From the NCBI GenBank assembly GCA_000434335.1, contig FR878223.1, forward strand, positions 4,420 to 68,419: a stretch of 64,000 nt of DNA, read 5' to 3'. Below, piece by piece: positions 1 to 64,000 of the stretch. Position 1 is the stretch's first letter; every line of letters begins with the position of its first letter. Position numbers and translations under genes: made by a program. The notes below the pieces were generated by a model, which searched no databases, was not told the origin of the DNA, and saw only the letters and a program-made list of their open reading frames with translations. Source of the DNA: Clostridium sp. CAG:492. Its GTDB lineage: Bacteria; Bacillota; Clostridia; TANB77; CAG-508.

Positions 1-1879
1 TTATTTTCTTTGTTGATGTTGACGTTGTATTTGTATTTTTTGATGTTGTGTCTTTTGATGGAATTCCTAAGTATGGTAATACTTCTGATAGCACTTGTGA
101 AACTACAGGAGCTGCTATATGACCTCCGAAATGATCCTTTCCTTGAGGATTATATAGTGTTAATAAAACAACTAATTGGGGGTCATCTGATGGGGCAACT
201 GCAACAAATGAAGACACATAACCAGATGTTGAACCTTCTGTTGCCTCTGATGTTCCAGTTTTTCCTGCTATTGAATAACCAGTTACTTGACCATATTTTC
301 CACCACCATCTGTAACTACAGATTCCATCATACTTAACATTTTTTTAGAAGTTTCGGCAGAAATTACTTGTCTAACTTCTTTTGTATCTATATTTGTAAC
401 TGCTCCAGTATCTGTATTTGTAATGCTTTTTACTATTCTAGGTTGCATTAATTTTCCATTATTTGCAATTGCAGATACGGCTGTTATCATTTGAATTGGA
501 GTTATTGTAAATCTTTGTCCAAATGATATTGTTGCAAGTTCAACTGGTCCAACAGAACTTTTATCGTGGAAAATACCTGTTGCTTCTCCAGCTGTTGCTA
601 TTCCAGTTTTAGTAAATAATCCAAAAGATTTAAAATACTTATATAATGTATCAACACCAATTTTTTGACCTAATTGTATAAATGCAGGGTTACAAGAATT
701 TTGTAAAGCCTGTCGTAAAGATTGATATCCGTGACCTGATCTATTAGCACAATGAATTTCTCTATCTGCAACTTCTTGCACTCCAGAGCAAGAAAAAATT
801 GCAGGTGTATCTGTTTCAACTATGTTTTCTTCCACAGCAGCAGATGCTACTACTACTTTAAATACAGATCCTGGTTCATATGTATTTGATACTGCTGTAT
901 TTCTCCACATTTTTTGTAATGCTTCACTTTGTGCACTTTTTGAAAGTGAATCCCAAGTACTAGAAAGAGATTCATTAGGTTCAAATGGAGTATTTAGGTT
1001 GTAGTTAGGGTATGTTGCCATTGCTAAAATATCTCCAGATGTAGGATTCATTATTATTATATTTCCACCTTCTGCACATTTATTGGTTATACAAGCTTGA
1101 GCTAAATATTTTTCAGCTATTGTTTGAATATTTATATCTATAGTTAAATTCAAGTTGCTACCGTTTTCAGGAGCATAATATTGTGCATCTTCATTAGAAA
1201 TTAAGTCTTGCGAGGCATCTTGAGTTGTAGTTATTTTTCCTGAAGTACCAGCCAATGTAGAATCCCAATAATATTCAAGACCAGTTAACCCTTGATTATC
1301 ACTTCCACAAAAACCTATTAAGTTAGAGGCCAAACTTGCATAAGGATATGATCTTTTTGTATCTTCATCAATGTTTATTCCGGAAGATATTTTATTATCT
1401 TTTATCCATTGCTCTAATTCTGTTACTTTATCCTTTTCTACTTTTTGAACTATTGTTTCAACAGAATTGTTGCTCGAAATTTTATCTAATGTTTCTTGAT
1501 AATCTAATTCAAATAATGTTGAAAACTCTTTGGCAACTTTTTCACGTAATGCTTGTGTATCTTCATCAGTTTTTTTCTTTAATTTATCAGGATTTACCGT
1601 TATTGTATCAACATCAGCACTTATTGCTAAGGCTGTTCCAGTAGAATCATAAATAGCACCTCTTTTTGCACTAATTATTCTACTTGTTGATTGTTGCCTA
1701 GTTGCCAGTTCCTTTAAGTAAGATCCTTTTATAAACTGCAAATATCCTATACGAAATACTAATAAAAAGAAAACTATAAATATTATTATCATTAGAATAA
1801 ATAACCTTTTGGGTTTTGAACTTTTTATTTTTGTATTATTATTATTTTTTATATTTTTTTTTGAATTCTTATTATTCAA
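1..1879 (-). CDS. Class B penicillin-binding protein / peptidoglycan transpeptidase (SpoVD/FtsI/PBP2B-like). The C-terminus runs off the left edge of the window.
   Basis: My own minus-strand translation is open from ~1879 to position 1. It is missing from the ORF track because no stop lies inside the window. It has a Lys/Asn-rich tail and a TM helix (LFILMIIIFIVFFLLVF), then SVFK (SxxK), SCN (SxN) and KTGT motifs. Start is uncertain: TTG at 1879 or ATG at 1792. Confidence 0.85.
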   Translation of the reverse strand, partial: MNNKNSKKNIKNNNNTKIKSSKPKRLFILMIIIFIVFFLLVFRIGYLQFIKGSYLKELATRQQSTSRIISAKRGAIYDSTGTALAISADVDTITVNPDKLKKKTDEDTQALREKVAKEFSTLFELDYQETLDKISSNNSVETIVQKVEKDKVTELEQWIKDNKISSGINIDEDTKRSYPYASLASNLIGFCGSDNQGLTGLEYYWDSTLAGTSGKITTTQDASQDLISNEDAQYYAPENGSNLNLTIDINIQTIAEKYLAQACITNKCAEGGNIIIMNPTSGDILAMATYPNYNLNTPFEPNESLSSTWDSLSKSAQSEALQKMWRNTAVSNTYEPGSVFKVVVASAAVEENIVETDTPAIFSCSGVQEVADREIHCANRSGHGYQSLRQALQNSCNPAFIQLGQKIGVDTLYKYFKSFGLFTKTGIATAGEATGIFHDKSSVGPVELATISFGQRFTITPIQMITAVSAIANNGKLMQPRIVKSITNTDTGAVTNIDTKEVRQVISAETSKKMLSMMESVVTDGGGKYGQVTGYSIAGKTGTSEATEGSTSGYVSSFVAVAPSDDPQLVVLLTLYNPQGKDHFGGHIAAPVVSQVLSEVLPYLGIPSKDTTSKNTNTTSTSTKKI

Positions 1880-1976
1880 ATTATCACCATCTTCTTTTGC
1901 TTTTTCTATGACATTTATTGTATATTAATAGGTAACAAAAATCAAGACGAAATTTAATAAATTCTAAATATATCTA

Positions 1977-2005
1977 TTGACACAATTAAAAAAATTTGCT
2001 ATTAT
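1977..2005 (+). promoter_or_regulatory. Sigma-A-type promoter candidate for comM
   Basis: TTGACA (1977-1982), 17-nt spacer, TATTAT (2000-2005), about 55 nt upstream of the comM start. Confidence 0.4.
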
Positions 2006-2060
2006 AATAAAAATTTTTATTCAAAAAATTTAATTCTAAAAAATTCCAAAGGAGATATTT

Positions 2061-3590
2061 ATGTTATCAATAGTTAAAAGTATGACCCTTCACGGTTTAG
2101 AAGGTTTTATTGTCGACGTTCAAGTTGATGTTGCTGGAGGTCTACCTTGTTGGGAAATTGTAGGCTTACCAGATGTTAGTATAAGAGAGGCGAAAGAGCG
2201 AGTTCGAACAGCTATAAAAAATTCTGGGTACGAATTTCCAAGTAGAAGAATTGTAATTAATTTAGCACCAGCTACAATAAAAAAAGTGGGCTCTGCATTT
2301 GATTTACCAATTGCAATTGCCATTTTACTTGCAACAGAAAACATTAATGAATTTGATTTTGAAAATGTCGCTTTTGTAGGAGAGCTTTCTTTAGATGGAA
2401 ATGTTCATAGTATTACCGGTATATTACCAATGTGTATTGAAGCGAAAAAATTAGGGATAAAAGAAATAGTTGTTCCAAAAGAAAATGCAAAAGAGGCTAG
2501 CATTGTTGATGGAATTAATGTTATACCAGTAAGTTCATTAAATCAAGTTGTTGCATATTTAAATAAGTCTATAAAAATTAATCCAGAAAAATTCAATTCT
2601 AATGAATTAATAAAGTCAAATCAAGTTTATAATCTAGATTTTTCCGAAGTAAAAGGTCAAAAAAATATTAAAAGAGCAATAGAAGTTGCTGCAAGTGGAG
2701 GTCATAATTGTATGTTAATTGGGTCTCCAGGGTCTGGTAAAACAATGATGGCAAGAAGAATTCCAACAATTTTACCAAAACTAAGTTTTGAAGAGGCTTT
2801 AGAAGTAACAAAAATTCACAGTGTTGCAGGAAACATAAGTGAAAATAGTCCGCTAATAATAAATAGGCCATTTAGATTTCCACATCATACAATATCCAAA
2901 ACATCTCTAGTAGGAGGTGGTGCCATTCCAAAGCCAGGAGAAATAAGCTTGGCACATTATGGTGTTTTATTTTTGGATGAACTTCCAGAATTTGAAAAAT
3001 CAACATTAGAAGTTTTAAGAGGTCCATTAGAAGATGGAAAAATAACAATAAGTAGAGTAAATGCAACATTAACATATCCATCAAAATTTATGCTCGTAGC
3101 CAGTATGAATCCGTGCCCATGTGGATATTATGGCTCAGATAAAGAATGTAGTTGCTCAAATCAAGCAATAAATAAATATCTAGGAAAAATAAGTGGTCCA
3201 TTATTAGACAGAATAGATATTCAAGTAGAGGTGAGTAGTGTAAAGTATAAAAATCTTAACTCAAATACACAGGAAGAAACATCAGAGCAAATACAAAAAA
3301 GGGTAGAAGAAACAAGGAAAATTCAACTTGAAAGATATAAAGAATGCGGAATTTATTCAAACTCAGAGCTAACTCCAAAACTAATAGAAAAATATTGCAA
3401 ATTAGATGAAAAAAGTAAAATAATACTAGAAAAAGCATTTAACAAATTAGGCTTGAGTGCAAGAGCATATGCACGAATATTAAAAGTTGCACGAACAATT
3501 GCAGATATGAACAAAAGCACAAATATACAATCAAGCCATTTATTAGAAGCTATTCAATACAGAAGTTTAGATAAAAAATACAGCAGATAA
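2061..3590 (+). CDS. comM: Mg-chelatase-like AAA+ protein ComM/YifB
   Basis: 509 aa. N-terminal Lon-protease-like domain, Walker A GSPGSGKTM, C-terminal Mg-chelatase subunit ChlI-like region. RBS is aaaggag. Confidence 0.9.
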   Translation: MLSIVKSMTLHGLEGFIVDVQVDVAGGLPCWEIVGLPDVSIREAKERVRTAIKNSGYEFPSRRIVINLAPATIKKVGSAFDLPIAIAILLATENINEFDFENVAFVGELSLDGNVHSITGILPMCIEAKKLGIKEIVVPKENAKEASIVDGINVIPVSSLNQVVAYLNKSIKINPEKFNSNELIKSNQVYNLDFSEVKGQKNIKRAIEVAASGGHNCMLIGSPGSGKTMMARRIPTILPKLSFEEALEVTKIHSVAGNISENSPLIINRPFRFPHHTISKTSLVGGGAIPKPGEISLAHYGVLFLDELPEFEKSTLEVLRGPLEDGKITISRVNATLTYPSKFMLVASMNPCPCGYYGSDKECSCSNQAINKYLGKISGPLLDRIDIQVEVSSVKYKNLNSNTQEETSEQIQKRVEETRKIQLERYKECGIYSNSELTPKLIEKYCKLDEKSKIILEKAFNKLGLSARAYARILKVARTIADMNKSTNIQSSHLLEAIQYRSLDKKYSR

Positions 3591-3707
3591 AATGAATAAA
3601 AGCAGTAAATTTAATTTGTAAAGTAGGATATGTGAATATGTATTCAAATATCTAGCATATCTTAAATGAATTGCTATAAATGTATTGTGAAAAAGGAGAG
3701 CATAAAA

Positions 3708-4607
3708 ATGTTTATTAATAAAAAAATTTATGAATTATATCTAAATAATCCAACATATTCAGATATGTTAAGAAAAATACCATCAAGTCCCAAAAAATTA
3801 TATGCCATAGGAAACATAGGTTTATTAAAAGAAAAGTCAATTTCAATTGTTGGCTCAAGAAATAGTTCTGAATATGGTAGAAAAATAACAAAAAGTATTA
3901 CAAAAGATTTAGTTGAAGACAACATTGTTATAGTAAGTGGTATGGCAAGTGGAATTGATTCAGTAGCGCATAAAACTTGTTTAGAATATGGTGGAAAAAC
4001 AATTGCTGTACTAGGGAGTGGTTTCAGGCATATTTTTCCAAAAGAAAATGAACAGTTATTTCATCAAATAATTGAAAGTGATGGATTAGTAATATCAGAA
4101 TACCCAATAGATACACCAGTTCAAATGAAAAATTTTCCAAAAAGAAATAGAATAATAAGTGGATTATCTATGGGATTATTGGTAATTGAAGCTGCATATA
4201 GAAGTGGCACAAGTATAACGGCAAAATATGCTAGAATGCAGGGACGAAAAGTGTTTTGCATTCCAAATAGTATTGGAAATAAAAATAGTTATGGAACAAT
4301 AAATTTAGTTCAAAATGGAGCAATATTAGTTAAAAATGCACAAGATATTTTAAATGTTTTAGGTGTTGAATATAAAAAAAATGGAACAAAAACAAATTTT
4401 AAACAATTAGAGCTGTTAGATAATAACAGTAAAAAAATATTTGATTGCATAAGTAACAATGAAGAAATTGATGCAGAAGGAATATCAATACAAACCAAGC
4501 TAGATATAAGTAAAGTAAACGAATTATTAACTATTTTAGAAATTGATGAAGTAATAAAATCAGTGGGGATTAATAAATTTAAAATATGTGAGGAGTATTA
4601 TGAATAA
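3708..4607 (+). CDS. dprA: DNA-processing protein DprA (Smf)
   Basis: Rossmann-like DprA core with GSRNSSEYG and GMASGIDS motifs. A strong RBS (aaaaggagag) precedes the ATG at 3708. The track start at 3666 is probably an upstream extension. Confidence 0.9.
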   Translation: MFINKKIYELYLNNPTYSDMLRKIPSSPKKLYAIGNIGLLKEKSISIVGSRNSSEYGRKITKSITKDLVEDNIVIVSGMASGIDSVAHKTCLEYGGKTIAVLGSGFRHIFPKENEQLFHQIIESDGLVISEYPIDTPVQMKNFPKRNRIISGLSMGLLVIEAAYRSGTSITAKYARMQGRKVFCIPNSIGNKNSYGTINLVQNGAILVKNAQDILNVLGVEYKKNGTKTNFKQLELLDNNSKKIFDCISNNEEIDAEGISIQTKLDISKVNELLTILEIDEVIKSVGINKFKICEEYYE

Positions 4608-4956
4608 AACCGAATTTGGTAAAATTGGTGAAAAAATCACGTGTAAATATTTAATAAAAAATAATTATAAAATTGTAGATAAAAACTATTATTATAGAGG
4701 AGGAGAAATTGATATAATTGCATTTGACGACATAAGCAAAGAGATAGTTTTTATAGAAGTAAAAACAAGGGCAAATAACAATTATGGATTACCATCTGAA
4801 GCAGTAAATAAAAGAAAAATTGAAAATATTACTAAGGGAATAAGAAGATATATACACAAAAATAAGCTAGAAAATGCGTTCATAAGAGTTGATTTAATAG
4901 AGCTTTTTTATAAGGATAAAAAATTTTACATAAATCATATAAAACAAATAATTTAG
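4600..4956 (+). CDS. yraN: YraN-family (UPF0102) endonuclease-like protein
   Basis: About 118 aa with the characteristic GEIDIIA...VFIEVKTR motif. RBS aggag precedes the ATG at 4600. It overlaps the dprA stop by 8 nt. Confidence 0.8.
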   Translation: MNKTEFGKIGEKITCKYLIKNNYKIVDKNYYYRGGEIDIIAFDDISKEIVFIEVKTRANNNYGLPSEAVNKRKIENITKGIRRYIHKNKLENAFIRVDLIELFYKDKKFYINHIKQII

Positions 4957-5010
4957 TATTGTAAAAGATAGATTTTTATTATATAATAAAGTAGTATAAA
5001 AGGTGGGATT

Positions 5011-5877
5011 ATGGAAAATTTATATAATAAAACAAAATTTATATTAAAAAAATACAATATTTCGGCAAATAAAAGCCTTGGACAGAACTTTTTAATAAAT
5101 GATTCTGTTGTTAATAAAATAGTGGAATCGGCAGAAATAACTAAAAATGATTTAGTAATAGAAATAGGTCCTGGACTTGGAAATTTAACGGAATTTTTAC
5201 TTGAAAAAGCAGGAAAAGTAATAGCTATAGAGCTAGATCAAAGAATGATTGAAATTTTGAATGATAGATTTTCATTATATGATAATTTTGAACTTATTAA
5301 TGAAGATGTATTAAAAGTTGACTTAAATGATTTAATAAGAAAAAATAAAAATTCAGAAATTAAAACTGCTAAAATAGTAGCAAATTTGCCTTATTATATT
5401 ACAACACCTATTATAATGAAATTATTAGAAGATAAATTAGATATAGAAACTATTACAGTTATGGTCCAAAAGGAAGTAGCAGATAGGTTAATTGCAATTC
5501 CAGGTGAAAAACTATCCGGAGCAATTACATATAGTGTATACTATTATGCTACCTCAGAAAATGTTACAATTGTAGAAAATAACTCATTTATACCAGAGCC
5601 GGAAGTTGATTCTGAAGTAATAAAATTAACAATCAGAAAAAATCAACTTGTAAATATACTGAATGAAGAGCATTTTTTTAAATTAATAAAAATAAGCTTT
5701 ATGCAAAGGAGAAAAACACTCATAAATGCTTTAGTAAATGGTGGTATATTAAAAAGCAAAGAAGATGCAAAAAAATTATTTGACGATTTAAAAATGGATT
5801 ATAATACAAGAGGTGAAACATTATCAATTGAAAAGTTTGCAGAAATTTCTAATTATATTGTAAATAACAAAAATTAA
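5011..5877 (+). CDS. rsmA: 16S rRNA (adenine1518/1519-N6)-dimethyltransferase RsmA/KsgA
   Basis: LGQNFL, EIGPGLGNLT (SAM-binding) and NLPYYI motifs. 288 aa. Confidence 0.93.
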   Translation: MENLYNKTKFILKKYNISANKSLGQNFLINDSVVNKIVESAEITKNDLVIEIGPGLGNLTEFLLEKAGKVIAIELDQRMIEILNDRFSLYDNFELINEDVLKVDLNDLIRKNKNSEIKTAKIVANLPYYITTPIIMKLLEDKLDIETITVMVQKEVADRLIAIPGEKLSGAITYSVYYYATSENVTIVENNSFIPEPEVDSEVIKLTIRKNQLVNILNEEHFFKLIKISFMQRRKTLINALVNGGILKSKEDAKKLFDDLKMDYNTRGETLSIEKFAEISNYIVNNKN

Positions 5878-5890
5878 TTTTAGAAAGGAA

Positions 5891-6607
5891 ATGCCTATGA
5901 ATCAGATATTAGTTACAGATAAAATATATGTTACCAATAAACTGAAAAAAAAGAAAAAAATGTATAAGATACAATTTATATTTTCTGTACTTCTTGTGTT
6001 TTTATTTTCTGGATGGTATATATATTCAGAAGTAGAAAAAAATGCTTGTGAAGCTGTTTCACAAGACATATTAAATGAAATATCATTAGATGAAACAGAA
6101 AATGATTCTACAATGAGTGATAGACCATTAGTTGTAGCTTTAGATGATACAGAAGTTGTTGAAAATGAAAGTACAAAAAATGTGCTTGATGGAAAATTTA
6201 CAGATCAAACTGGTAATACATATACATATGAATCAATTTTATCTATTCCAAGTTTAGGTATTGAATACCCTGTACTTTCGGAAACGAGTGAAGAGCTTTT
6301 AAAAATATCAATAAATAAGTTTTGGGGTGGAAGCCCAAATTCTGTTGGAAACTATTGTATAGTAGGTCATAATTATAAAAGTGGAAAAATGTTCGGAAAA
6401 TTATCACAAATGAAAAATGGAGACATAATAAAATTAACAGACTTATCTGGTAATACATTGCAATATAAAGTATATGATAGATTTGTAGTAAATCCTGAAA
6501 ATGTTGCTTGTACAAGCCAAGTTACTAATGGTTTGAAAGAAGTAACCTTAATAACGTGTACAAATGGTGGAAAACAAAGACTAATAATTAAATGTAGAGA
6601 AGTATAA
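5891..6607 (+). CDS. Sortase-family transpeptidase (membrane anchored)
   Basis: N-terminal TM segment, catalytic His context CIVGHNY, Cys motif TLITC, downstream Arg (QRLIIK). The start may be the ATG at 5897 (better RBS spacing). Confidence 0.8.
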   Translation: MPMNQILVTDKIYVTNKLKKKKKMYKIQFIFSVLLVFLFSGWYIYSEVEKNACEAVSQDILNEISLDETENDSTMSDRPLVVALDDTEVVENESTKNVLDGKFTDQTGNTYTYESILSIPSLGIEYPVLSETSEELLKISINKFWGGSPNSVGNYCIVGHNYKSGKMFGKLSQMKNGDIIKLTDLSGNTLQYKVYDRFVVNPENVACTSQVTNGLKEVTLITCTNGGKQRLIIKCREV

Positions 6608-6634
6608 AATAAAAAATAGTATTAAAACAAAAAT

Positions 6635-6675
6635 AAAAAGAAAAAGTAAAATTCTATGGTCTACTTTTTCTTTTT
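6635..6675. terminator. AT-rich hairpin between the convergent sortase and XRE genes (bidirectional terminator candidate)
   Basis: aaaaagaaaaagta (6635-6648) pairs with tactttttcttttt (6662-6675). Confidence 0.45.
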
Positions 6676-6678
6676 ATT

Positions 6679-7029
6679 TTACGTATTTTTTTGTGTTTCG
6701 TTATTTTCATTAGATATTATTATTTTTGCAATATCATAAATCAGTTTTTGGGTGTCTTTTGAACAATTAAGAAATAAGTCATTAAATTCTTTTGAAAGAT
6801 AATTTGTAGAATCTACATTTGTGCCATTTAAAATTGCACCTTCTTTTATATTTAAGATATTGCATATTTGACTTAATCTTTTTAAATTTATATGAGAAGT
6901 TCCTCTTTCAATTCTGCTAATAAAAGCAACAGAAACATCTAATTTTTCAGCTAGTTGTTCTTGTGTAATTTCTTTACTTTGTCTAGCTTTACGTATTCTT
7001 GAACCTATTATAGAATAATCTAATGCCAT
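6679..7029 (-). CDS. XRE-family helix-turn-helix transcriptional regulator
   Basis: N-terminal HTH_3-like sequence (IRKARQSKEITQEQLAEKLDVSVAFISRIERG). 116 aa. RBS is gaggtga. Confidence 0.85.
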   Translation of the reverse strand: MALDYSIIGSRIRKARQSKEITQEQLAEKLDVSVAFISRIERGTSHINLKRLSQICNILNIKEGAILNGTNVDSTNYLSKEFNDLFLNCSKDTQKLIYDIAKIIISNENNETQKNT

Positions 7030-7214
7030 AAAATCACCTCAGCAGTAAAATATAGTATTTAAAATTTAAAGTACAGAAATACTTAAGTTTAAGTATACAA
7101 TTAGGTTAAACAAAAAAAGAAAAAAAATACGTATTATAATGAAAATACTGAAAAAATTTAAAAATAAATTAATAATTAAAATTTAACTAAGTATTTAAAA
7201 TGATAAAAATTAAA

Positions 7215-7249
7215 ATAAAAAATCCAGTAAATATTTTACTGGATTTTTT
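7215..7249. terminator. Rho-independent terminator downstream of the SPFH gene
   Basis: atccagtaaa (7221-7230) pairs with tttactggat (7234-7243), flanked by an A-run and a T-run. Confidence 0.7.
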
Positions 7250-7250
7250 A

Positions 7251-8246
7251 TTAATCTTCTTGTGATGATTCCTGTTTTAATTGTTGGGCCCTTTTTTGTA
7301 AAATTCTTTCTTTTTTAGAAAGCTCCCTTTTTAAAGCTTCTTTTTTTTCTGAATCTGTTACAACTTCTTTCATAGCACCTAAACTACTTAATGCTGATGT
7401 TGCATCAAATGGTATAAATACTTTGTTGGCATCTCCATCTGCAATTTCTTTTAAGGCTTCTAAAGATTTTAATTGAACTAGTTTGTCATTAGGATTTGAT
7501 TCCATAACTGCTCCATAAACCATTCTTATTTCTGCAGCTTTAGCATCAGCTACTTGTTTTATTGCTTCTGCTTCACCGGCAGCTCTTCTTATAGCTGCTT
7601 CTTTATCAGCTTCAGCTTCTAATATTGCAGCTTCTTTTTTACCTTCGGCTAATGTAATTGCAGATTGTCTTTCACCTTCTGCTTGAAGGATTAAAGCTCT
7701 TTTATTTCTTTCTGCATTCATTTGTTTTTCCATTGCATCACGGATATCTGCAGGTGGTGTAATGTCTTTAATTTCGACTCTATCTATTTTACATCCCCAT
7801 TGATCTGTTGCTTCATCTAATATTGCTCTTAATTTATCGTTAATAGCATCACGAGAACTGAATGTTGCATCTAAGTCCATTTTTCCGACAATATCACGAA
7901 TTGTTGTAATTGCAAGATATTCAATACCTTTTTTTAATGATTGGATTTCGTAAACAGCTTTTGCTGGGTCTGTAATTTTGTAGAAAACAACTGTATCAAT
8001 TGTAATTGTAACATTATCTTTTGTTATAACTCCTTGAGGTGGAATGTCCATTGTTTGTTGTTTTAAACTAACTACTGATCTAACGTGATCTAAAAAAGGA
8101 AATATAATTGTAAGACCAGCATCTGCTACTTTGTGAAATTTTCCTAATCTTTCGATAACATATACTTCTGATTGTTTAACAACTTTTATTGTTTTATATG
8201 CAATTATTAAAACTAATAAAAGTAAAATAATAAAAAATATAACCAT
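7251..8246 (-). CDS. SPFH/band-7 (stomatin/prohibitin-like) membrane protein
   Basis: N-terminal TM, SPFH core (VVKQSEVYVIERLGKF...), and an Ala/Glu-rich coiled-coil tail. It is paired with the upstream nfeD gene. RBS is aaggagg. Confidence 0.88.
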   Translation of the reverse strand: MVIFFIILLLLVLIIAYKTIKVVKQSEVYVIERLGKFHKVADAGLTIIFPFLDHVRSVVSLKQQTMDIPPQGVITKDNVTITIDTVVFYKITDPAKAVYEIQSLKKGIEYLAITTIRDIVGKMDLDATFSSRDAINDKLRAILDEATDQWGCKIDRVEIKDITPPADIRDAMEKQMNAERNKRALILQAEGERQSAITLAEGKKEAAILEAEADKEAAIRRAAGEAEAIKQVADAKAAEIRMVYGAVMESNPNDKLVQLKSLEALKEIADGDANKVFIPFDATSALSSLGAMKEVVTDSEKKEALKRELSKKERILQKRAQQLKQESSQED

Positions 8247-8303
8247 ATTTTTTCCTCCTTAATTTTTTTCTGCATTATTATAAATATTAATGATAAATTT
8301 TGC

Positions 8304-8771
8304 TTAAACTGTTGCTGATTCTTTTTCAGCTACTTTTGTTTTTTGTGCTGTTGATACTACAGCTTTTACTCCATCTATTGCCGTTATAGTTACTAAAGTA
8401 CCTTTAGGAATTACTTGAGAATCTTCTGTTTTGGCAGACCAAATTTCTGATTCGACTTTTATTTGCCCTTCTCCTGTTATTGGATTAATGTCTGAAATAA
8501 CTATGCCTTCTTTTCCTATTATGGAATAAGCATTTGTATGTACATCTTCTATATCTTTTGTGAATTTTCTTACAAATGGTTTTGTACAAAATATTAGTAG
8601 TATTGATGATATGCAGAATAATGCAATTTGTACTGTTATGTTGTCTGTAAATAAACTGCATACTGATGTTAGTGCTGCACCAATTCCTACCCAAAATATA
8701 AGAAAATCAGTGGGGATAATCATTTCAAAAATCATGAATATGCCAGCTAGGATAATCCAAATTTGCCACAT
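8304..8771 (-). CDS. NfeD-family membrane protein (partner of the SPFH protein)
   Basis: Three or four N-terminal TM helices plus a C-terminal OB-like NfeD domain (GEGQIKVESEIWSAK). It lies immediately upstream of the SPFH gene in the same orientation. Confidence 0.8.
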   Translation of the reverse strand: MWQIWIILAGIFMIFEMIIPTDFLIFWVGIGAALTSVCSLFTDNITVQIALFCISSILLIFCTKPFVRKFTKDIEDVHTNAYSIIGKEGIVISDINPITGEGQIKVESEIWSAKTEDSQVIPKGTLVTITAIDGVKAVVSTAQKTKVAEKESATV

Positions 8772-8887
8772 ATAAATTACCTCCTTTTCTACCTAACAAT
8801 TTAATTATACAATATTTTGGTGTAAAAATAAAGATTTTTGAAAAATATTATTGTATTTTGTTACTTTTTGAGAGTCGTTTTAAAAAA

Positions 8888-10591
8888 TTAGCCCTTTGGT
8901 GTTACATTTATTGTGTTATTGTGTGTAAATATTACAAATCCAGGCTTACTTCCAGATGGCTTTTTTACATATTTTATCAATGTATAATCTACTGGAACGT
9001 TTGATGATTGTTTGGCTTTACTATAGTATGCTGCTATTTGAGCACATCTTATTATAACATCTATTGACGGAGTTTTGCCATGTGTTTGTAATATTGCATG
9101 ACTTCCATGAATTTCTTTTGTATGAAACCAAATGTCTGTTGATTTTGCTAGTTTTGTTGTCAAATAATCATTTTGTATATTATTTTTTCCAACTAATAAG
9201 GTATAATTTTCTATTTTATATTCTATTGGTGTATATGTTTTATCCAATTTTTTATTTTTTTGTTTTTGTTTTGTTACTTTTGTATTAGATTTTAAGTGGG
9301 ACCTTTCAAATAGTGGATTTTCTGATATTTCTGTATAAATTTCATCTATATCAGGAATTGTTTTTGCAGTATCTAATTCATAAATTATACTTTCTAAGTA
9401 GTCTAGTTCTGATTCTGTTTCCTTTTTTTGCTCTGCTATTACAAGTAAAGTGTTTTTTAATTTATTATATTTCTTAAAATAGTTTTTCGCATTATATGAA
9501 GGTGTTTTGTTTGGGTCTACAGGTATATCTATTAATTCATTATTATTGTAATAATTTGGAACTTTTACAATGTTTTCAGTAAATTCCTTGAATTGATACA
9601 TATTCGCTGTTAGTAGTTCTCCATATAGTTTATATGTATCCATGTTTTTGCAATCTGCTTGTTTGCTATTAATGTTTAACAATTTTTTCTTTATTTTTGT
9701 TAACGTTGATAATACTAATTTTAATATATTATTTCTATATGATAAGAAAAGTGAATTGTTTTCTTTTTCTATATAGAAATCGTCTATGAAAAAGTTGGAT
9801 TGCAATGTATCCTTACATTTTTTTTGTGTTATTGTAAAATCTTTTTTGAATGGTTTTAAAGAAATATTTGTTGTTCCAATATTTTCAATTGTTTCGGAAA
9901 TATATTTATATATAATTTTTAGGTTGCTTGTAGTTACAGAATTATCTATGTTACATTCTTCAATAATGCTTTGAATGTACAATTTACTTATTCCTATAAA
10001 AATTTTTGAAATTCCTGCATCTAAGTTAGTTAAATTGCTTGTTAGTTTATAAAATTCGTCAAAAGTCTTTATTGATTTAAAATCAATTTTTGTATTTTCT
10101 GGTGCAGAATATTCGTGTGCAGGTAAAATATCTCTTGATGAATGCTCTTCAATAGATAGGTGTCTTAAACTATCTATTATCATATTATTGTCGTTTGTTA
10201 AAATTATGTTACTGTGTTTTCCCATAAGCTCTATTATTAAGTTTTTGTTGACTAAGTCATTTAATTCATTAAAGCATTCAAGCTCTATATACACAATTCT
10301 TTCAAGTCCTATAGTATAAATTTTTTTTATTTTAGCTCCAATTAAATGTTTTCGTAGAAGCATACAAAATCCTGGAGCATTTAAAGGATTGGGTTTTGTA
10401 TGTGTTGTTAAATTTATTCTATAAGAGTCTGAAGCAATTGAAAAATTAAGAGCGTAGTTAGTTCCATAAGAATATATACCCAAAATAATCTCATTTTTAT
10501 TAGGTTCAAAAACCTTATTAATTTTTCCTCCAATTAAGCAGGTGTTTAATTCTGCTACAATATTACTTGTAACAATACCATCAAATGCCAT
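8888..10591 (-). CDS. rqcH: NFACT-family ribosome quality-control protein RqcH (fibronectin-binding protein A-like)
   Basis: NFACT-N start MAFDGIV..., a central coiled coil, and a C-terminal NFACT-R/DUF814 region (WFHTKEIHGSH). RBS aaaggga precedes the ATG at 10591. The track start at 10609 is likely an extension. Confidence 0.88.
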   Translation of the reverse strand: MAFDGIVTSNIVAELNTCLIGGKINKVFEPNKNEIILGIYSYGTNYALNFSIASDSYRINLTTHTKPNPLNAPGFCMLLRKHLIGAKIKKIYTIGLERIVYIELECFNELNDLVNKNLIIELMGKHSNIILTNDNNMIIDSLRHLSIEEHSSRDILPAHEYSAPENTKIDFKSIKTFDEFYKLTSNLTNLDAGISKIFIGISKLYIQSIIEECNIDNSVTTSNLKIIYKYISETIENIGTTNISLKPFKKDFTITQKKCKDTLQSNFFIDDFYIEKENNSLFLSYRNNILKLVLSTLTKIKKKLLNINSKQADCKNMDTYKLYGELLTANMYQFKEFTENIVKVPNYYNNNELIDIPVDPNKTPSYNAKNYFKKYNKLKNTLLVIAEQKKETESELDYLESIIYELDTAKTIPDIDEIYTEISENPLFERSHLKSNTKVTKQKQKNKKLDKTYTPIEYKIENYTLLVGKNNIQNDYLTTKLAKSTDIWFHTKEIHGSHAILQTHGKTPSIDVIIRCAQIAAYYSKAKQSSNVPVDYTLIKYVKKPSGSKPGFVIFTHNNTINVTPKG

Positions 10592-10808
10592 AATGTACAT
10601 CCCTTTCACAATTAATTTCTTAGATTATATTATATTTTTTTCAATTAGTAAATTTTTTTATGTCTAAATTACTATTATTTAATAAATAAATATTTCAACA
10701 GATGATTGATTAATTTGCGAAAACGGTATAAAATAACCAATATAGAAAACATAGGAATTGGTGAATATACAAATGTAAGTAAAATATATGTGAATAAAAG
10801 TTTATATG

Positions 10809-10824
10809 TATAATACAATTGTAT
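10809..10824 (+). promoter_or_regulatory. -10-like TATAAT overlapping a 12-bp palindrome upstream of the 5-gene operon
   Basis: tataat at 10809-10814. The perfect palindrome atacaattgtat at 10813-10824 lies 18 nt upstream of the ATG at 10842. Confidence 0.3.
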
Positions 10825-10841
10825 ACTAGAAGAGGTGTGAA

Positions 10842-11861
10842 ATGATTTATCCTAAAAACTTAAGTAAAAATGACTATATTGGGGTGATTGCAACCTCAAA
10901 AGGAATATCGAAAGATACTGAAATTTTGAAGTTCAAAAAAGCAAAAGAAAATTTTAAAAGTTATGGTCACAATATAATAGAGTCAAATAATATTATGAAA
11001 AATGATAAAGCAAGAAGTTCTTCTGGAAAAGAAAGAGCTGATGAGTTTTTGAAATTATGGACAGATAAAGATGTTAAAGCAATTATTACTCTAAAAGGAG
11101 GTCAATTTTTAATTGAAATGTTACCTTTTTTAGATAAACATAAAGATATATTAAAAAACTCTCAACCAAAATGGATACAAGGATTTTCAGATACAACAGT
11201 TTTATCATATTATTTAACTACAAATTTTGATATTGCAACAATACACGCTGATAATTTTATGAATTATGGTATGAAACAAATAGGTACATCACAGCTAAAT
11301 ACAATAAAAATGCTAGAGGGGGCTGAGTTTCCGCAAGTATCTTCAGAAAAATACCAAAGTGTACATCAAAAATCAGATATAATTGGAAATTTTAACTTTG
11401 ATAAAAAATGTGAATGGAAGAATTTATATAATGAAGATAAAATATCATTAAAAGGAAGAATTATTGGTGGAAATTTAGAATCAATAACAAAATTAATTGG
11501 CACTAAATATGATAATACAGTAAATTATATTGAAAAATATAAAAATGATGGAATTATTTGGTTTTTGGAGAGCTTTGCATTAAATACAGCTGATGTTTAT
11601 AGTGCATTATGGGAAATGAAGGAAAGTGGATATTTTAAATATGTAAAAGGATTTATATTTGGAAAACCAGCAATGTGTGAAAATGAATATAATATTTCTT
11701 ATGAAGAAACATTAAAAGATGCATTAGGAGACCTACAGGTTCCTGTAATTTATAATGCAGATATAGGACATGTTCCTCCACAACTAGCTATTATAAATGG
11801 ATCTATAGCGGAAATAATAAGTAAAGATGGAAAGGGTATTATAATATGCAAAAAAATATAA
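10842..11861 (+). CDS. Peptidase family S66 (LD-carboxypeptidase LdcA / microcin C7 immunity MccF-like)
   Basis: 339 aa. Nucleophile motif GFSDTT, FLE acid and IGHVPP histidine context typical of the S66 Ser-Glu-His triad. Confidence 0.85.
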   Translation: MIYPKNLSKNDYIGVIATSKGISKDTEILKFKKAKENFKSYGHNIIESNNIMKNDKARSSSGKERADEFLKLWTDKDVKAIITLKGGQFLIEMLPFLDKHKDILKNSQPKWIQGFSDTTVLSYYLTTNFDIATIHADNFMNYGMKQIGTSQLNTIKMLEGAEFPQVSSEKYQSVHQKSDIIGNFNFDKKCEWKNLYNEDKISLKGRIIGGNLESITKLIGTKYDNTVNYIEKYKNDGIIWFLESFALNTADVYSALWEMKESGYFKYVKGFIFGKPAMCENEYNISYEETLKDALGDLQVPVIYNADIGHVPPQLAIINGSIAEIISKDGKGIIICKKI

Positions 11862-12961
11862 TTAACGATAATATGGCTGTAATTACTTTACCAATGAAAC
11901 CACATAGAAAAGAAAAAATAGGTATGATTGTTATTCCATCAATTGCAGATGTGTTGGCCAAAAGAATTGGTGCAAAATCATATTTAGGTGTAAATTTAAT
12001 GGATTCATATGTAAAAAGATCTGATTTTGTTAATGATTATTACAATTTGCTATATCAAATGGATATTGATGTTGATGATGTTTGGGTTGATTCAAAGAAT
12101 GAATCTGAATTATTCTTAAATGTGCAAAAATTAATTGAAAAGGGCTTTATTAAAGAAAAAGAGCTAAAAGTTTTAAGATGTCATTGTGGTGTAATTGATA
12201 TGAAAAGCGGTAGTGCAAATGATTTTGTTACTAAAAGGTCATATATAATGAAAGATGATGGTGTTTATTGTAAAGAATGTGGTGGAAAATGCCAGGATAC
12301 AATTGAAAAGGTTTTGGTTTTTAATGCAAGTGATATTGACTTTAAAAGTAAGGCATTACCATCAAGAATTGCAAAAGATCAACAAGAATTTCATAAAAGA
12401 TTAAAAGATGAAGATATTTTAGTTTCAAGAGTCCGTGACACAAAAGTTCCTGTTTTAGTTAATGGTACAAAATACAATGTAGATATAGATTTTGCCGTAT
12501 TAACATATTTGTCTTGCTTTGATGAAAAACAGAGAGTAATAATAGGTAGTAATCACCATATTTATCAAATGTATATGATGCAGCTTTTACAACAATGCCT
12601 AGGAAATGAAGAAGAAAATTTATATGTAGCGGTACCATATGTGAGACCTCCTGCTGATGTACCATTTGACCTAAAAAAATCTTTGTTTAGTTTAAATAAT
12701 TTATCAAGAGAATCATATATTTTTGGCAGTGCCTTTAAATTTAAAAACACAGTAAATACGTGGTCACCAGACTTATTAAAATGTATAAGAAAACTTACTG
12801 AGGAGGAATCAAGTGAATTATATAAAAAGATGACAACACCTATAACTATGTCTGAAACGGAAAGTTTGGAAAAATACATTAATAATGCTGTAATTAAAAC
12901 AAATATACAAAGAATGTTAAACGAGGTTCGTAGTAAAAATGGTAGCAGATATGAAAAATAA
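11846..12961 (+). CDS. Truncated MetRS-like class I aminoacyl-tRNA-synthetase paralogue with degenerate signature motifs
   Basis: 371 aa. By-eye alignment to the MetRS catalytic core: LP-x7-KIGM-x6-ADVLAKR (in place of HIGH...ADVxxRY), IEKGFIKEK, zinc knuckles CHC...CKEC, VIIGSNHHIYQMYMMQLL (cf. FIGKDIVYFHSLFWPAML), and FKFKN where KMSKS is expected. There is no anticodon-binding domain. It overlaps the upstream gene by 16 nt. Confidence 0.6.
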   Translation: MQKNIINDNMAVITLPMKPHRKEKIGMIVIPSIADVLAKRIGAKSYLGVNLMDSYVKRSDFVNDYYNLLYQMDIDVDDVWVDSKNESELFLNVQKLIEKGFIKEKELKVLRCHCGVIDMKSGSANDFVTKRSYIMKDDGVYCKECGGKCQDTIEKVLVFNASDIDFKSKALPSRIAKDQQEFHKRLKDEDILVSRVRDTKVPVLVNGTKYNVDIDFAVLTYLSCFDEKQRVIIGSNHHIYQMYMMQLLQQCLGNEEENLYVAVPYVRPPADVPFDLKKSLFSLNNLSRESYIFGSAFKFKNTVNTWSPDLLKCIRKLTEEESSELYKKMTTPITMSETESLEKYINNAVIKTNIQRMLNEVRSKNGSRYEK

Positions 12962-13853
12962 TATATGTATAGACATAGGTGGTACATATGTAAAATATGC
13001 TGTTTTTAATAAAAATATATTAAAAAAATATAATTTTGTTAAAACGGATAGAGCAGATATATTAAATCAGCTAAAAAATTTAATAAAAAAAATAGTTAAA
13101 GAAGAGCACTATGATGTAAATACAATTGGAATTTCTATTCCAGGAGCAGTAGACACCGAAAAGGGAATTATAATTCACGCGATAAATTTGAATTTATATA
13201 ATTTTGATATGATAAATTATTTAAAACAATATTTTAATTTTAATATTTTTATAATAAGTGATAGAGATGCAGGTTTAATAGGTTGCTTAAAATCAGAAAA
13301 TTATAAATATAAAAAAAATGTGTTAGGTTTAAGTTGGGGAACAGGCGTTGCTTTGTCAATATTTCACGATAATAAATTGTATAAAAGTACGAATAAATTT
13401 GCTCCAGAATTTGGCCATACATATATTTCTGATAATGAAAAATACATATGTTTTTGTGGAAAAAAGGGATGTTTGAATGCAATATCTGGTGCACAGGCAA
13501 TGCGAAATGTAATAAATGAGTATTTAAAAATTGATGGAGATAATATTGAGGAAAGTTTAAATATTATTAAAAGTAAAGGTGACGAAAATTTAGTAAAAAT
13601 ATTTAATAATTCAATATACTATTTGAGTAAAGCTATAGCAAATATTTATACAACATTAGATCCAGAATGTATATTTATTTGGGGTGGAATGACTGAGGTA
13701 GCACAGTACTTTTATGATGATATAAAAAAGATAGTAAATGATTCAGTGCATAAATCTTTAAGGGATAAAAATAAAATTATTATTTCAAAGTACGGAAGAA
13801 AATCAGCTTTATATGGAATAAATTCAATTGCAAATTATGAAATTGAATTGTAG
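12951..13853 (+). CDS. ROK-family sugar kinase (no N-terminal HTH)
   Basis: N-terminal ICIDIGGTYVK ATP-binding motif and the ROK zinc motif CFCGKKGCLNA. The start is either 12939 or 12951; both overlap the upstream gene. Confidence 0.85.
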   Translation: MKNNICIDIGGTYVKYAVFNKNILKKYNFVKTDRADILNQLKNLIKKIVKEEHYDVNTIGISIPGAVDTEKGIIIHAINLNLYNFDMINYLKQYFNFNIFIISDRDAGLIGCLKSENYKYKKNVLGLSWGTGVALSIFHDNKLYKSTNKFAPEFGHTYISDNEKYICFCGKKGCLNAISGAQAMRNVINEYLKIDGDNIEESLNIIKSKGDENLVKIFNNSIYYLSKAIANIYTTLDPECIFIWGGMTEVAQYFYDDIKKIVNDSVHKSLRDKNKIIISKYGRKSALYGINSIANYEIEL

Positions 13854-13910
13854 GTTTTTTATAAAGTTTATTAAGAACAGGCAATAGTAAAAGTAAGGGG
13901 AAGTTTGTTT

Positions 13911-14573
13911 ATGGATAAAGAAATTAGTGATTTTTTATCAGAATATAACGATGAGATAATTTGCTCTTTTATAATTGGTTCATATGTGTATTCTAATAAT
14001 TTTAATGATATAGATATTGTTGTTATTAGTAAAAATGATTTTTTGCAAAAACATAAAAAAGTAAAAAATATTGAACTTAAAGCAACTTTTTTACCGGAAA
14101 AAATGTTGTATGAGGATTTAAAAAATGATACATATGGAAGTTTTATTTATGGAAGGTTTTTAAATCCTATAATGTCAATAAAGAATTCAGAATATGCTTT
14201 TGATTGTCAAAAAAAAGCTATAAAAAAAGAGTTTAAATATCATAAAAATATAATAGAAGAAAGTACAAAAAAAGAAATTATTAAGAGCTTTATTTTAAAT
14301 AGAGGGCTATATTTTAGCAAATATCTGAAAAATTTAGATGTTATTGAAAATGAGAATAAAAACATAAAGTCTTTTTGTAACATTATAATAAATATATATA
14401 ATGAAATGAATTTTGTTGAAGACAATCAATATACACGTAGTTCAGAGAATATATTCAATTACTGGAAAACAAGGTTTTCAGTAAAAAGCATTCCATTTAA
14501 TTTAAATGATATAATTAAATTATATAATTTTAAATTAAATGAAAATAATATAATAGAAGGGAATTTTGAATAA
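13911..14573 (+). CDS. Pol-beta-superfamily nucleotidyltransferase (KNTase/ANT-like architecture)
   Basis: GS-x10-DIDIVV motif (IIGSYVYSNNFNDIDIVVI) followed by a helical C-terminal half. RBS aagggga precedes the ATG at 13911. Confidence 0.7.
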   Translation: MDKEISDFLSEYNDEIICSFIIGSYVYSNNFNDIDIVVISKNDFLQKHKKVKNIELKATFLPEKMLYEDLKNDTYGSFIYGRFLNPIMSIKNSEYAFDCQKKAIKKEFKYHKNIIEESTKKEIIKSFILNRGLYFSKYLKNLDVIENENKNIKSFCNIIINIYNEMNFVEDNQYTRSSENIFNYWKTRFSVKSIPFNLNDIIKLYNFKLNENNIIEGNFE

Positions 14574-15718
14574 TGGATGATGTTATAAATTTATTTCATA
14601 GAGATATTTTAACATTGCGTTCACACCATTGGAAATACTTTATGAATACATATACAGGATGTAGTTATTGTTGTGCATATTGTCTTAATGCTTATACAAC
14701 TGATTTTTATAAAAAAATAGAAGTAGATAATAAGCTAATAAATAAAATAGATAAAGAGCTTAAAAATTTGGATAAGAAAATTGTATTTTTTGGTTCAAAT
14801 ACAGATCCATATATAAAAGAAGAGCAAGAAACACAATGCACAAGAAAGATATTAGAATTATTTTTAAAATATGAAATTCCAATAACAATTTTAACAAAAT
14901 CTATATTAATAGAGCGTGATATTGACATTTTAGAAAAAATGGCTAAAAAAGATTTAGTATTGGTTCAAACAACAATTACAACAACAGATGAAAAATCTAA
15001 AAAAATAGAGCTAAATGTTCCAAGTACTAATCAAAGAATAGATATTATAAAAAAGATGACAAATAAAGGGATACCAGTTCACATACATTTTTCTCCAGTA
15101 ATACCATTTTTAAATTCTGTAGACGAGATAGATAATTTAATAAAATTAGTTGCAAATGCAGGTGCAAAATGTGTATATTCAAATATTTTAGGAATACATT
15201 CACACGATAATAAATTGTTATTTAATTCATTAAAAAATGTAGACGAAAATTTACCCCAAAAAGTAAGAAGAATATACAAATTGGATGTTGAAAGGGAAAA
15301 TTATATTCATTCACCATATGGAAAATTTATTTTAGAACAAATGAAACCAATAAAAGATGCCTGTTTAAAATATAAAATTGGATATGTAAATGAAATGTTT
15401 CCAGAAGAAACAGATTTGCAGTATTGTGATATGAATAGTAATAAATTTTTTGATAAAGCTTTACCTACCATATATAATATGGTGGATTATTTTAAAGGCA
15501 AAAAAAATCCTATTGATTTTGAAGAATTTTGTGAAGAGTTTTTATATAAATATGCTGATAAAACTAATGATAAAGAGTATTTAACTTACATCGAAAAATT
15601 ATGGAATAGCAATGAATTATTTGAGTTAACCAAAATAAGAAAAGTTGATGGAAATAAATATTTAAGATGTGAAGATTATGAAATAAAGATGGATGATTTT
15701 TGCAAATGGAATACATAG
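14573..15718 (+). CDS. Radical SAM protein (COG1533 SplB / DNA-photolyase-like family)
   Basis: CxxxCxxC cluster motif GCSYCCAYC near the N-terminus. 381 aa. The start overlaps the upstream stop (TAATG). Confidence 0.8.
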   Translation: MDDVINLFHRDILTLRSHHWKYFMNTYTGCSYCCAYCLNAYTTDFYKKIEVDNKLINKIDKELKNLDKKIVFFGSNTDPYIKEEQETQCTRKILELFLKYEIPITILTKSILIERDIDILEKMAKKDLVLVQTTITTTDEKSKKIELNVPSTNQRIDIIKKMTNKGIPVHIHFSPVIPFLNSVDEIDNLIKLVANAGAKCVYSNILGIHSHDNKLLFNSLKNVDENLPQKVRRIYKLDVERENYIHSPYGKFILEQMKPIKDACLKYKIGYVNEMFPEETDLQYCDMNSNKFFDKALPTIYNMVDYFKGKKNPIDFEEFCEEFLYKYADKTNDKEYLTYIEKLWNSNELFELTKIRKVDGNKYLRCEDYEIKMDDFCKWNT

Positions 15719-15774
15719 ATTATTGACCTATTTTTTATAATTTGATACTATAATGCAAGCAAAAGGAGATAAAT

Positions 15775-18021
15775 ATGATTGCAGAAATTATAATGAATAG
15801 TAGTGTAAGAAATTTAGATAGAACATTTGATTACAGTATTCCAATTGATATGGAAGAAAAGGTACATATAGGTAGTAGAGTTTTAGTAAAATTTGGAAAT
15901 ATTAAAGAATTAAAAGAAGGTTTTGTTGTTAATATAAAAGAAAAATCTGAGTTTGAAGTAAAAGATATAGCTAAAGTAGAAGAGCGAGATTTTATAGATG
16001 TTCCAAAAGTAAAGCTAGCCAATTGGATGGCTAAAAGATATTTTTGTAATGTATCAGATTGTATAAAATTAATGTTACCACCAGGAACTGGTACAGATAA
16101 AATTGCTAATAGAGCAAAGGAAAAAACAGAAAGATTTGTAAAATTATCAAAAGAAATAAATGAAATAGAATTTGATATTGAAAATAAAAAAATAAAATCT
16201 GATAAACAAAAAAGAGCCTTAGAATTTTTAATAAAAAATAACGAAATATCATCAAAAGACTTAGAAAATTTTGCAGATGTTTCAACAAGTATATTAAAAA
16301 CTTTAGAAAAAAATGGCCATATAAAATTTTATGAACAAACAGTTGAAAGAAATCCTTTTATACATAAGGTTATAGATAGTAGTTCAAAATTAAATTTAAC
16401 TGATGAGCAAAAATCTGCATATGATGCTGTTGAAGAAGCAATTGATGATTGTATGAACTCAGAGTTTTTATTATTTGGTGTAACAGGCTCTGGCAAAACA
16501 GAAGTATATTTACAATTAATAGAAAAAGTTTTAAATATAGGAAAAACAAGTGTAATGTTAGTTCCAGAAATTTCTTTAACTCCGCAAACCGTAGATAGAT
16601 TTATAGCAAGATTTGGACAAGACAAAATAGCAATTTTGCATAGTAAATTATCTGTTGGGGAAAGATATGACCAATGGTATAAGATAAAAAATGGTGAAGC
16701 AAAAATAGTAATAGGAGCCCGCTCAGCAATTTTCGCTCCTATTAGTGATTTAGGTTTAATAATAATAGATGAGGAGCACGATAGTTCATATAAATCTGAA
16801 ATGACACCGAGATATAATGTAAAAGATGTATCAAGATATTTGGCAAAAGAATATAATGTTCCAATTGTATTTGGAAGTGCAACACCAGATATGGATACAT
16901 TTTACAAAGCACAGCAAGGAGAAATAGAGCTACTAGAGCTTACTAAAAGAGCAAATAATGCAGAGCTTCCCACTATAAATATTGTAGATATGAAACAAGA
17001 GCTTGCAAATGGAAATAGAAGTTCTATTAGTATGAAATTATATGAAAATATAAAAGAAAACATATCTAATAAAAAGCAAACAATTTTATTTTTAAATAGA
17101 AGGGGATATTCTACATTTATCTTATGTAGAGATTGCGGATATGTAGCTAAATGTAAACATTGCAATATTGCTCTAACATATCACATCAAAGAAAATAAGT
17201 TAAAATGCCACTATTGTGGGTATGAAGAAATTCCAAGGGGATATTGTCCAGAATGCAAAAGCAAAAACATAAAATATTCTGGAAGTGGAACACAAAAATT
17301 AGAAGAAGAAATTAATAAAATATTTCCATCTGCAAAAACCATAAGAATGGATGTTGATACTGTAACTAAAAAAAATTCGCATGAAGATATTTTGAATAAA
17401 TTTAGAAATGAAAATATTGATATTTTAATAGGAACACAAATGGTAGTAAAAGGTCATCATTTTCCAAATGTAACATTAGTAGGTGTAATATTTGCAGATG
17501 GTAGCTTAAATATAGATGATTATAGAGCAAATGAAAGAACATTCCAAATTTTAACACAAGTTGCAGGAAGAGCAGGAAGAGGACGAGATAAGGGTAATGT
17601 AATAGTTCAAACATATAATCCAGATAATTTAAGTATTGAATACTCAAAAGAGCAAAATTATAGATTGTTTTATAATACAGAGATAATAATAAGGAAACAA
17701 TTGAAATACCCGCCATTTTGTGATATAATACTAATTGGTTTTAGTTCGGAAAACGAAAAAAATGTAATTGAATCTGCAAGATTTATGTATATGAGTTTAA
17801 AAAATAAAATAATAAACGAAAAATTACAAATCATATTATATAAACCAGTGCCTGCGCCAATTGATAAAATAAAAAATAAAATAAGATGGCGCATAATAAT
17901 AAAATGTAAGTTTAACAATGAGATAATAGAGGCACTAAACACATCACTTAAAGATTTAAATTCAAAAAAATTAAAAGATGTGAAAACAATAATTGATTTA
18001 AACCCAACAAATATGATGTAA
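15775..18021 (+). CDS. priA: Primosomal replication-restart helicase PriA
   Basis: Walker [17 protein letters not shown] box, and the Cys-rich zinc insertion (CRDCGY...CKHC...CHYCG...CPEC). Confidence 0.95.
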
Positions 18022-18041
18022 TAAAAGAAAGGAGAAAAACA

Positions 18042-18509
18042 ATGGCAATAAGAAATGTAAGACTAGAAAATGACGAAATATTAAGAAAAAAATCAAGAAT
18101 AGTAGATGTAGTAGACGACAAAATAAAAGAGCTTGTAGATGATATGATAGAAACAATGCACGCTCACGATGGTGTAGGTTTAGCAGCACCTCAAGTTGGA
18201 ATATTAAAAAGAGTGGTTGTAATAGATTTATATGATGATAAAGGACCATATGTTTTAATAAATCCAGAAATAATAAAACAAAAAGGAGAGCAAGAAGTAG
18301 AAGAAGGATGTTTAAGCTTTCCAAATCAATTTGCAAAAGTAATAAGACCATCAGAAGTAACTGTAAAAGCACTAGATAGAGATGGAAAAGAATATAAATT
18401 AAAAGGAAAAGGATTACTAGCACAAGCAATATCACACGAAATAGACCATCTAGAAGGAATACTATTCGTAGACAAAATAATACCAGGAACAATGGAAGTA
18501 ATAAAATAA
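18042..18509 (+). CDS. def: Peptide deformylase
   Basis: [13 protein letters not shown] and HEIDH motifs. Confidence 0.95.
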
Positions 18510-18551
18510 ATATAGGATGTTAAATATATATTCATAAAGGAGGATTTTATA

Positions 18552-19538
18552 TTGAGAATTTTATTTATGGGAACACCAGATTTTGCGAAAGACTCTTTAG
18601 AAGCATTAGTAAATGCAAAATATAATGTAGAAGCGGTTGTAACAAATCCAGATAGACCAAAGGGCAGAGGAATGAAAATGATGATGTCACCAGTAAAGGA
18701 ATTTGCATTAAGCTCTGGAATAGAAAAAATATATCAACCAGAAAAAGTAAAAAATAATGAGGAATTTATAAATGAAATAAAACAAATTAATCCAGATTTA
18801 ATAGTTGTTGTAGCATATGGAAAAATATTACCACAAGAAATTCTTGATATACCTAAATATGGAAGTATAAATGTTCACGGTTCATTGCTTCCAAAATATA
18901 GAGGAGCAGCACCAATACAATGGGCAGTGTTAAATGGAGATAAAGTAACAGGTGTTACAACAATGTATATGAGTGCAGGTATGGACACTGGAGATATGAT
19001 TTTAAAAAGAGAAGTAACAATAGGTGATGATGAGACAACAGGAGAGCTATGGGATAGACTTTCAAAAATTGGAGGAGAATTATTAGTAGAAACAGTAAAG
19101 AAAATAGAAAATGGTGAAGCACCAAGAATAAAACAAGGAGACGACTTTACTATGGCTCCAATGTTAAATAAAGAAATGTCAAAAATTGATTGGGAAAATA
19201 AAACTGCAATAGAAATAAAAAATCTAGTAAGAGGATTAAATCCAATAATGGGAGCATATTCTTTTTATGATGGTAAAAAAATTAAATTTTGGAAAGTTCA
19301 AGCATACTCAGACGAACAAATATTGCAAATGTTCCCAGAGCTAGAAGAATATAAAGACAGATTTTTAGATTTACCAGAAGGAACAATATTATTTTCAGAT
19401 AGCAAAATAGGACTATATATAAAAGCAAAAGAAGGAAATATAAAAGTACTAGAAATACAAGGCGAAAATGCTAAAAGAATGAAAGCAGAAGATTTTTTAA
19501 GAGGAACATATTTAGCAGCTGGACTTTGTTTTGAATAA
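18552..19538 (+). CDS. fmt: Methionyl-tRNA formyltransferase
   Basis: TTG start after RBS aaggagg. ILFMGTPDFA, NVHGSLLPKYRGAAPIQ. Confidence 0.95.
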   Translation: MRILFMGTPDFAKDSLEALVNAKYNVEAVVTNPDRPKGRGMKMMMSPVKEFALSSGIEKIYQPEKVKNNEEFINEIKQINPDLIVVVAYGKILPQEILDIPKYGSINVHGSLLPKYRGAAPIQWAVLNGDKVTGVTTMYMSAGMDTGDMILKREVTIGDDETTGELWDRLSKIGGELLVETVKKIENGEAPRIKQGDDFTMAPMLNKEMSKIDWENKTAIEIKNLVRGLNPIMGAYSFYDGKKIKFWKVQAYSDEQILQMFPELEEYKDRFLDLPEGTILFSDSKIGLYIKAKEGNIKVLEIQGENAKRMKAEDFLRGTYLAAGLCFE

Positions 19539-19727
19539 TAAAATTTAGGAAAGTGGTAAAAATAAAAGTTCCTATATAAAGAAATTAAGTATTGTAAAAT
19601 TATGAAGAAAAATAAATATTTTAAATAAAAGAAACTACGTATTTTTTAATATGCAGTTTTTTTTGTTACATTAATAAATTTTGAAGTATAATTCACAAAA
19701 AATTCACAAAAATACAAACAAAAACTA

Positions 19728-19754
19728 TTGACAATCCTAAAAAATGGATATAAT
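19728..19754 (+). promoter_or_regulatory. Sigma-A-type promoter of the hrcA operon
   Basis: TTGACA at 19728-19733 and TATAAT at 19749-19754. The spacer is short (15 nt). It sits immediately upstream of CIRCE. Confidence 0.5.
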
Positions 19755-19765
19755 ATATATGCAGT

Positions 19766-19792
19766 TTAGCAGTCAAACAAAAAGAGTGCTAA
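19766..19792 (+). promoter_or_regulatory. CIRCE operator (HrcA binding site)
   Basis: TTAGCAGTC-N9-GAGTGCTAA versus the consensus TTAGCACTC-N9-GAGTGCTAA. It lies between the promoter and the hrcA start. Confidence 0.9.
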
Positions 19793-19808
19793 AAAGAAGG
19801 TGAAAAAA

Positions 19809-20813
19809 TTGTTAGATGATAGAAAAAAACGAATTTTACAAGCAATAGTAGATGAATATGTAAACACAGCAGAGCCTGTAAGTTCTGGTGCAATTTCTAA
19901 AAAGAAAGGCTTAGATTTTAGTAGTGCAACAATAAGAAATGAAATGTCAGAGCTTGAAAAAAGTGGATATCTAGAAAAAACACATACATCAAGTGGTAGA
20001 ATACCATCAGTAAAAGGATACAGATTGTATGTTGATGAACTTCTAAAAGAAGATAATATAAGTTTAGAAGAAATAAAATATATAAAAGAAAAGCTTCAAA
20101 TAAAAGCTGATCAAATTGAAGATTTAACTAAAATTGCATCTAATACACTATCTGAAATTACACATTATACTACTGTTGCAATAGGACCTAAAGTTACAAA
20201 GCAAATAATAAAAGAAATAAAATTTGTACTATTAGGAAGTAGAATGTTAATGGCTGTAATATTAACAAATACAGGGATGATAAAAGAAACAATTATAAAT
20301 TTTGGAGAAGATATATACGAAGATCAAATAGAAACAATTAATTTATTATTTAACAGTAAATTACAAGGAAAACCTCTAGAAAAAATAAATGAACCATTAG
20401 ATGAATATATTTTCACAGAAATGAAATCAAGCGCAAGTATGATAAAAACTATCATAGAGCAATTAAACAAAGTTATTTACGAAGAATCTAAATTATACTT
20501 AGAAGGTACAAACAAATCATTTGATTTACCAGAGCTAAGTAAAGCAGAAACTGCAAGAAACTTTATAAATATATTAGAAAACAAAAGTGAAGTAGTAGAT
20601 TTATTAGATAACGAAATTTCAAAAGATATAAATGTCTACTTTGGTGATGAACTTGATGATGAAAACTTAAAAGATTTTAGTATTGTAACATTGAAAAGTG
20701 ATGAAAAAGACCTTGGAACAATAGGAATAATTGGTCCCAAAAGAATGAACTATTCAAAAATAATTTCAGTAATGAGATATATTCAAAGGTTAATTGATGA
20801 AGGAGGAAAATAA
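19809..20813 (+). CDS. hrcA: Heat-inducible transcription repressor HrcA
   Basis: N-terminus MLDDRKKRILQAIVDEY is typical for HrcA. It is reached from the TTG at 19809 after RBS gaaggtg. The track start (GTG at 19800) is an alternative. Confidence 0.92.
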   Translation: MLDDRKKRILQAIVDEYVNTAEPVSSGAISKKKGLDFSSATIRNEMSELEKSGYLEKTHTSSGRIPSVKGYRLYVDELLKEDNISLEEIKYIKEKLQIKADQIEDLTKIASNTLSEITHYTTVAIGPKVTKQIIKEIKFVLLGSRMLMAVILTNTGMIKETIINFGEDIYEDQIETINLLFNSKLQGKPLEKINEPLDEYIFTEMKSSASMIKTIIEQLNKVIYEESKLYLEGTNKSFDLPELSKAETARNFINILENKSEVVDLLDNEISKDINVYFGDELDDENLKDFSIVTLKSDEKDLGTIGIIGPKRMNYSKIISVMRYIQRLIDEGGK

Positions 20814-21331
20814 TGGAAGAAATAAAAAAAGACGAAAATCAAGAAGATGTAAAAAACAGCAAAAACAATAAAAAAGAGCTAGAAAAAATAAAAGCTTTAA
20901 TTGAGACACAAAAAAAAGAAATTGAAGAAAAAGATGATAGACTAAAAAGATTAATGGCAGAATTTGAAAACTTTAAAAAAAGAAGTAGCAAAGAAAGAGA
21001 AGGTCTATATAATTCTTTAATTGCAGATATAACATCTTCATTATTACCAATATTAGACAACCTTGAAAAAGCAGTTCAAGTTAAAACAGAAGATGAAAAT
21101 TTTAAACAAGGAATAGAACTTGTATTAAAACAATTTAAAGATGTTCTTACATCAAATGGTGTTACAGAAATAGAAACTATAGGTAAAACATTTGATCCAG
21201 AACTTCATGAAGCAATAACTTCTGTTGTTGATGAAAACTTAGGACCACAAGAAATTAAAGAAGAATACAGAAAAGGTTATATGATTGGAAACAAAGTAAT
21301 TAGACATTCATTAGTTGTTGTGGCTAACTAG
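20813..21331 (+). CDS. grpE: Nucleotide exchange factor GrpE
   Basis: Coiled-coil N-terminus, RLMAEFENFKKR, and FDPELHEA motif. The start overlaps the hrcA stop. Confidence 0.93.
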   Translation: MEEIKKDENQEDVKNSKNNKKELEKIKALIETQKKEIEEKDDRLKRLMAEFENFKKRSSKEREGLYNSLIADITSSLLPILDNLEKAVQVKTEDENFKQGIELVLKQFKDVLTSNGVTEIETIGKTFDPELHEAITSVVDENLGPQEIKEEYRKGYMIGNKVIRHSLVVVAN

Positions 21332-21476
21332 TAAAAAAGTTATTAATTAGTAAATTGAAAAATTTATTAATATATATAAATAAAAAAATAATAGGGAAAC
21401 CTATATAAAACAAAAGAATAAAATCATTTAAGTAAATAAGAAATTTAAAAGAAAATATTTTAGCACCCACTACTAA

Positions 21477-23366
<1,890 letters not shown>

Positions 23367-23380
23367 TAATTAAAATGAAG

Positions 23381-23421
23381 TGAGACATAAAAAAGAGACA
23401 TCTTAAAGTGTCTCACTTTTA
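23381..23421 (+). terminator. Hairpin / partial terminator between dnaK and dnaJ
   Basis: gtgagaca (23381-23388) pairs with tgtctcac (23410-23417) and is followed by tttt. Confidence 0.6.
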
Positions 23422-23455
23422 AAATGGAAAAGAAAAATGGAAAGGAATAGTTTAT

Positions 23456-24604
23456 ATGGCACAGAAAAGAGATTATTACGAAGTCCTAGGTGTAAGTAAA
23501 ACTGCAACAGATGATGAACTAAAAAAAGCATATAGAAAACTTGCTAAGCAATACCATCCAGATGCTAATCCTAATAATAAAGAAGAGGCAGAAAAAAAGT
23601 TTAAAGAAATAAATGAAGCATATGAAACTTTGTCAAATCCACAAAAAAGAAAAATGTATGATCAGTTTGGACCAGATGGACCACAAGGATTTGGCGGAGG
23701 TACTGGAGGTGCAAATTATTATTCAACAGGATTTGATGGCTTTTCAGATTTTGGTGACATAGGAGATATTTTTTCATCATTCTTTGGAGGAGGATTTGGA
23801 GGAAGAAGCTCTAGAAAAAATAATAACGGACCAGTACAAGGTGCAGATTTAAAATATAGTTTAGACATAACATTTGAAGAAGCATTTTTAGGAACAGAAA
23901 AGGAAATATCAATAACAAGAAGTGAAACTTGCACAGCTTGTGGTGGAAATGGTGCAAAACCTGGAACTGTTATAGATAAATGTAATGTATGCGGTGGAAC
24001 AGGTCAAATAAGACAAATACAAAATACAATATTAGGGCAAATGCAAACAACAAGAACTTGTTCAACATGTAATGGAACTGGAAAAATAATAAAACAGCCT
24101 TGCGAAATATGTAAAGGAAAAGGAAAAGTAAGAAAACAAACAAAAATAAAAGTAAAAATACCAGCAGGAATAGATGACAATCAAACAATAGTACTAAGAG
24201 GAGAAGGCGAAGCTGGTTCAAGAGGTGGAGCAAAAGGTGATTTATATATTGTAATAAGAGTAAAAAAACATAGTATATACACAAGGTCTGGAAATGATGT
24301 GTATTGTACAATACCAATAACATTTACACAAGCAACATTAGGGGCAGATTTAGAAATACCTATGGTAGATGGAACAAAAGAAAGTTACAAAATACCAGAG
24401 GGAACACAAACAGGTACAAAGTTCACAATAAGAAACAAAGGCTTCAAAAGCATAAATACATCAAGTCAAGGAAACTTCGTATTTAATGTACAAGTACAAG
24501 TACCAAAACGTTTAACGAAAGAGCAAAGAGACCTATTAACACAATTAGCAAAAACAATGAATGAACAACCTCCTGTAAAGAAAAAAGGAATATTTGGGTT
24601 TTAA
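23456..24604 (+). CDS. dnaJ: Co-chaperone DnaJ
   Basis: J domain with HPD, a G/F-rich linker, and four CxxCxGxG zinc motifs. Confidence 0.97.
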
Positions 24605-24650
24605 AAATAAATTATTGCTTTATTTAATTATATAGTAAAGCAATAAAAGG

Positions 24651-24678
24651 GATGCTATATTATATATAGCATCTTTTC
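24651..24678 (+). terminator. Rho-independent terminator after dnaJ
   Basis: gatgctatat pairs with atatagcatc and is followed by ttttc. Confidence 0.7.
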
Positions 24679-24770
24679 TACGGCTTCAAAAAAAACAAAA
24701 AAGTAGTAGACTTTTTTATAAATTTAGACTAAAATTATATACATAAATAAAAACATAGGAGGAAATTTAT

Positions 24771-25301
24771 ATGAATATTTGGCATGATATAAATGGAGAG
24801 AGAATAAAAAAGGATAACTTTGTATCAGTTATTGAAATACAAAAAAACGGAAGAAATAAATATGAACTAGACAAAGAAACAGGAATGTTAAGATTAGATA
24901 GAATTCTATATACAGCAACTCATTATCCTGCAAACTACGGATTTATTCCTCGTACATATGCAGGAGATGGAGACCCACTAGATGTACTTGTAATTTGTCA
25001 CGAAGAAATAGTACCACTAACATTAGTAGAAACATATCCAATAGGTGTATTAAAAATGATTGATGGTGGAGAAGAAGATGAAAAAATAATAGCGATACCA
25101 GTAAATGATCCATACTTAAATAACTATAAAAATATAACAGAATTACCAACACAATTATTAGATGAAATAATGCACTTTTTTGAAGTATATAAACAATTAG
25201 AAAGAAAACAAACATCTGTAGATAAAATGTTAGGAAGAGATGAAGCTGAAGCAATTGTAGAAAAATGTATTAACAATTATAAAGAAAAATTCGAAAGATA
25301 G
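24771..25301 (+). CDS. ppa: Family I inorganic pyrophosphatase
   Basis: 176 aa. YPANYGFIP and DGDPLDVLV motifs. Confidence 0.92.
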   Translation: MNIWHDINGERIKKDNFVSVIEIQKNGRNKYELDKETGMLRLDRILYTATHYPANYGFIPRTYAGDGDPLDVLVICHEEIVPLTLVETYPIGVLKMIDGGEEDEKIIAIPVNDPYLNNYKNITELPTQLLDEIMHFFEVYKQLERKQTSVDKMLGRDEAEAIVEKCINNYKEKFER

Positions 25302-25316
25302 GAGTAAAAAAGCAGT

Positions 25317-26516
25317 ATGATAGAAAAAATACTATTTAATGTACTAGCTTTTGCAATATTTATATCTATATTTTGGAAATTAATAAAACGAAATGATACG
25401 ACATATGTATATATATTAATATTAGAATTTTTAGGAATTGGTGCTAGATTTGTCAGTATATTAAATAATATTAAATTAAACTTTATTAGTATATTAATAA
25501 TATACATAATGGCAGTAATAATTCCTATAATAATAATGCTTCTTGAAAAAAATAATATATTTCTATCAGAAATTATATGTATTTCTATTGCTAAATTGAA
25601 TTTTAAATATGGAAATAATGAAATAGCAAGAAAAAAACTAATAAAACTTATTTCTAAATATCCAAATAGCTATTATGCACATAAACTATTAGCTCAAATA
25701 TATGAAAGTGAAGAAAAGTATGAAGAGGCAATTGATGAGTATGTGAAGGCAATAGAAATTAATACTAAAGATTATGATTCATATTATCAAATTGCGTTTT
25801 TACTAAATAAAAATTCAAAGCAAGAAGAAGCAGAGGAAATGCTAGAAGATTTATTAGCAAAAAAGCCTGAATATTATAAAGCATCTGAGCTATTAGGAAC
25901 AATTTTATATGACCAAGAAAAGTTTAAACAAGCTGTTTCAGTATATTTAGAAGCATTAAAATATAATCCAACGCGATATGAGTTATATTATGGATTGGGA
26001 ATGACATATACGAGATTAAATGATTTTCAAACTGCAAAGGAATATTATGAAAAAGCAGCAGCTATAAATTCAATGTTATATCATGCTAGATTAAATATTG
26101 CGCAAATTGCATTGATAACAGGAGAGCTAGATGAAGCAGAGGCAAGATTTATAGATTGTATGCAAGATAAAGATTCTGAACCAGATGCATATTATTATTT
26201 GGCAATAATTTGTTTAATGAAGGGTGAAGAAGATAAGGCTGTTGGATATGTGAACATTGCAATTGAATTAGATTATAGATTTTATAAGAAAGTTAGTAAG
26301 CAGGAAATTTTTGAACCTATAATGGATCAAATAAGATCTGGACAAAGCAAAAAGCGTAAATATCACTATACTTATGAAGAAGTGAGAACTAAGAAGCATC
26401 TTGATGATACATTTTGTTTAATTGAGAAGATGAAGAATAATAATTCTAAGTTTGATGGGAATAGTGATAAAAAAGTGGAAAAAGAATTGGAAAATAATGA
26501 TTACGAGAGGGAATAA
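25317..26516 (+). CDS. Membrane-anchored tetratricopeptide-repeat (TPR) protein
   Basis: Three N-terminal TM helices followed by repeated TPR-like units (YYAHKLLAQIYESEEKYEEAIDEYVKAIEIN...). Confidence 0.75.
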   Translation: MIEKILFNVLAFAIFISIFWKLIKRNDTTYVYILILEFLGIGARFVSILNNIKLNFISILIIYIMAVIIPIIIMLLEKNNIFLSEIICISIAKLNFKYGNNEIARKKLIKLISKYPNSYYAHKLLAQIYESEEKYEEAIDEYVKAIEINTKDYDSYYQIAFLLNKNSKQEEAEEMLEDLLAKKPEYYKASELLGTILYDQEKFKQAVSVYLEALKYNPTRYELYYGLGMTYTRLNDFQTAKEYYEKAAAINSMLYHARLNIAQIALITGELDEAEARFIDCMQDKDSEPDAYYYLAIICLMKGEEDKAVGYVNIAIELDYRFYKKVSKQEIFEPIMDQIRSGQSKKRKYHYTYEEVRTKKHLDDTFCLIEKMKNNNSKFDGNSDKKVEKELENNDYERE

Positions 26517-26546
26517 CAACTTTTATTTGAATGAATATAATGTGAA

Positions 26547-26582
26547 TAGACCGAGGTTTCTTAATAAGGTCTATTTTTTTTT
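26547..26582 (+). terminator. Rho-independent terminator after the TPR gene
   Basis: tagacc pairs with ggtcta and is followed by a run of 9 T. Confidence 0.6.
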
Positions 26583-26614
26583 GTGTTGTATAAAATTGTG
26601 AAGGAGTGGTTTTT

Positions 26615-27442
26615 ATGAAGAATATTGCTGTTGTTGGTGGAGATATGCGTAATCGTATATTGACGGAATTGTTGAGAGATGGTGGAGATAATGTTTTTTC
26701 GTTTGCTCTTGGGGATGAGGAAAATGGGGATTTTTTGAGTGTTATAAATAGATGTGATTATGTGATTACGCCGACTCCTTTTTCTAAGGATGGTGAGGTT
26801 TTGTTTTGTCCGTTGTCTGATAAGAGTGTGTTAGTTGATGAGTTTGTTCGTTTGGTGAGGGAGAAGGTTGTTTTTGGTGGAGCTATTAAGAATGATATTG
26901 TTGATGAGCTTAAAAAATGTAATAGGGTTTTTGATTTTATGAAGGACGAAGATGTTGTTGTTAAGAATGCAATTCCTACGGCGGAGGGGGTTGTAAAGTT
27001 GATAATTGATAATACTTGTATAACTATTGATGATAGTAGAGTTGCTGTTTTGGGGTTTGGAAGAGTTGGTAAGAGAGTTGCTAAGGTTTTGAAGTGTTTT
27101 GGGGCTGATGTTTTTTGTTGTGATAGTAAAAAAGAAGAGGTTGCAAATATTGAAATGTGCGGTTATAATGTAGTTGATGAAAATTTTAATCTCAAAAATA
27201 TGGATGTTATTGTTAATACTGTTCCGCATTTGATTTTAGGGGAGACGGAATTAAAAAGCTTGGATAAAAATAAGACTTTGATTATTGATGTTGCATCAAA
27301 TCCGGGTGGTGTTGATTATGAATATGCAAATGCAAATAAATTTAGATGTATACATGAGTTAGGTATTCCTGGAAAAATTGCTGCTAGAACATCTGCAATA
27401 TATATACGAGATTTTATAAAAAATGTAATAAATGAGGTGTAA
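26615..27442 (+). CDS. dpaA: Dipicolinate synthase subunit A (SpoVFA/DpaA)
   Basis: IAVVGGDMRN, NAIPTAEG, VAVLGFGRVGK, VNTVP, IDVASNPGG and GIPGK. These are colinear with B. subtilis SpoVFA motifs recalled from memory. RBS gaaggag precedes the ATG at 26615. Confidence 0.85.
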   Translation: MKNIAVVGGDMRNRILTELLRDGGDNVFSFALGDEENGDFLSVINRCDYVITPTPFSKDGEVLFCPLSDKSVLVDEFVRLVREKVVFGGAIKNDIVDELKKCNRVFDFMKDEDVVVKNAIPTAEGVVKLIIDNTCITIDDSRVAVLGFGRVGKRVAKVLKCFGADVFCCDSKKEEVANIEMCGYNVVDENFNLKNMDVIVNTVPHLILGETELKSLDKNKTLIIDVASNPGGVDYEYANANKFRCIHELGIPGKIAARTSAIYIRDFIKNVINEV

Positions 27443-27445
27443 AAA

Positions 27446-27646
27446 ATGTTTAAAAGTGAAAAGGGAGATACATATATAAATTGGGTAATTATAATTTTAG
27501 TTGTATTAATATTTTCGGCAATTATTATAAGAGTTCTTGTTGGAGAAAATGGTTTGATTAATCAAAGAAAAGAAGATAAAATAAGAAATGAAACTGAAAA
27601 TAATATTGTAATTGAACTTACAAATGGAACTAAATTTGATTATTAA
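27446..27646 (+). CDS. Small single-pass membrane protein (66 aa), function unknown
   Basis: RBS gaggtg lies inside the dpaA 3' end, and the ATG is 3 nt after the dpaA stop. It has one TM helix (INWVIIILVVLIFSAIIIRVLV). Confidence 0.5.
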   Translation: MFKSEKGDTYINWVIIILVVLIFSAIIIRVLVGENGLINQRKEDKIRNETENNIVIELTNGTKFDY

Positions 27647-27662
27647 AAAAGGATGGAAAAAT

Positions 27663-28568
27663 ATGAACATAGGAATAGATATAGGAGGAAGCCATATAGG
27701 GGTTGGTGTAGTAAGTCCTGATGGAAAAATCTTAAAAAAGGTTGAAGAAAAAATTACTTATATTGAAAAAAATAATATAAAAGAATTTTTGGTAAATACA
27801 ATAGTAACAATTTTGAAAAAGTGGGAAGATGAAGAATTTGAGAAGATTGAAAAAATTGGAATTGGAATACCAGGAATTGTGAAAGATGATATTGTTAAAT
27901 ATAGTGTTAATTTAGGATTAAAAGATTTTGAATTGAAAAAAGAGCTACAAAAGAATTTTGAATATGCGGAAATTCATATAAAAAATGATGGTAAATGTGC
28001 TGGTTTGGCAGAAAAAAAATTAGGTGCATTACAAAATTATAAAGATTGTATTTTTATATGTTTAGGTACCGGAATAGGTGGTGCTGCTTTTTATAATGGA
28101 AAGTTGATTGTACCGGAAAGAAGCTCTGGATTTGAATTTGGACATATGATAATTCAAAAAAATGGTGAAGTTTGTAGATGTGGCAGTAAGGGCTGTTTTG
28201 AAATATATGGCTCAATGAGAAGATTTAAAAATGATATTAGATACAATTTAAATTTACCAGAAAATACAGATGGAGAAGAGCTGTTAAATATAGTAAAAAA
28301 TAATCAAACAAATCCTATTGTAAAAGAGATAATAGATGAATATATAGAAAATTTATGTATAGGTATATCAAATATAGTAGATATTCTAGAGCCACAGGCA
28401 ATATGTATTGGTGGTGGCTTCTCATACTATAAAGAAATTTTTTTAGAAAAATTTATAAACGAATTTTATAACGCAGATTATGTATTTTACAAAGAAAATA
28501 TGCCCAAAATAGTAATAGCAGAGCTAGGTAATGATGCTGGAATAATAGGTAGTGCATTATATGCTTAG
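27663..28568 (+). CDS. ROK-family glucokinase-like sugar kinase
   Basis: MNIGIDIGGSHIG, zinc motif CRCGSKGCFE. RBS aaggatgg precedes the ATG at 27663. Confidence 0.88.
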   Translation: MNIGIDIGGSHIGVGVVSPDGKILKKVEEKITYIEKNNIKEFLVNTIVTILKKWEDEEFEKIEKIGIGIPGIVKDDIVKYSVNLGLKDFELKKELQKNFEYAEIHIKNDGKCAGLAEKKLGALQNYKDCIFICLGTGIGGAAFYNGKLIVPERSSGFEFGHMIIQKNGEVCRCGSKGCFEIYGSMRRFKNDIRYNLNLPENTDGEELLNIVKNNQTNPIVKEIIDEYIENLCIGISNIVDILEPQAICIGGGFSYYKEIFLEKFINEFYNADYVFYKENMPKIVIAELGNDAGIIGSALYA

Positions 28569-28662
28569 GTACGATAAAAAATCTTATTATAATACAACAA
28601 TTATAACTTACGACAAAGAGTTATGTAGATGCACAAGTGAAATAATATGAGCAAATAAAGAG

Positions 28663-28694
28663 AAAAGATGTACAAAAAAGGTACATCTTTTTTC
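28663..28694. terminator. Bidirectional terminator between the ROK kinase gene and spoIVA
   Basis: aaaagatgtac pairs with gtacatctttt, with A/T runs on both sides. Confidence 0.75.
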
Positions 28695-28714
28695 ATATTA
28701 AGGTAGAATCATCA

Positions 28715-30196
28715 TTAAAGTATAATACAAATCAATCCGCCACTACCTTCATTAATAATTCTTTCCAAAGTTTCTTGTAATTTTCCTTGAGCTTCTTCTG
28801 GCATATGATACAATTTGCTTTGTAAGCCTTCATTAACAAGAGCGTGTAAACTTTTTCCAAAAATATTAGATTCCCAAATTTTTTGTGGGTCATTTTCAAA
28901 TTCTGAAAGTAAATAATTAACAAGCTCTTCTGATTGTCTTTCACTTCCAACAATAGGAGAAACTTCAGTTTCTATATTAGCTCTAATCATATGTATTGAA
29001 GGAGCAGTTGCCTTTAATTTAACGCCAAATCTTGAACCTTGTTTAACCATTTCTGGTTCATCAAGAATAAGTTCATCAATAGATGGTGTAACAATACCAT
29101 ATCCTTTTGATTTTACTTCTTCAAGAGCTGTGGCTACTTTATCATATTCTCGTTTTACCTGTGATAAGTTGGTAATTGTTGAAAATAAGTCACCTTCATT
29201 TGCAATTTCTACACCAGAAATTTCTGATATAATTTTGTAAAATAAATCATCAAGCAAATAAACTGTTAAATTAATTTCACCAGTACCAAGTGCAATTTCA
29301 TTAATACGTGTTTCAGAAATAATTTGAGTATCATTTAAATTTGAAACTTGAGTACGGACTTCTTTTAAAATTCGGACATCATTAAATGTTTCTTTTATTT
29401 CCTTATATAATTCAGCCTTTAACCAATGTGAAGAGCTTAAATTATCAACCCAGCGAGGAAAATTAATATTTATTCTTTCTACAGGAAATTCATATAAAAT
29501 GCTACTAAAAATTTTATTAATATCATCTAAAGAAAGATTTGTACAATCTGTGCAAACAACTGGATTAGAATATTTTGCTTCTAAGTCTCTTGCAAGATTT
29601 TTTGTTTCTTCAGAATATGGTGTAGCACTATTTAAAACAATAACAAAAGGTTTTTTTAGCTCTTTTAATTCAGAAACTACACGCTCTTCAGCTTGAATAT
29701 AATCTGCTCTTGGAATATCAGTAATACTTCCATCTGTAGTTACTAAAACTCCAATTGTAGAATGTTCTTGAATAACTTTTTTGGTACCAATTTCAGCTGC
29801 TTTTTCAAATGGAATTTCCTCTTCAGACCAAGGTGTTTTTACCATTCGAGGCATATCATCTTCCAAATATCCAATTGCATTATTTACTAAATAACCAACA
29901 CAATCAACAAGACGAGTTTTTAGCGAAATATCGCCATCTATTTTTATTTCAACAGCTTCATTAGGAACAAATTTGGGCTCTGTAGTCATAATTGTTTTTC
30001 CAGCTGCACTTTGTGGCAATTCATCTTTAGCTCTTTCTTGCTTATATGAATTATCTATATTTGGAATAACAAGTAAATCCATAAATTTTTTTATAAAAGT
30101 AGATTTACCAGTTCGGACAGGGCCAACCACACCAACATAAATATCACCATCAGTTCGTTTGGCAATATCTTCATATAATTTTACTTTATCTTCCAT
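28715..30196 (-). CDS. spoIVA: Stage IV sporulation protein A (spore-coat morphogenetic ATPase)
   Basis: 493 aa. Walker A GPVRTGKSTFIKKFM. The highly conserved SpoIVA architecture continues to the C-terminal GGLICIIL. Confidence 0.95.
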   Translation of the reverse strand: MEDKVKLYEDIAKRTDGDIYVGVVGPVRTGKSTFIKKFMDLLVIPNIDNSYKQERAKDELPQSAAGKTIMTTEPKFVPNEAVEIKIDGDISLKTRLVDCVGYLVNNAIGYLEDDMPRMVKTPWSEEEIPFEKAAEIGTKKVIQEHSTIGVLVTTDGSITDIPRADYIQAEERVVSELKELKKPFVIVLNSATPYSEETKNLARDLEAKYSNPVVCTDCTNLSLDDINKIFSSILYEFPVERININFPRWVDNLSSSHWLKAELYKEIKETFNDVRILKEVRTQVSNLNDTQIISETRINEIALGTGEINLTVYLLDDLFYKIISEISGVEIANEGDLFSTITNLSQVKREYDKVATALEEVKSKGYGIVTPSIDELILDEPEMVKQGSRFGVKLKATAPSIHMIRANIETEVSPIVGSERQSEELVNYLLSEFENDPQKIWESNIFGKSLHALVNEGLQSKLYHMPEEAQGKLQETLERIINEGSGGLICIIL

Positions 30197-30448
30197 TGAA
30201 AACCTCCTTAAAATTGCTATGCTATAAAATATAACATTGTAATCATTCGCTCAAATTTGTGAAAAATCACAATGAACAAGAAAAATAGTAGTTGTCATGT
30301 ACAATTAACCTTGTTCAATAATGTTAATAAATTATATTATTCAAAAAAATATATATGCACTAAACTTTAAAAAAATCATATTATGTATTAAAAAAAGCTT
30401 GATACAATCGCAAATATATGCTAAGATTAAGCCTATGAGGGTGATAAA

Positions 30449-31702
30449 ATGATGAAAAATTATGAAGAAACAATAGAAAAATTAAAAAAATACAATCAAA
30501 ATGAAATAGTAAATATTATGTCAAAAGTATATACAGAGGAAGAAAATGAAAGATTAATAGAACAATTAAATAGAATAGATTTAAATCAAGTAATGAATTT
30601 ATATAAAAATGCTAATAATATACCATTAATAGATGAAAGAAAAATTGAACATATAGAATATACAGATTTAAATAGTTTATCAGAAGAAAAATTCAAAGAA
30701 TATAAAAATATAGGAATTGATGTAATAAAAAATAACAAATATGCAGTAATTACAATGGCTGGAGGACAAGGAACAAGATTAGGTCACAAAGGTCCAAAAG
30801 GTACATTTAAAATAAATACTGTAAATGGAGAAAAATATTTATTTGAAATAATAGTTGAATCATTACAAAAAGCAAATAAAAAATATAATGTAGTAATACC
30901 TTGGTACATAATGACAAGTGAAGATAATAATGATCAAACAATACAATTCTTAAAAGAAAATAACTTTTTTGGTTATGATAAAAATAAAGTAAAGTTCTTT
31001 AAACAAGGAAAAGTTCCAATGGTTAAAGAAGATGGCAACATTGTAATAGACCAAAATAAATTAATAAAAGAAGCTTCAGATGGAAATGGAAGTATATACA
31101 AATCTTTAAAAGATGCTAATTTAATAAATCAAATGAAAGAAGATGGAATTGAGTGGATTTTTGTTGGAGGAGTTGACAATATACTATTAAAAATAGTTGA
31201 TCCAGTGTTAACTGGTTTAACAATAACAGAAAACAACTTAATATCATCAAAATCAGTTGTTAAGAAAAATGCAAAAGAGCGTGTTGGAGTATTTTGCAAA
31301 TTAAATGGTGTTCCAAAAGTAATTGAATATACTGAATTACCAGAAAAAATGGCTGAAGAAATTGGTAGTAATGGTCAATTAATGTATGGTGAAGTAAATA
31401 TTTTAAGTCATTTATTTAATATAAAGGCTTTAGAAAAATTATCAGAAGTTGATCTACCATATCATACTGCATATAAAAAATCTAACTATTTAGATGAAAA
31501 AGGAAATTTTGTAGAGGTAACAACACCAAATGCATATAAATTTGAATCTTATATATTTGATGGATTTAGTTTCTTTAATTCAATGAGTATACTAAGAGTA
31601 AAAAGAGAAGAAGAATTTGCACCTATAAAAAATCGTGAAGGTTCAGATAGCCCAGAAACAGCAGTAAATTTATATAATGAATATGTAAAAAAATATAATT
31701 AA
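30449..31702 (+). CDS. UDPGP-family sugar-1-phosphate uridylyltransferase (UDP-N-acetylglucosamine/UDP-sugar pyrophosphorylase-like)
   Basis: MAGGQGTRLGHKGPKGTF signature of the eukaryote-type UDPGP (UAP1-like) family. 417 aa. Confidence 0.85.
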   Translation: MMKNYEETIEKLKKYNQNEIVNIMSKVYTEEENERLIEQLNRIDLNQVMNLYKNANNIPLIDERKIEHIEYTDLNSLSEEKFKEYKNIGIDVIKNNKYAVITMAGGQGTRLGHKGPKGTFKINTVNGEKYLFEIIVESLQKANKKYNVVIPWYIMTSEDNNDQTIQFLKENNFFGYDKNKVKFFKQGKVPMVKEDGNIVIDQNKLIKEASDGNGSIYKSLKDANLINQMKEDGIEWIFVGGVDNILLKIVDPVLTGLTITENNLISSKSVVKKNAKERVGVFCKLNGVPKVIEYTELPEKMAEEIGSNGQLMYGEVNILSHLFNIKALEKLSEVDLPYHTAYKKSNYLDEKGNFVEVTTPNAYKFESYIFDGFSFFNSMSILRVKREEEFAPIKNREGSDSPETAVNLYNEYVKKYN

Positions 31703-31709
31703 AAAAAGG

Positions 31710-31755
31710 CGAATATATGAATAGAATAAAAATGAAATTCATATATTCGTCTTTT
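31710..31755. terminator. Bidirectional terminator
   Basis: cgaatatatgaat (31710-31722) pairs with attcatatattcg (31737-31749), followed by tctttt. Confidence 0.7.
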
Positions 31756-31772
31756 AGTGCATTAAAATGCAA

Positions 31773-32153
31773 CTACATTTGTTCATCGCCAGGTAAAAAA
31801 TAATCAACTATACCGTAAATTAAAGCACCTATAATTGCAGCCATCCATGAAATAACATAACCTGCTACAAAATATTGAGTAACATATAATATAACTGCAG
31901 ATAAAATAAATCCTACAAAGCCTTTTCCAAATGGACTAGCCTTTATTCCCGTAAATTTAGCAATTAAAAAGTCTATAACTGTTAAAACTATTGTTGCTAT
32001 TGCAAGTGACCAAAAATTACTAATTTCAAAACCAGGAGTGAAAAATGCTGTGATTGCTAAAACAATACCTGCAGTAATTAATCTACCGACAATTTGCCAA
32101 ACTGTATTAGTAGAATTTCCTGCCTGACTATTTTCCATATGATTATCTGACAT
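31773..32153 (-). CDS. Small 4-TM integral membrane protein (DUF360 / phage-holin-4_2-like or DUF2512-like)
   Basis: About 126 aa from the ATG at 32153 (RBS gggagg). It has four predicted TM helices. The family assignment is tentative. Confidence 0.6.
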   Translation of the reverse strand: MSDNHMENSQAGNSTNTVWQIVGRLITAGIVLAITAFFTPGFEISNFWSLAIATIVLTVIDFLIAKFTGIKASPFGKGFVGFILSAVILYVTQYFVAGYVISWMAAIIGALIYGIVDYFLPGDEQM

Positions 32154-32308
32154 AAAAACCTCCCTGTACACCAAAAAGTGTACGAACAATTTTTAATTGT
32201 TCAATTATATTATGAGCGAAAAAATGATTATTATACAAAATAATAATTGTAATATTCTAAAAAAAATGATAGAATTTGGATAATAATTTTTTGTAATAGG
32301 AAGTAAAA

Positions 32309-33202
32309 ATGGAAGAGCTAAAATCATGTAATATATGTCCACACAAATGCGGAGTAAATAGATTAAATGGAATAAAAGGAAGATGTAAGTGTGATAATAA
32401 AATAAAAATAGCACTAGCATCAGTCCATAATTATGAAGAGCCATGCATAAGTGGAAAAAATGGATCTGGAACAGTATTTTTTTCAAATTGTAATTTAAAT
32501 TGTATATATTGCCAAAATTATGAAATAAGTCAATTAGGAAAAGGCAAGGAAATAACAATAGAGCATTTGGCACAAATATTTATAAAACAGCAAGAAAAAA
32601 ATGTAAATAATATCAATTTAGTTACACCAACAATGTATGTTCCACAAATAATAGAAGCAATAAAAATTGCAAGAAAAAAAGGTTTAAATATACCAATAAT
32701 ATATAATTCAAATGGGTATGAAAATGTGGAAACAATAAAAAAATTAAATGGATATATTGATATTTATTTGCCAGATTTAAAATATTATTCTAATGAAATT
32801 GCAAAAAAGTATTCAAAAATAGATAATTATTTTGAAACAGCAATATCTGCAATAAAAGAAATGCAAAAACAAGTTGGAAATCCTATATTTAATGAAGAAG
32901 GAATTATACAAAAAGGTGTAATAATAAGGCATTTAATATTACCACATCACTTGCTAAATACAAAAAATATATTAAAATATGTAAAGGAAAATTTTGATGA
33001 AAATACATACATAAGTATAATGGCACAATATTTTCCAACATATAAAGCAAAAGAAGATAAATTAATAAATAGAAAACTAACGAAAAAAGAATATAAAGAA
33101 ATAGAAAATTATTTATATTTATTAAATTTAAAAAATGGATATATTCAAGAGCTTGGTGAACATGAAGAAGAATATGTGCCAAAATTTGATTTATCAGAAT
33201 AA
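32309..33202 (+). CDS. Radical SAM protein, PflX / pyruvate-formate-lyase-activase-like (COG1313)
   Basis: CNLNCIYCQN (CxxxCxxC) plus an N-terminal Cys cluster CNICPHKCGVNR. 297 aa. Confidence 0.8.
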   Translation: MEELKSCNICPHKCGVNRLNGIKGRCKCDNKIKIALASVHNYEEPCISGKNGSGTVFFSNCNLNCIYCQNYEISQLGKGKEITIEHLAQIFIKQQEKNVNNINLVTPTMYVPQIIEAIKIARKKGLNIPIIYNSNGYENVETIKKLNGYIDIYLPDLKYYSNEIAKKYSKIDNYFETAISAIKEMQKQVGNPIFNEEGIIQKGVIIRHLILPHHLLNTKNILKYVKENFDENTYISIMAQYFPTYKAKEDKLINRKLTKKEYKEIENYLYLLNLKNGYIQELGEHEEEYVPKFDLSE

Positions 33203-33236
33203 AAAGGGGTTTTGAGGGGGCATAAAGGAGATATGT

Positions 33237-33548
33237 ATGCAAATTCAAAACAATAATTATGTAACAAATGAAAAAATGAACTTAGAAAATTTTATAAAAA
33301 ATATAATAGAGGAGATAAGTTTAATGGATGAGGTTTGGGTTATAGACAGAATAGAAGGTAATATAGCAGTATGTGAAAATAGATCAAATAAGCAAAAAAA
33401 AGAAATTAATGTCTCACACTTACCAAAAAATATAAAGGAAGGGACAGTATTAAAATATGAGAAAGGGGGATATGTAATAGATAAAGAAATGCAAAATAGT
33501 ATAGAAATGGATATAAAAGAAAAGATGAAAAATATTTGGAACAATTGA
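33237..33548 (+). CDS. DUF3006-family protein
   Basis: VIDRIEGNIAVCE...LPKNIKEGTVLKY...IDKE matches the DUF3006 pattern. An alternative start at 33324 (RBS agaggag) would give 74 aa. It sits directly upstream of an MBL-fold gene, which is the usual pairing. Confidence 0.7.
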   Translation: MQIQNNNYVTNEKMNLENFIKNIIEEISLMDEVWVIDRIEGNIAVCENRSNKQKKEINVSHLPKNIKEGTVLKYEKGGYVIDKEMQNSIEMDIKEKMKNIWNN

Positions 33549-33575
33549 AAAAAATGATGAGGGGGCAAAAGAAAA

Positions 33576-34505
33576 ATGAATATTAAAAAGAATCAAAAAA
33601 ATACATTACTTGGAGCAATTATTACAACAATTATAATATTAATGTTGATTGTATGTGGTGATAATTCACAAATATTTAAAACTTTGACATCAGCAACAAA
33701 TGGAAATGTGAATTCGGAAACACTTGAAAATTTAAAAAATGTAACAATAGTTACAGGAAATGATTGCATATCCAAAATACCGGACGATAATAGTTTAAGA
33801 GTATACTGTTTTGATGTAGGACAGGGAGACAGTATATTAATTACGAACAATAATCAAACTATGTTAATAGATGCAAGTACAAACGAAATGGGGCAAAGAG
33901 TTGTTGAATACTTAAATGAATTGGGAATAAATAAAATTGATTATTTAATTGGAACACATCCTCACGAAGATCATATTGGGGGATTGGATGATGTAATAAA
34001 AAATTTTAATATAGGAACAATATATATGCCAAATGTAATTGCAAATACAAGAACATATGAAGATGTACTTGACGCAATTTCGCAGAAAAATTTAAAGGTA
34101 ACAACTCCTAAAATTGGAGATAAATTTAATGTTGGATATGCAAATTGTGAAATAATGTCAATTGGAAATAATAAAGATGATTATAATAATTGCTCAATAG
34201 TGGTAGAAATGGAATTTAATGATGTAAAATATTTATTTACAGGGGATGCAGAAGAAGAGGTTGAATCATCAAGAAGTTGGCCTCAGGTAGATATTTTGAA
34301 AGTTGGACATCACGGTTCAAATACGAGTTCATCTAAGGCTTTTTTAAACCAAATACATCCTAAAGTAGCTCTAATTTCTGTTGGAAAAGGAAATAGTTAT
34401 GGACATCCAACACAAAATACTTTAAAGAGATTAAACAATATAGGTGCAAAAATATACAGGACAGATGAAAATGAAACAATATTATTGATAGAAAAAGGGG
34501 AATAA
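33576..34505 (+). CDS. Membrane-anchored/secreted metallo-beta-lactamase-fold hydrolase (ComEC C-terminal-domain-like)
   Basis: N-terminal TM segment, GQGDSILI, HPHEDHIGG (HxHxDH), GHHGS. Confidence 0.85.
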   Translation: MNIKKNQKNTLLGAIITTIIILMLIVCGDNSQIFKTLTSATNGNVNSETLENLKNVTIVTGNDCISKIPDDNSLRVYCFDVGQGDSILITNNNQTMLIDASTNEMGQRVVEYLNELGINKIDYLIGTHPHEDHIGGLDDVIKNFNIGTIYMPNVIANTRTYEDVLDAISQKNLKVTTPKIGDKFNVGYANCEIMSIGNNKDDYNNCSIVVEMEFNDVKYLFTGDAEEEVESSRSWPQVDILKVGHHGSNTSSSKAFLNQIHPKVALISVGKGNSYGHPTQNTLKRLNNIGAKIYRTDENETILLIEKGE

Positions 34506-34543
34506 AAAGGCGTGTTATAATTTATAACATTATATGATTGTGA

Positions 34544-34592
34544 AAAAGATATTATAGTATAAAATATAATTTTTATATTATAATATCTTTTT
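34544..34592 (+). terminator. Long AT-rich hairpin terminator after the MBL gene
   Basis: aaaagatattata (34544-34556) pairs with tataatatctttt (34579-34591), with additional inner pairing. Confidence 0.6.
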
Positions 34593-34701
34593 AAATGATA
34601 ACTATAAAGATACCAAAACACAATAATTAGATGAAAAATAATAAAAAATCTTTTTTAAACCATAGACAAAAAAATAATAGTATGCTAATATATAGTCATA
34701 T

Positions 34702-34788
34702 GCCGGTGTGTTGGAATTGGTAGACGAGGCAGACTCAAAATCTGTTGTCAGAAATGGCGTGTGGGTTCGAGTCCCACCACCGGTACCA
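34702..34788 (+). tRNA. tRNA-Leu (anticodon CAA)
   Basis: Cloverleaf with a long variable arm, anticodon loop ctCAAaa, T-arm gggttcgagtccc, and an encoded CCA. Confidence 0.9.
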
Positions 34789-34808
34789 AACTTAATAATT
34801 AAAAAAAA

Positions 34809-34832
34809 ACGATTATAAAAATAATCGTTTTT
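34809..34832 (+). terminator. Terminator after tRNA-Leu
   Basis: acgattat pairs with ataatcgt and is followed by tttt. Confidence 0.65.
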
Positions 34833-34943
34833 ATGCGTGTAATATAATTGTAATATAATTGAAATATTTTTGTAATTGTAGTTTTTTGTAGAAACGTGTA
34901 TAATATTATTAGAAATTTACTTATGATAAAGGAGGAAAGTTGC

Positions 34944-35819
34944 ATGGCTAAAAATAGCAGTGGAAATGTAAGAATGGTAATAACACAAGAAAAAATTCTA
35001 GCTAATATAGAAAAAGTAAAAAAAATGATAAATCCGAATAGTAAAAAGAAGATTGTTAAGCTAGAAGAAGATAGCTATTTTTTAGACTTAATTGCTTCAA
35101 TAAAATCATATCTAGAAGAATATCCAAAAGAGGATACTTTTCCAAGAGATGTATATGATGCTGCATATGATTTAGTAGAATATGCAACTACACAATTTGA
35201 AGATAACACAAAAAAAATTGAGGAACTAATACGTCAAAGAGAAAATAACATAGCATTAGCATCTGAATTAAAGGAAGTACTTACAGCAGTTGAAAGTAAG
35301 GAAACAAACTGGAAAAAGAAAGTCCAAGATTTATCAAATAAATTACCAGATGATATAATTGATACATTAGGAGTATTAGGAAGGGCAAAATCTAAAAAAA
35401 CACAAACTTATTTAGATTCTCTTAATTTAATTAATGTAAAAATTTCAAATTTAGAATCAAATCTTTATATAGAAGTAGATATGGAAAGAATTGAGGATAG
35501 ATCAAAGGCATTGAGTTACATTGGAATTGAAATAGCAGAATCATTAAAAGATATTGAAAACATTGAAAATGTAAAAAATGAAAATATTGAAGAAATTTCT
35601 GAAAACAATTTAAATCAATCAGAAAGTGGTCAAGATCAAATAGATACACAGTATATAGAAGACACAAGAATAGAAGTAAAACCAACTTTATGGGAAAGAA
35701 TAAAAAATATGAAGTTAGTTAGAGGAATAAGATACATTATGAAAATAAAAGTTGTACTAGAGCTACCTGAAATGGCAGAATTACCAGAAAGTACAGAAAA
35801 ACATAATGAGAAAAAGTAA
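34944..35819 (+). CDS. Hypothetical acidic coiled-coil protein (about 291 aa), no recognisable family
   Basis: A strong RBS (aaaggagga) precedes the ATG at 34944. The sequence is heptad-like and Glu/Lys/Asn-rich. The track start at 34896 is probably an extension. Confidence 0.6.
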   Translation: MAKNSSGNVRMVITQEKILANIEKVKKMINPNSKKKIVKLEEDSYFLDLIASIKSYLEEYPKEDTFPRDVYDAAYDLVEYATTQFEDNTKKIEELIRQRENNIALASELKEVLTAVESKETNWKKKVQDLSNKLPDDIIDTLGVLGRAKSKKTQTYLDSLNLINVKISNLESNLYIEVDMERIEDRSKALSYIGIEIAESLKDIENIENVKNENIEEISENNLNQSESGQDQIDTQYIEDTRIEVKPTLWERIKNMKLVRGIRYIMKIKVVLELPEMAELPESTEKHNEKK

Positions 35820-35982
35820 ATATACAAAGCCAGAGCAATAATCTTTTATAGCTTGTTGATAATAATGAGTTATTTAAGTTGTTGCTCATTACTATATATT
35901 GTTTATGCGATTTAAAAATATTAGGTAAAACCATTATAATATTTCATGCTAAATATATAATAAAAAAAATTTAAAATATGTA

Positions 35983-36011
35983 TTGACATATTCTAAATTA
36001 TATTATATACT
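35983..36011 (+). promoter_or_regulatory. Sigma-A promoter for the tRNA pair
   Basis: TTGACA (35983-35988), 17 nt, TATACT (36006-36011), 22 nt before the tRNA 5' end. Confidence 0.6.
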
Positions 36012-36033
36012 AATCACTGTCGATAGGAAATAC

Positions 36034-36110
36034 GCGCCCTTAGCTCAGTTGGTCAGAGCAACCGGCTCATAACCGGTGGGTCCAAGGTTCGAATCCTTGA
36101 GGGCGCACCA
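36034..36110 (+). tRNA. tRNA with CAU anticodon: elongator type, probably tRNA-Ile2 (lysidine-modified), otherwise tRNA-Met
   Basis: Anticodon loop ctCATaa. The G1-C72 pair rules out an initiator. The acceptor stem gcgccct has C4/C5, and the D-arm tagctcagttggtcagagc resembles tRNA-Ile2. CCA is encoded. Confidence 0.85.
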
Positions 36111-36175
36111 AATGAATACTGCTATAGTATCATAACAGTATTCATTTTTATTAAATTAAATAGTTGGGTAGGTGG

Positions 36176-36261
36176 CCGAGTGGCTAAAGGCGGCAGACTG
36201 TAAATCTGTTCTCATTCGAGTACGATGGTTCGAATCCATCCCTGCCCACCAAAGCAAGTTT
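36176..36261 (+). tRNA. tRNA-Tyr (anticodon GUA)
   Basis: Anticodon loop ctGTAaa, long variable arm, T-arm ggttcgaatcc, and an encoded CCA. Confidence 0.9.
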
Positions 36262-36311
36262 TTGTCAAACTTTTTCAAAGCATTGAAAATAGTGAGACTA
36301 AGAGAACAAAA

Positions 36312-36347
36312 AAATATGAATTGATTTATCGATTCATATTTTTTTGT
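36312..36347 (+). terminator. Terminator of the tRNA transcription unit
   Basis: aaatatgaat pairs with attcatattt and is followed by a T-run. Confidence 0.7.
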
Positions 36348-36631
36348 TTTCTTTTAGTTTGTATCAGTAATTTCTGAAAATAATTGTTTTTATATGAATT
36401 TTATGATATAAACAGGGAAAATGGGAAATTTGCAATGCAACATTGCAAATTAAAAAATAGAGAAGATTATGACATATAAAATTGAAGATAAAAAATGAAA
36501 AAGGCAGGTGCTAACATATAAAATGGAAAAGTGCTTTGTCTTTCGGAATGTAATATTGAAGATGATAGAGTTGAAGTAATATATTGAAATGAAATTAAAT
36601 AAAGTTTTATAAATTGTGAAAGGAAAAGAAA

Positions 36632-37249
36632 ATGATAAAAAATATAATTTTTGATTTAGGAAATGTAATTATAAATTATAATCAAAATAAAATAATTAGT
36701 AATTTTACTAAAAAAGAAGAAGAGATAAAATACATATATGATGAGATATTTCATGCTCAAGAATGGACTTTAATGGATTTAGGGAATATTACTAATGATG
36801 AAGCAATAGAAATAATAAACAAAAGAAATGAGTCTAAATATGAAACGTTGACACAGGATTTTTTACATGAATGGTATAAAAAACAACCTATAAATAGAGA
36901 TGTAGTTGAAATAGCAAAAACATTAAAAAAAAATGGATATAATTTATTTGTATTATCTAATATGGCTAATCAAACATATGAATATTTTAAAAATGATGAA
37001 TTTTTTGGGTTATGTACAGGAATTTTAATATCAGCACAAGAACATATAAAAAAACCAGATGAAAAAGTGTATAGATTACTTTTGGATAGATATAATTTAA
37101 ATGCAGAAGAGTGCTTATTTATAGATGATGATTACTCTGGGAAAAACTATGAAACAGCAAATAAAATTGGTATAAAAGGTAGGAAAATTGTACCAAATCA
37201 AGCAGAAGATGTAAAAAAATTGCTATTGGAATTTAGCGTAAAAATATAA
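36632..37249 (+). CDS. HAD-superfamily hydrolase (subfamily IA-like)
   Basis: Motif I IIFDLGNVI, motif II LSN, and C-terminal FIDDD. 205 aa. Confidence 0.8.
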   Translation: MIKNIIFDLGNVIINYNQNKIISNFTKKEEEIKYIYDEIFHAQEWTLMDLGNITNDEAIEIINKRNESKYETLTQDFLHEWYKKQPINRDVVEIAKTLKKNGYNLFVLSNMANQTYEYFKNDEFFGLCTGILISAQEHIKKPDEKVYRLLLDRYNLNAEECLFIDDDYSGKNYETANKIGIKGRKIVPNQAEDVKKLLLEFSVKI

Positions 37250-37596
37250 ATTTGATATTTATGCTTTAAATAAATGGGAAAAGATATAAAAAAATAATGC
37301 TAGAAAATAAAAAAATATCACTTAAATTATGTAAAAGGATTTAGACAATATATATTGAATTGTAATTTTTGCTAATTATAGTTTTAATTATAAATTACAC
37401 AATAAAACTGAGTTCAAATATAGTAATGGATATAAAATGTTATGTTAAATTATAAATATAGTTATGGTGAAAAAATCACATTTGTATATGCATTCGTTTT
37501 GAACCATTGCTATAGCTAATTTTGAAACGAATGATAATGTATTTTTGTGCAAGTCCTTTTTCGAATATGTCCACTGCTAATGCACCAATTTAGAAA

Positions 37597-37640
37597 CCCT
37601 TGTATAAGTTGAAGTAGCAACTATACAGGGATTTTTTTTT
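37597..37640 (+). terminator. Orphan Rho-independent terminator with no annotated ORF upstream
   Basis: cccttgtata pairs with tatacaggg and is followed by 9 T. The nearest upstream + strand ORF ends at 37249. Confidence 0.55.
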
Positions 37641-37691
37641 ATAAATCAATTGTTAATAAATAAAAGCAATTATAAATGTTTCTTAAAAATG

Positions 37692-37747
37692 TTGACAAAG
37701 AATGAAAATGAGAGTATACTAATATACTGAAATGGTATATTAGTATA
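37692..37747 (+). promoter_or_regulatory. Promoter plus 13-bp inverted-repeat operator of the TetR/YhgE operon
   Basis: TTGACA (37692-37697), 17 nt, TATACT (37715-37720). The inverted repeat is tatactaatatac (37715-37727), N7, gtatattagtata (37735-37747), and it overlaps the -10. Confidence 0.65.
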
Positions 37748-37765
37748 GAAAGGAAGTAAAGGCTT

Positions 37766-38353
37766 ATGAAGGAAGAGCAAATACTTAACGCAGCAAAGAA
37801 ATTATTTACTAATTATGGCTTTAAAAAAGTATCTATGGACGAAATAGCAAGTGAAGCAGGAGTAACCAAAAAAACTGTTTATACTTATTTTTCAAGTAAA
37901 GAAGAGCTTTTAAAATATTGCATAAAAGAAGAGCTACAAAATATGAGAAAAATAATTGAAAATGTAGAGTCTAAAAAATTAGATTTTATGGAAACAGTAC
38001 ATCAGGTAATATATAATTTGTTAAAATACAAAAAAAATTGTAAATTCTTAAAAATGCTGTTTAAAGAATCAGAGATATTAAAAAATGAGCAACTAAAAGA
38101 AAATTTAAAAATAGTGGATAAAGAAATTCAAAATTATATAAGAAAACAATTAGAGCTTGCAATTCAAAATGATAAAATTGAAGTACAAAATATAGATATT
38201 ACGACCTTTCTAATATACAAAATGTACATTGCACTAATGATAGACTGGAATGAAGATTATAAAAAATTAGATGAAAAAGAAATAGCAGATAATATATTGC
38301 ATTTCTTAGTAAATGGTTTAAAAAGAAAGGAAGTTGAAAAAGATGCAGAATAA
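37766..38353 (+). CDS. TetR/AcrR-family transcriptional regulator
   Basis: N-terminal HTH FTNYGFKKVSMDEIASEAGVTKKTVYTYFSSKEEL. Confidence 0.9.
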   Translation: MKEEQILNAAKKLFTNYGFKKVSMDEIASEAGVTKKTVYTYFSSKEELLKYCIKEELQNMRKIIENVESKKLDFMETVHQVIYNLLKYKKNCKFLKMLFKESEILKNEQLKENLKIVDKEIQNYIRKQLELAIQNDKIEVQNIDITTFLIYKMYIALMIDWNEDYKKLDEKEIADNILHFLVNGLKRKEVEKDAE

Positions 38354-40505
38354 AAAATTTTTCAAAATTATTATTTTCATAGTAGTGTTATGTATTCCAA
38401 TTATATATAGCTTCTTCTATTTAAAATCATATTGGGATCCATATGGAAATTTGACAGATATGAAAATAGCAATAGTAAATCTAGATAAAGGAGTAGACGG
38501 AACTAACCAAGGTAGTGAATTGGTAAAAGAATTAAAAGATAAAGATGTTATGGATATTTGCGAAGTTAGTCAAGATGAAGCAAATGAGGGATTACAAAAT
38601 GCAGAATATTATGCAACAATAACAATACCAAGCAATTTTACAGAATGTTTAAATAGTGCAAAAGAAGAAGATAAAAAAGTTGCAACTATAACATATTCAC
38701 CAAACCAACAAAGCAATTACTTAGCATCACAAATAATTAACAAAGTTATAACAGCAACAGAAATGGAATTACAAAGTAAAGTTGGAAAAGAAGTTGTATC
38801 AACATTATCAGATACATTAGCAGAAGTTCCAGATAGCTTACAAGAAATTTCAGATGGAGCAGATAAAATATATGATGGAACATCTGATTTAAATAGTGGA
38901 TTAAAAGATTTAAACAGTGGAATTGGATTATTAAATAGCAAATATACAGATTTTGACAATGGAGTAAAAAGTGCATATGCAGGAAGCTCAAGTTTAAATA
39001 ATGGTGTATCACAGGTAAACGAAGGTGTTGCAAGTTTAGAAAGTGGAGCAACAACATTAGATGATGCAATAGCCCAAATTAATGCTGGAGTTGATAGCTT
39101 ATCTACAAATGGAGGAGACAAAATATCTACTTTAATACAAGGTATAGATAATTTAAATAATGGTGCAGAACAAGTAAATTCAGGTGTCCAAAGTTATACA
39201 CAAAATACTGATAATTTGGCCAAAAGTGTTCAAGATTATACAACTTTAGTAAATCAATTAGATGGTAGCCAAAATCAATTATTACAATCTATAATAGATT
39301 ATGATAATGCAATAAATGGAAATGGTGTTACAAATGAACAAATAAGCCAAATGGCTCAAAGTGCAAAAGCAATAATAGCTGGAAAAGAAAAATATAAATT
39401 AGAAGATAATGGTAAAGCAATTGCCGCAGGTGCAAAGTCTTTATCAGCAAAAAGTGATGAAGTAAGAGCTGGAGCTCAATCACTTAAAAATGGAACAGAA
39501 ACTTTAAAATCAAGTTCATCAGAAATTTCTGGATTAATGGCAAAAATTGGTACATTAAAAACAGGATTAACATCTGTTAAAAATGGAACAGAAACTTTAA
39601 AAAATGGTCTTTCAACATTAAAAGTTGGAGGTACTCAAGTTCAAAGTGGAGCACAATCACTTGAAACTGGATTAAAAACATTAAGCACAAGTTCAGAAAC
39701 AGTTAAGGATTCTTTAAATAAATTAGATGAAGGAAGTACTTCCGCTGTAGAAGGTAGTCAAACTTTATTAGATGGTGTTGATACTTTCAAAACAGAAATT
39801 AATAATGGATTAAAAAAATCTAAAACAGAGCTAACTAAATTAAATGGATTAAATGATTTCGTATCAGATCCAGTAAAAATTGAAGAAGAGGATTATGGTG
39901 AAGTAAGTTCATATGGTATTGCATTTACACCATTATTCTTATCAATTGGATTATGGGTTGGAGCTTTAATGTGTTATGTTGTTTTATATTATGACCAAAG
40001 ACATAGATTTGGAAAATTAGATTATAATGAAAAAAATAAAATTTTACAAAATTTAATGTATATTGGAATTGGATTAATAGATGGTGTAGTTACTGGATTA
40101 GTATTAAAATTTGGATTAGGTTTTGATGTAACAAATATGGGAGTATATTTATTAGAATGTGCCATAACTGGTGGCGTATTTATGACAATTATACAATTCT
40201 TAATTAGAAATTTGGGAGATATAGGAAAATTCTTAGCATTAATTATATTAGTACTTCAATTAGCTGCTGCTGGAGGAACATTCCCGGTAGAAACAATTGA
40301 TAAAGGATTTAGATTCTTAAATCCATTACTACCAATGACATATACAATAAAAGTATTTAAAGAATGTTTAATTTCAACAAGTACAAACTTTATTGGAAAA
40401 AATACTTTAGTATTAATTGGAATTGCTGTAGTATTAGGAGTTATAACTCTTGGAGTTGAAATTATAAAAATGAAAAAAGAAAAAAAGAATGCAAAAGATG
40501 CGTAG
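38343..40505 (+). CDS. YhgE/Pip-domain membrane protein (phage-infection-protein / ABC-2-like permease family)
   Basis: N-terminal TM, a long extracellular region of degenerate L-x-x-G-x-x-x-L coiled-coil repeats (LNSGLKDLNSGIGLLNS...), and a C-terminal 5-TM bundle. The ATG at 38343 has better RBS spacing than the track start at 38334. It overlaps the tetR 3' end. Confidence 0.85.
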   Translation: MQNKKFFKIIIFIVVLCIPIIYSFFYLKSYWDPYGNLTDMKIAIVNLDKGVDGTNQGSELVKELKDKDVMDICEVSQDEANEGLQNAEYYATITIPSNFTECLNSAKEEDKKVATITYSPNQQSNYLASQIINKVITATEMELQSKVGKEVVSTLSDTLAEVPDSLQEISDGADKIYDGTSDLNSGLKDLNSGIGLLNSKYTDFDNGVKSAYAGSSSLNNGVSQVNEGVASLESGATTLDDAIAQINAGVDSLSTNGGDKISTLIQGIDNLNNGAEQVNSGVQSYTQNTDNLAKSVQDYTTLVNQLDGSQNQLLQSIIDYDNAINGNGVTNEQISQMAQSAKAIIAGKEKYKLEDNGKAIAAGAKSLSAKSDEVRAGAQSLKNGTETLKSSSSEISGLMAKIGTLKTGLTSVKNGTETLKNGLSTLKVGGTQVQSGAQSLETGLKTLSTSSETVKDSLNKLDEGSTSAVEGSQTLLDGVDTFKTEINNGLKKSKTELTKLNGLNDFVSDPVKIEEEDYGEVSSYGIAFTPLFLSIGLWVGALMCYVVLYYDQRHRFGKLDYNEKNKILQNLMYIGIGLIDGVVTGLVLKFGLGFDVTNMGVYLLECAITGGVFMTIIQFLIRNLGDIGKFLALIILVLQLAAAGGTFPVETIDKGFRFLNPLLPMTYTIKVFKECLISTSTNFIGKNTLVLIGIAVVLGVITLGVEIIKMKKEKKNAKDA

Positions 40506-40513
40506 TAATAAAA

Positions 40514-40549
40514 AATACACATAAATAAAGATTTATGTGTATTTTTTTT
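40514..40549 (+). terminator. Terminator after the yhgE-like gene
   Basis: aatacacataaat pairs with atttatgtgtatt and is followed by a T-run. Confidence 0.8.
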
Positions 40550-40650
40550 AGAAACAATTTTTATAAGACATATAATTAATTTCAAAATATTTCTATTGAA
40601 AATCATACACATAAATGATATAATCCAATTCAAAAGTAGAGGTGTTAATT

Positions 40651-41097
40651 ATGAAGGTAATTTTATTAGATAATATAAAGGGCGTTGGAAAAAAAGATGA
40701 AATAATAAATGCAAGTGATGGTTATGCACGTAATTTTTTATTTCCAAAAAAATTAGCTGTAGAAGCTAATAACGAAAATATGAGTAAATTAAAGGCTAAA
40801 AAACAGTCAGAACAATATAAAAAAGATGTTAATAAAGAAAATTCCGAAAAAATAGCTAAAAAATTAGATGATATAACATTAACAATTAAAGTAAAAGCAG
40901 GAGAAAACGGAAAAATATTTGGTGGAGTAACATCAAAAGAAATATCAGAAGAGCTTAAAAAACAATACAAAATAGATATTGATAAAAAGAAAATTATACT
41001 TAATGAAAACATAAAAAATTTAGGTAGTTTTGATATAAGTATGAAATTATTTGAAGGTGTTACTGGAAAATTAAAGGTAAAAGTTATTTCAGAATAA
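40651..41097 (+). CDS. rplI: 50S ribosomal protein L9
   Basis: MKVILLDNIKGVGKKDEIINASDGYARNFLFPKKLA. RBS gaggtg. Confidence 0.95.
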   Translation: MKVILLDNIKGVGKKDEIINASDGYARNFLFPKKLAVEANNENMSKLKAKKQSEQYKKDVNKENSEKIAKKLDDITLTIKVKAGENGKIFGGVTSKEISEELKKQYKIDIDKKKIILNENIKNLGSFDISMKLFEGVTGKLKVKVISE

Positions 41098-41114
41098 GCC
41101 AAAATACATGAGAA

Positions 41115-41163
41115 AAAATATTGCTATATGGAATTCTAAAGTACGTATGAGCAATATTTTTTT
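41115..41163 (+). terminator. Hairpin terminator/attenuator between rplI and dnaB
   Basis: aaaatattgct (41115-41125) pairs with agcaatatttt (41150-41160), followed by ttt. Confidence 0.55.
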
Positions 41164-41195
41164 ACTCAAAATCTGTCTAGGAGGAATAGTAAAAA

Positions 41196-42524
41196 ATGGA
41201 GTTTAATAAAGTACCACCACATGATTTGGAGGCAGAGCAGGCAGTTTTAGGATGTATGCTAACAGATAAAGATGCTGTAATATCTGCAGTTGAAACTCTA
41301 ACAGAAGATGATTTTTATAGAGAAGATAATAAAATAATTTATAAAGCGATTCTTAATTTATATAATAGAGCAGAGCCAATTGATATTATAACATTAAAAT
41401 CTGAATTAAGTGCAATTGGGAAATTTGAGGCAGTAGGAGGATTGGAATATTTAGCAGAATTACCAGATAAAGTTCCTACTACTTCAAATGTTGAAAGATA
41501 TATTAAAATAGTAGAAGAAAAATCAACATTAAGAACTCTTATAAAAACAGCAAATGATTTAATTTCTTTAGGTTATGACCCAACTCAAGATGTTGAAGAT
41601 ATAATGGATAGTGCTGAAAAGAAAATTTTTAATGTTATGCAAAAAAGAAATCAAACAGGGTACTCATCTATTAAAGATATTTTAGTAGATTCTTTTACTG
41701 AGCTTGAGGATTTGTATAATAGAAAACAACATGTAACTGGTGTTCCAACTGGATTTATAGATTTAGATAATAAAACAGCTGGTCTTCATAATTCAGATTT
41801 AATACTAGTTGCTGCAAGACCTGCTATGGGAAAATCTGCATTTGCATTAAATATTGCTACAAATGCAGCAATACAGGCAAATGTTGGTGTTGCTATATTC
41901 AGTCTCGAAATGTCAAAGGAGCAAATGGCTAACAGAATTTTGGGTAGTGTTGCTATGGTTGATGGAAATAGTATTAGAACAGGTAGAATTGCAGATGATG
42001 ATTGGATTAAACTTGCAACAGCATCTGGAGAGCTTTCTCAAACCGGTATATACATAGATGACACACCTGGTATATCTGTAATGGAAATTCGTGCAAAGTG
42101 TAGGAAATTAAAATTAGAAAAAAATATTGGTCTAGTTGTAATAGATTATCTACAGCTTGTTCAAGGGAGTAACAAAAAAGGTGGTAGCCGTGAGCAGGAA
42201 ATTTCTGAAATTAGTAGATCTTTAAAAATATTAGCGAAAGAAATAAATGTTCCTGTAATTGCATTATCACAGTTATCCCGTGCGCCTGAGCAACGTCCAG
42301 ATCATAGACCTATGCTTTCTGACCTTCGTGAATCTGGAGCGATAGAGCAGGATGCCGATATTGTTATGTTCTTATATAGAGATGATTACTATAATGAAGA
42401 TAGTGAAAAGAAAAATATTGCGGAAGTTATTATTGCTAAACACAGAGCTGGTTCTACTGGAACTGTTGAGCTTGCTTGGCTTGGAAGTTATACTAAATTT
42501 GCTAATTTGGCGAAGGATTATTAG
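41196..42524 (+). CDS. dnaB: Replicative DNA helicase DnaB
   Basis: PHDLEAEQAVLG, Walker A ARPAMGKSAFALN, and the C-terminal RecA-like domain. Confidence 0.97.
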   Translation: MEFNKVPPHDLEAEQAVLGCMLTDKDAVISAVETLTEDDFYREDNKIIYKAILNLYNRAEPIDIITLKSELSAIGKFEAVGGLEYLAELPDKVPTTSNVERYIKIVEEKSTLRTLIKTANDLISLGYDPTQDVEDIMDSAEKKIFNVMQKRNQTGYSSIKDILVDSFTELEDLYNRKQHVTGVPTGFIDLDNKTAGLHNSDLILVAARPAMGKSAFALNIATNAAIQANVGVAIFSLEMSKEQMANRILGSVAMVDGNSIRTGRIADDDWIKLATASGELSQTGIYIDDTPGISVMEIRAKCRKLKLEKNIGLVVIDYLQLVQGSNKKGGSREQEISEISRSLKILAKEINVPVIALSQLSRAPEQRPDHRPMLSDLRESGAIEQDADIVMFLYRDDYYNEDSEKKNIAEVIIAKHRAGSTGTVELAWLGSYTKFANLAKDY

Positions 42525-42562
42525 GTTTTTGCAAGTTGGGCTTTGAAGCTTGGGTTGGGACC

Positions 42563-42602
42563 GTGAGAATAGGATTATATTATAATATAATCCTATCCTC
42601 AC
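42563..42602. repeat. 40-bp near-perfect palindrome in the dnaB-tilS spacer
   Basis: gtgagaataggattatatta / taatataatcctatcctcac. The inner 28 bp are perfect and there is one mismatch in the outer arms. Confidence 0.8.
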
Positions 42603-42635
42603 TACTCTGAAGGTTGGGGTGAGCTTTTTGCAAAA

Positions 42636-43643
42636 ATGAGGGGGTTTGATTTTTTGAGTGAGTTTGATGAGAGAGTTTTGAGAACTATTAGAAAATTTAA
42701 TATGATTTGTTCTGGTGATTGTATTGTTGTGGCAGTTTCTGGGGGTCCGGATTCTATGAGCCTGCTTAGAGCTCTTATTAAGCTTAGGGAGAAGTTTAAT
42801 ATTAAATTGGTTGTGGCTCATGTTAATCATATGATTAGGGCTGTGGCTGATTCGGAAACGGAGTTTGTTAGGGGCTTTTGTGAAGATAATGATGTTGAGT
42901 GCTTTGTTAAAAAGGTTGATGTTGTAGGGCTTTCGGAAAAACTTAAGATTAGTTGTGAGGAAGCTGGTAGAAATGTTAGATATGATTTTTTTGATGAGAT
43001 TTTTGATAAGGTTGGTGCAAATAAAATTGCTATTGCTCATAATAAAAATGATAATGCTGAAACTGTGCTTATGAATATTATGAGAGGGTCTGGGGTTTCA
43101 GGTCTTAAAGGAATTGAACCTATTAGAAATGGTAAGTTTATTAGGCCTTTGATTGAAATTGATAGAAAAAGTATTGAACAGTATTGTGTTGATGAAAATC
43201 TTAATCCTAAGTTTGATGAGTCTAATAAGGAAAATGTGTATACTAGAAACAAAGTTAGAAATTTGCTTATTCCATATATTGAAAAGGAATTTAATCCTAA
43301 TATTATTGAATCAATTAGTAGATTATCGGATTTAGCAACACAAGAAAGCAATTTTGTGGATAATGTTGTTGATAAAGAGTTTAAAAATACTTTAATTTCG
43401 TACAATGAAAGTGAGATTAAGTTAGATTTAAAAAAATTCAATAACTTAGATAGTTTTATAAAAGCAAAAATAATATTAAAAAGTGTAGCTAAGCTTTTTA
43501 ATACTACAAAGGGAATAGAAAAAGTTCATATTGAAGATGTTATTAAATTATGTGAAAGAAATATAGGAAATAAATATTTGACACCTAATAAAAATTTAAA
43601 AATTTTTATAAAAAAGGGTGTGATTACTATATCTAAAGTATAA
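42636..43643 (+). CDS. tilS: tRNA(Ile)-lysidine synthase TilS (short form, 335 aa)
   Basis: PP-loop VAVSGGPDSMSL, HVNHMIR, IAHNKNDNAET. Confidence 0.9.
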   Translation: MRGFDFLSEFDERVLRTIRKFNMICSGDCIVVAVSGGPDSMSLLRALIKLREKFNIKLVVAHVNHMIRAVADSETEFVRGFCEDNDVECFVKKVDVVGLSEKLKISCEEAGRNVRYDFFDEIFDKVGANKIAIAHNKNDNAETVLMNIMRGSGVSGLKGIEPIRNGKFIRPLIEIDRKSIEQYCVDENLNPKFDESNKENVYTRNKVRNLLIPYIEKEFNPNIIESISRLSDLATQESNFVDNVVDKEFKNTLISYNESEIKLDLKKFNNLDSFIKAKIILKSVAKLFNTTKGIEKVHIEDVIKLCERNIGNKYLTPNKNLKIFIKKGVITISKV

Positions 43644-43677
43644 TGTATGTTATACTTGTAAAAAATAAAAGGAAAGG

Positions 43678-43718
43678 AATTAATAATAAATATTAATGTA
43701 AATTATTTATTATTAATT
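43678..43718. repeat. 15-bp perfect AT-only inverted repeat directly upstream of the kinase gene
   Basis: aattaataataaata (43678-43692), 11 nt, tatttattattaatt (43704-43718). Confidence 0.7.
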
Positions 43719-43733
43719 ATGTGATAATGAGCG

Positions 43734-44594
43734 ATGATTGATTTTTCAAATGCTACAGAAGAATTTAATAATTATAAGGGTTCTGAAAAAAAGAAGACCT
43801 TAATTTATAATGGAAAAAAGTATCTTGTAAAATTTCCTGATCCTATTAGAGAAAAAAATAAAAACATTTCATATATTAATAATGCGTTTTCAGAATATAT
43901 TGGAAGTAACATTTTTAAAATGATAGGGTTTGAAACTCAAAATACTATTTTAGGTAAATATAATTATAATGGAAAAGAAAAAATAGTGTGTGCTTGTGAA
44001 GATTTCACCTCTGATGATAGTGAATTATTTGAATTTGAAGGATTAGCATTAAGTACAAATCCAGATAAAAAAATAGATACTGAGTTATCTGATATAATTG
44101 ATGTTATTGAAGAATGTAAAATGATAAATTCAAGCGAGACAAAATTAAAATTTTGGAAAATGTTTGTTGTTGATGCATTAATAGGCAATACAGATAGGCA
44201 TAACGGAAATTGGGGTTTTTTGGTTAATAAAAAAACAAAACAAGTTACTTTTGCGCCTATTTATGACTGTGGATCTTGCTTAAATCCTATGATTGAAGAT
44301 AAAGAAATTGAAAGATTAAATGATACAGAACTAAAGAATTTGGCAATTAATTGTTATTCATGTTTAAAAGAAGATGGAAAGAAAATTAATTATATGGCAT
44401 ATATAAAAGGTATGAATAATGAGGACTGCAATAATGCAGTTAAAGAAATTTTTTCAAAGATTAATATAAATGAAATAAATGATTTTATTAGTGGAATAAG
44501 CTATATATCGGAGAAGAGAAAAGCTTTTTATTTAAATATAATTGAACAAAGATATACTATAATTAAAAATGTATACAAAAAGATTGAAAAGTAA
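43734..44594 (+). CDS. HipA C-terminal-domain / CtkA-like Ser/Thr protein kinase (286 aa)
   Basis: Catalytic-loop-like DALIGNTDRHNGNWGF and activation motif APIYDCGSCL. The N-terminal Gly/Lys region is KGSEKKKTLIYNGKKYLVKF. Confidence 0.75.
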   Translation: MIDFSNATEEFNNYKGSEKKKTLIYNGKKYLVKFPDPIREKNKNISYINNAFSEYIGSNIFKMIGFETQNTILGKYNYNGKEKIVCACEDFTSDDSELFEFEGLALSTNPDKKIDTELSDIIDVIEECKMINSSETKLKFWKMFVVDALIGNTDRHNGNWGFLVNKKTKQVTFAPIYDCGSCLNPMIEDKEIERLNDTELKNLAINCYSCLKEDGKKINYMAYIKGMNNEDCNNAVKEIFSKININEINDFISGISYISEKRKAFYLNIIEQRYTIIKNVYKKIEK

Positions 44595-44764
44595 TAATGT
44601 TTATGCGAACCTTGTAATTGTGAAACTTTTGTGTAAATGCTTGAATTGTAAATGAAACTATGTTATATAATATATTTGAGTAAAAATATATTTTGTATGT
44701 TATTATAATTAGGAAAAATTCGTTTTAACTAATGAAAAATACTAACATAAAAGGAGGAAATGAT

Positions 44765-46564
44765 TTGAAAAATGGCATAAAAACATTAGCCGTATGGTTA
44801 ATTATAGGAGTAATTTTAATTGTTGGAGTTACGGCAATATATGATAATTCAGACAGAAAGTTTACGTACTCAGAACTTGTTTCAAAAATTGAGGCAGGGC
44901 AAGTTTCAACAATTGATATTAATGCAGATGGATATTCTGCAATGGTAGAATTTAATGATGGAACATCACAAAAAAAAGTAAATATACCAGATTTAAAAAG
45001 TTTTATGGATAATGTTCAAGAACCTATGAAAGAAGGCAAAATAACAGTTGAACAAGAATCTCAATCTGTATGGGTTACAATTTTTTCAGTAATAGCTCCA
45101 CTTGGATTATTAATAATATTTTTAATATTTTGGTTTATATCTATGGGAGGAAGACAGACTGGTAATAAAACAATGTCTTTTGGAAAAAGTAGAGCAAGAG
45201 TTGTAAATCAAGATGATAAAAATAAAATAACATTTAACGATGTTGCAGGTGTTGATGAGGAAAAACAAGAATTACAAGAAATCGTAGATTTCTTAAAAAA
45301 TCCTAAAAAATTCACAGATATGGGTGCTAGAATTCCAAAAGGTGTTTTATTAGTAGGTCACCCTGGAACTGGTAAAACTTTACTTGCTAAGGCTGTTGCA
45401 GGAGAAGCAGGAGTTCCATTCTTTATCATAAGTGGTTCAGATTTCGTAGAAATGTTTGTTGGTGTTGGTGCATCACGTGTTAGAGATTTATTTGAACAAG
45501 CTAAAAAGAATGCTCCTTGTATAATATTTATAGATGAAATTGATGCAGTTGGTAGACAAAGAGGTGCTGGCCTTGGTGGAGGTCATGATGAAAGAGAGCA
45601 AACATTAAATCAATTATTAGTTGAAATGGATGGTTTTGCTTTAAATGAAGGTGTAATAGTTATGGCTGCTACAAACAGACCAGATGTATTAGACAAAGCT
45701 TTATTAAGACCAGGTAGATTTGACAGACAAATAGTAGTTTCTCAACCAGATGTAAAAGCAAGAGAGCAAATATTAGAAGTTCATGCAAGAAAGAAGAGAT
45801 TGTCAGCAGATGTTGATTTAAGAATTATTGCTAAAAATACATCAGGATTTTCAGGTGCTGATCTTGAAAATGTATTAAATGAAGCAGCTTTATTAGCAGC
45901 AAGAAATAATGAAACAGAAATTACAATGAAAAACGTTGAAGATGCAATGGTTAAAGTAACAATGGGACCTGAAAAGAAGAGCAGAGTAAGAAGTGAAAAA
46001 GAAAATAAATTAGTTGCATATCATGAAGCTGGTCATGCTGTTGTAAGTAGATTTTTACCTACACAAGATGCAGTTCATCAAATATCAATTGTTCCAAGAG
46101 GAATGGCTGGAGGATATACAATGTATAGACCAAATGAAGATAAATCATTTATGTCTAAAGGTGAAATGCAAGAGAATATTATTTCATTATTGGGGGGACG
46201 AGTTGCTGAAAAATTAATATTAGATGATATTTCAACAGGCGCAAGCAATGATATTGAAAGAGCAACAAAAATTGCTAGAGCAATGGTTACACAATATGGT
46301 ATGAGTGATAGAATTGGACCTATGACATTAGGTGTAGGACAAGAAGAAGTATTTTTAGGAAGAGATTTAGCTCAATCAAAGGAATATTCAGAAGAAACTG
46401 CAAGTGTAATTGATGAAGAAGTAAAATCTATAATAGATACAGCATATAAAACAGCAGAGGAAATATTAAGAAGAAATATAGATAAACTACACGCTGTTGC
46501 TGGAGTATTATTAGAAAAAGAAAAAATTGACGGAGATGAATTCGAAGCAATATTTAAGGAATAA
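44765..46564 (+). CDS. ftsH: ATP-dependent zinc metalloprotease FtsH
   Basis: Two TM helices, Walker [17 protein letters not shown], and HEAGHA zinc site. A strong RBS (aaaggagga) favours the TTG at 44765. The track start (ATG at 44732) is an alternative. Confidence 0.95.
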
Positions 46565-46571
46565 AATAATA

Positions 46572-46621
46572 AATATATCCAATAGAAATGGAAATAATTT
46601 CATACTATTGGATATATTTTT
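46572..46621 (+). terminator. Terminator after ftsH
   Basis: aatatatccaatag (46572-46585) pairs with ctattggatatatt (46605-46618), followed by ttt. Confidence 0.75.
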
Positions 46622-46624
46622 GTA

Positions 46625-46653
46625 TTGACTAGAAGACATAAAAATGTTACAAT
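46625..46653 (+). promoter_or_regulatory. Near-consensus sigma-A promoter of the orphan gene
   Basis: TTGACT (46625-46630), 17 nt, TACAAT (46648-46653). Confidence 0.6.
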
Positions 46654-46684
46654 ATTAATATAACATTTGAAAGGAGGGTCGAAA

Positions 46685-47119
46685 ATGCCAGGACGAATCT
46701 TCTATCCGGCAAGAGCTAGTCAAAGTATTTTTCCTTGTATCGCAGCAACAAAAAAGCGGGATTGGAAAAATCTACCAAAATCTAAGGTTGCAATTGAGCT
46801 AGTTCAATTGTTGATATCAATATTGACAATGTCAGTACCAGCAAATGAATTGGCAAAAACCTTTAGAGAAATTCCTTTGGAGAAATTACCAAAACACCAA
46901 TATGAAACCATGGGATACGGAAACGTAATAGATATTTATAAAATACAGTTTCCGAGTAACGAATCCGAAGAAATGATTTATAAGTGTGAGTTTCACGTAA
47001 GAAGTCAAGGAGGTTACGCGATACTAAAGGATGGCCTGGTTATCGAACAGAGGAAGTTTAAAAACCAGGAATTAAAAAATTTTTTAGAAGATTTCGCGAA
47101 GATTTACTTCGGCGACTAG
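46685..47119 (+). CDS. Hypothetical protein (144 aa), compositionally foreign, no recognisable family
   Basis: RBS aaaggaggg precedes the ATG at 46685. It is visibly more GC-rich than its surroundings and uses codons that are rare elsewhere here (cga, ccg, gcg, cgg, ctg, gac). Confidence 0.7.
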   Translation: MPGRIFYPARASQSIFPCIAATKKRDWKNLPKSKVAIELVQLLISILTMSVPANELAKTFREIPLEKLPKHQYETMGYGNVIDIYKIQFPSNESEEMIYKCEFHVRSQGGYAILKDGLVIEQRKFKNQELKNFLEDFAKIYFGD

Positions 47120-47125
47120 CAGAAA

Positions 47126-47156
47126 GGGGGGGCAAAGTAGTTATAACTTGCCCCCC
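47126..47156 (+). terminator. GC-rich hairpin after the orphan gene
   Basis: ggggggcaaagt pairs with acttgcccccc (one bulge). No clear U-tract follows. Confidence 0.5.
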
Positions 47157-47338
47157 TGACCCTATTTAAGAGCGTTTTTGTATTAAGAGTTACATTTGCA
47201 TTGAGTTAAAGCTAATAATTATTTGTAATATTTTATAAAGAATATATAAATATTTATTGTTAACCACTTGCAAATTCAATATATTTATGGTAGAATAGCT
47301 TTTGTTAAAACAAAATAGCAAGAGGAGGTGCAACATAA

Positions 47339-47605
47339 ATGCCAAATATCAAATCAGCAATCAAACGTGTTTCAGTTATCGAAAAGAAAACTGCAAGAAA
47401 CAACATGATTAAATCAGGATATAAATCAGCTGTTAAAAAATTTGAACAATCTTTAGAAAACAATAATGCAGAAGAGACAAAAGTATTATTCTCAGAAGCA
47501 ACTAAAAAAATAGATCAAGCTTGTACAAAAGGTGTTTTAACAAAAAACACAGCAGCTAGAAAAAAATCAAACTTATCAAAAAAATTAAATGCAGCTAATG
47601 CGTAA
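47339..47605 (+). CDS. rpsT: 30S ribosomal protein S20
   Basis: MPNIKSAIKRV..., 88 aa, basic. RBS agaggagg. Confidence 0.95.
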   Translation: MPNIKSAIKRVSVIEKKTARNNMIKSGYKSAVKKFEQSLENNNAEETKVLFSEATKKIDQACTKGVLTKNTAARKKSNLSKKLNAANA

Positions 47606-47640
47606 TGAGTTAAAAAATTGTGCACAGTTTTTTAACAATA

Positions 47641-47664
47641 AAAGAGCATAGGCTCTTTTTTTTT
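47641..47664 (+). terminator. Terminator after rpsT
   Basis: aaagagc pairs with gctcttt and is followed by a T-run. Confidence 0.7.
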
Positions 47665-47954
47665 GTATTATAAAAATATTATACGGTTGTTTGATGTAAT
47701 AAAAAATAAACTGGCTAAATTTATATTTTTAATTATGTATTCTGTTTAAAAGTTTATAAATATATATCTGTGATATATTCAAGGATATAATTAAAAAAGT
47801 AAATTGTAGTTTTTTTGAATTTTATGTCGATAAAAAATTCAATAAACCTATTGAAAAATTTTTTAAACTAGTCTAGAATAAAATAACATGAATAAGAATT
47901 TGACAAATAAAAAATTTAATATATACTAAAACAAATAAGAAAAAGGAGAAAGTT

Positions 47955-50033
47955 ATGGCAAATAGATTAATAATTGTGGAATCACCTGCAAAAGCAAGCA
48001 CAATAACCAAATTTATAGGCGGAAGTACTAAAGTTATGGCATCTATGGGACATATACGTGATTTACCAAAATCAAAATTAGGTGTGGATGTTGATAATAA
48101 TTTTGAACCTCAATATATAAATATTCGTGGAAAAGCAGCATTAATTAAAAGTTTAAAAAAAGAAGCAAATGCCGCAAAAACTGTGTACCTCGCAACTGAC
48201 CCTGATCGTGAAGGAGAAGCAATAGCGTGGCATTTAGCGTACTTACTTAATATATCACCAGAAAGTTTATGTAGAGTAACTTTCAATGAAATAACAAAAA
48301 AAGCAGTTCAAGAGTCTATAAAAAAACCAAGACAAATTGATAAAAATTTATTTGATGCGCAACAAGCAAGAAGAGTTTTAGATAGAATAGTTGGTTATAA
48401 AATAAGTCCAGTGTTATGGAAAAAAGTAAAAAAAGGGCTATCTGCAGGTAGAGTTCAGTCTGTTGTAGTAAAATTAATTGTAGATAGAGAAGATGAAATA
48501 GAAGCTTTTATTCCAGAAGAATATTGGAATATTTATGCAAATTTGCTAGCAGATGGTGCAAAAAGATCTTTTGAAGCAAAACTTACTGGAAAAAATGATA
48601 AAAAAATAGAGCTAAAAAATAAAGAGCAAGTTGATGAAATTTTAAGTGATTTACAAAAATCAGATTTCATAGTGAAAGATATAAAAAAAGGTCAGAAAAA
48701 AAGAAATCCTGCACCACCATTTACTACAAGTACAATGGGTCAAGAGGCTTCAAGAAAATTAGGATTTACACTAAAGAAAACAATGTCTGTTGCACAAGGG
48801 TTATATGAAGGTGTAAAAGTTCCTGAAAAAGGTGTGGTAGGTTTAATTACATATATGAGAACTGATTCAACAAGAATTTCAGAAGAAGCAAGAGCTGCTT
48901 CAAAAATATACATTGAAGATACATATGGAACTGCATATTATGAAAATAGATATTTTAAAACAAAACAAGGTGCACAAGATGCGCATGAGGCAATAAGACC
49001 AACATATGTCGATTTAACGCCAGAAAAAGTAAAATCATCATTAACAAATGATCAATATAAATTATATAACTTAATATATAATAGATTTATTGCAAGCCAA
49101 ATGTCTTCAGCAGAATATGATACAATTTCTGTTACTATAAATGCTGGGAAATATAATTTTAAGGCAAATGGACAAAGCATTAAATTTAAAGGATTTATGA
49201 AATTATATGTAGAAACAAAAGATCAAGATAATGGTGAAGATGATGAGTTGTTATTACCATCATTAGAGCTAAATCAAAAATTAAAAAATGAAAAAATAGA
49301 TACAAAACAAAGTTTTACAGAGCCACCACCACGTTACACAGAAGCAAGTATAGTAAAGGTTTTGGAAGAAAAAGGAATAGGTAGACCTAGTACATATGCT
49401 CCAACAATTTCAACAATTTTAGATCGTAGATATATTGAAAAAGAGCAAAAACAATTAGTTCCAACAGATCTTGGAAAAATCGTAAATAAATTATTAATAG
49501 AAAATTTTAGTGATGTTATAAATGTGGCCTTTACTGCAAAAATAGAAGAAGAATTTGATGAAATTGCAGAAGGAAAAGAAAATTGGAAAGAAGTAATATC
49601 AGAGTTTTATGGTCCGTTTGAGGAAAATGTGGAAAGAGTGGAAAAAGAGCTAGAGCATGTTCAATTAGTAGAAGAAGTTTCAGATGTTCCTTGCGAAAAA
49701 TGTGGGCGTATGATGGTAATAAAATATGGCAGATATGGTAAATTTTTGGCGTGTCCAGGATTTCCAGAGTGTAAAAATGCAAAGCCAATAATAGAAACAA
49801 TTGATGTTCCTTGCCCAGTTTGTGGAGGTACTGTTCAAGTAAAAAAATCAAGACGAGGAAGAAAATTTTATGTATGTGAAAACAATCCAGAATCTTGCCA
49901 ATACATATCTTGGAATAAGCCAAAAATAGGCGAAAAGTGGGAACCAAAAGAAGATAAACCTGATACAGAAAAAAAGAAAACAACAAAAAGAAAGACTAAA
50001 AAGACAGCGAAAAAAAAGAAAACAAACAAATAA
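47955..50033 (+). CDS. topA: DNA topoisomerase I
   Basis: TOPRIM start LIIVESPAKA, DPDREGEAIAWH, active-site region YMRTDS, two C-terminal Cys4 zinc ribbons, and a Lys-rich tail. Confidence 0.97.
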   Translation: MANRLIIVESPAKASTITKFIGGSTKVMASMGHIRDLPKSKLGVDVDNNFEPQYINIRGKAALIKSLKKEANAAKTVYLATDPDREGEAIAWHLAYLLNISPESLCRVTFNEITKKAVQESIKKPRQIDKNLFDAQQARRVLDRIVGYKISPVLWKKVKKGLSAGRVQSVVVKLIVDREDEIEAFIPEEYWNIYANLLADGAKRSFEAKLTGKNDKKIELKNKEQVDEILSDLQKSDFIVKDIKKGQKKRNPAPPFTTSTMGQEASRKLGFTLKKTMSVAQGLYEGVKVPEKGVVGLITYMRTDSTRISEEARAASKIYIEDTYGTAYYENRYFKTKQGAQDAHEAIRPTYVDLTPEKVKSSLTNDQYKLYNLIYNRFIASQMSSAEYDTISVTINAGKYNFKANGQSIKFKGFMKLYVETKDQDNGEDDELLLPSLELNQKLKNEKIDTKQSFTEPPPRYTEASIVKVLEEKGIGRPSTYAPTISTILDRRYIEKEQKQLVPTDLGKIVNKLLIENFSDVINVAFTAKIEEEFDEIAEGKENWKEVISEFYGPFEENVERVEKELEHVQLVEEVSDVPCEKCGRMMVIKYGRYGKFLACPGFPECKNAKPIIETIDVPCPVCGGTVQVKKSRRGRKFYVCENNPESCQYISWNKPKIGEKWEPKEDKPDTEKKKTTKRKTKKTAKKKKTNK

Positions 50034-50043
50034 TAATTGTACA

Positions 50044-50073
50044 AAAAAGCAGAGCAATATCTGCTTTTTTTTT
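50044..50073 (+). terminator. Terminator after topA
   Basis: aaaagcaga pairs with tctgctttt and is followed by a T-run. Confidence 0.7.
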
Positions 50074-50160
50074 GAACGAATTTTATTCAATACTTCACTT
50101 GATATATGAATTAATATATAGTATAATAGCAGAATGTAAAAAGAGAAGAGGGAGTATGTC

Positions 50161-53100
50161 ATGTTAGTTAGTAAAGATATAATAAATGATTTATACAATA
50201 ATATAAGTGAAGAAAAATTAAAACTTGCTAAAAAATATAATGATGAAAACAAAATAAAAATCATAAAAGCGACTTATGATGATAATAAAAACTTTGAATT
50301 ACATGCAAAAGCTAATGGTCATAGGGATACTCACGATATTTTTGTTAAAGCACTAAAGAACGAAATTGTAGATGTAAAATGCACATGTAAAGAATATAAG
50401 TCAACTTATGAATCTTGTAGTCATATTATAGCTACTATATTAAAGTTTGCAAATAGTACAGAATATTCTAATATATTTGAAAAACAAGATAAAAAAGATA
50501 CACGATTTTACGATAGAACGAATAAATATAAAACTTTTAATCAAATTATTAATACATTTTATGACGAACTATGTGCACAAGAGCAAGAAACAAAAACTAG
50601 TGCAAAAATTACAACAGATTTAATTGAAATAGAGCCAAAAATTATTTATGATACACAAAACAAAGAAATGTCTGTTGAATTTAAGTTGGGAAATGGAAAG
50701 AATTCCTATAAAATAAAAAATTTAATAACATTCTATGATACTTTCTTAAATGAAGGTACATTTAAGTATGGTCAAAAATTAGAGTTTAAACATACACGCT
50801 CAATATTTAGAAACAAAGATTTAAAATTACTAGATTTTCTTTTAAAATATTCAGAAATAATTAAATATACTAATGAATCAATCGGGCAACAACGTTATTA
50901 TGGGAAAGTTATGAATGAAAGCTCTATAATAATATCTAACACATGTTTAGATGAAATGTTTGATGTTTTTGATGGTGAATATATAAAAATAAAAAAAGAT
51001 TATAATGAAGATAAAATATTATTTTTAAATGAAGCACCAGATATTAAGTTTATATTAGAAGAAGAAAATGAAAAGGAATATAAACTATATCCTAATATAG
51101 ATATATATAATTATGATGTTTTATATGGAAAAAAATATTTATATATGATTATTGAAGATGTAATTTATAGATGTCCAATGGATTTTAAAAATTCAATTTT
51201 AAAATTATTGGAATTATTTAAAAATAACTTTACTAAAGAAATTTTGTTTAAAAAGACAGATATACCAAAGTTATTTTCATTAGTAGTACCAAGTATAAAA
51301 AAGAATCTTGAAGTAAAAAATGTAAATACAGAAGAGCTTGAAAAATACATACCACAGGAGTTATATGTAAAAGTTTATTTGGATTCTAATGAAAGTAATT
51401 TTATAACAGCAGATATAAAATTTGGATATAAAGATTTTGAATTTAATCCACTAATTGAAAATAAAAGTATAAAAATTCCAAGAGATGTTGTTAAAGAAAC
51501 TAAAACACTAGAAACTTTTATACAAACAGGTTTTATGTTAGATCAACAAAATGGTAGATTAGTATTAACTGATGATGAAAAAATATATAATTTTCTATCA
51601 GAAGAAATTATGTATTATATGAAAAATTTTGAAATTTTAGCAACAGATGCTTTTAAAAAGAAAGAGATAAGACATCCTAAAATTTCAAATATTGGAATAA
51701 AAATTGAAAATAATTTATTAAAAATAAATTTAAGTGAATTTAATTTTTCACCATCTGAACTTGCAGAAATAATGGAAAAATATAAATTAAGAAAAAAATA
51801 TTATAAGTTAACAGATGGAAGTTTTATTGATTTAGAAGAAAATGAAACTTTAGATTTTTTAGAAAAATTAAATATTGATGGTTCATTAAATTATGAAGAT
51901 TTAGAATCTGGAGAGCTAGATTTACCTGTATATAGAACATTATATTTAGATAAATTGCTAAAAGGTACTAGTATGAATGTTTATAAAAGCAAGGAATATA
52001 AAGACTTAATAAATGATATTCAAAATGTAAATGATGAGTATATTAAAATACCAAAAGGTTTAAATGCTACATTAAGAAGGTATCAAGAAATTGGTTATAA
52101 ATGGCTGAAAACATTAGATATGTACGGATTAGGCGGTATTCTTGCTGATGATATGGGTCTTGGAAAAACATTACAAGTAATTAGTTTATTATTAGATTAT
52201 AATGAAAATAGTGATGAAAAAAGAACAAGTATGGTTGTATGCCCAAGCTCTTTAGCTTTAAATTGGTTTAATGAAATAAATAAATTTGCACCAACATTAA
52301 AAACAACTGTTATTGCAGGAAATGCAGAAGAGCGAAAAAGATTAATTCAAAAATTACAAGATTATGATATAATAATAACTTCATATGATTTATTAAAACG
52401 TGATGTAGATACATATACAGAAATAAATTATGAATATAAATTTATAATTGCCGATGAAGCTCAATATATAAAAAATAACAATACACAAAATTTTAAAGCA
52501 ATAAAGAAAATCAAAGCGCAAACAAAATTTGCTTTAACAGGAACTCCAATTGAAAACTCACTTGCTGAACTATGGTCAATATTCGATTTTTCAATGCCTG
52601 GTTATTTATATAGTTATAGAAAATTTAAAGAGTCATTTGAAACACCAATTATAAAAGAAGAAGACACATATAAAATGAGCAAACTTAAAATGTTAATTGA
52701 ACCATTTATTTTAAGAAGAATAAAAGAAGAAGTTTTAACTGAATTACCAGAAAAAACAGTTACTGTTTTAAATAGTGAAATGGAAGAAGAGCAACAAAAA
52801 TTATATATGTCATATATGTCAAAAGCAAGAGAAGAAGTTGAAAATGAACTTATTGCAAGTGGTTTTGAAAAAAATCAAATGAAGATATTAGCACTATTAA
52901 TGAGATTAAGACAAATATGTTGTCATCCAAAGCTTTTTATTGATAATTATGATGGCGGAAGTGGAAAATTAAATCAATGTATGGAAATCATAAAAGATGC
53001 TGTACAAGGAAACCATAAAATACTTTTATTTTCTGGATATACATCAATGTTTGATATAATAGAAAAAGAGCTTGAAAAAGAAGATATTAAATATTTCAAA

Positions 53101-53472
53101 TTAACAGGACAAACAAAAGTAAGTGAAAGAATTGAACTTGTAGATGAATTTAATGAAAATAATGATATAAAGGTATTTTTAATATCACTAAAAGCAGGTG
53201 GAACAGGACTAAACTTAATAGGTGCAGACATGGTTATACATTATGACCCTTGGTGGAATATCTCAGCAGAAAATCAAGCAACAGATAGAACATACAGAAT
53301 TGGACAAAAACGAAATGTTCAAGTATATAAATTGATAACTAAAAATTCTATAGAAGAAAAAATATATGAATTACAACAAAAGAAAGCAAAACTTGTGGAT
53401 AATATGTTATCAACAAATGAAACATTTATTAGTAAATTATCTAAAGATGAGATAATGGATTTATTTAAATAA
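50161..53472 (+). CDS. SWIM-zinc-finger / SNF2-family helicase (YwqA/RapA-like), 1103 aa
   Basis: N-terminal SWIM CxC...CxH (CTCKEYKSTYESCSHI), a long SNF2-associated middle region, then helicase motifs ILADDMGLGKT, DEAQYIKN and a C-terminal HELICc region (QATDRTYRIGQ). Confidence 0.9.
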   Translation: MLVSKDIINDLYNNISEEKLKLAKKYNDENKIKIIKATYDDNKNFELHAKANGHRDTHDIFVKALKNEIVDVKCTCKEYKSTYESCSHIIATILKFANSTEYSNIFEKQDKKDTRFYDRTNKYKTFNQIINTFYDELCAQEQETKTSAKITTDLIEIEPKIIYDTQNKEMSVEFKLGNGKNSYKIKNLITFYDTFLNEGTFKYGQKLEFKHTRSIFRNKDLKLLDFLLKYSEIIKYTNESIGQQRYYGKVMNESSIIISNTCLDEMFDVFDGEYIKIKKDYNEDKILFLNEAPDIKFILEEENEKEYKLYPNIDIYNYDVLYGKKYLYMIIEDVIYRCPMDFKNSILKLLELFKNNFTKEILFKKTDIPKLFSLVVPSIKKNLEVKNVNTEELEKYIPQELYVKVYLDSNESNFITADIKFGYKDFEFNPLIENKSIKIPRDVVKETKTLETFIQTGFMLDQQNGRLVLTDDEKIYNFLSEEIMYYMKNFEILATDAFKKKEIRHPKISNIGIKIENNLLKINLSEFNFSPSELAEIMEKYKLRKKYYKLTDGSFIDLEENETLDFLEKLNIDGSLNYEDLESGELDLPVYRTLYLDKLLKGTSMNVYKSKEYKDLINDIQNVNDEYIKIPKGLNATLRRYQEIGYKWLKTLDMYGLGGILADDMGLGKTLQVISLLLDYNENSDEKRTSMVVCPSSLALNWFNEINKFAPTLKTTVIAGNAEERKRLIQKLQDYDIIITSYDLLKRDVDTYTEINYEYKFIIADEAQYIKNNNTQNFKAIKKIKAQTKFALTGTPIENSLAELWSIFDFSMPGYLYSYRKFKESFETPIIKEEDTYKMSKLKMLIEPFILRRIKEEVLTELPEKTVTVLNSEMEEEQQKLYMSYMSKAREEVENELIASGFEKNQMKILALLMRLRQICCHPKLFIDNYDGGSGKLNQCMEIIKDAVQGNHKILLFSGYTSMFDIIEKELEKEDIKYFKLTGQTKVSERIELVDEFNENNDIKVFLISLKAGGTGLNLIGADMVIHYDPWWNISAENQATDRTYRIGQKRNVQVYKLITKNSIEEKIYELQQKKAKLVDNMLSTNETFISKLSKDEIMDLFK

Positions 53473-53528
53473 TTAAAAAATATAAAGATTAAATGCTTAC
53501 AAAGATGGGTGGTCAATAGGTTGTCAAT

Positions 53529-53626
53529 GGTTGTCAATGGGGACGGTTCTTTTTGACACATCCATTTTTTCGATATTAAAATTTTTAGTCATGATGTGTC
53601 AAAAAGAACCGTCCCCATTGACAACC
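53529..53626. repeat. 33-bp perfect inverted repeat with a 32-nt loop (REP/MITE-like palindromic element or very strong terminator)
   Basis: ggttgtcaatggggacggttctttttgacacat (53529-53561) is the exact reverse complement of 53594-53626. The left arm is preceded by tandem copies of the ttgtcaatgg motif (53511-53540). Confidence 0.9.
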
Positions 53627-53761
53627 TAATTTTGTTCATTTGGCTATAGTATAATGCTTTAACGAGGAAAAGTTTTCTACGTTGTTAAAGTTCTAACACT
53701 TGAATTATTTTAATTGCATGATATAATAAAAAACAATAATTTATGAAGGGATTAGAATTTT

Positions 53762-55129
53762 ATGAAAGATTATATAACAATAATAGGAGCAGGTCTTGCA
53801 GGGTCTGAAGCAGCATATCAAATTGCAAAAAAGGGAATTAATGTTAAATTATATGAAATGAAACCACAAAAGTTTTCTCCAGCACATTCAAATGAAAATT
53901 TTGCAGAAATAGTGTGTAGTAATTCTTTTAAATCAAATTTACATACAAATGCTTGTGGGTTATTAAAAGAAGAGCTAAGAATATTGGATTCATTACTTAT
54001 AAAGATTGCAGATGAAACAGCAGTACCAGCAGGTCAAGCATTAGCTGTTGATAGAGAGCTTTTTTCTAAAAGAGTAACAGAAAAAATAAAATCAATGCCA
54101 AATATTGAAATTATAAATGAAGAAATAGGAGATAAAGTTCATTTAAAAGATTTAGCGAAGGATGGTATAGTAATTATAGCTACAGGTCCGTTAACATCAG
54201 ATAAATTATCAGATGAAATATTACAAATAACAGGTGACAATGATTTACATTTTTATGATGCTGCTGCTCCAATTGTTTCAAAAGATTCAATAAATATGGA
54301 TATTGCCTTTTGGGGAGATCGATATGACCAAGAAAGAGCAAAAGAAGAAGATATTGAAGATTGGAAACAACGAATAAAAGATGTAAAAAAATCAGACTAT
54401 ATAAATTTGCCAATGAGCAAAGATGAGTATGAAAATTTTTGGAATGAGTTAGTAAATGCAGAAGTAGTTGAATTACATGAATTTGAAAAAAGAGAGATTT
54501 TTGAAGGTTGTATGCCACTAGAAGTTATGGCAAAACGCGGAATTGACACCTTAAGGTATGGACCATTAAAACCAGTAGGATTTACTGACCCTAGAACAGG
54601 TTATAGGCCATATGCTGTTGTTCAATTAAGACAAGACAATTCAGAAGGAACAATTTACAATATAGTAGGATTTCAAACAAATTTAAAATTCGGTGAACAA
54701 AAAAGAGTATTTAGTCAAATTCCAGGATTAGAAAATGCAGAGTTTGAAAAATATGGAGTTATGCACAGAAACACATATATAAATTCAACAAAGTTATTAG
54801 ATAATACTTACAACTTTAAACAAAATACTAATATATTTTTTGCAGGACAAATAACAGGTGTAGAAGGATATGTAGAATCAATATCATCAGGTCTTGTTTC
54901 AGCATTAAATGCAATTAACAAATTTAATAATATAAACACAAAAACAGAATTCAGTGAATTAACAATGATAGGAGCACTAGCAAAATATATATCAACACCA
55001 AACGAAAAATTTCAACCAATGAACGCAAATTTTGGTATATTACCACAATTAGATGAAAAAATAAGAGACAAAAAATTACGATACGAAAAACTAGCAGATA
55101 GGTCTTTATTGCAGTTCCAAAAATTGTAA
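53762..55129 (+). CDS. trmFO: Methylenetetrahydrofolate--tRNA-(uracil54-C5)-methyltransferase TrmFO (Gid)
   Basis: FAD motif IIGAGLAGSEAA, CSNSFKS. 455 aa. Confidence 0.95.
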   Translation: MKDYITIIGAGLAGSEAAYQIAKKGINVKLYEMKPQKFSPAHSNENFAEIVCSNSFKSNLHTNACGLLKEELRILDSLLIKIADETAVPAGQALAVDRELFSKRVTEKIKSMPNIEIINEEIGDKVHLKDLAKDGIVIIATGPLTSDKLSDEILQITGDNDLHFYDAAAPIVSKDSINMDIAFWGDRYDQERAKEEDIEDWKQRIKDVKKSDYINLPMSKDEYENFWNELVNAEVVELHEFEKREIFEGCMPLEVMAKRGIDTLRYGPLKPVGFTDPRTGYRPYAVVQLRQDNSEGTIYNIVGFQTNLKFGEQKRVFSQIPGLENAEFEKYGVMHRNTYINSTKLLDNTYNFKQNTNIFFAGQITGVEGYVESISSGLVSALNAINKFNNINTKTEFSELTMIGALAKYISTPNEKFQPMNANFGILPQLDEKIRDKKLRYEKLADRSLLQFQKL

Positions 55130-55204
55130 AAAAATGTAATTTGGGGATAGACAAATGGATTTTTTAATAATATAATAAAAAAAACAAAAGCGGAGGTTGA
55201 ACAA

Positions 55205-55420
55205 ATGGCAGATTTGAAATTTGAAATAATAAAAAAAATTGGAGTGCTATCAGAAACAGAAAAAGGATGGAAAAAGGAAATTAATTTAGTAAAATGGAAT
55301 GATTTTGCACCAAAATATGATCTTCGTGACTGGAACGAAGACCACACAAGAATGGGAAAAGGTATTACTTTAACAGAAGATGAATTGAATAAATTAAAAG
55401 AAACTTTAGAAAATATGTAA
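55205..55420 (+). CDS. YdbC-like / PC4-like ssDNA-binding small protein
   Basis: 71 aa. KFEIIKKIGVLSE..GWKKEINLVKWND..PKYDLRDW..H..MGKGITL matches my recollection of the YdbC (PC4-fold) family. Confidence 0.7.
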   Translation: MADLKFEIIKKIGVLSETEKGWKKEINLVKWNDFAPKYDLRDWNEDHTRMGKGITLTEDELNKLKETLENM

Positions 55421-55446
55421 TATATATAGAAAGAAAAGGTTGTAAA

Positions 55447-55701
55447 ATGGAAGAAAATTTTAAGGATATTTTAGATTCAATTAATACATTACATAAAAAA
55501 TATAGATCAAAAGAGTACTTAGAAACAATAGAGCATTTTAATAGAGACTCTAAAGATTTGGTAAAAATTCTTGAAAAGTATAAAGTTAATGAAAATAAAT
55601 CAAAAGAAAATAAAATAAAAAAGACTAAACAGAAAGTTAAGCTAAAAAAGAATTACGAAAAAAATAATCATATATATAAAAAAATAGAGGCTATATCATA
55701 G
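55447..55701 (+). CDS. Hypothetical Lys-rich small protein (84 aa)
   Basis: The ORF has a weak RBS and a low-complexity KxK tail. Its 3' end overlaps the convergent spoVB-like ORF end by 11 nt, inside a shared hairpin. Confidence 0.4.
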   Translation: MEENFKDILDSINTLHKKYRSKEYLETIEHFNRDSKDLVKILEKYKVNENKSKENKIKKTKQKVKLKKNYEKNNHIYKKIEAIS

Positions 55702-57079
55702 GCTCTATTTTTTTATATGTATGATTTTTGAAAACACAATTTTTTTTATGTGTTACAACAGAGCTCTTTAAAAAATTAAATTTTCTACAAAGAACAAACA
55801 AGCTTAGTAAAAAGTTAAAAATTTCGCTAAAATATAAAATAAATATATAAGAATTTATTCCAAATTGTGGTATTAAAAATTTAATAAATAAAATGCTAAT
55901 TAACAAATCAAAGATATTAATTATCATTACATATACTTGAAGGTTAAGGCTCTTTAATAGGCTATCTATAACACTATCCATATAAATATATACAATAATT
56001 GGTGAGAGTATTTTTATATAGAATTCAACTGATAATGTTTTATATAAATTATCATCAATCCAATGCGAAAAAACTATCAAAACGATCGTAGTGATAATAG
56101 AAAATATAAAAGTTAATATTAGACATTTTTTTGTTATCTTTATAATTTTATTCAAATCTGTATTAATATTATATTTTGAAAGTTTTGGTATCAATAAATT
56201 ACTATATGACTGTATAAATGTTAAAGGAAATAAAATTAAACTCATTACTGTGCTAGAAATTAAACCATAATAAGATAGAGCTTCATTATGTGATAAACCA
56301 TATTGTACTAAAGCGAGTGGAATTAAAGTATTTTTTAATGTAGAAAGGCCAGATTTTATATATGTAGTAAGTGCTACAGGTAATGAAATTTTGCATATTT
56401 CTTTAATAAAATTAGATTGAGAATTTGTGTTGGTAAAACTTTTTTTATAATCAATATTATAATAATAAATTAAGTATACAAATGAACAAATATCAGCAAT
56501 AACAGTACTTATTACAAGAACAAAGCATATTTGATAATTATTTGTGAAAAAATTATTATAATAAAAAAGCAAAATAATAGAAATTTGCATTAATATTTCA
56601 ATAACTTGTGAAATAATTACCGTTTTTATTTTTTCATATGCCATAAAATAACCATTTAAACATGATGATAAAGAGCAAAAAGGTAAAGCAATTGCTAATA
56701 TATATAACAAATTAATTGAAATAGTGTTATTTAAAATATTATTTGTAATATAAGGAGAAAATATTATCATAATAAAAATAGATAACAGGCTAAAAAAAAT
56801 ACAATATTTAAAACAGCTCTTGATTATATTATGAACATTTTTTGATTTATTAAAAGAATAATCTTCAGATACCAATCTAGTAGATGAAAGATTTATTCCA
56901 GACAAAGCTATTGTTAGAAAAAATGCAAATACAGATAATATAATTCCAAATGTACCTAATAAGGAGCTACTTATTTTATTAGATAAAAATATGTTAAATA
57001 AAACAGCAATTAAACGTAAAAATAAAGTTGAAATAGTAAGAATTAAACCATTTTTTATAAAGGTATTTATCTTTTTCAT
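55691..57079 (-). CDS. spoVB: MOP-superfamily flippase (stage V sporulation protein B / MurJ-like)
   Basis: About 462 aa with 12-14 TM helices. RBS ggagga precedes the ATG at 57079 (MKKINTFIKNGL...). The track start at 57157 is an extension. Confidence 0.75.
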   Translation of the reverse strand: MKKINTFIKNGLILTISTLFLRLIAVLFNIFLSNKISSSLLGTFGIILSVFAFFLTIALSGINLSSTRLVSEDYSFNKSKNVHNIIKSCFKYCIFFSLLSIFIMIIFSPYITNNILNNTISINLLYILAIALPFCSLSSCLNGYFMAYEKIKTVIISQVIEILMQISIILLFYYNNFFTNNYQICFVLVISTVIADICSFVYLIYYYNIDYKKSFTNTNSQSNFIKEICKISLPVALTTYIKSGLSTLKNTLIPLALVQYGLSHNEALSYYGLISSTVMSLILFPLTFIQSYSNLLIPKLSKYNINTDLNKIIKITKKCLILTFIFSIITTIVLIVFSHWIDDNLYKTLSVEFYIKILSPIIVYIYMDSVIDSLLKSLNLQVYVMIINIFDLLISILFIKFLIPQFGINSYIFILYFSEIFNFLLSLFVLCRKFNFLKSSVVTHKKNCVFKNHTYKKIEPMI

Positions 57080-57160
57080 TAAGTCCTCCATATATACTAA
57101 TAATAAGAATATATGTGGGTCAAAATAAAGTATTCGAAAAAAAATAATAAAAAACAAAAA

Positions 57161-57182
57161 AGCACTTTTTCAAGTGCTTTTT
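57161..57182. terminator. Orphan terminator-like hairpin in the divergent spoVB-murA region
   Basis: agcactt (57161-57167) pairs with aagtgct (57172-57178). It is flanked by an A-run on one side and T's on the other, so it is usable on either strand. Confidence 0.4.
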
Positions 57183-57384
57183 CTGAAAATAAAAGGGGAT
57201 GTTGTATTGTTAGTAACTGGAGTAAAATTTGTTACTAACATTATAAATAATATAACAATGAATTTTGTCCATATTGTGAACTCAAAGTGTTTTGTATGAA
57301 AAATATAAATTGAATATCAAAATCTCACACCTTCTAAAAATCTACATAATATATAACATAAACATTATGAAGGGAGTGTAAATA

Positions 57385-58641
57385 ATGAAATCTTACATAA
57401 TTGAAGGTGGAAAAAAATTAGAAGGAACTGTAAAAATAAGTGGTTCAAAAAATGCTTCATTACCAATATTAGCTGCAACAATATTAAGTGAAAAAACAAA
57501 TAAATTGTATAATGTACCACAAATAAAAGATACTAAAACAACTTTGGAAATTCTAAAACTTTTGGGTTGCAAAATCAAGCAAAATAGTGGTAAAATAGAG
57601 ATTAATTCAAAACATATAACAAAAACAGAAATACCAGAACATCTAATGAGAGAAATGAGATCAACAGTTATTATGGCAGGTGCATTATTAGGGAGGTTTA
57701 AAGAAGTAACATTTTCATATCCAGGAGGTTGTGATATTGGATCAAGACCAATCGATTTACACATAAATGCTTTTAAAAAACTTGGAGTAGAAATTACAGA
57801 AGAGGCAGGATTTATTAAGTGTAAAGCGAATAAAATAATTGGTACTAATATTGATTTAGATTTTCCAAGTGTTGGAGCAACAGAAAATATAATTTTAGCT
57901 ACAGTATTGTCGACAGGAACTACAACAATAAATAATGCAGCAATGGAACCAGAAATAATTGATATGGTACAATTTTTGAAAAAAATGGGAGCTAAAATAC
58001 AAGGAGAAGGAACAAACCAAATTATAATTGATGGTGTTGAAAAATTATCAGGAGTAAGCTATAATATAATGCCAGATAGAATTGAAGCTGGTACTATTTT
58101 ATGTGCAGTGGCTGCTACAGGAGGAAATGTAACATTAGATAATGTAATGCCAGAGCATTTAACTGCAGTAATAAACAAATTAGAAGAAACTGGATGCAAA
58201 ATAGAAATAAATAATAAAAAAATAACTTTAAATGCACCAAAAAAATTGAAATCAATTGATATAAAAACAATGACATATCCAGGATTCCCAACAGATTTAC
58301 AACAAATTTTTGCGACGATGTTAGTAAAGGCAAGTGGAACATCAATAATTGTAGAAAATATTTTCGAAAGTAGATATAAATATATTTCTGAACTTAGAAA
58401 AATGGGCGCAAAAGTTACTGTAGAAGGAAAAACAGCTATAATTAAAGGAACAAGAAAAATAAATGCAACAACTGTAGTATGCACAGATTTAAGAGGCGGT
58501 GCAGCTCTTGTAATTGCTGGATTAATGGCAAAAGGTAAATCTAGAGTTGAAAATATAGGATATATACAAAGAGGATACGAAAACCTAGAAAATAAGTTAG
58601 GTAGTTTAGGTGCAAAGATAAAACTAGAAGAATCTAATTAA
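57385..58641 (+). CDS. murA: UDP-N-acetylglucosamine 1-carboxyvinyltransferase
   Basis: GSKNASLPILAA, catalytic Cys context YPGGCDIGSRPID. 418 aa. Confidence 0.96.
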   Translation: MKSYIIEGGKKLEGTVKISGSKNASLPILAATILSEKTNKLYNVPQIKDTKTTLEILKLLGCKIKQNSGKIEINSKHITKTEIPEHLMREMRSTVIMAGALLGRFKEVTFSYPGGCDIGSRPIDLHINAFKKLGVEITEEAGFIKCKANKIIGTNIDLDFPSVGATENIILATVLSTGTTTINNAAMEPEIIDMVQFLKKMGAKIQGEGTNQIIIDGVEKLSGVSYNIMPDRIEAGTILCAVAATGGNVTLDNVMPEHLTAVINKLEETGCKIEINNKKITLNAPKKLKSIDIKTMTYPGFPTDLQQIFATMLVKASGTSIIVENIFESRYKYISELRKMGAKVTVEGKTAIIKGTRKINATTVVCTDLRGGAALVIAGLMAKGKSRVENIGYIQRGYENLENKLGSLGAKIKLEESN

Positions 58642-58678
58642 TAAGTTTAATTAATATTTTAGGGAGGGAAGTTAGTAA

Positions 58679-59659
58679 ATGGCAAAAAGTAATAAAAAAA
58701 GAGCGATAGTTTATTCTAATGTAAAGAAAAATAAAAAAAGAGCAGAAGAAATAACTAAAATTAAAGATGAACATATAAATTTAAATGATGAAATAATAAT
58801 AGGAATGTCAAGTCAAGTTCCAAAAAAAAGTAGTGCAAAAAGTAAAAAAAATTCGGAAAAGAAAAATAAAAAGCCACATAATAACAACCCTCAAAAAAAT
58901 AATAAAAAGGTAAATAATGTAAAGAAAAAGAAAATAATTATTAGCTTTTTATTTCTTATTATAATTATATTAATTGTAGTAGGAATAATTTGTTTTATGA
59001 AATCTTCGTTTTTTAATATAAATAAAATTAATGTAAAAATAGAAAATAATAAAATACTTACTGAAGCGGAGATAAAAGATTTATCTACAATAAATATTGG
59101 ACAAAATATATATTCAATAAATAAAAAGGATATTATAAACAGCATAAAAAATAACTCATATGTAGAAAATGTAAAAATTAAAAGAAAACTTCCTAATGCA
59201 ATAGAAATACAAATTGAAGAGCGTACACCCAAATATCAACTAAAAAGTGATAGTCAATATATATATATTGATGAACAAGGATACATATTAGAAGTAAATT
59301 CAGATGCAAAAGATTTAACTACAATAGTTGGATATCAAACAACTGATTTTACAATTGGAAATAAAATTGAAGAAAGTGATATAGAAAAAATTAACAATAT
59401 ACCACAAATAATACAAGAACTTGAAAAAAATAATTTGCTAAATGAACTTACAAGCATTGATATAAAAGACAAAAATGATTATATAGTTAATTTTGAAAAT
59501 TTGCACAAGGTAGCACATTTAGGAAATATGACATCATTAAATGAAAAAATGAATTTTGTAAAAGAAATTATGTCTAAAGAGCAAGATTATGAAGGTGAAG
59601 TTTTTGTTAATGTTGATTTAAATAACGGAGAGTATCCATATTTTAGAGAAAAAGTATAA
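58679..59659 (+). CDS. divIB: Cell division protein FtsQ/DivIB
   Basis: Lys-rich cytoplasmic tail, one TM helix, and a POTRA domain (FNINKINVKIENNKILTEAEI...LPNAIEIQIEERTP). Confidence 0.85.
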   Translation: MAKSNKKRAIVYSNVKKNKKRAEEITKIKDEHINLNDEIIIGMSSQVPKKSSAKSKKNSEKKNKKPHNNNPQKNNKKVNNVKKKKIIISFLFLIIIILIVVGIICFMKSSFFNINKINVKIENNKILTEAEIKDLSTINIGQNIYSINKKDIINSIKNNSYVENVKIKRKLPNAIEIQIEERTPKYQLKSDSQYIYIDEQGYILEVNSDAKDLTTIVGYQTTDFTIGNKIEESDIEKINNIPQIIQELEKNNLLNELTSIDIKDKNDYIVNFENLHKVAHLGNMTSLNEKMNFVKEIMSKEQDYEGEVFVNVDLNNGEYPYFREKV

Positions 59660-59669
59660 AGGAGAATAT

Positions 59670-60332
59670 ATGAAAAAATTTGGAAAAGCATTAGTATTTG
59701 GAATATTATGTTTAATTTTAACATTTGCAATAACTGTGCAATTAAGAGTTTCTAGTTTAAGTGAATCAGAGTCTTCTCAAACTAAAATTACAGATAAACT
59801 AAAAGATGAAATTTTTAGATTAAACGATGAAAACGTAAAATTGGCAGAAAAATTTCAAAATACGACAAGTGAACTTGATGATGCCAGAAATCAAGCTGCA
59901 CAAAATGATTCATCGTCAAAAGACACAAGTGAATTAATAAAAAAATATACAATAGTTTCTGGAAAAACAGATGTAACTGGTCAAGGTATTATAATAAAGT
60001 ATAAGCCTAGTGATAATGAAGCGAAAGCTGATATGGTAAAAGATTTAAGAGATATAGTGAACGAAATTAAAAATGCGGGGGCAGAAGCAATTGAAATAAA
60101 TAATCAAAGAATAGTTGGAACAACAGCAATAGAGATGGTAAAAAATAAAATAGAAATAAATGATACAGAAGTTTCAGAAAATTTTATAATAAAAGCAATT
60201 GGTGACTCTAATCTTATGTATAGTGGATTAATTAGACCAGGAGGTACAATAGAAAATATAAGAGAGTCAGGTGTAAGTATTGAAATAAATTCAGAAAATA
60301 CTATAAAAATTAATAAATACAATGAAATATAA
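59670..60332 (+). CDS. DUF881 protein (YlxW/YlxX-like), paralogue 1
   Basis: N-terminal TM, coiled coil, GQGIII..., IKNAGAEAIEINNQRIV. Confidence 0.8.
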   Translation: MKKFGKALVFGILCLILTFAITVQLRVSSLSESESSQTKITDKLKDEIFRLNDENVKLAEKFQNTTSELDDARNQAAQNDSSSKDTSELIKKYTIVSGKTDVTGQGIIIKYKPSDNEAKADMVKDLRDIVNEIKNAGAEAIEINNQRIVGTTAIEMVKNKIEINDTEVSENFIIKAIGDSNLMYSGLIRPGGTIENIRESGVSIEINSENTIKINKYNEI

Positions 60333-60353
60333 ACTGCAAGAAAGGAGATTTTA

Positions 60354-61043
60354 ATGAAAAAGATAAAACCTGTAATAACTTTAGGAATTTTATCAATGAT
60401 TTTAACAGTTGGAATTAGTGTGCAATTAAAAACAATTAAAGCAGCAGATATAAGTGGAACAATACAATTAACAGATAGCAATTTAAAAAAATCATTATTA
60501 CAAACTAAAACGAATTATGAAGATTCAGTAAAAAAATTAGCTGATACAGATAAAGAGCTTGAAAACTTAAGAAATAATGTGTTAAATATAGAATCAGATG
60601 TAGAAACACAAGAAAAAATAAAAAAATATGAAATTATTTTAGGCTTAACAAAAGTTCAAGGTGAAGGTGTTACAATAACTGTAGCTGATAACAATGAGCA
60701 AAAAGATAACAGTTCTTTTGCAAGTATAAATAATTCTAATTATTTAGTTCACGATGGTAATTTAGTTGCAATAATAAATGAATTAAAAATTGCAGGAGCT
60801 GAAGCAATTTCAATAAATGGAAAAAGAATAGTTAATTCAACAAGTATTAATTGTGCTGGAAATGTAATACAAATAAATGGAGAAAAAGTTGGAAGTCCGT
60901 TTGTAATTAATGCAATTGGAGATAAAGATTTATTATATGGAGAATTAACAAAAAATGGTGGAACATTATATAAATTAAAAAAATATGGAGTGTTGACTAG
61001 CATAAAAAAGGCAGATTCTATTGAAATTGATAAAGAAATATAA
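60354..61043 (+). CDS. DUF881 protein, paralogue 2
   Basis: Same architecture: GEGVTITV, LKIAGAEAISINGKRIV. Confidence 0.8.
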   Translation: MKKIKPVITLGILSMILTVGISVQLKTIKAADISGTIQLTDSNLKKSLLQTKTNYEDSVKKLADTDKELENLRNNVLNIESDVETQEKIKKYEIILGLTKVQGEGVTITVADNNEQKDNSSFASINNSNYLVHDGNLVAIINELKIAGAEAISINGKRIVNSTSINCAGNVIQINGEKVGSPFVINAIGDKDLLYGELTKNGGTLYKLKKYGVLTSIKKADSIEIDKEI

Positions 61044-61085
61044 TAATCTATTTAATAAAAATTTATGAAAGGATTTGGGTTTAAA

Positions 61086-61793
61086 ATGGGAAAGAATAAA
61101 GTTGTAATTTCAATAGTTTTTGGAATTATCGCAATGTTTCTTGTGGTAATAATGAGCATACAGTTTAAAACAATAAATCAAACAGATATAACTAGCTTAG
61201 AAAGTATGCAAGAAGAAGAGCTACGAAATCAAATTGTTGAATTAAAAGAAAAAAATGATGAAATTCAAAATAAAATTTCAGAAAATGAAGAAAAAATAAA
61301 AGAATATAAAGAAACTTTAAATAATAATCAAAAAGCTTCTGAAGTATTAAATAATGAATTGCATGAATATGAAGAAACTATAGGATTAACAGATGTAACA
61401 GGAGAAGGTGTTGTATTAACTCTTACAGATACAGGAGATCAATCTTACAGTTATAGCAATTTAGTAGATTTTGTTAATGAATTAAAGTATGCTGGAGCAA
61501 CAGCAATTTCAATAAATGATAATAGAGTAATAAATTCAACAGAAATTGTAGAAATATCTAAAAAATATATATTACTAAATGGGGATCAAAGAATTTCATC
61601 TCCATATACAATAAAAGCAATTGGAGATAAGAAAAAATTATTAGAAACATTAAATCTAAAAGATGAAGGTTATATTGACTTATATAAAAATGCGGGATAT
61701 GATATTAAAATTGAAGAAAATGACAATATAACAATTTATAAATACAATAAAGATATAGATTTAAAATATATAGATAAAGGAGAAGATAAATAA
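61086..61793 (+). CDS. DUF881 protein, paralogue 3
   Basis: Same architecture: GEGVVLTL, LKYAGATAISINDNRVI. The start is 61086 or 61065. Confidence 0.8.
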   Translation: MGKNKVVISIVFGIIAMFLVVIMSIQFKTINQTDITSLESMQEEELRNQIVELKEKNDEIQNKISENEEKIKEYKETLNNNQKASEVLNNELHEYEETIGLTDVTGEGVVLTLTDTGDQSYSYSNLVDFVNELKYAGATAISINDNRVINSTEIVEISKKYILLNGDQRISSPYTIKAIGDKKKLLETLNLKDEGYIDLYKNAGYDIKIEENDNITIYKYNKDIDLKYIDKGEDK

Positions 61794-62176
61794 TGGTATA
61801 TATAGCAATTATAGTAGGTTGTGTAATAGGTGCTTTAATAGGAAATTTTGCACCAATAATATCATATACATATTCAGAATATTTAGCAATTGCAATAGTT
61901 GCAGCTCTAGATACAATATTTGGAGGTGTTGTTGCATCAATAAAAAAGAATTTTGATATGGGAGTATTTATTTCTGGTTTTTTAGGAAATGCTATATTAT
62001 CAATATTATTAACATATTTAGGTGCAAGATTAAATGTTGATATATACTTAGCAGCAATATTTGTTTTTGTAGGAAGAATATTCTTTAATTTAGGAGTAAT
62101 ACGTAGATATTACCTAGAAAAGTGTACAAATTTTTTCAAAGCAAAAAAGAGCAAAAAAACAGAAAAAGCAAAATGA
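61793..62176 (+). CDS. sbp: Small basic protein Sbp (DUF1290)
   Basis: SEYLAIAIVAALDTIFGG...VFISGFLGN...GVIRR is colinear with B. subtilis Sbp as I remember it. The start overlaps the upstream stop. Confidence 0.85.
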   Translation: MVYIAIIVGCVIGALIGNFAPIISYTYSEYLAIAIVAALDTIFGGVVASIKKNFDMGVFISGFLGNAILSILLTYLGARLNVDIYLAAIFVFVGRIFFNLGVIRRYYLEKCTNFFKAKKSKKTEKAK

Positions 62177-62295
62177 GATATATTTAGGCGACAGTATTAC
62201 AAAAATATTACGGTATTATTACAAAAATATAACAATTAGTATTGACATTTTGGCGGAAATATAATATTCTTATGGATATATAAAAAGAGTTATAG

Positions 62296-63540
62296 ATGGA
62301 GGAGTTAACCTTGGCTGTTGGAGATATAATTGTAGGTATGGATATTGGTACTTCAAAAATCAGTCTTGTCATAGGTGAAGTAAACAATTTTGGTCAGATT
62401 GAAACAATTTGTAGTGCCAGCAATATGTGCAATGGAATTAAAAAAGGAAAAATAATAAATGAAGAAGAAGTAATAAGAACTATAGTAAAGACTATTGAAG
62501 ATGCTGAAACTGATTCAGACTTAAAAATAAATTCAGCATATATAACAATACATGGAAAAGATGTTACAATAGTACAAAATAGTGTGACAAAAGAAGTAAA
62601 AGATAGATATGCCGGAATATCTGCAAAAGATGTATCATCAGCAATAATGCAAGCAAAAGATATAGATGTACCGGAAAATAAAACAATAATAGATATAGTA
62701 GCAGAAAAATTCATATTAGATGATGGAAAAACAATATCAGATCCAATAGGAAGTTTCTGTGCATCATTTACATTAAAAGCACAAATAGTTCTTGCAAATA
62801 AAGAATATATAAGACAAATACATAATATTTTCAGAAAAGCAGATTTGGAAATTGATGGAATAGTTCCAATAACACTAGCAGAAAAAAATGTAGTGTTAGA
62901 TACAAACGAACTAAATGATAATATAATGATTCTTGACATTGGAGCAGGAAATACAGAAATTGGAGTTTTTGAAGGAACAGAATTTATATACACAAATACA
63001 ATTCCATTAGGTGGAGATAATATAACAAACGATATAGCGCTAGTTTTAAATATTTCAGTTGAAGAGGCTGATAAATTAAAAAAACAATATGGTTTAGCGA
63101 TGAAATCATATATTGACAATGACAATGAAATAATGTTAAATACATGTAAAGACGAAAATAAAAATAAAATTATAAAAAGTTCAGAGCTTATTGAAATAAT
63201 AGAAGCAAGAATAGAAGAAATGTTTAAACTTATAAATGATGATATAACAGCACACGGAGTAAAACAAAGAATAAACAATGTAGTTTTAACAGGCCAAGGA
63301 ATTGTAAATATTAGTAAAAGTGATGTAGCAGGAAAAGTAATTTTAAATATACCAGTAAAAATTTCAACAGGAAGAATGGTAAGCACTATAAGACCAGGTT
63401 ACAGAACTGCATATGCATTAGTTAGATATGTTGCATCAAGACAGTTTGCTAAAAATGTATCAAGCAGTATAGATACACACTCTGAAAAAAGTATAGTAAA
63501 AGTTATTTTAGAAAAGATTAAAGATTTTTTCTACTCGTAA
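62296..63540 (+). CDS. ftsA: Cell division protein FtsA
   Basis: Actin-fold motifs VGMDIGTSK, DIGAGNTEIGVF, GGDNITNDIA. 414 aa. Confidence 0.95.
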   Translation: MEELTLAVGDIIVGMDIGTSKISLVIGEVNNFGQIETICSASNMCNGIKKGKIINEEEVIRTIVKTIEDAETDSDLKINSAYITIHGKDVTIVQNSVTKEVKDRYAGISAKDVSSAIMQAKDIDVPENKTIIDIVAEKFILDDGKTISDPIGSFCASFTLKAQIVLANKEYIRQIHNIFRKADLEIDGIVPITLAEKNVVLDTNELNDNIMILDIGAGNTEIGVFEGTEFIYTNTIPLGGDNITNDIALVLNISVEEADKLKKQYGLAMKSYIDNDNEIMLNTCKDENKNKIIKSSELIEIIEARIEEMFKLINDDITAHGVKQRINNVVLTGQGIVNISKSDVAGKVILNIPVKISTGRMVSTIRPGYRTAYALVRYVASRQFAKNVSSSIDTHSEKSIVKVILEKIKDFFYS

Positions 63541-63614
63541 AATATGGAAGAGTATACAGAGTACTCAAAAAAGGATGTTATTAATTTTAATTTATAAATA
63601 GGGAGGAAAACATT

Positions 63615-64000
63615 ATGATAATGGATAGCGCAGAAGAAAGTGGAATAATGATAGATGGAACAGCTACAATAAAAGTAATTGGTGTAGGTGGAGGCGGAAC
63701 AAACGCCGTAAACAGAATGGTTGACTCAGGAATAAGAGGAGTAGAATTTGTAGCAGTAAATACAGATAGACAAGCATTATTATTATCAAAAGCTGCATCT
63801 AAAATACAAATAGGGGAAAAAATAACAAGAGGATTAGGAGCTGGAGCTAACCCTGATATTGGTGCACAAGCAGCTGAAGAAAGTAAATCTGAAATAACAG
63901 AAGCTTTACGAGGCGCAGACATGGTATTCGTAACAGCCGGAATGGGTGGACGGAACTGGAACTGGTGCAGCTCCAATAGTTGCAGCATGTGCTAAAGAAA
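63615..64000 (+). CDS. ftsZ: Cell division GTPase FtsZ. This is the N-terminal part, and the reading frame is broken by an apparent 1-nt insertion at 63951. The gene continues past the window edge.
   Basis: [17 protein letters not shown] and NTDRQAL are present. The sequence up to 63950 reads ...VFVTAGMGG. Dropping c63951 restores [16 protein letters not shown]. As given, the frame reads [14 protein letters not shown] and stops at 63993-63995. Confidence 0.9.

Follow-up and report, generated by a model that had tools for sequence, protein, structure and literature searches.

Does the dense run of five genes at positions 10842-15718 form a single functional unit, and what would such a unit do? 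The window, a 64,000-nucleotide stretch of contig FR878223.1 from Clostridium sp. CAG:492, carries these genes on the plus strand, and the original prediction described them as a coupled operon for which a pathway was lacking. Direct reading of the sequence returned all five open reading frames as first given. The features are listed below.

10704-15721, + strand: whole putative mobile cassette, ~5.0 kb, comprising leader/promoter region and five genes (blastn boundaries)
10704-10841, + strand: conserved leader with putative promoter, 12-bp palindrome and ribosome-binding site (RBS) GAGG at 10832-10835
10842-11861, + strand: g1, S66 serine peptidase, MccF-like, 339 aa
11846-12961, + strand: g2, MetRS-fold protein without HIGH or KMSKS, 371 aa
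12939 (or 12951)-13853, + strand: g3, ROK-family sugar kinase without HTH domain, 304 aa
13854-13910, + strand: g3-g4 spacer, 57 nt, with a good RBS AAGGGGAAG at 13895-13903
13911-14573, + strand: g4, minimal Pol-beta-type nucleotidyltransferase (NTase), 220 aa from ATG 13911; TTG 13905 is a possible start
14573-15718, + strand: g5, radical SAM enzyme, 381 aa, related to the PA0069/Rv2578c ("SplB-like") families

Gene packing, mobility and flanking regions

The g1 and g2 genes overlap by 16 nt, as claimed, g2 and g3 by 23 nt (ATG 12939) or 11 nt (ATG 12951), and g4 and g5 by 1 nt within the TAATG at 14571-14575. The gap of 37 nt previously given for g3 and g4 was wrong: the g3 stop codon (TAG, 13851-13853) lies 57 nt from the ATG at 13911, or 51 nt from the TTG, which makes this the sole non-overlapping junction within the cassette. 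Homologous cassettes have overlaps of 16, 17 and 1 nt (L001) and of 16, 17 and 29 nt (L005). The same overlaps thus recur, indicating that the tight packing is conserved and not a product of chance. A terminator scan revealed no convincing internal site, in line with the original prediction; the one weak match lies inside g5, compared with 0.9 in shuffled sequences, and the 57-nt spacer contains no terminator-like site.

In blastn comparisons with related loci, the homologous block has abrupt ends, and the flanks differ. Loci L048 and L051 match positions 10704-15721 of the window at 83.6% identity, and L001 and L047 match positions 10755-15732 at 84.3%. The cassettes of the window and L048 occupy different loci and share the said 83.6%, whereas identity reaches 96.7% in an ABC-2 gene nearby. 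The cassette was found at no fewer than three different chromosomal sites, and neither rqcH nor priA was found in any of 20 related loci. The proposed search for co-occurrence of the genes revealed all five, in one order and with the overlaps retained, in every related locus of sufficient length (the window, L001-L005 and 12 of 12 metagenome loci). Large serine recombinases flank the g2-family module in six other loci. The related loci derive from human-gut metagenomes, and P0188, a relative with 87% identity, was seen on 805 contigs. One horizontally mobile operon is the best explanation for the five genes. Judged from these alignments, the cassette belongs to the accessory, mobile part of the genome and not to the core, and it diverges fast.

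Small AT-rich genomes often have compact, overlapping genes, so five unrelated genes might lie side by side by chance. The block, however, is sharply bounded, moves as one piece and keeps its order in all related loci, and a g2 homologue, an NTase and a hydrolase are again linked where identity is only 18-30%, as well as in gene fusions. Chance adjacency is effectively refuted by these observations, and we assign it a negligible probability. A defence role is unsupported, as a PADLOC search and a search of viral contigs both gave no match.

The leader at 10704-10841 falls inside the block conserved with L048. Both a -10 box and a palindrome had been noted before g1, and both are present: TATAAT at 10809-10814, a putative promoter only, and a perfect 12-bp palindrome, ATACAATTGTAT, at 10813-10824. 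The palindrome sequence is not conserved, with L001 and L003 carrying a different AT palindrome at this place, and we therefore gave it no weight. A promoter scan of this 26% GC DNA was uninformative (56 sites observed, 49.8 expected), and an Rfam search upstream of g1 matched no element. As described before, priA-def-fmt lies directly downstream, beginning after a 56-nt spacer that holds its own promoter-like site. The link to priA is incidental, because close relatives carry the cassette elsewhere.

The five proteins

None of the five proteins reached an NCBIfam cut-off for a characterised orthologue group, so that the objection that they could be well-characterised orthologues with unrelated roles fails. 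The assignment of g1 to S66 peptidases of the LdcA/MccF type was confirmed by Pfam (Peptidase_S66 and S66C, E ~1e-26). Its best PDB sequence matches were MccF and an MccF-like protein ("MccC family", B. anthracis), with E 1e-19 to 1e-16, compared with 3.5e-8 for LdcA. An LdcA orthologue was rejected on these nearer MccF structures and on an NCBIfam score of 45.5 bits, with 378 needed. The triad S116/E243/H310 aligns to S118/E243/H311 of MccF, and the MccF-type loop insertion, absent from LdcA, is present. F184 keeps an aromatic residue at the position of MccF W186, which stacks on adenine (PMC8323819). The Asp-recognition residues N220 and K247 of MccF are not conserved, and the amino-acid specificity of g1 thus probably differs. 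By these features g1 is an MccF-type S66 peptidase with predicted activity on aminoacyl-nucleotides.

The g2 protein matched no sequence in Pfam, NCBIfam or PDB. Its AF2 model (pLDDT 93), however, bore out the MetRS-like call: the top 50 Foldseek PDB matches were all MetRS (E 6e-12; TMq ~0.65, TM normalised to the target ~0.5), and hhalign comparisons with GluRS, GluQRS and MetRS of E. coli backed the register. With MetRS, g2 shares the Rossmann catalytic fold and an inserted four-Cys zinc knuckle, whose Cys112/114/142/145 are near-invariant in the g2 family. It also has an "ISR"-like motif (S194-R195; S194 is invariant and 195 is Arg/Lys family-wide) and, in a by-eye alignment whose register is consistent with hhalign, IGSNH in place of the MetRS IGKDI. 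In contrast to MetRS, to which it has no detectable sequence similarity, g2 is shorter by about 130-300 residues and lacks most of the anticodon-binding domain. HIGH has become KIGM, of which the Gly alone is conserved family-wide, and KMSKS has no conserved counterpart across the family. Of the description as a truncated aaRS-like ligase scaffold, "aaRS-like" therefore stands, whereas "ligase" is overstated, since both motifs are lost family-wide. The invariant residues N50, D82, S194, R197, D213 and D215 suggest a remodelled active site. With HIGH and KMSKS lost, g2 may not be catalytic, and a sensor or regulatory subunit like HisZ is possible. The family comprises 261 representatives at E<=1e-3 (clusters at 50% identity); it is previously undescribed, with the g2 of the window as founding member.

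The predicted ROK kinase g3 was verified (Pfam ROK, E 2.5e-44) and carries DIGGT and CFCGKKGC motifs. Its best NCBIfam match, ROK_glcA_fam, scored 121.6 bits against a cut-off of 260; a known ROK equivalog such as glucokinase was rejected, no NCBIfam equivalog cut-off being reached. The ROK cluster of g3 also adjoins a distant g2 homologue in L010.

For g4, the Pol-beta NTase call holds at motif level only, on an invariant GSY-x9-DIDIV with an acidic patch further downstream and on weak pairwise E-values (0.003-0.03). Pfam NTP_transf_2 remained below threshold (E 0.029), and no PDB sequence matched. Alignments to the NTases beside distant g2 homologues were co-linear over three motifs (hhalign E 0.003 and 0.0045).

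The radical SAM assignment of g5 proved right (Pfam Radical_SAM, E 1.2e-15; CxxxCxxC within GCSYCCAYC). The protein shares the radical SAM core with the uncharacterised PA0069 and Rv2578c families ("DNA repair photolyase", COG1533-like), its best profile matches, but stays far under both cut-offs (142.8 of 360 and 121.5 of 430 bits, respectively). It also matches phrog_13321 (E 1e-42), and only about 15 full-length relatives reach >=28% identity. Many g5 homologues are annotated as "DNA repair photolyase".

Partners of the g2 family

In ~35 loci, a g2-family member adjoins, or is fused to, a Pol-beta NTase, and nearly all of these loci also carry a peptidase of the S51 or S66 family, an alpha/beta serine hydrolase or a RimL-type GNAT. 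A single subfamily search supplied the 23 GTDB loci, which are phylogenetically clustered. The NTase is adjacent in 25 of 30 clustered loci (cluster c1) and also occurs in L013, L039, L040 and L042. It precedes the MetRS-like part in fusion P0116 and follows it in P0125 and P0119. The third partner is S51 in 24 loci and in fusion P0085, S66 in the window clade and, independently, in L042 (LdcA-like, without the MccF loop), and an alpha/beta serine hydrolase in L039 and L040. In L018 and L019, a RimJ/RimL-type GNAT replaces S51; the two cases go back to one evolutionary event. In the S51 partners, Ser133, His173 and Asp200 form a pattern resembling the Asp-type triad of MccG. Accessory genes elsewhere encode an RlmN/Cfr-like radical SAM enzyme (adenine-methylating type, without the RNA-binding N-terminus), NUDIX, HAD and His_Phos proteins and AAA_33 kinases, PRTase and HAD fusions occur, and ROK recurs in L010; together they point to a putative nucleotide or phospho-sugar substrate.

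These neighbourhoods bear on the alternative, raised with the original prediction, of peptidoglycan or amino-sugar salvage analogous to LdcA, AmgK-MurU and Mpl. S66 would act as muropeptide LD-carboxypeptidase, the ROK enzyme would phosphorylate GlcNAc or MurNAc, the NTase would make the nucleotide sugar, and the MetRS-like protein would re-attach an amino acid or peptide. Peptidoglycan recycling does use a kinase, an NTase, a ligase and an LD-carboxypeptidase, and the cassette parallels this set, with LdcA belonging to S66 and NagK and NanK to ROK. Moreover, the module has FtsW-like genes at its flanks in five GTDB loci and a PBP fragment at its flank in L042. We nevertheless consider this route improbable: g1 is MccF-like (with the low LdcA score given above), and most of the g2 family has S51 instead of S66 and no ROK kinase. 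We know of no sugar-1-P nucleotidyltransferase of the Pol-beta fold, to which g4 belongs by its motifs. Radical SAM, NUDIX, PRTase and RlmN-like partners would be out of place, as would an accessory, mobile cassette.

A candidate aminoacyl-nucleotide module

The original prediction had also proposed an aminoacylated nucleotide comparable to Trojan-horse inhibitors. This guess, still an inference, gained strength from the g2-family neighbourhoods, where S66, S51 and RimL-type GNAT alternate as partner hydrolase; these are the families of MccF, MccG and MccE2. These three are published microcin-C immunity enzymes that inactivate aminoacyl-nucleotides (PMC9239234), and they belong to large common families with other roles as well. 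Reasoning by guilt by association, we tentatively propose, as a plausible reading, a mobile module whose enzymes both build and hydrolyse a compound of the aminoacyl-nucleotide type. Its three-part core would be the MetRS-like g2, the NTase g4 and the serine hydrolase g1. As g2 and g4 are fused in other genomes, the two may cooperate physically, jointly linking a nucleotide or nucleoside with an amino acid. NTP chemistry, which the aaRS scaffold can no longer perform, would come from the NTase; the scaffold would bind the amino acid and the ribose, or transfer the aminoacyl group. The sugar or base part might be modified by the ROK kinase and the radical SAM enzyme, and the S66 hydrolase would cut the aminoacyl-nucleotide bond, protecting the host aaRS or turning the compound over. 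Because the cassette has no exporter, changes sites and evolves quickly, a product that acts inside the cell, as a toxin, signal or conflict molecule, is more probable than a secreted antibiotic.

Known systems resemble this module in part. Microcin C immunity shares the families of the third-partner slot, the g1 features (triad, loop insertion, aromatic at W186) and the MccG-like Ser/His/Asp pattern of the S51 partners. A microcin-C system itself was rejected, because the MccA precursor peptide, the ThiF-type adenylyltransferase MccB and the MFS exporter are all absent. Hydrazine synthetases (cupin plus MetRS-like, e.g. Spb40/Tri28 type) employ a MetRS-derived enzyme in small-molecule biosynthesis, as proposed for g2, and their MetRS-derived part aminoacylates a non-tRNA hydroxyl (PMC11705231). 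A distant g2 homologue in L013 is directly followed by a cupin gene. These synthetases, however, are ATP-dependent adenylators that use a cupin, whereas the g2 family lacks the ATP motifs and has a Pol-beta NTase as its obligatory partner; neither a cupin nor an N-hydroxylase occurs in the window. Cyclodipeptide synthases (CDPSs) and HisZ are aaRS scaffolds without canonical activation motifs, as is g2. Such scaffolds use pre-activated aminoacyl donors or act as amino-acid-sensing subunits. The origin of CDPSs lies in class Ic (TyrRS/TrpRS-like) and that of HisZ in class II, and to our knowledge no Pol-beta NTase or dedicated hydrolase accompanies either.

CDPSs, which use aminoacyl-tRNA without canonical activation, also illustrate an unlikely alternative centred on RNA or tRNA ends. 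The MetRS-like protein would bind the tRNA acceptor or RNA 3' end, or sense an amino acid or tRNA charging as a dead subunit, the NTase would nucleotidylate RNA or make a nucleotide signal, and the hydrolase would deacylate or reset, the whole acting in stress signalling or in the manner of a toxin-antitoxin system. A non-activating binder or aminoacyl-tRNA user could do without HIGH and KMSKS; g2, however, lacks most of the anticodon-binding domain. The family NTases have a weak resemblance to minimal NTases of the MntA and ANT types, the PRTase fusion of P0065 is reminiscent of HisZ-HisG, and the mobility and fast evolution of the cassette would fit. Some loci hold an RlmN-like radical SAM enzyme and AAA_33/KTI12-like kinases, but the former has lost the N-terminal 70-residue region, the part with which RlmN binds RNA. 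Likewise, gatB lies 22 nt upstream in L040, and dtd, leuS and pheS lie near the module elsewhere, yet most aaRS-gene neighbours lie on the opposite strand, and their enrichment is not clear. The ROK kinase and the HAD and NUDIX partners suggest a small molecule, and S51, S66 and GNAT enzymes are known for small aminoacyl-nucleotides, not RNA (PMC9239234).

Somewhat less probable still is a pure resistance or salvage cassette that makes nothing toxic and instead detoxifies or recycles foreign compounds of the aminoacyl-nucleotide or peptidyl-nucleoside type in the gut, by S66 hydrolysis, nucleotidylation by g4, ROK phosphorylation and sequestration by a MetRS-like decoy. Stand-alone MccF and MccG homologues confer basal resistance (PMC9239234). 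Kinases, NTases and acetyltransferases are classic antibiotic-modifying classes, one partner NTase weakly matches ANT(4'), the absence of exporter and precursor genes would fit, and the human-gut origin and the 805 contigs of P0188 agree. A decoy, however, should retain the inhibitor-binding HIGH/KMSKS pocket, a radical SAM enzyme is unusual among resistance cassettes, and the NTase/MetRS-like fusions and strict pairing across the 261-representative family argue for a joint reaction rather than parallel detoxifiers. If the aminoacyl-nucleotide reading is true, the likely task of the cassette is to produce and control an as yet uncharacterised conjugate of an amino acid and a nucleotide.

A five-gene cassette and its mobility

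ORF calling recovered all five plus-strand genes that the original prediction had placed at 10842-15718, namely g1 (S66 peptidase), g2 (MetRS-fold protein), g3 (ROK kinase), g4 (putative Pol-beta nucleotidyltransferase, NTase), and g5 (radical SAM enzyme). Direct reading lengthened the spacer between g3 and g4, previously put at 37 nt, to 57 nt.

Gene junctions of the cassette (window coordinates)
11846-11861, plus strand: g1/g2 junction with ATG at 11846 and TAA at 11859-11861, a 16-nt overlap in the sequence as read
12939 or 12951, plus strand: g2/g3 junction, overlap of 23 nt from the ATG at 12939 or 11 nt from the ATG at 12951
13905 or 13911, plus strand: end of the g3/g4 spacer, 51 nt to the TTG at 13905 or 57 nt to the ATG at 13911, with a strong RBS inside
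14571-14575, plus strand: g4/g5 junction, TAATG in the sequence as read

A terminator scan of the block returned a single weak site, located within g5, and shuffled sequences yielded as many. In the AT-rich DNA of the window (GC content ~26%) a promoter scan is meaningless, and Rfam revealed neither a family match nor a riboswitch upstream of the cassette or within the block; the sole gathering-level matches in the whole window were three tRNA genes at 34702-36248. A TATAAT and a perfect 12-bp palindrome, ATACAATTGTAT, precede g1. The palindrome, at 10813-10824, overlaps the putative -10 and could be an operator or AT-rich chance. In L001 and L003, two close relatives of the cassette, a different perfect AT palindrome, TATATTAATATA, occupies the equivalent position. 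Because the sequence is not conserved in these relatives, the palindrome was dropped as an operator candidate. Further upstream, at 7251-10609 on the minus strand, lie an SPFH/Band-7 and NfeD gene pair and the gene for RqcH/NFACT (ribosome quality control), which are ordinary genes outside the cassette. On the other side, the 164-aa Leu/Phe-rich ORF antisense to def (17998-18492, minus strand) is almost certainly a spurious shadow ORF.

Close homologues of g2 (55-89% identity) were always found within the identical five-gene order, with the same overlaps. Among 18 further metagenome loci, all five genes were kept in 12 of the 12 that were sufficiently long, and none of the 18 carried the rqcH or priA that flank the cassette in the window. 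Set beside this constancy, a chance adjacency of the five genes is effectively excluded. The edges of the homology were sharp in blastn comparisons, with 83.6% identity of the relatives L048/L051 to window 10704-15721 and 84.3% identity of L001/L047 to window 10755-15732. In L048/L051, pflB precedes the cassette and a small minus-strand gene follows it. The stretch immediately before pflB in these loci shares 96.7% DNA identity with window 38566-40579, which covers an ABC-2 family membrane-protein gene (ORF 38334-40505). With 96.7% identity in this stretch and 83.6% in the cassette, genomes that are close there therefore carry diverged cassettes at different sites. Moreover, the cassette and the ABC-2 gene are near neighbours in L048/L051 and ~23 kb apart in the window, which indicates rearrangement or horizontal exchange of the cassette. 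The encoded proteins share 73% (g4), 80% (g3), 84% (g5), 87% (g2), and 93% (g1) identity with those of L048/L051. At least three upstream contexts were observed: that of the window, the L001 and L048 types, which have the downstream side in common, and the L005 type. That the window cassette lies upstream of priA-def-fmt is thus incidental. No direct or inverted repeats suggestive of att sites were found in its flanks. We conclude that the five-gene block is one conserved, mobile unit.

The five cassette proteins

The original annotation of the cassette proteins proved correct, including the MetRS-like call on g2. This protein had no sequence match in Pfam, NCBIfam, PADLOC, PHROGs, or, by phmmer, the PDB. 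A close relative, whose 90%-identity cluster occurs on 805 contigs, is labelled 'hypothetical protein [Clostridiaceae bacterium]' at NCBI. An exhaustive profile search (E<=1e-3) placed g2 in a family of 261 representatives of 50%-identity clusters, mostly 350-380 aa long. AlphaFold2 gave a pLDDT of 52 with eight close sequences, and a pLDDT of 93 and a pTM of 0.90 with a 72-sequence alignment. When this model was searched against the PDB with Foldseek, the best 50 matches were all methionyl-tRNA synthetases (E 6e-12 to 1e-9), with TM scores of ~0.65 on the query and 0.36-0.52 when normalised to the target. The 72-sequence profile retrieved GluRS alone from the PDB (E 0.034), and hhalign gave E values of 0.009 for E. 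coli GluRS, 0.02 for GluQRS, and 0.085 for MetRS. A GluRS-like origin drawn from these alignments is disfavoured, as Foldseek ranks MetRS clearly first.

The model comprises a Rossmann catalytic domain of MetRS topology with a zinc-knuckle CP insertion, and ends ~90 helical residues past the Rossmann fold, in the part where a MetRS has its helical anticodon-binding domain. The cysteines C112, C114, C142, and C145, which correspond to a MetRS-type zinc knuckle, are present in 71 of the 72 family sequences. At the place of the HIGH signature, g2 of the window reads K24-I25-G26-M27, with G26 as the sole residue conserved family-wide; this register agrees with the hhalign alignments to GluRS, GluQRS, and MetRS. 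At the place of the KMSKS signature, the window clade reads DLKKS (275-279), but across the 72 family members these columns show either gaps or no conservation. As g2 lacks HIGH and a conserved KMSKS and has a short C-terminal part, canonical amino-acid adenylation can therefore not be assumed. Judged from the model, g2 is a MetRS-fold protein; by its lost signatures, it is not a bona fide MetRS. A new set of invariant residues comprises P16, N50, D82, S194, R197, D213, D215, and N236, and the DxD, SR, and N residues among them may constitute a new site for catalysis or ligand binding. The loss of both signatures fits equally well a rival explanation, an RNA/tRNA-end or sensor-NTase system in which g2 would be a HisZ-like dead sensor or a cyclodipeptide-synthase-like user of aminoacyl-tRNA.

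The g1 protein matched the Pfam S66 peptidases with an E value of ~1e-26. Its closest solved structures were MccF-like ('MccC family', B. anthracis) and MccF proteins (E 1e-19 to 1e-16), with LdcA at 3.5e-8. A bona fide LdcA, which the original prediction had set against its own reading, was not found, as g1 scored 45.5 bits with the LdcA equivalog NF008424 (NCBIfam), which has a cut-off of 378. We aligned g1 with the authentic MccF of plasmid MccC7-H22, with which it shares 29% identity, and with E. coli LdcA (20%). The catalytic triad is intact, with S116/H310/E243 corresponding to S118/H311/E243 of MccF. The residues N220 and K247 of MccF, which we take to recognise the aspartyl moiety, are not conserved and correspond to E213 and L247 in g1. 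A ~25-residue loop insertion of MccF is present in g1 and is found neither in E. coli LdcA nor in the S66 peptidase of L042, a locus with a distant g2 homologue. In MccF, this loop carries W186, which stacks on adenine (PMC8323819). The corresponding residue is Phe in g1 and F/Y across the clade, not Trp. These alignments argue that g1 is MccF-like rather than an LdcA.

The g3 protein belongs to the Pfam ROK family (E 2.5e-44, residues 9-298) and carries the ATP-binding motif DxGxT as DIGGT and the zinc motif CxCGxxGC as CFCGKKGC, with no HTH. In NCBIfam, g3 fell into none of the characterised specificity groups (glucokinase, NagK, NanK, allokinase; best score 121.6 bits vs 260) and stayed far below every cut-off of the remaining ROK equivalogs. 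It is thus predicted to be a ROK kinase and not a bona fide glucokinase. In g4, the Pol-beta motif hG[GS]-x9-13-[DE]h[DE]h appears as G23-S24 ... D33-I34-D35 (GS-x9-DID), which is invariant in nine homologues, as is the downstream acidic patch E68-D69. The g4 score for Pfam NTP_transf_2 was below the gathering threshold (15.2 bits vs 21), and neither a sequence search nor a profile search of the PDB gave a match.

The radical SAM enzyme g5 contains the canonical CxxxCxxC in GCSYCCAYC and scored 58.5 bits for PF04055 (threshold 29.5). Its NCBIfam scores remained far below the cut-offs of the PA0069 (142.8 vs 360 bits) and Rv2578c (121.5 vs 430 bits) families; by sequence, these uncharacterised families appear to be its nearest relatives. 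Phage homologues are grouped in phrog_13321 (E 1e-42). Outside the cassette, genes for g5-like radical SAM enzymes stood in heterogeneous, uninformative contexts. On one contig rich in small ORFs (JGI 3300041965), the gene for a g5-like protein, P0226 (36% identity), is overlapped upstream by a 207-aa ORF of an unplaced family, and a Pup-ligase-like gene also precedes it. These genes may represent a pair resembling g4 and g5 in phage-like surroundings.

Gene neighbourhoods across the g2 family

Neighbourhoods were compiled from context look-ups and 23 GTDB loci (gut Bacilli/'Tenericutes' MAGs, subfamily A3 scan), using local ORF calling, clustering, and Pfam/NCBIfam searches on representatives. 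A GTDB genome scan seeded by the close-clade g2 alignment found nothing. In 25 of the 30 clustered loci, the g2 homologue is adjoined by a Pol-beta NTase of 380-400 aa (cluster c1). Smaller Pol-beta NTases of 245-276 aa with GS..DxD occur in L039, L040, and L042, and one of 361 aa in L013. The two proteins are also fused, with the NTase first in P0116 and last in P0125 and P0119. The g4 protein aligned co-linearly but weakly with the partner NTases of distant g2 homologues (hhalign E 0.003 and 0.0045).

A third partner is almost always there. It is an S51 peptidase in 24 loci and in the fusion P0085. The window clade has an S66 peptidase instead, as does, independently, L042, where the g2 homologue is 18% identical. 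In L018/L019, a RimJ/RimL-type GNAT takes exactly the place of S51, and L039 and L040 carry alpha/beta serine hydrolases. Ser133 and His173 are invariant in the S51 partners, and 18 of 21 sequences have Asp as residue 200. The pattern resembles the triad Ser133/His168/Asp196 that sets MccG apart from PepE (PMC9239234). Three features speak against a role in peptidoglycan or amino-sugar salvage: the apparent MccF-like nature of g1, the use of S51 by most of the family, and the accessory status of the cassette.

Further kinases recur as accessory genes, with ROK also in L010 and AAA_33 in L013 and L042. NUDIX, HAD, and His_Phos proteins and a cupin are likewise encoded by recurrent accessory genes, and fused forms of HAD and PRTase exist as well. 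A 282-aa RlmN/Cfr-like radical SAM enzyme is encoded between the MetRS-like and S51 genes in L026, L029, L030, L033 (11083-11931), and L037. It matched TIGR00048 with 153 bits over model positions 73-348 only and so lacks the N-terminal part responsible for RNA binding in RlmN. The presumed targets of the accessory enzymes are nucleotides, riboses, or adenine. In L013, a Cupin_2 gene (5838-6260) lies directly downstream of the distant g2 homologue, followed by the Pol-beta NTase, the AAA_33 kinase, and His_Phos_1. A cupin combined with a MetRS-like enzyme also makes up the N-N bond-forming hydrazine synthetases. These cupin/MetRS-like enzymes, which are ATP-dependent adenylators (PMC11705231), are the closest precedents for the use of a MetRS-like enzyme in biosynthesis.

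In six loci, namely L019, L029, L030, L031, and L033 (all cluster c4) and L064 (2566-4161), the NTase/MetRS-like/peptidase module has a gene for a large serine recombinase directly at its flank, a hint that it is often located at the border of an integrative element. L064 also carries, immediately before its NTase-MetRS-like fusion, a gene for a TobZ/NodU-type carbamoyltransferase. The module of L040/L041 (7001-10144) starts 22 nt after gatB, and each gene has 14-24 TGA codons in frame. If UGA is read as Gly, the GGS motif reappears in the NTase and the NTG motif in the MetRS-like protein, which suggests that this carrier uses genetic code 25 (or 4). The third gene is, by motif, an alpha/beta hydrolase-NUDIX fusion-like one.

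A possible aminoacyl-nucleotide route

S66 MccF, S51 MccG, and GNAT MccE2 represent three published families that inactivate toxic aminoacyl-nucleotides: either the carboxamide bond is cleaved or the amino group is acetylated (PMC9239234). The S66, S51, and GNAT families replace one another beside the MetRS-derived protein and the nucleotidyltransferase. This swapping strengthened the aminoacyl-nucleotide guess of the original prediction, which remains unproven, with the function inferred. On the most economical reading, the module would build and remove an amino-acid-nucleotide (or -nucleoside) conjugate. The NTase may provide the NTP chemistry now missing from the aaRS scaffold, and the ROK kinase and radical SAM enzyme of the window cassette would tailor the sugar or base. 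A competing explanation holds that the genes are purely a resistance cassette.

For comparison, we used the real mcc operon in L043. A microcin-C cluster encodes a ThiF-type adenylyltransferase (MccB), an Asn-terminated precursor peptide, and an exporter. Neither a ThiF-like enzyme nor a transporter was found among the five proteins or their neighbours, and none of these genes encodes such a precursor peptide. Judged by its gene content, the cassette is not a microcin-C cluster. The missing exporter, the site-switching, and the fast divergence suggest a role in intracellular conflict, toxin-immunity, or signalling over a secreted antibiotic. A known defence system was supported neither by the PADLOC 2023 models, which gave a single match at E<=0.01 (E 0.0092, without a passing domain), nor by a viral-contig scan, which found nothing.

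We regard the cassette as a putative small-molecule module in which an antidote of the MccF type would accompany an aaRS paralogue. It is possible, if rather unlikely, that the family represents a new, widespread aminoacyl-nucleotide route, in which an aaRS scaffold without its own ATP-activation motifs would depend on a separate, sometimes fused Pol-beta NTase, with an 'antidote' of the MccF, MccG, or MccE type built into the module. Such a route would parallel the microcin-C warhead pathway but be non-ribosomal and non-ThiF, and mobile cassettes would carry it in human-gut Firmicutes and UGA-recoded bacteria, where it would serve in intracellular toxin/immunity, defence, or signalling.

Our literature search found no paper on the g2 family or on the five-gene combination. 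The family is a class of aaRS paralogues that has no Pfam or NCBIfam model and no name other than 'hypothetical protein', yet it is common in human-gut metagenomes. Its strict pairing with an NTase and with members of enzyme families that inactivate aaRS-poisoning aminoacyl-nucleotides provides a concrete, testable hypothesis for a new way to make or sense such compounds. If true, this would reveal a new logic by which Trojan-horse-type aaRS inhibitors or aminoacyl-nucleotide signals are made and would explain the abundance of 'stand-alone' MccF and MccG homologues. It would also be a case of an aaRS fold that lost HIGH and KMSKS and evolved a new active site afterwards.
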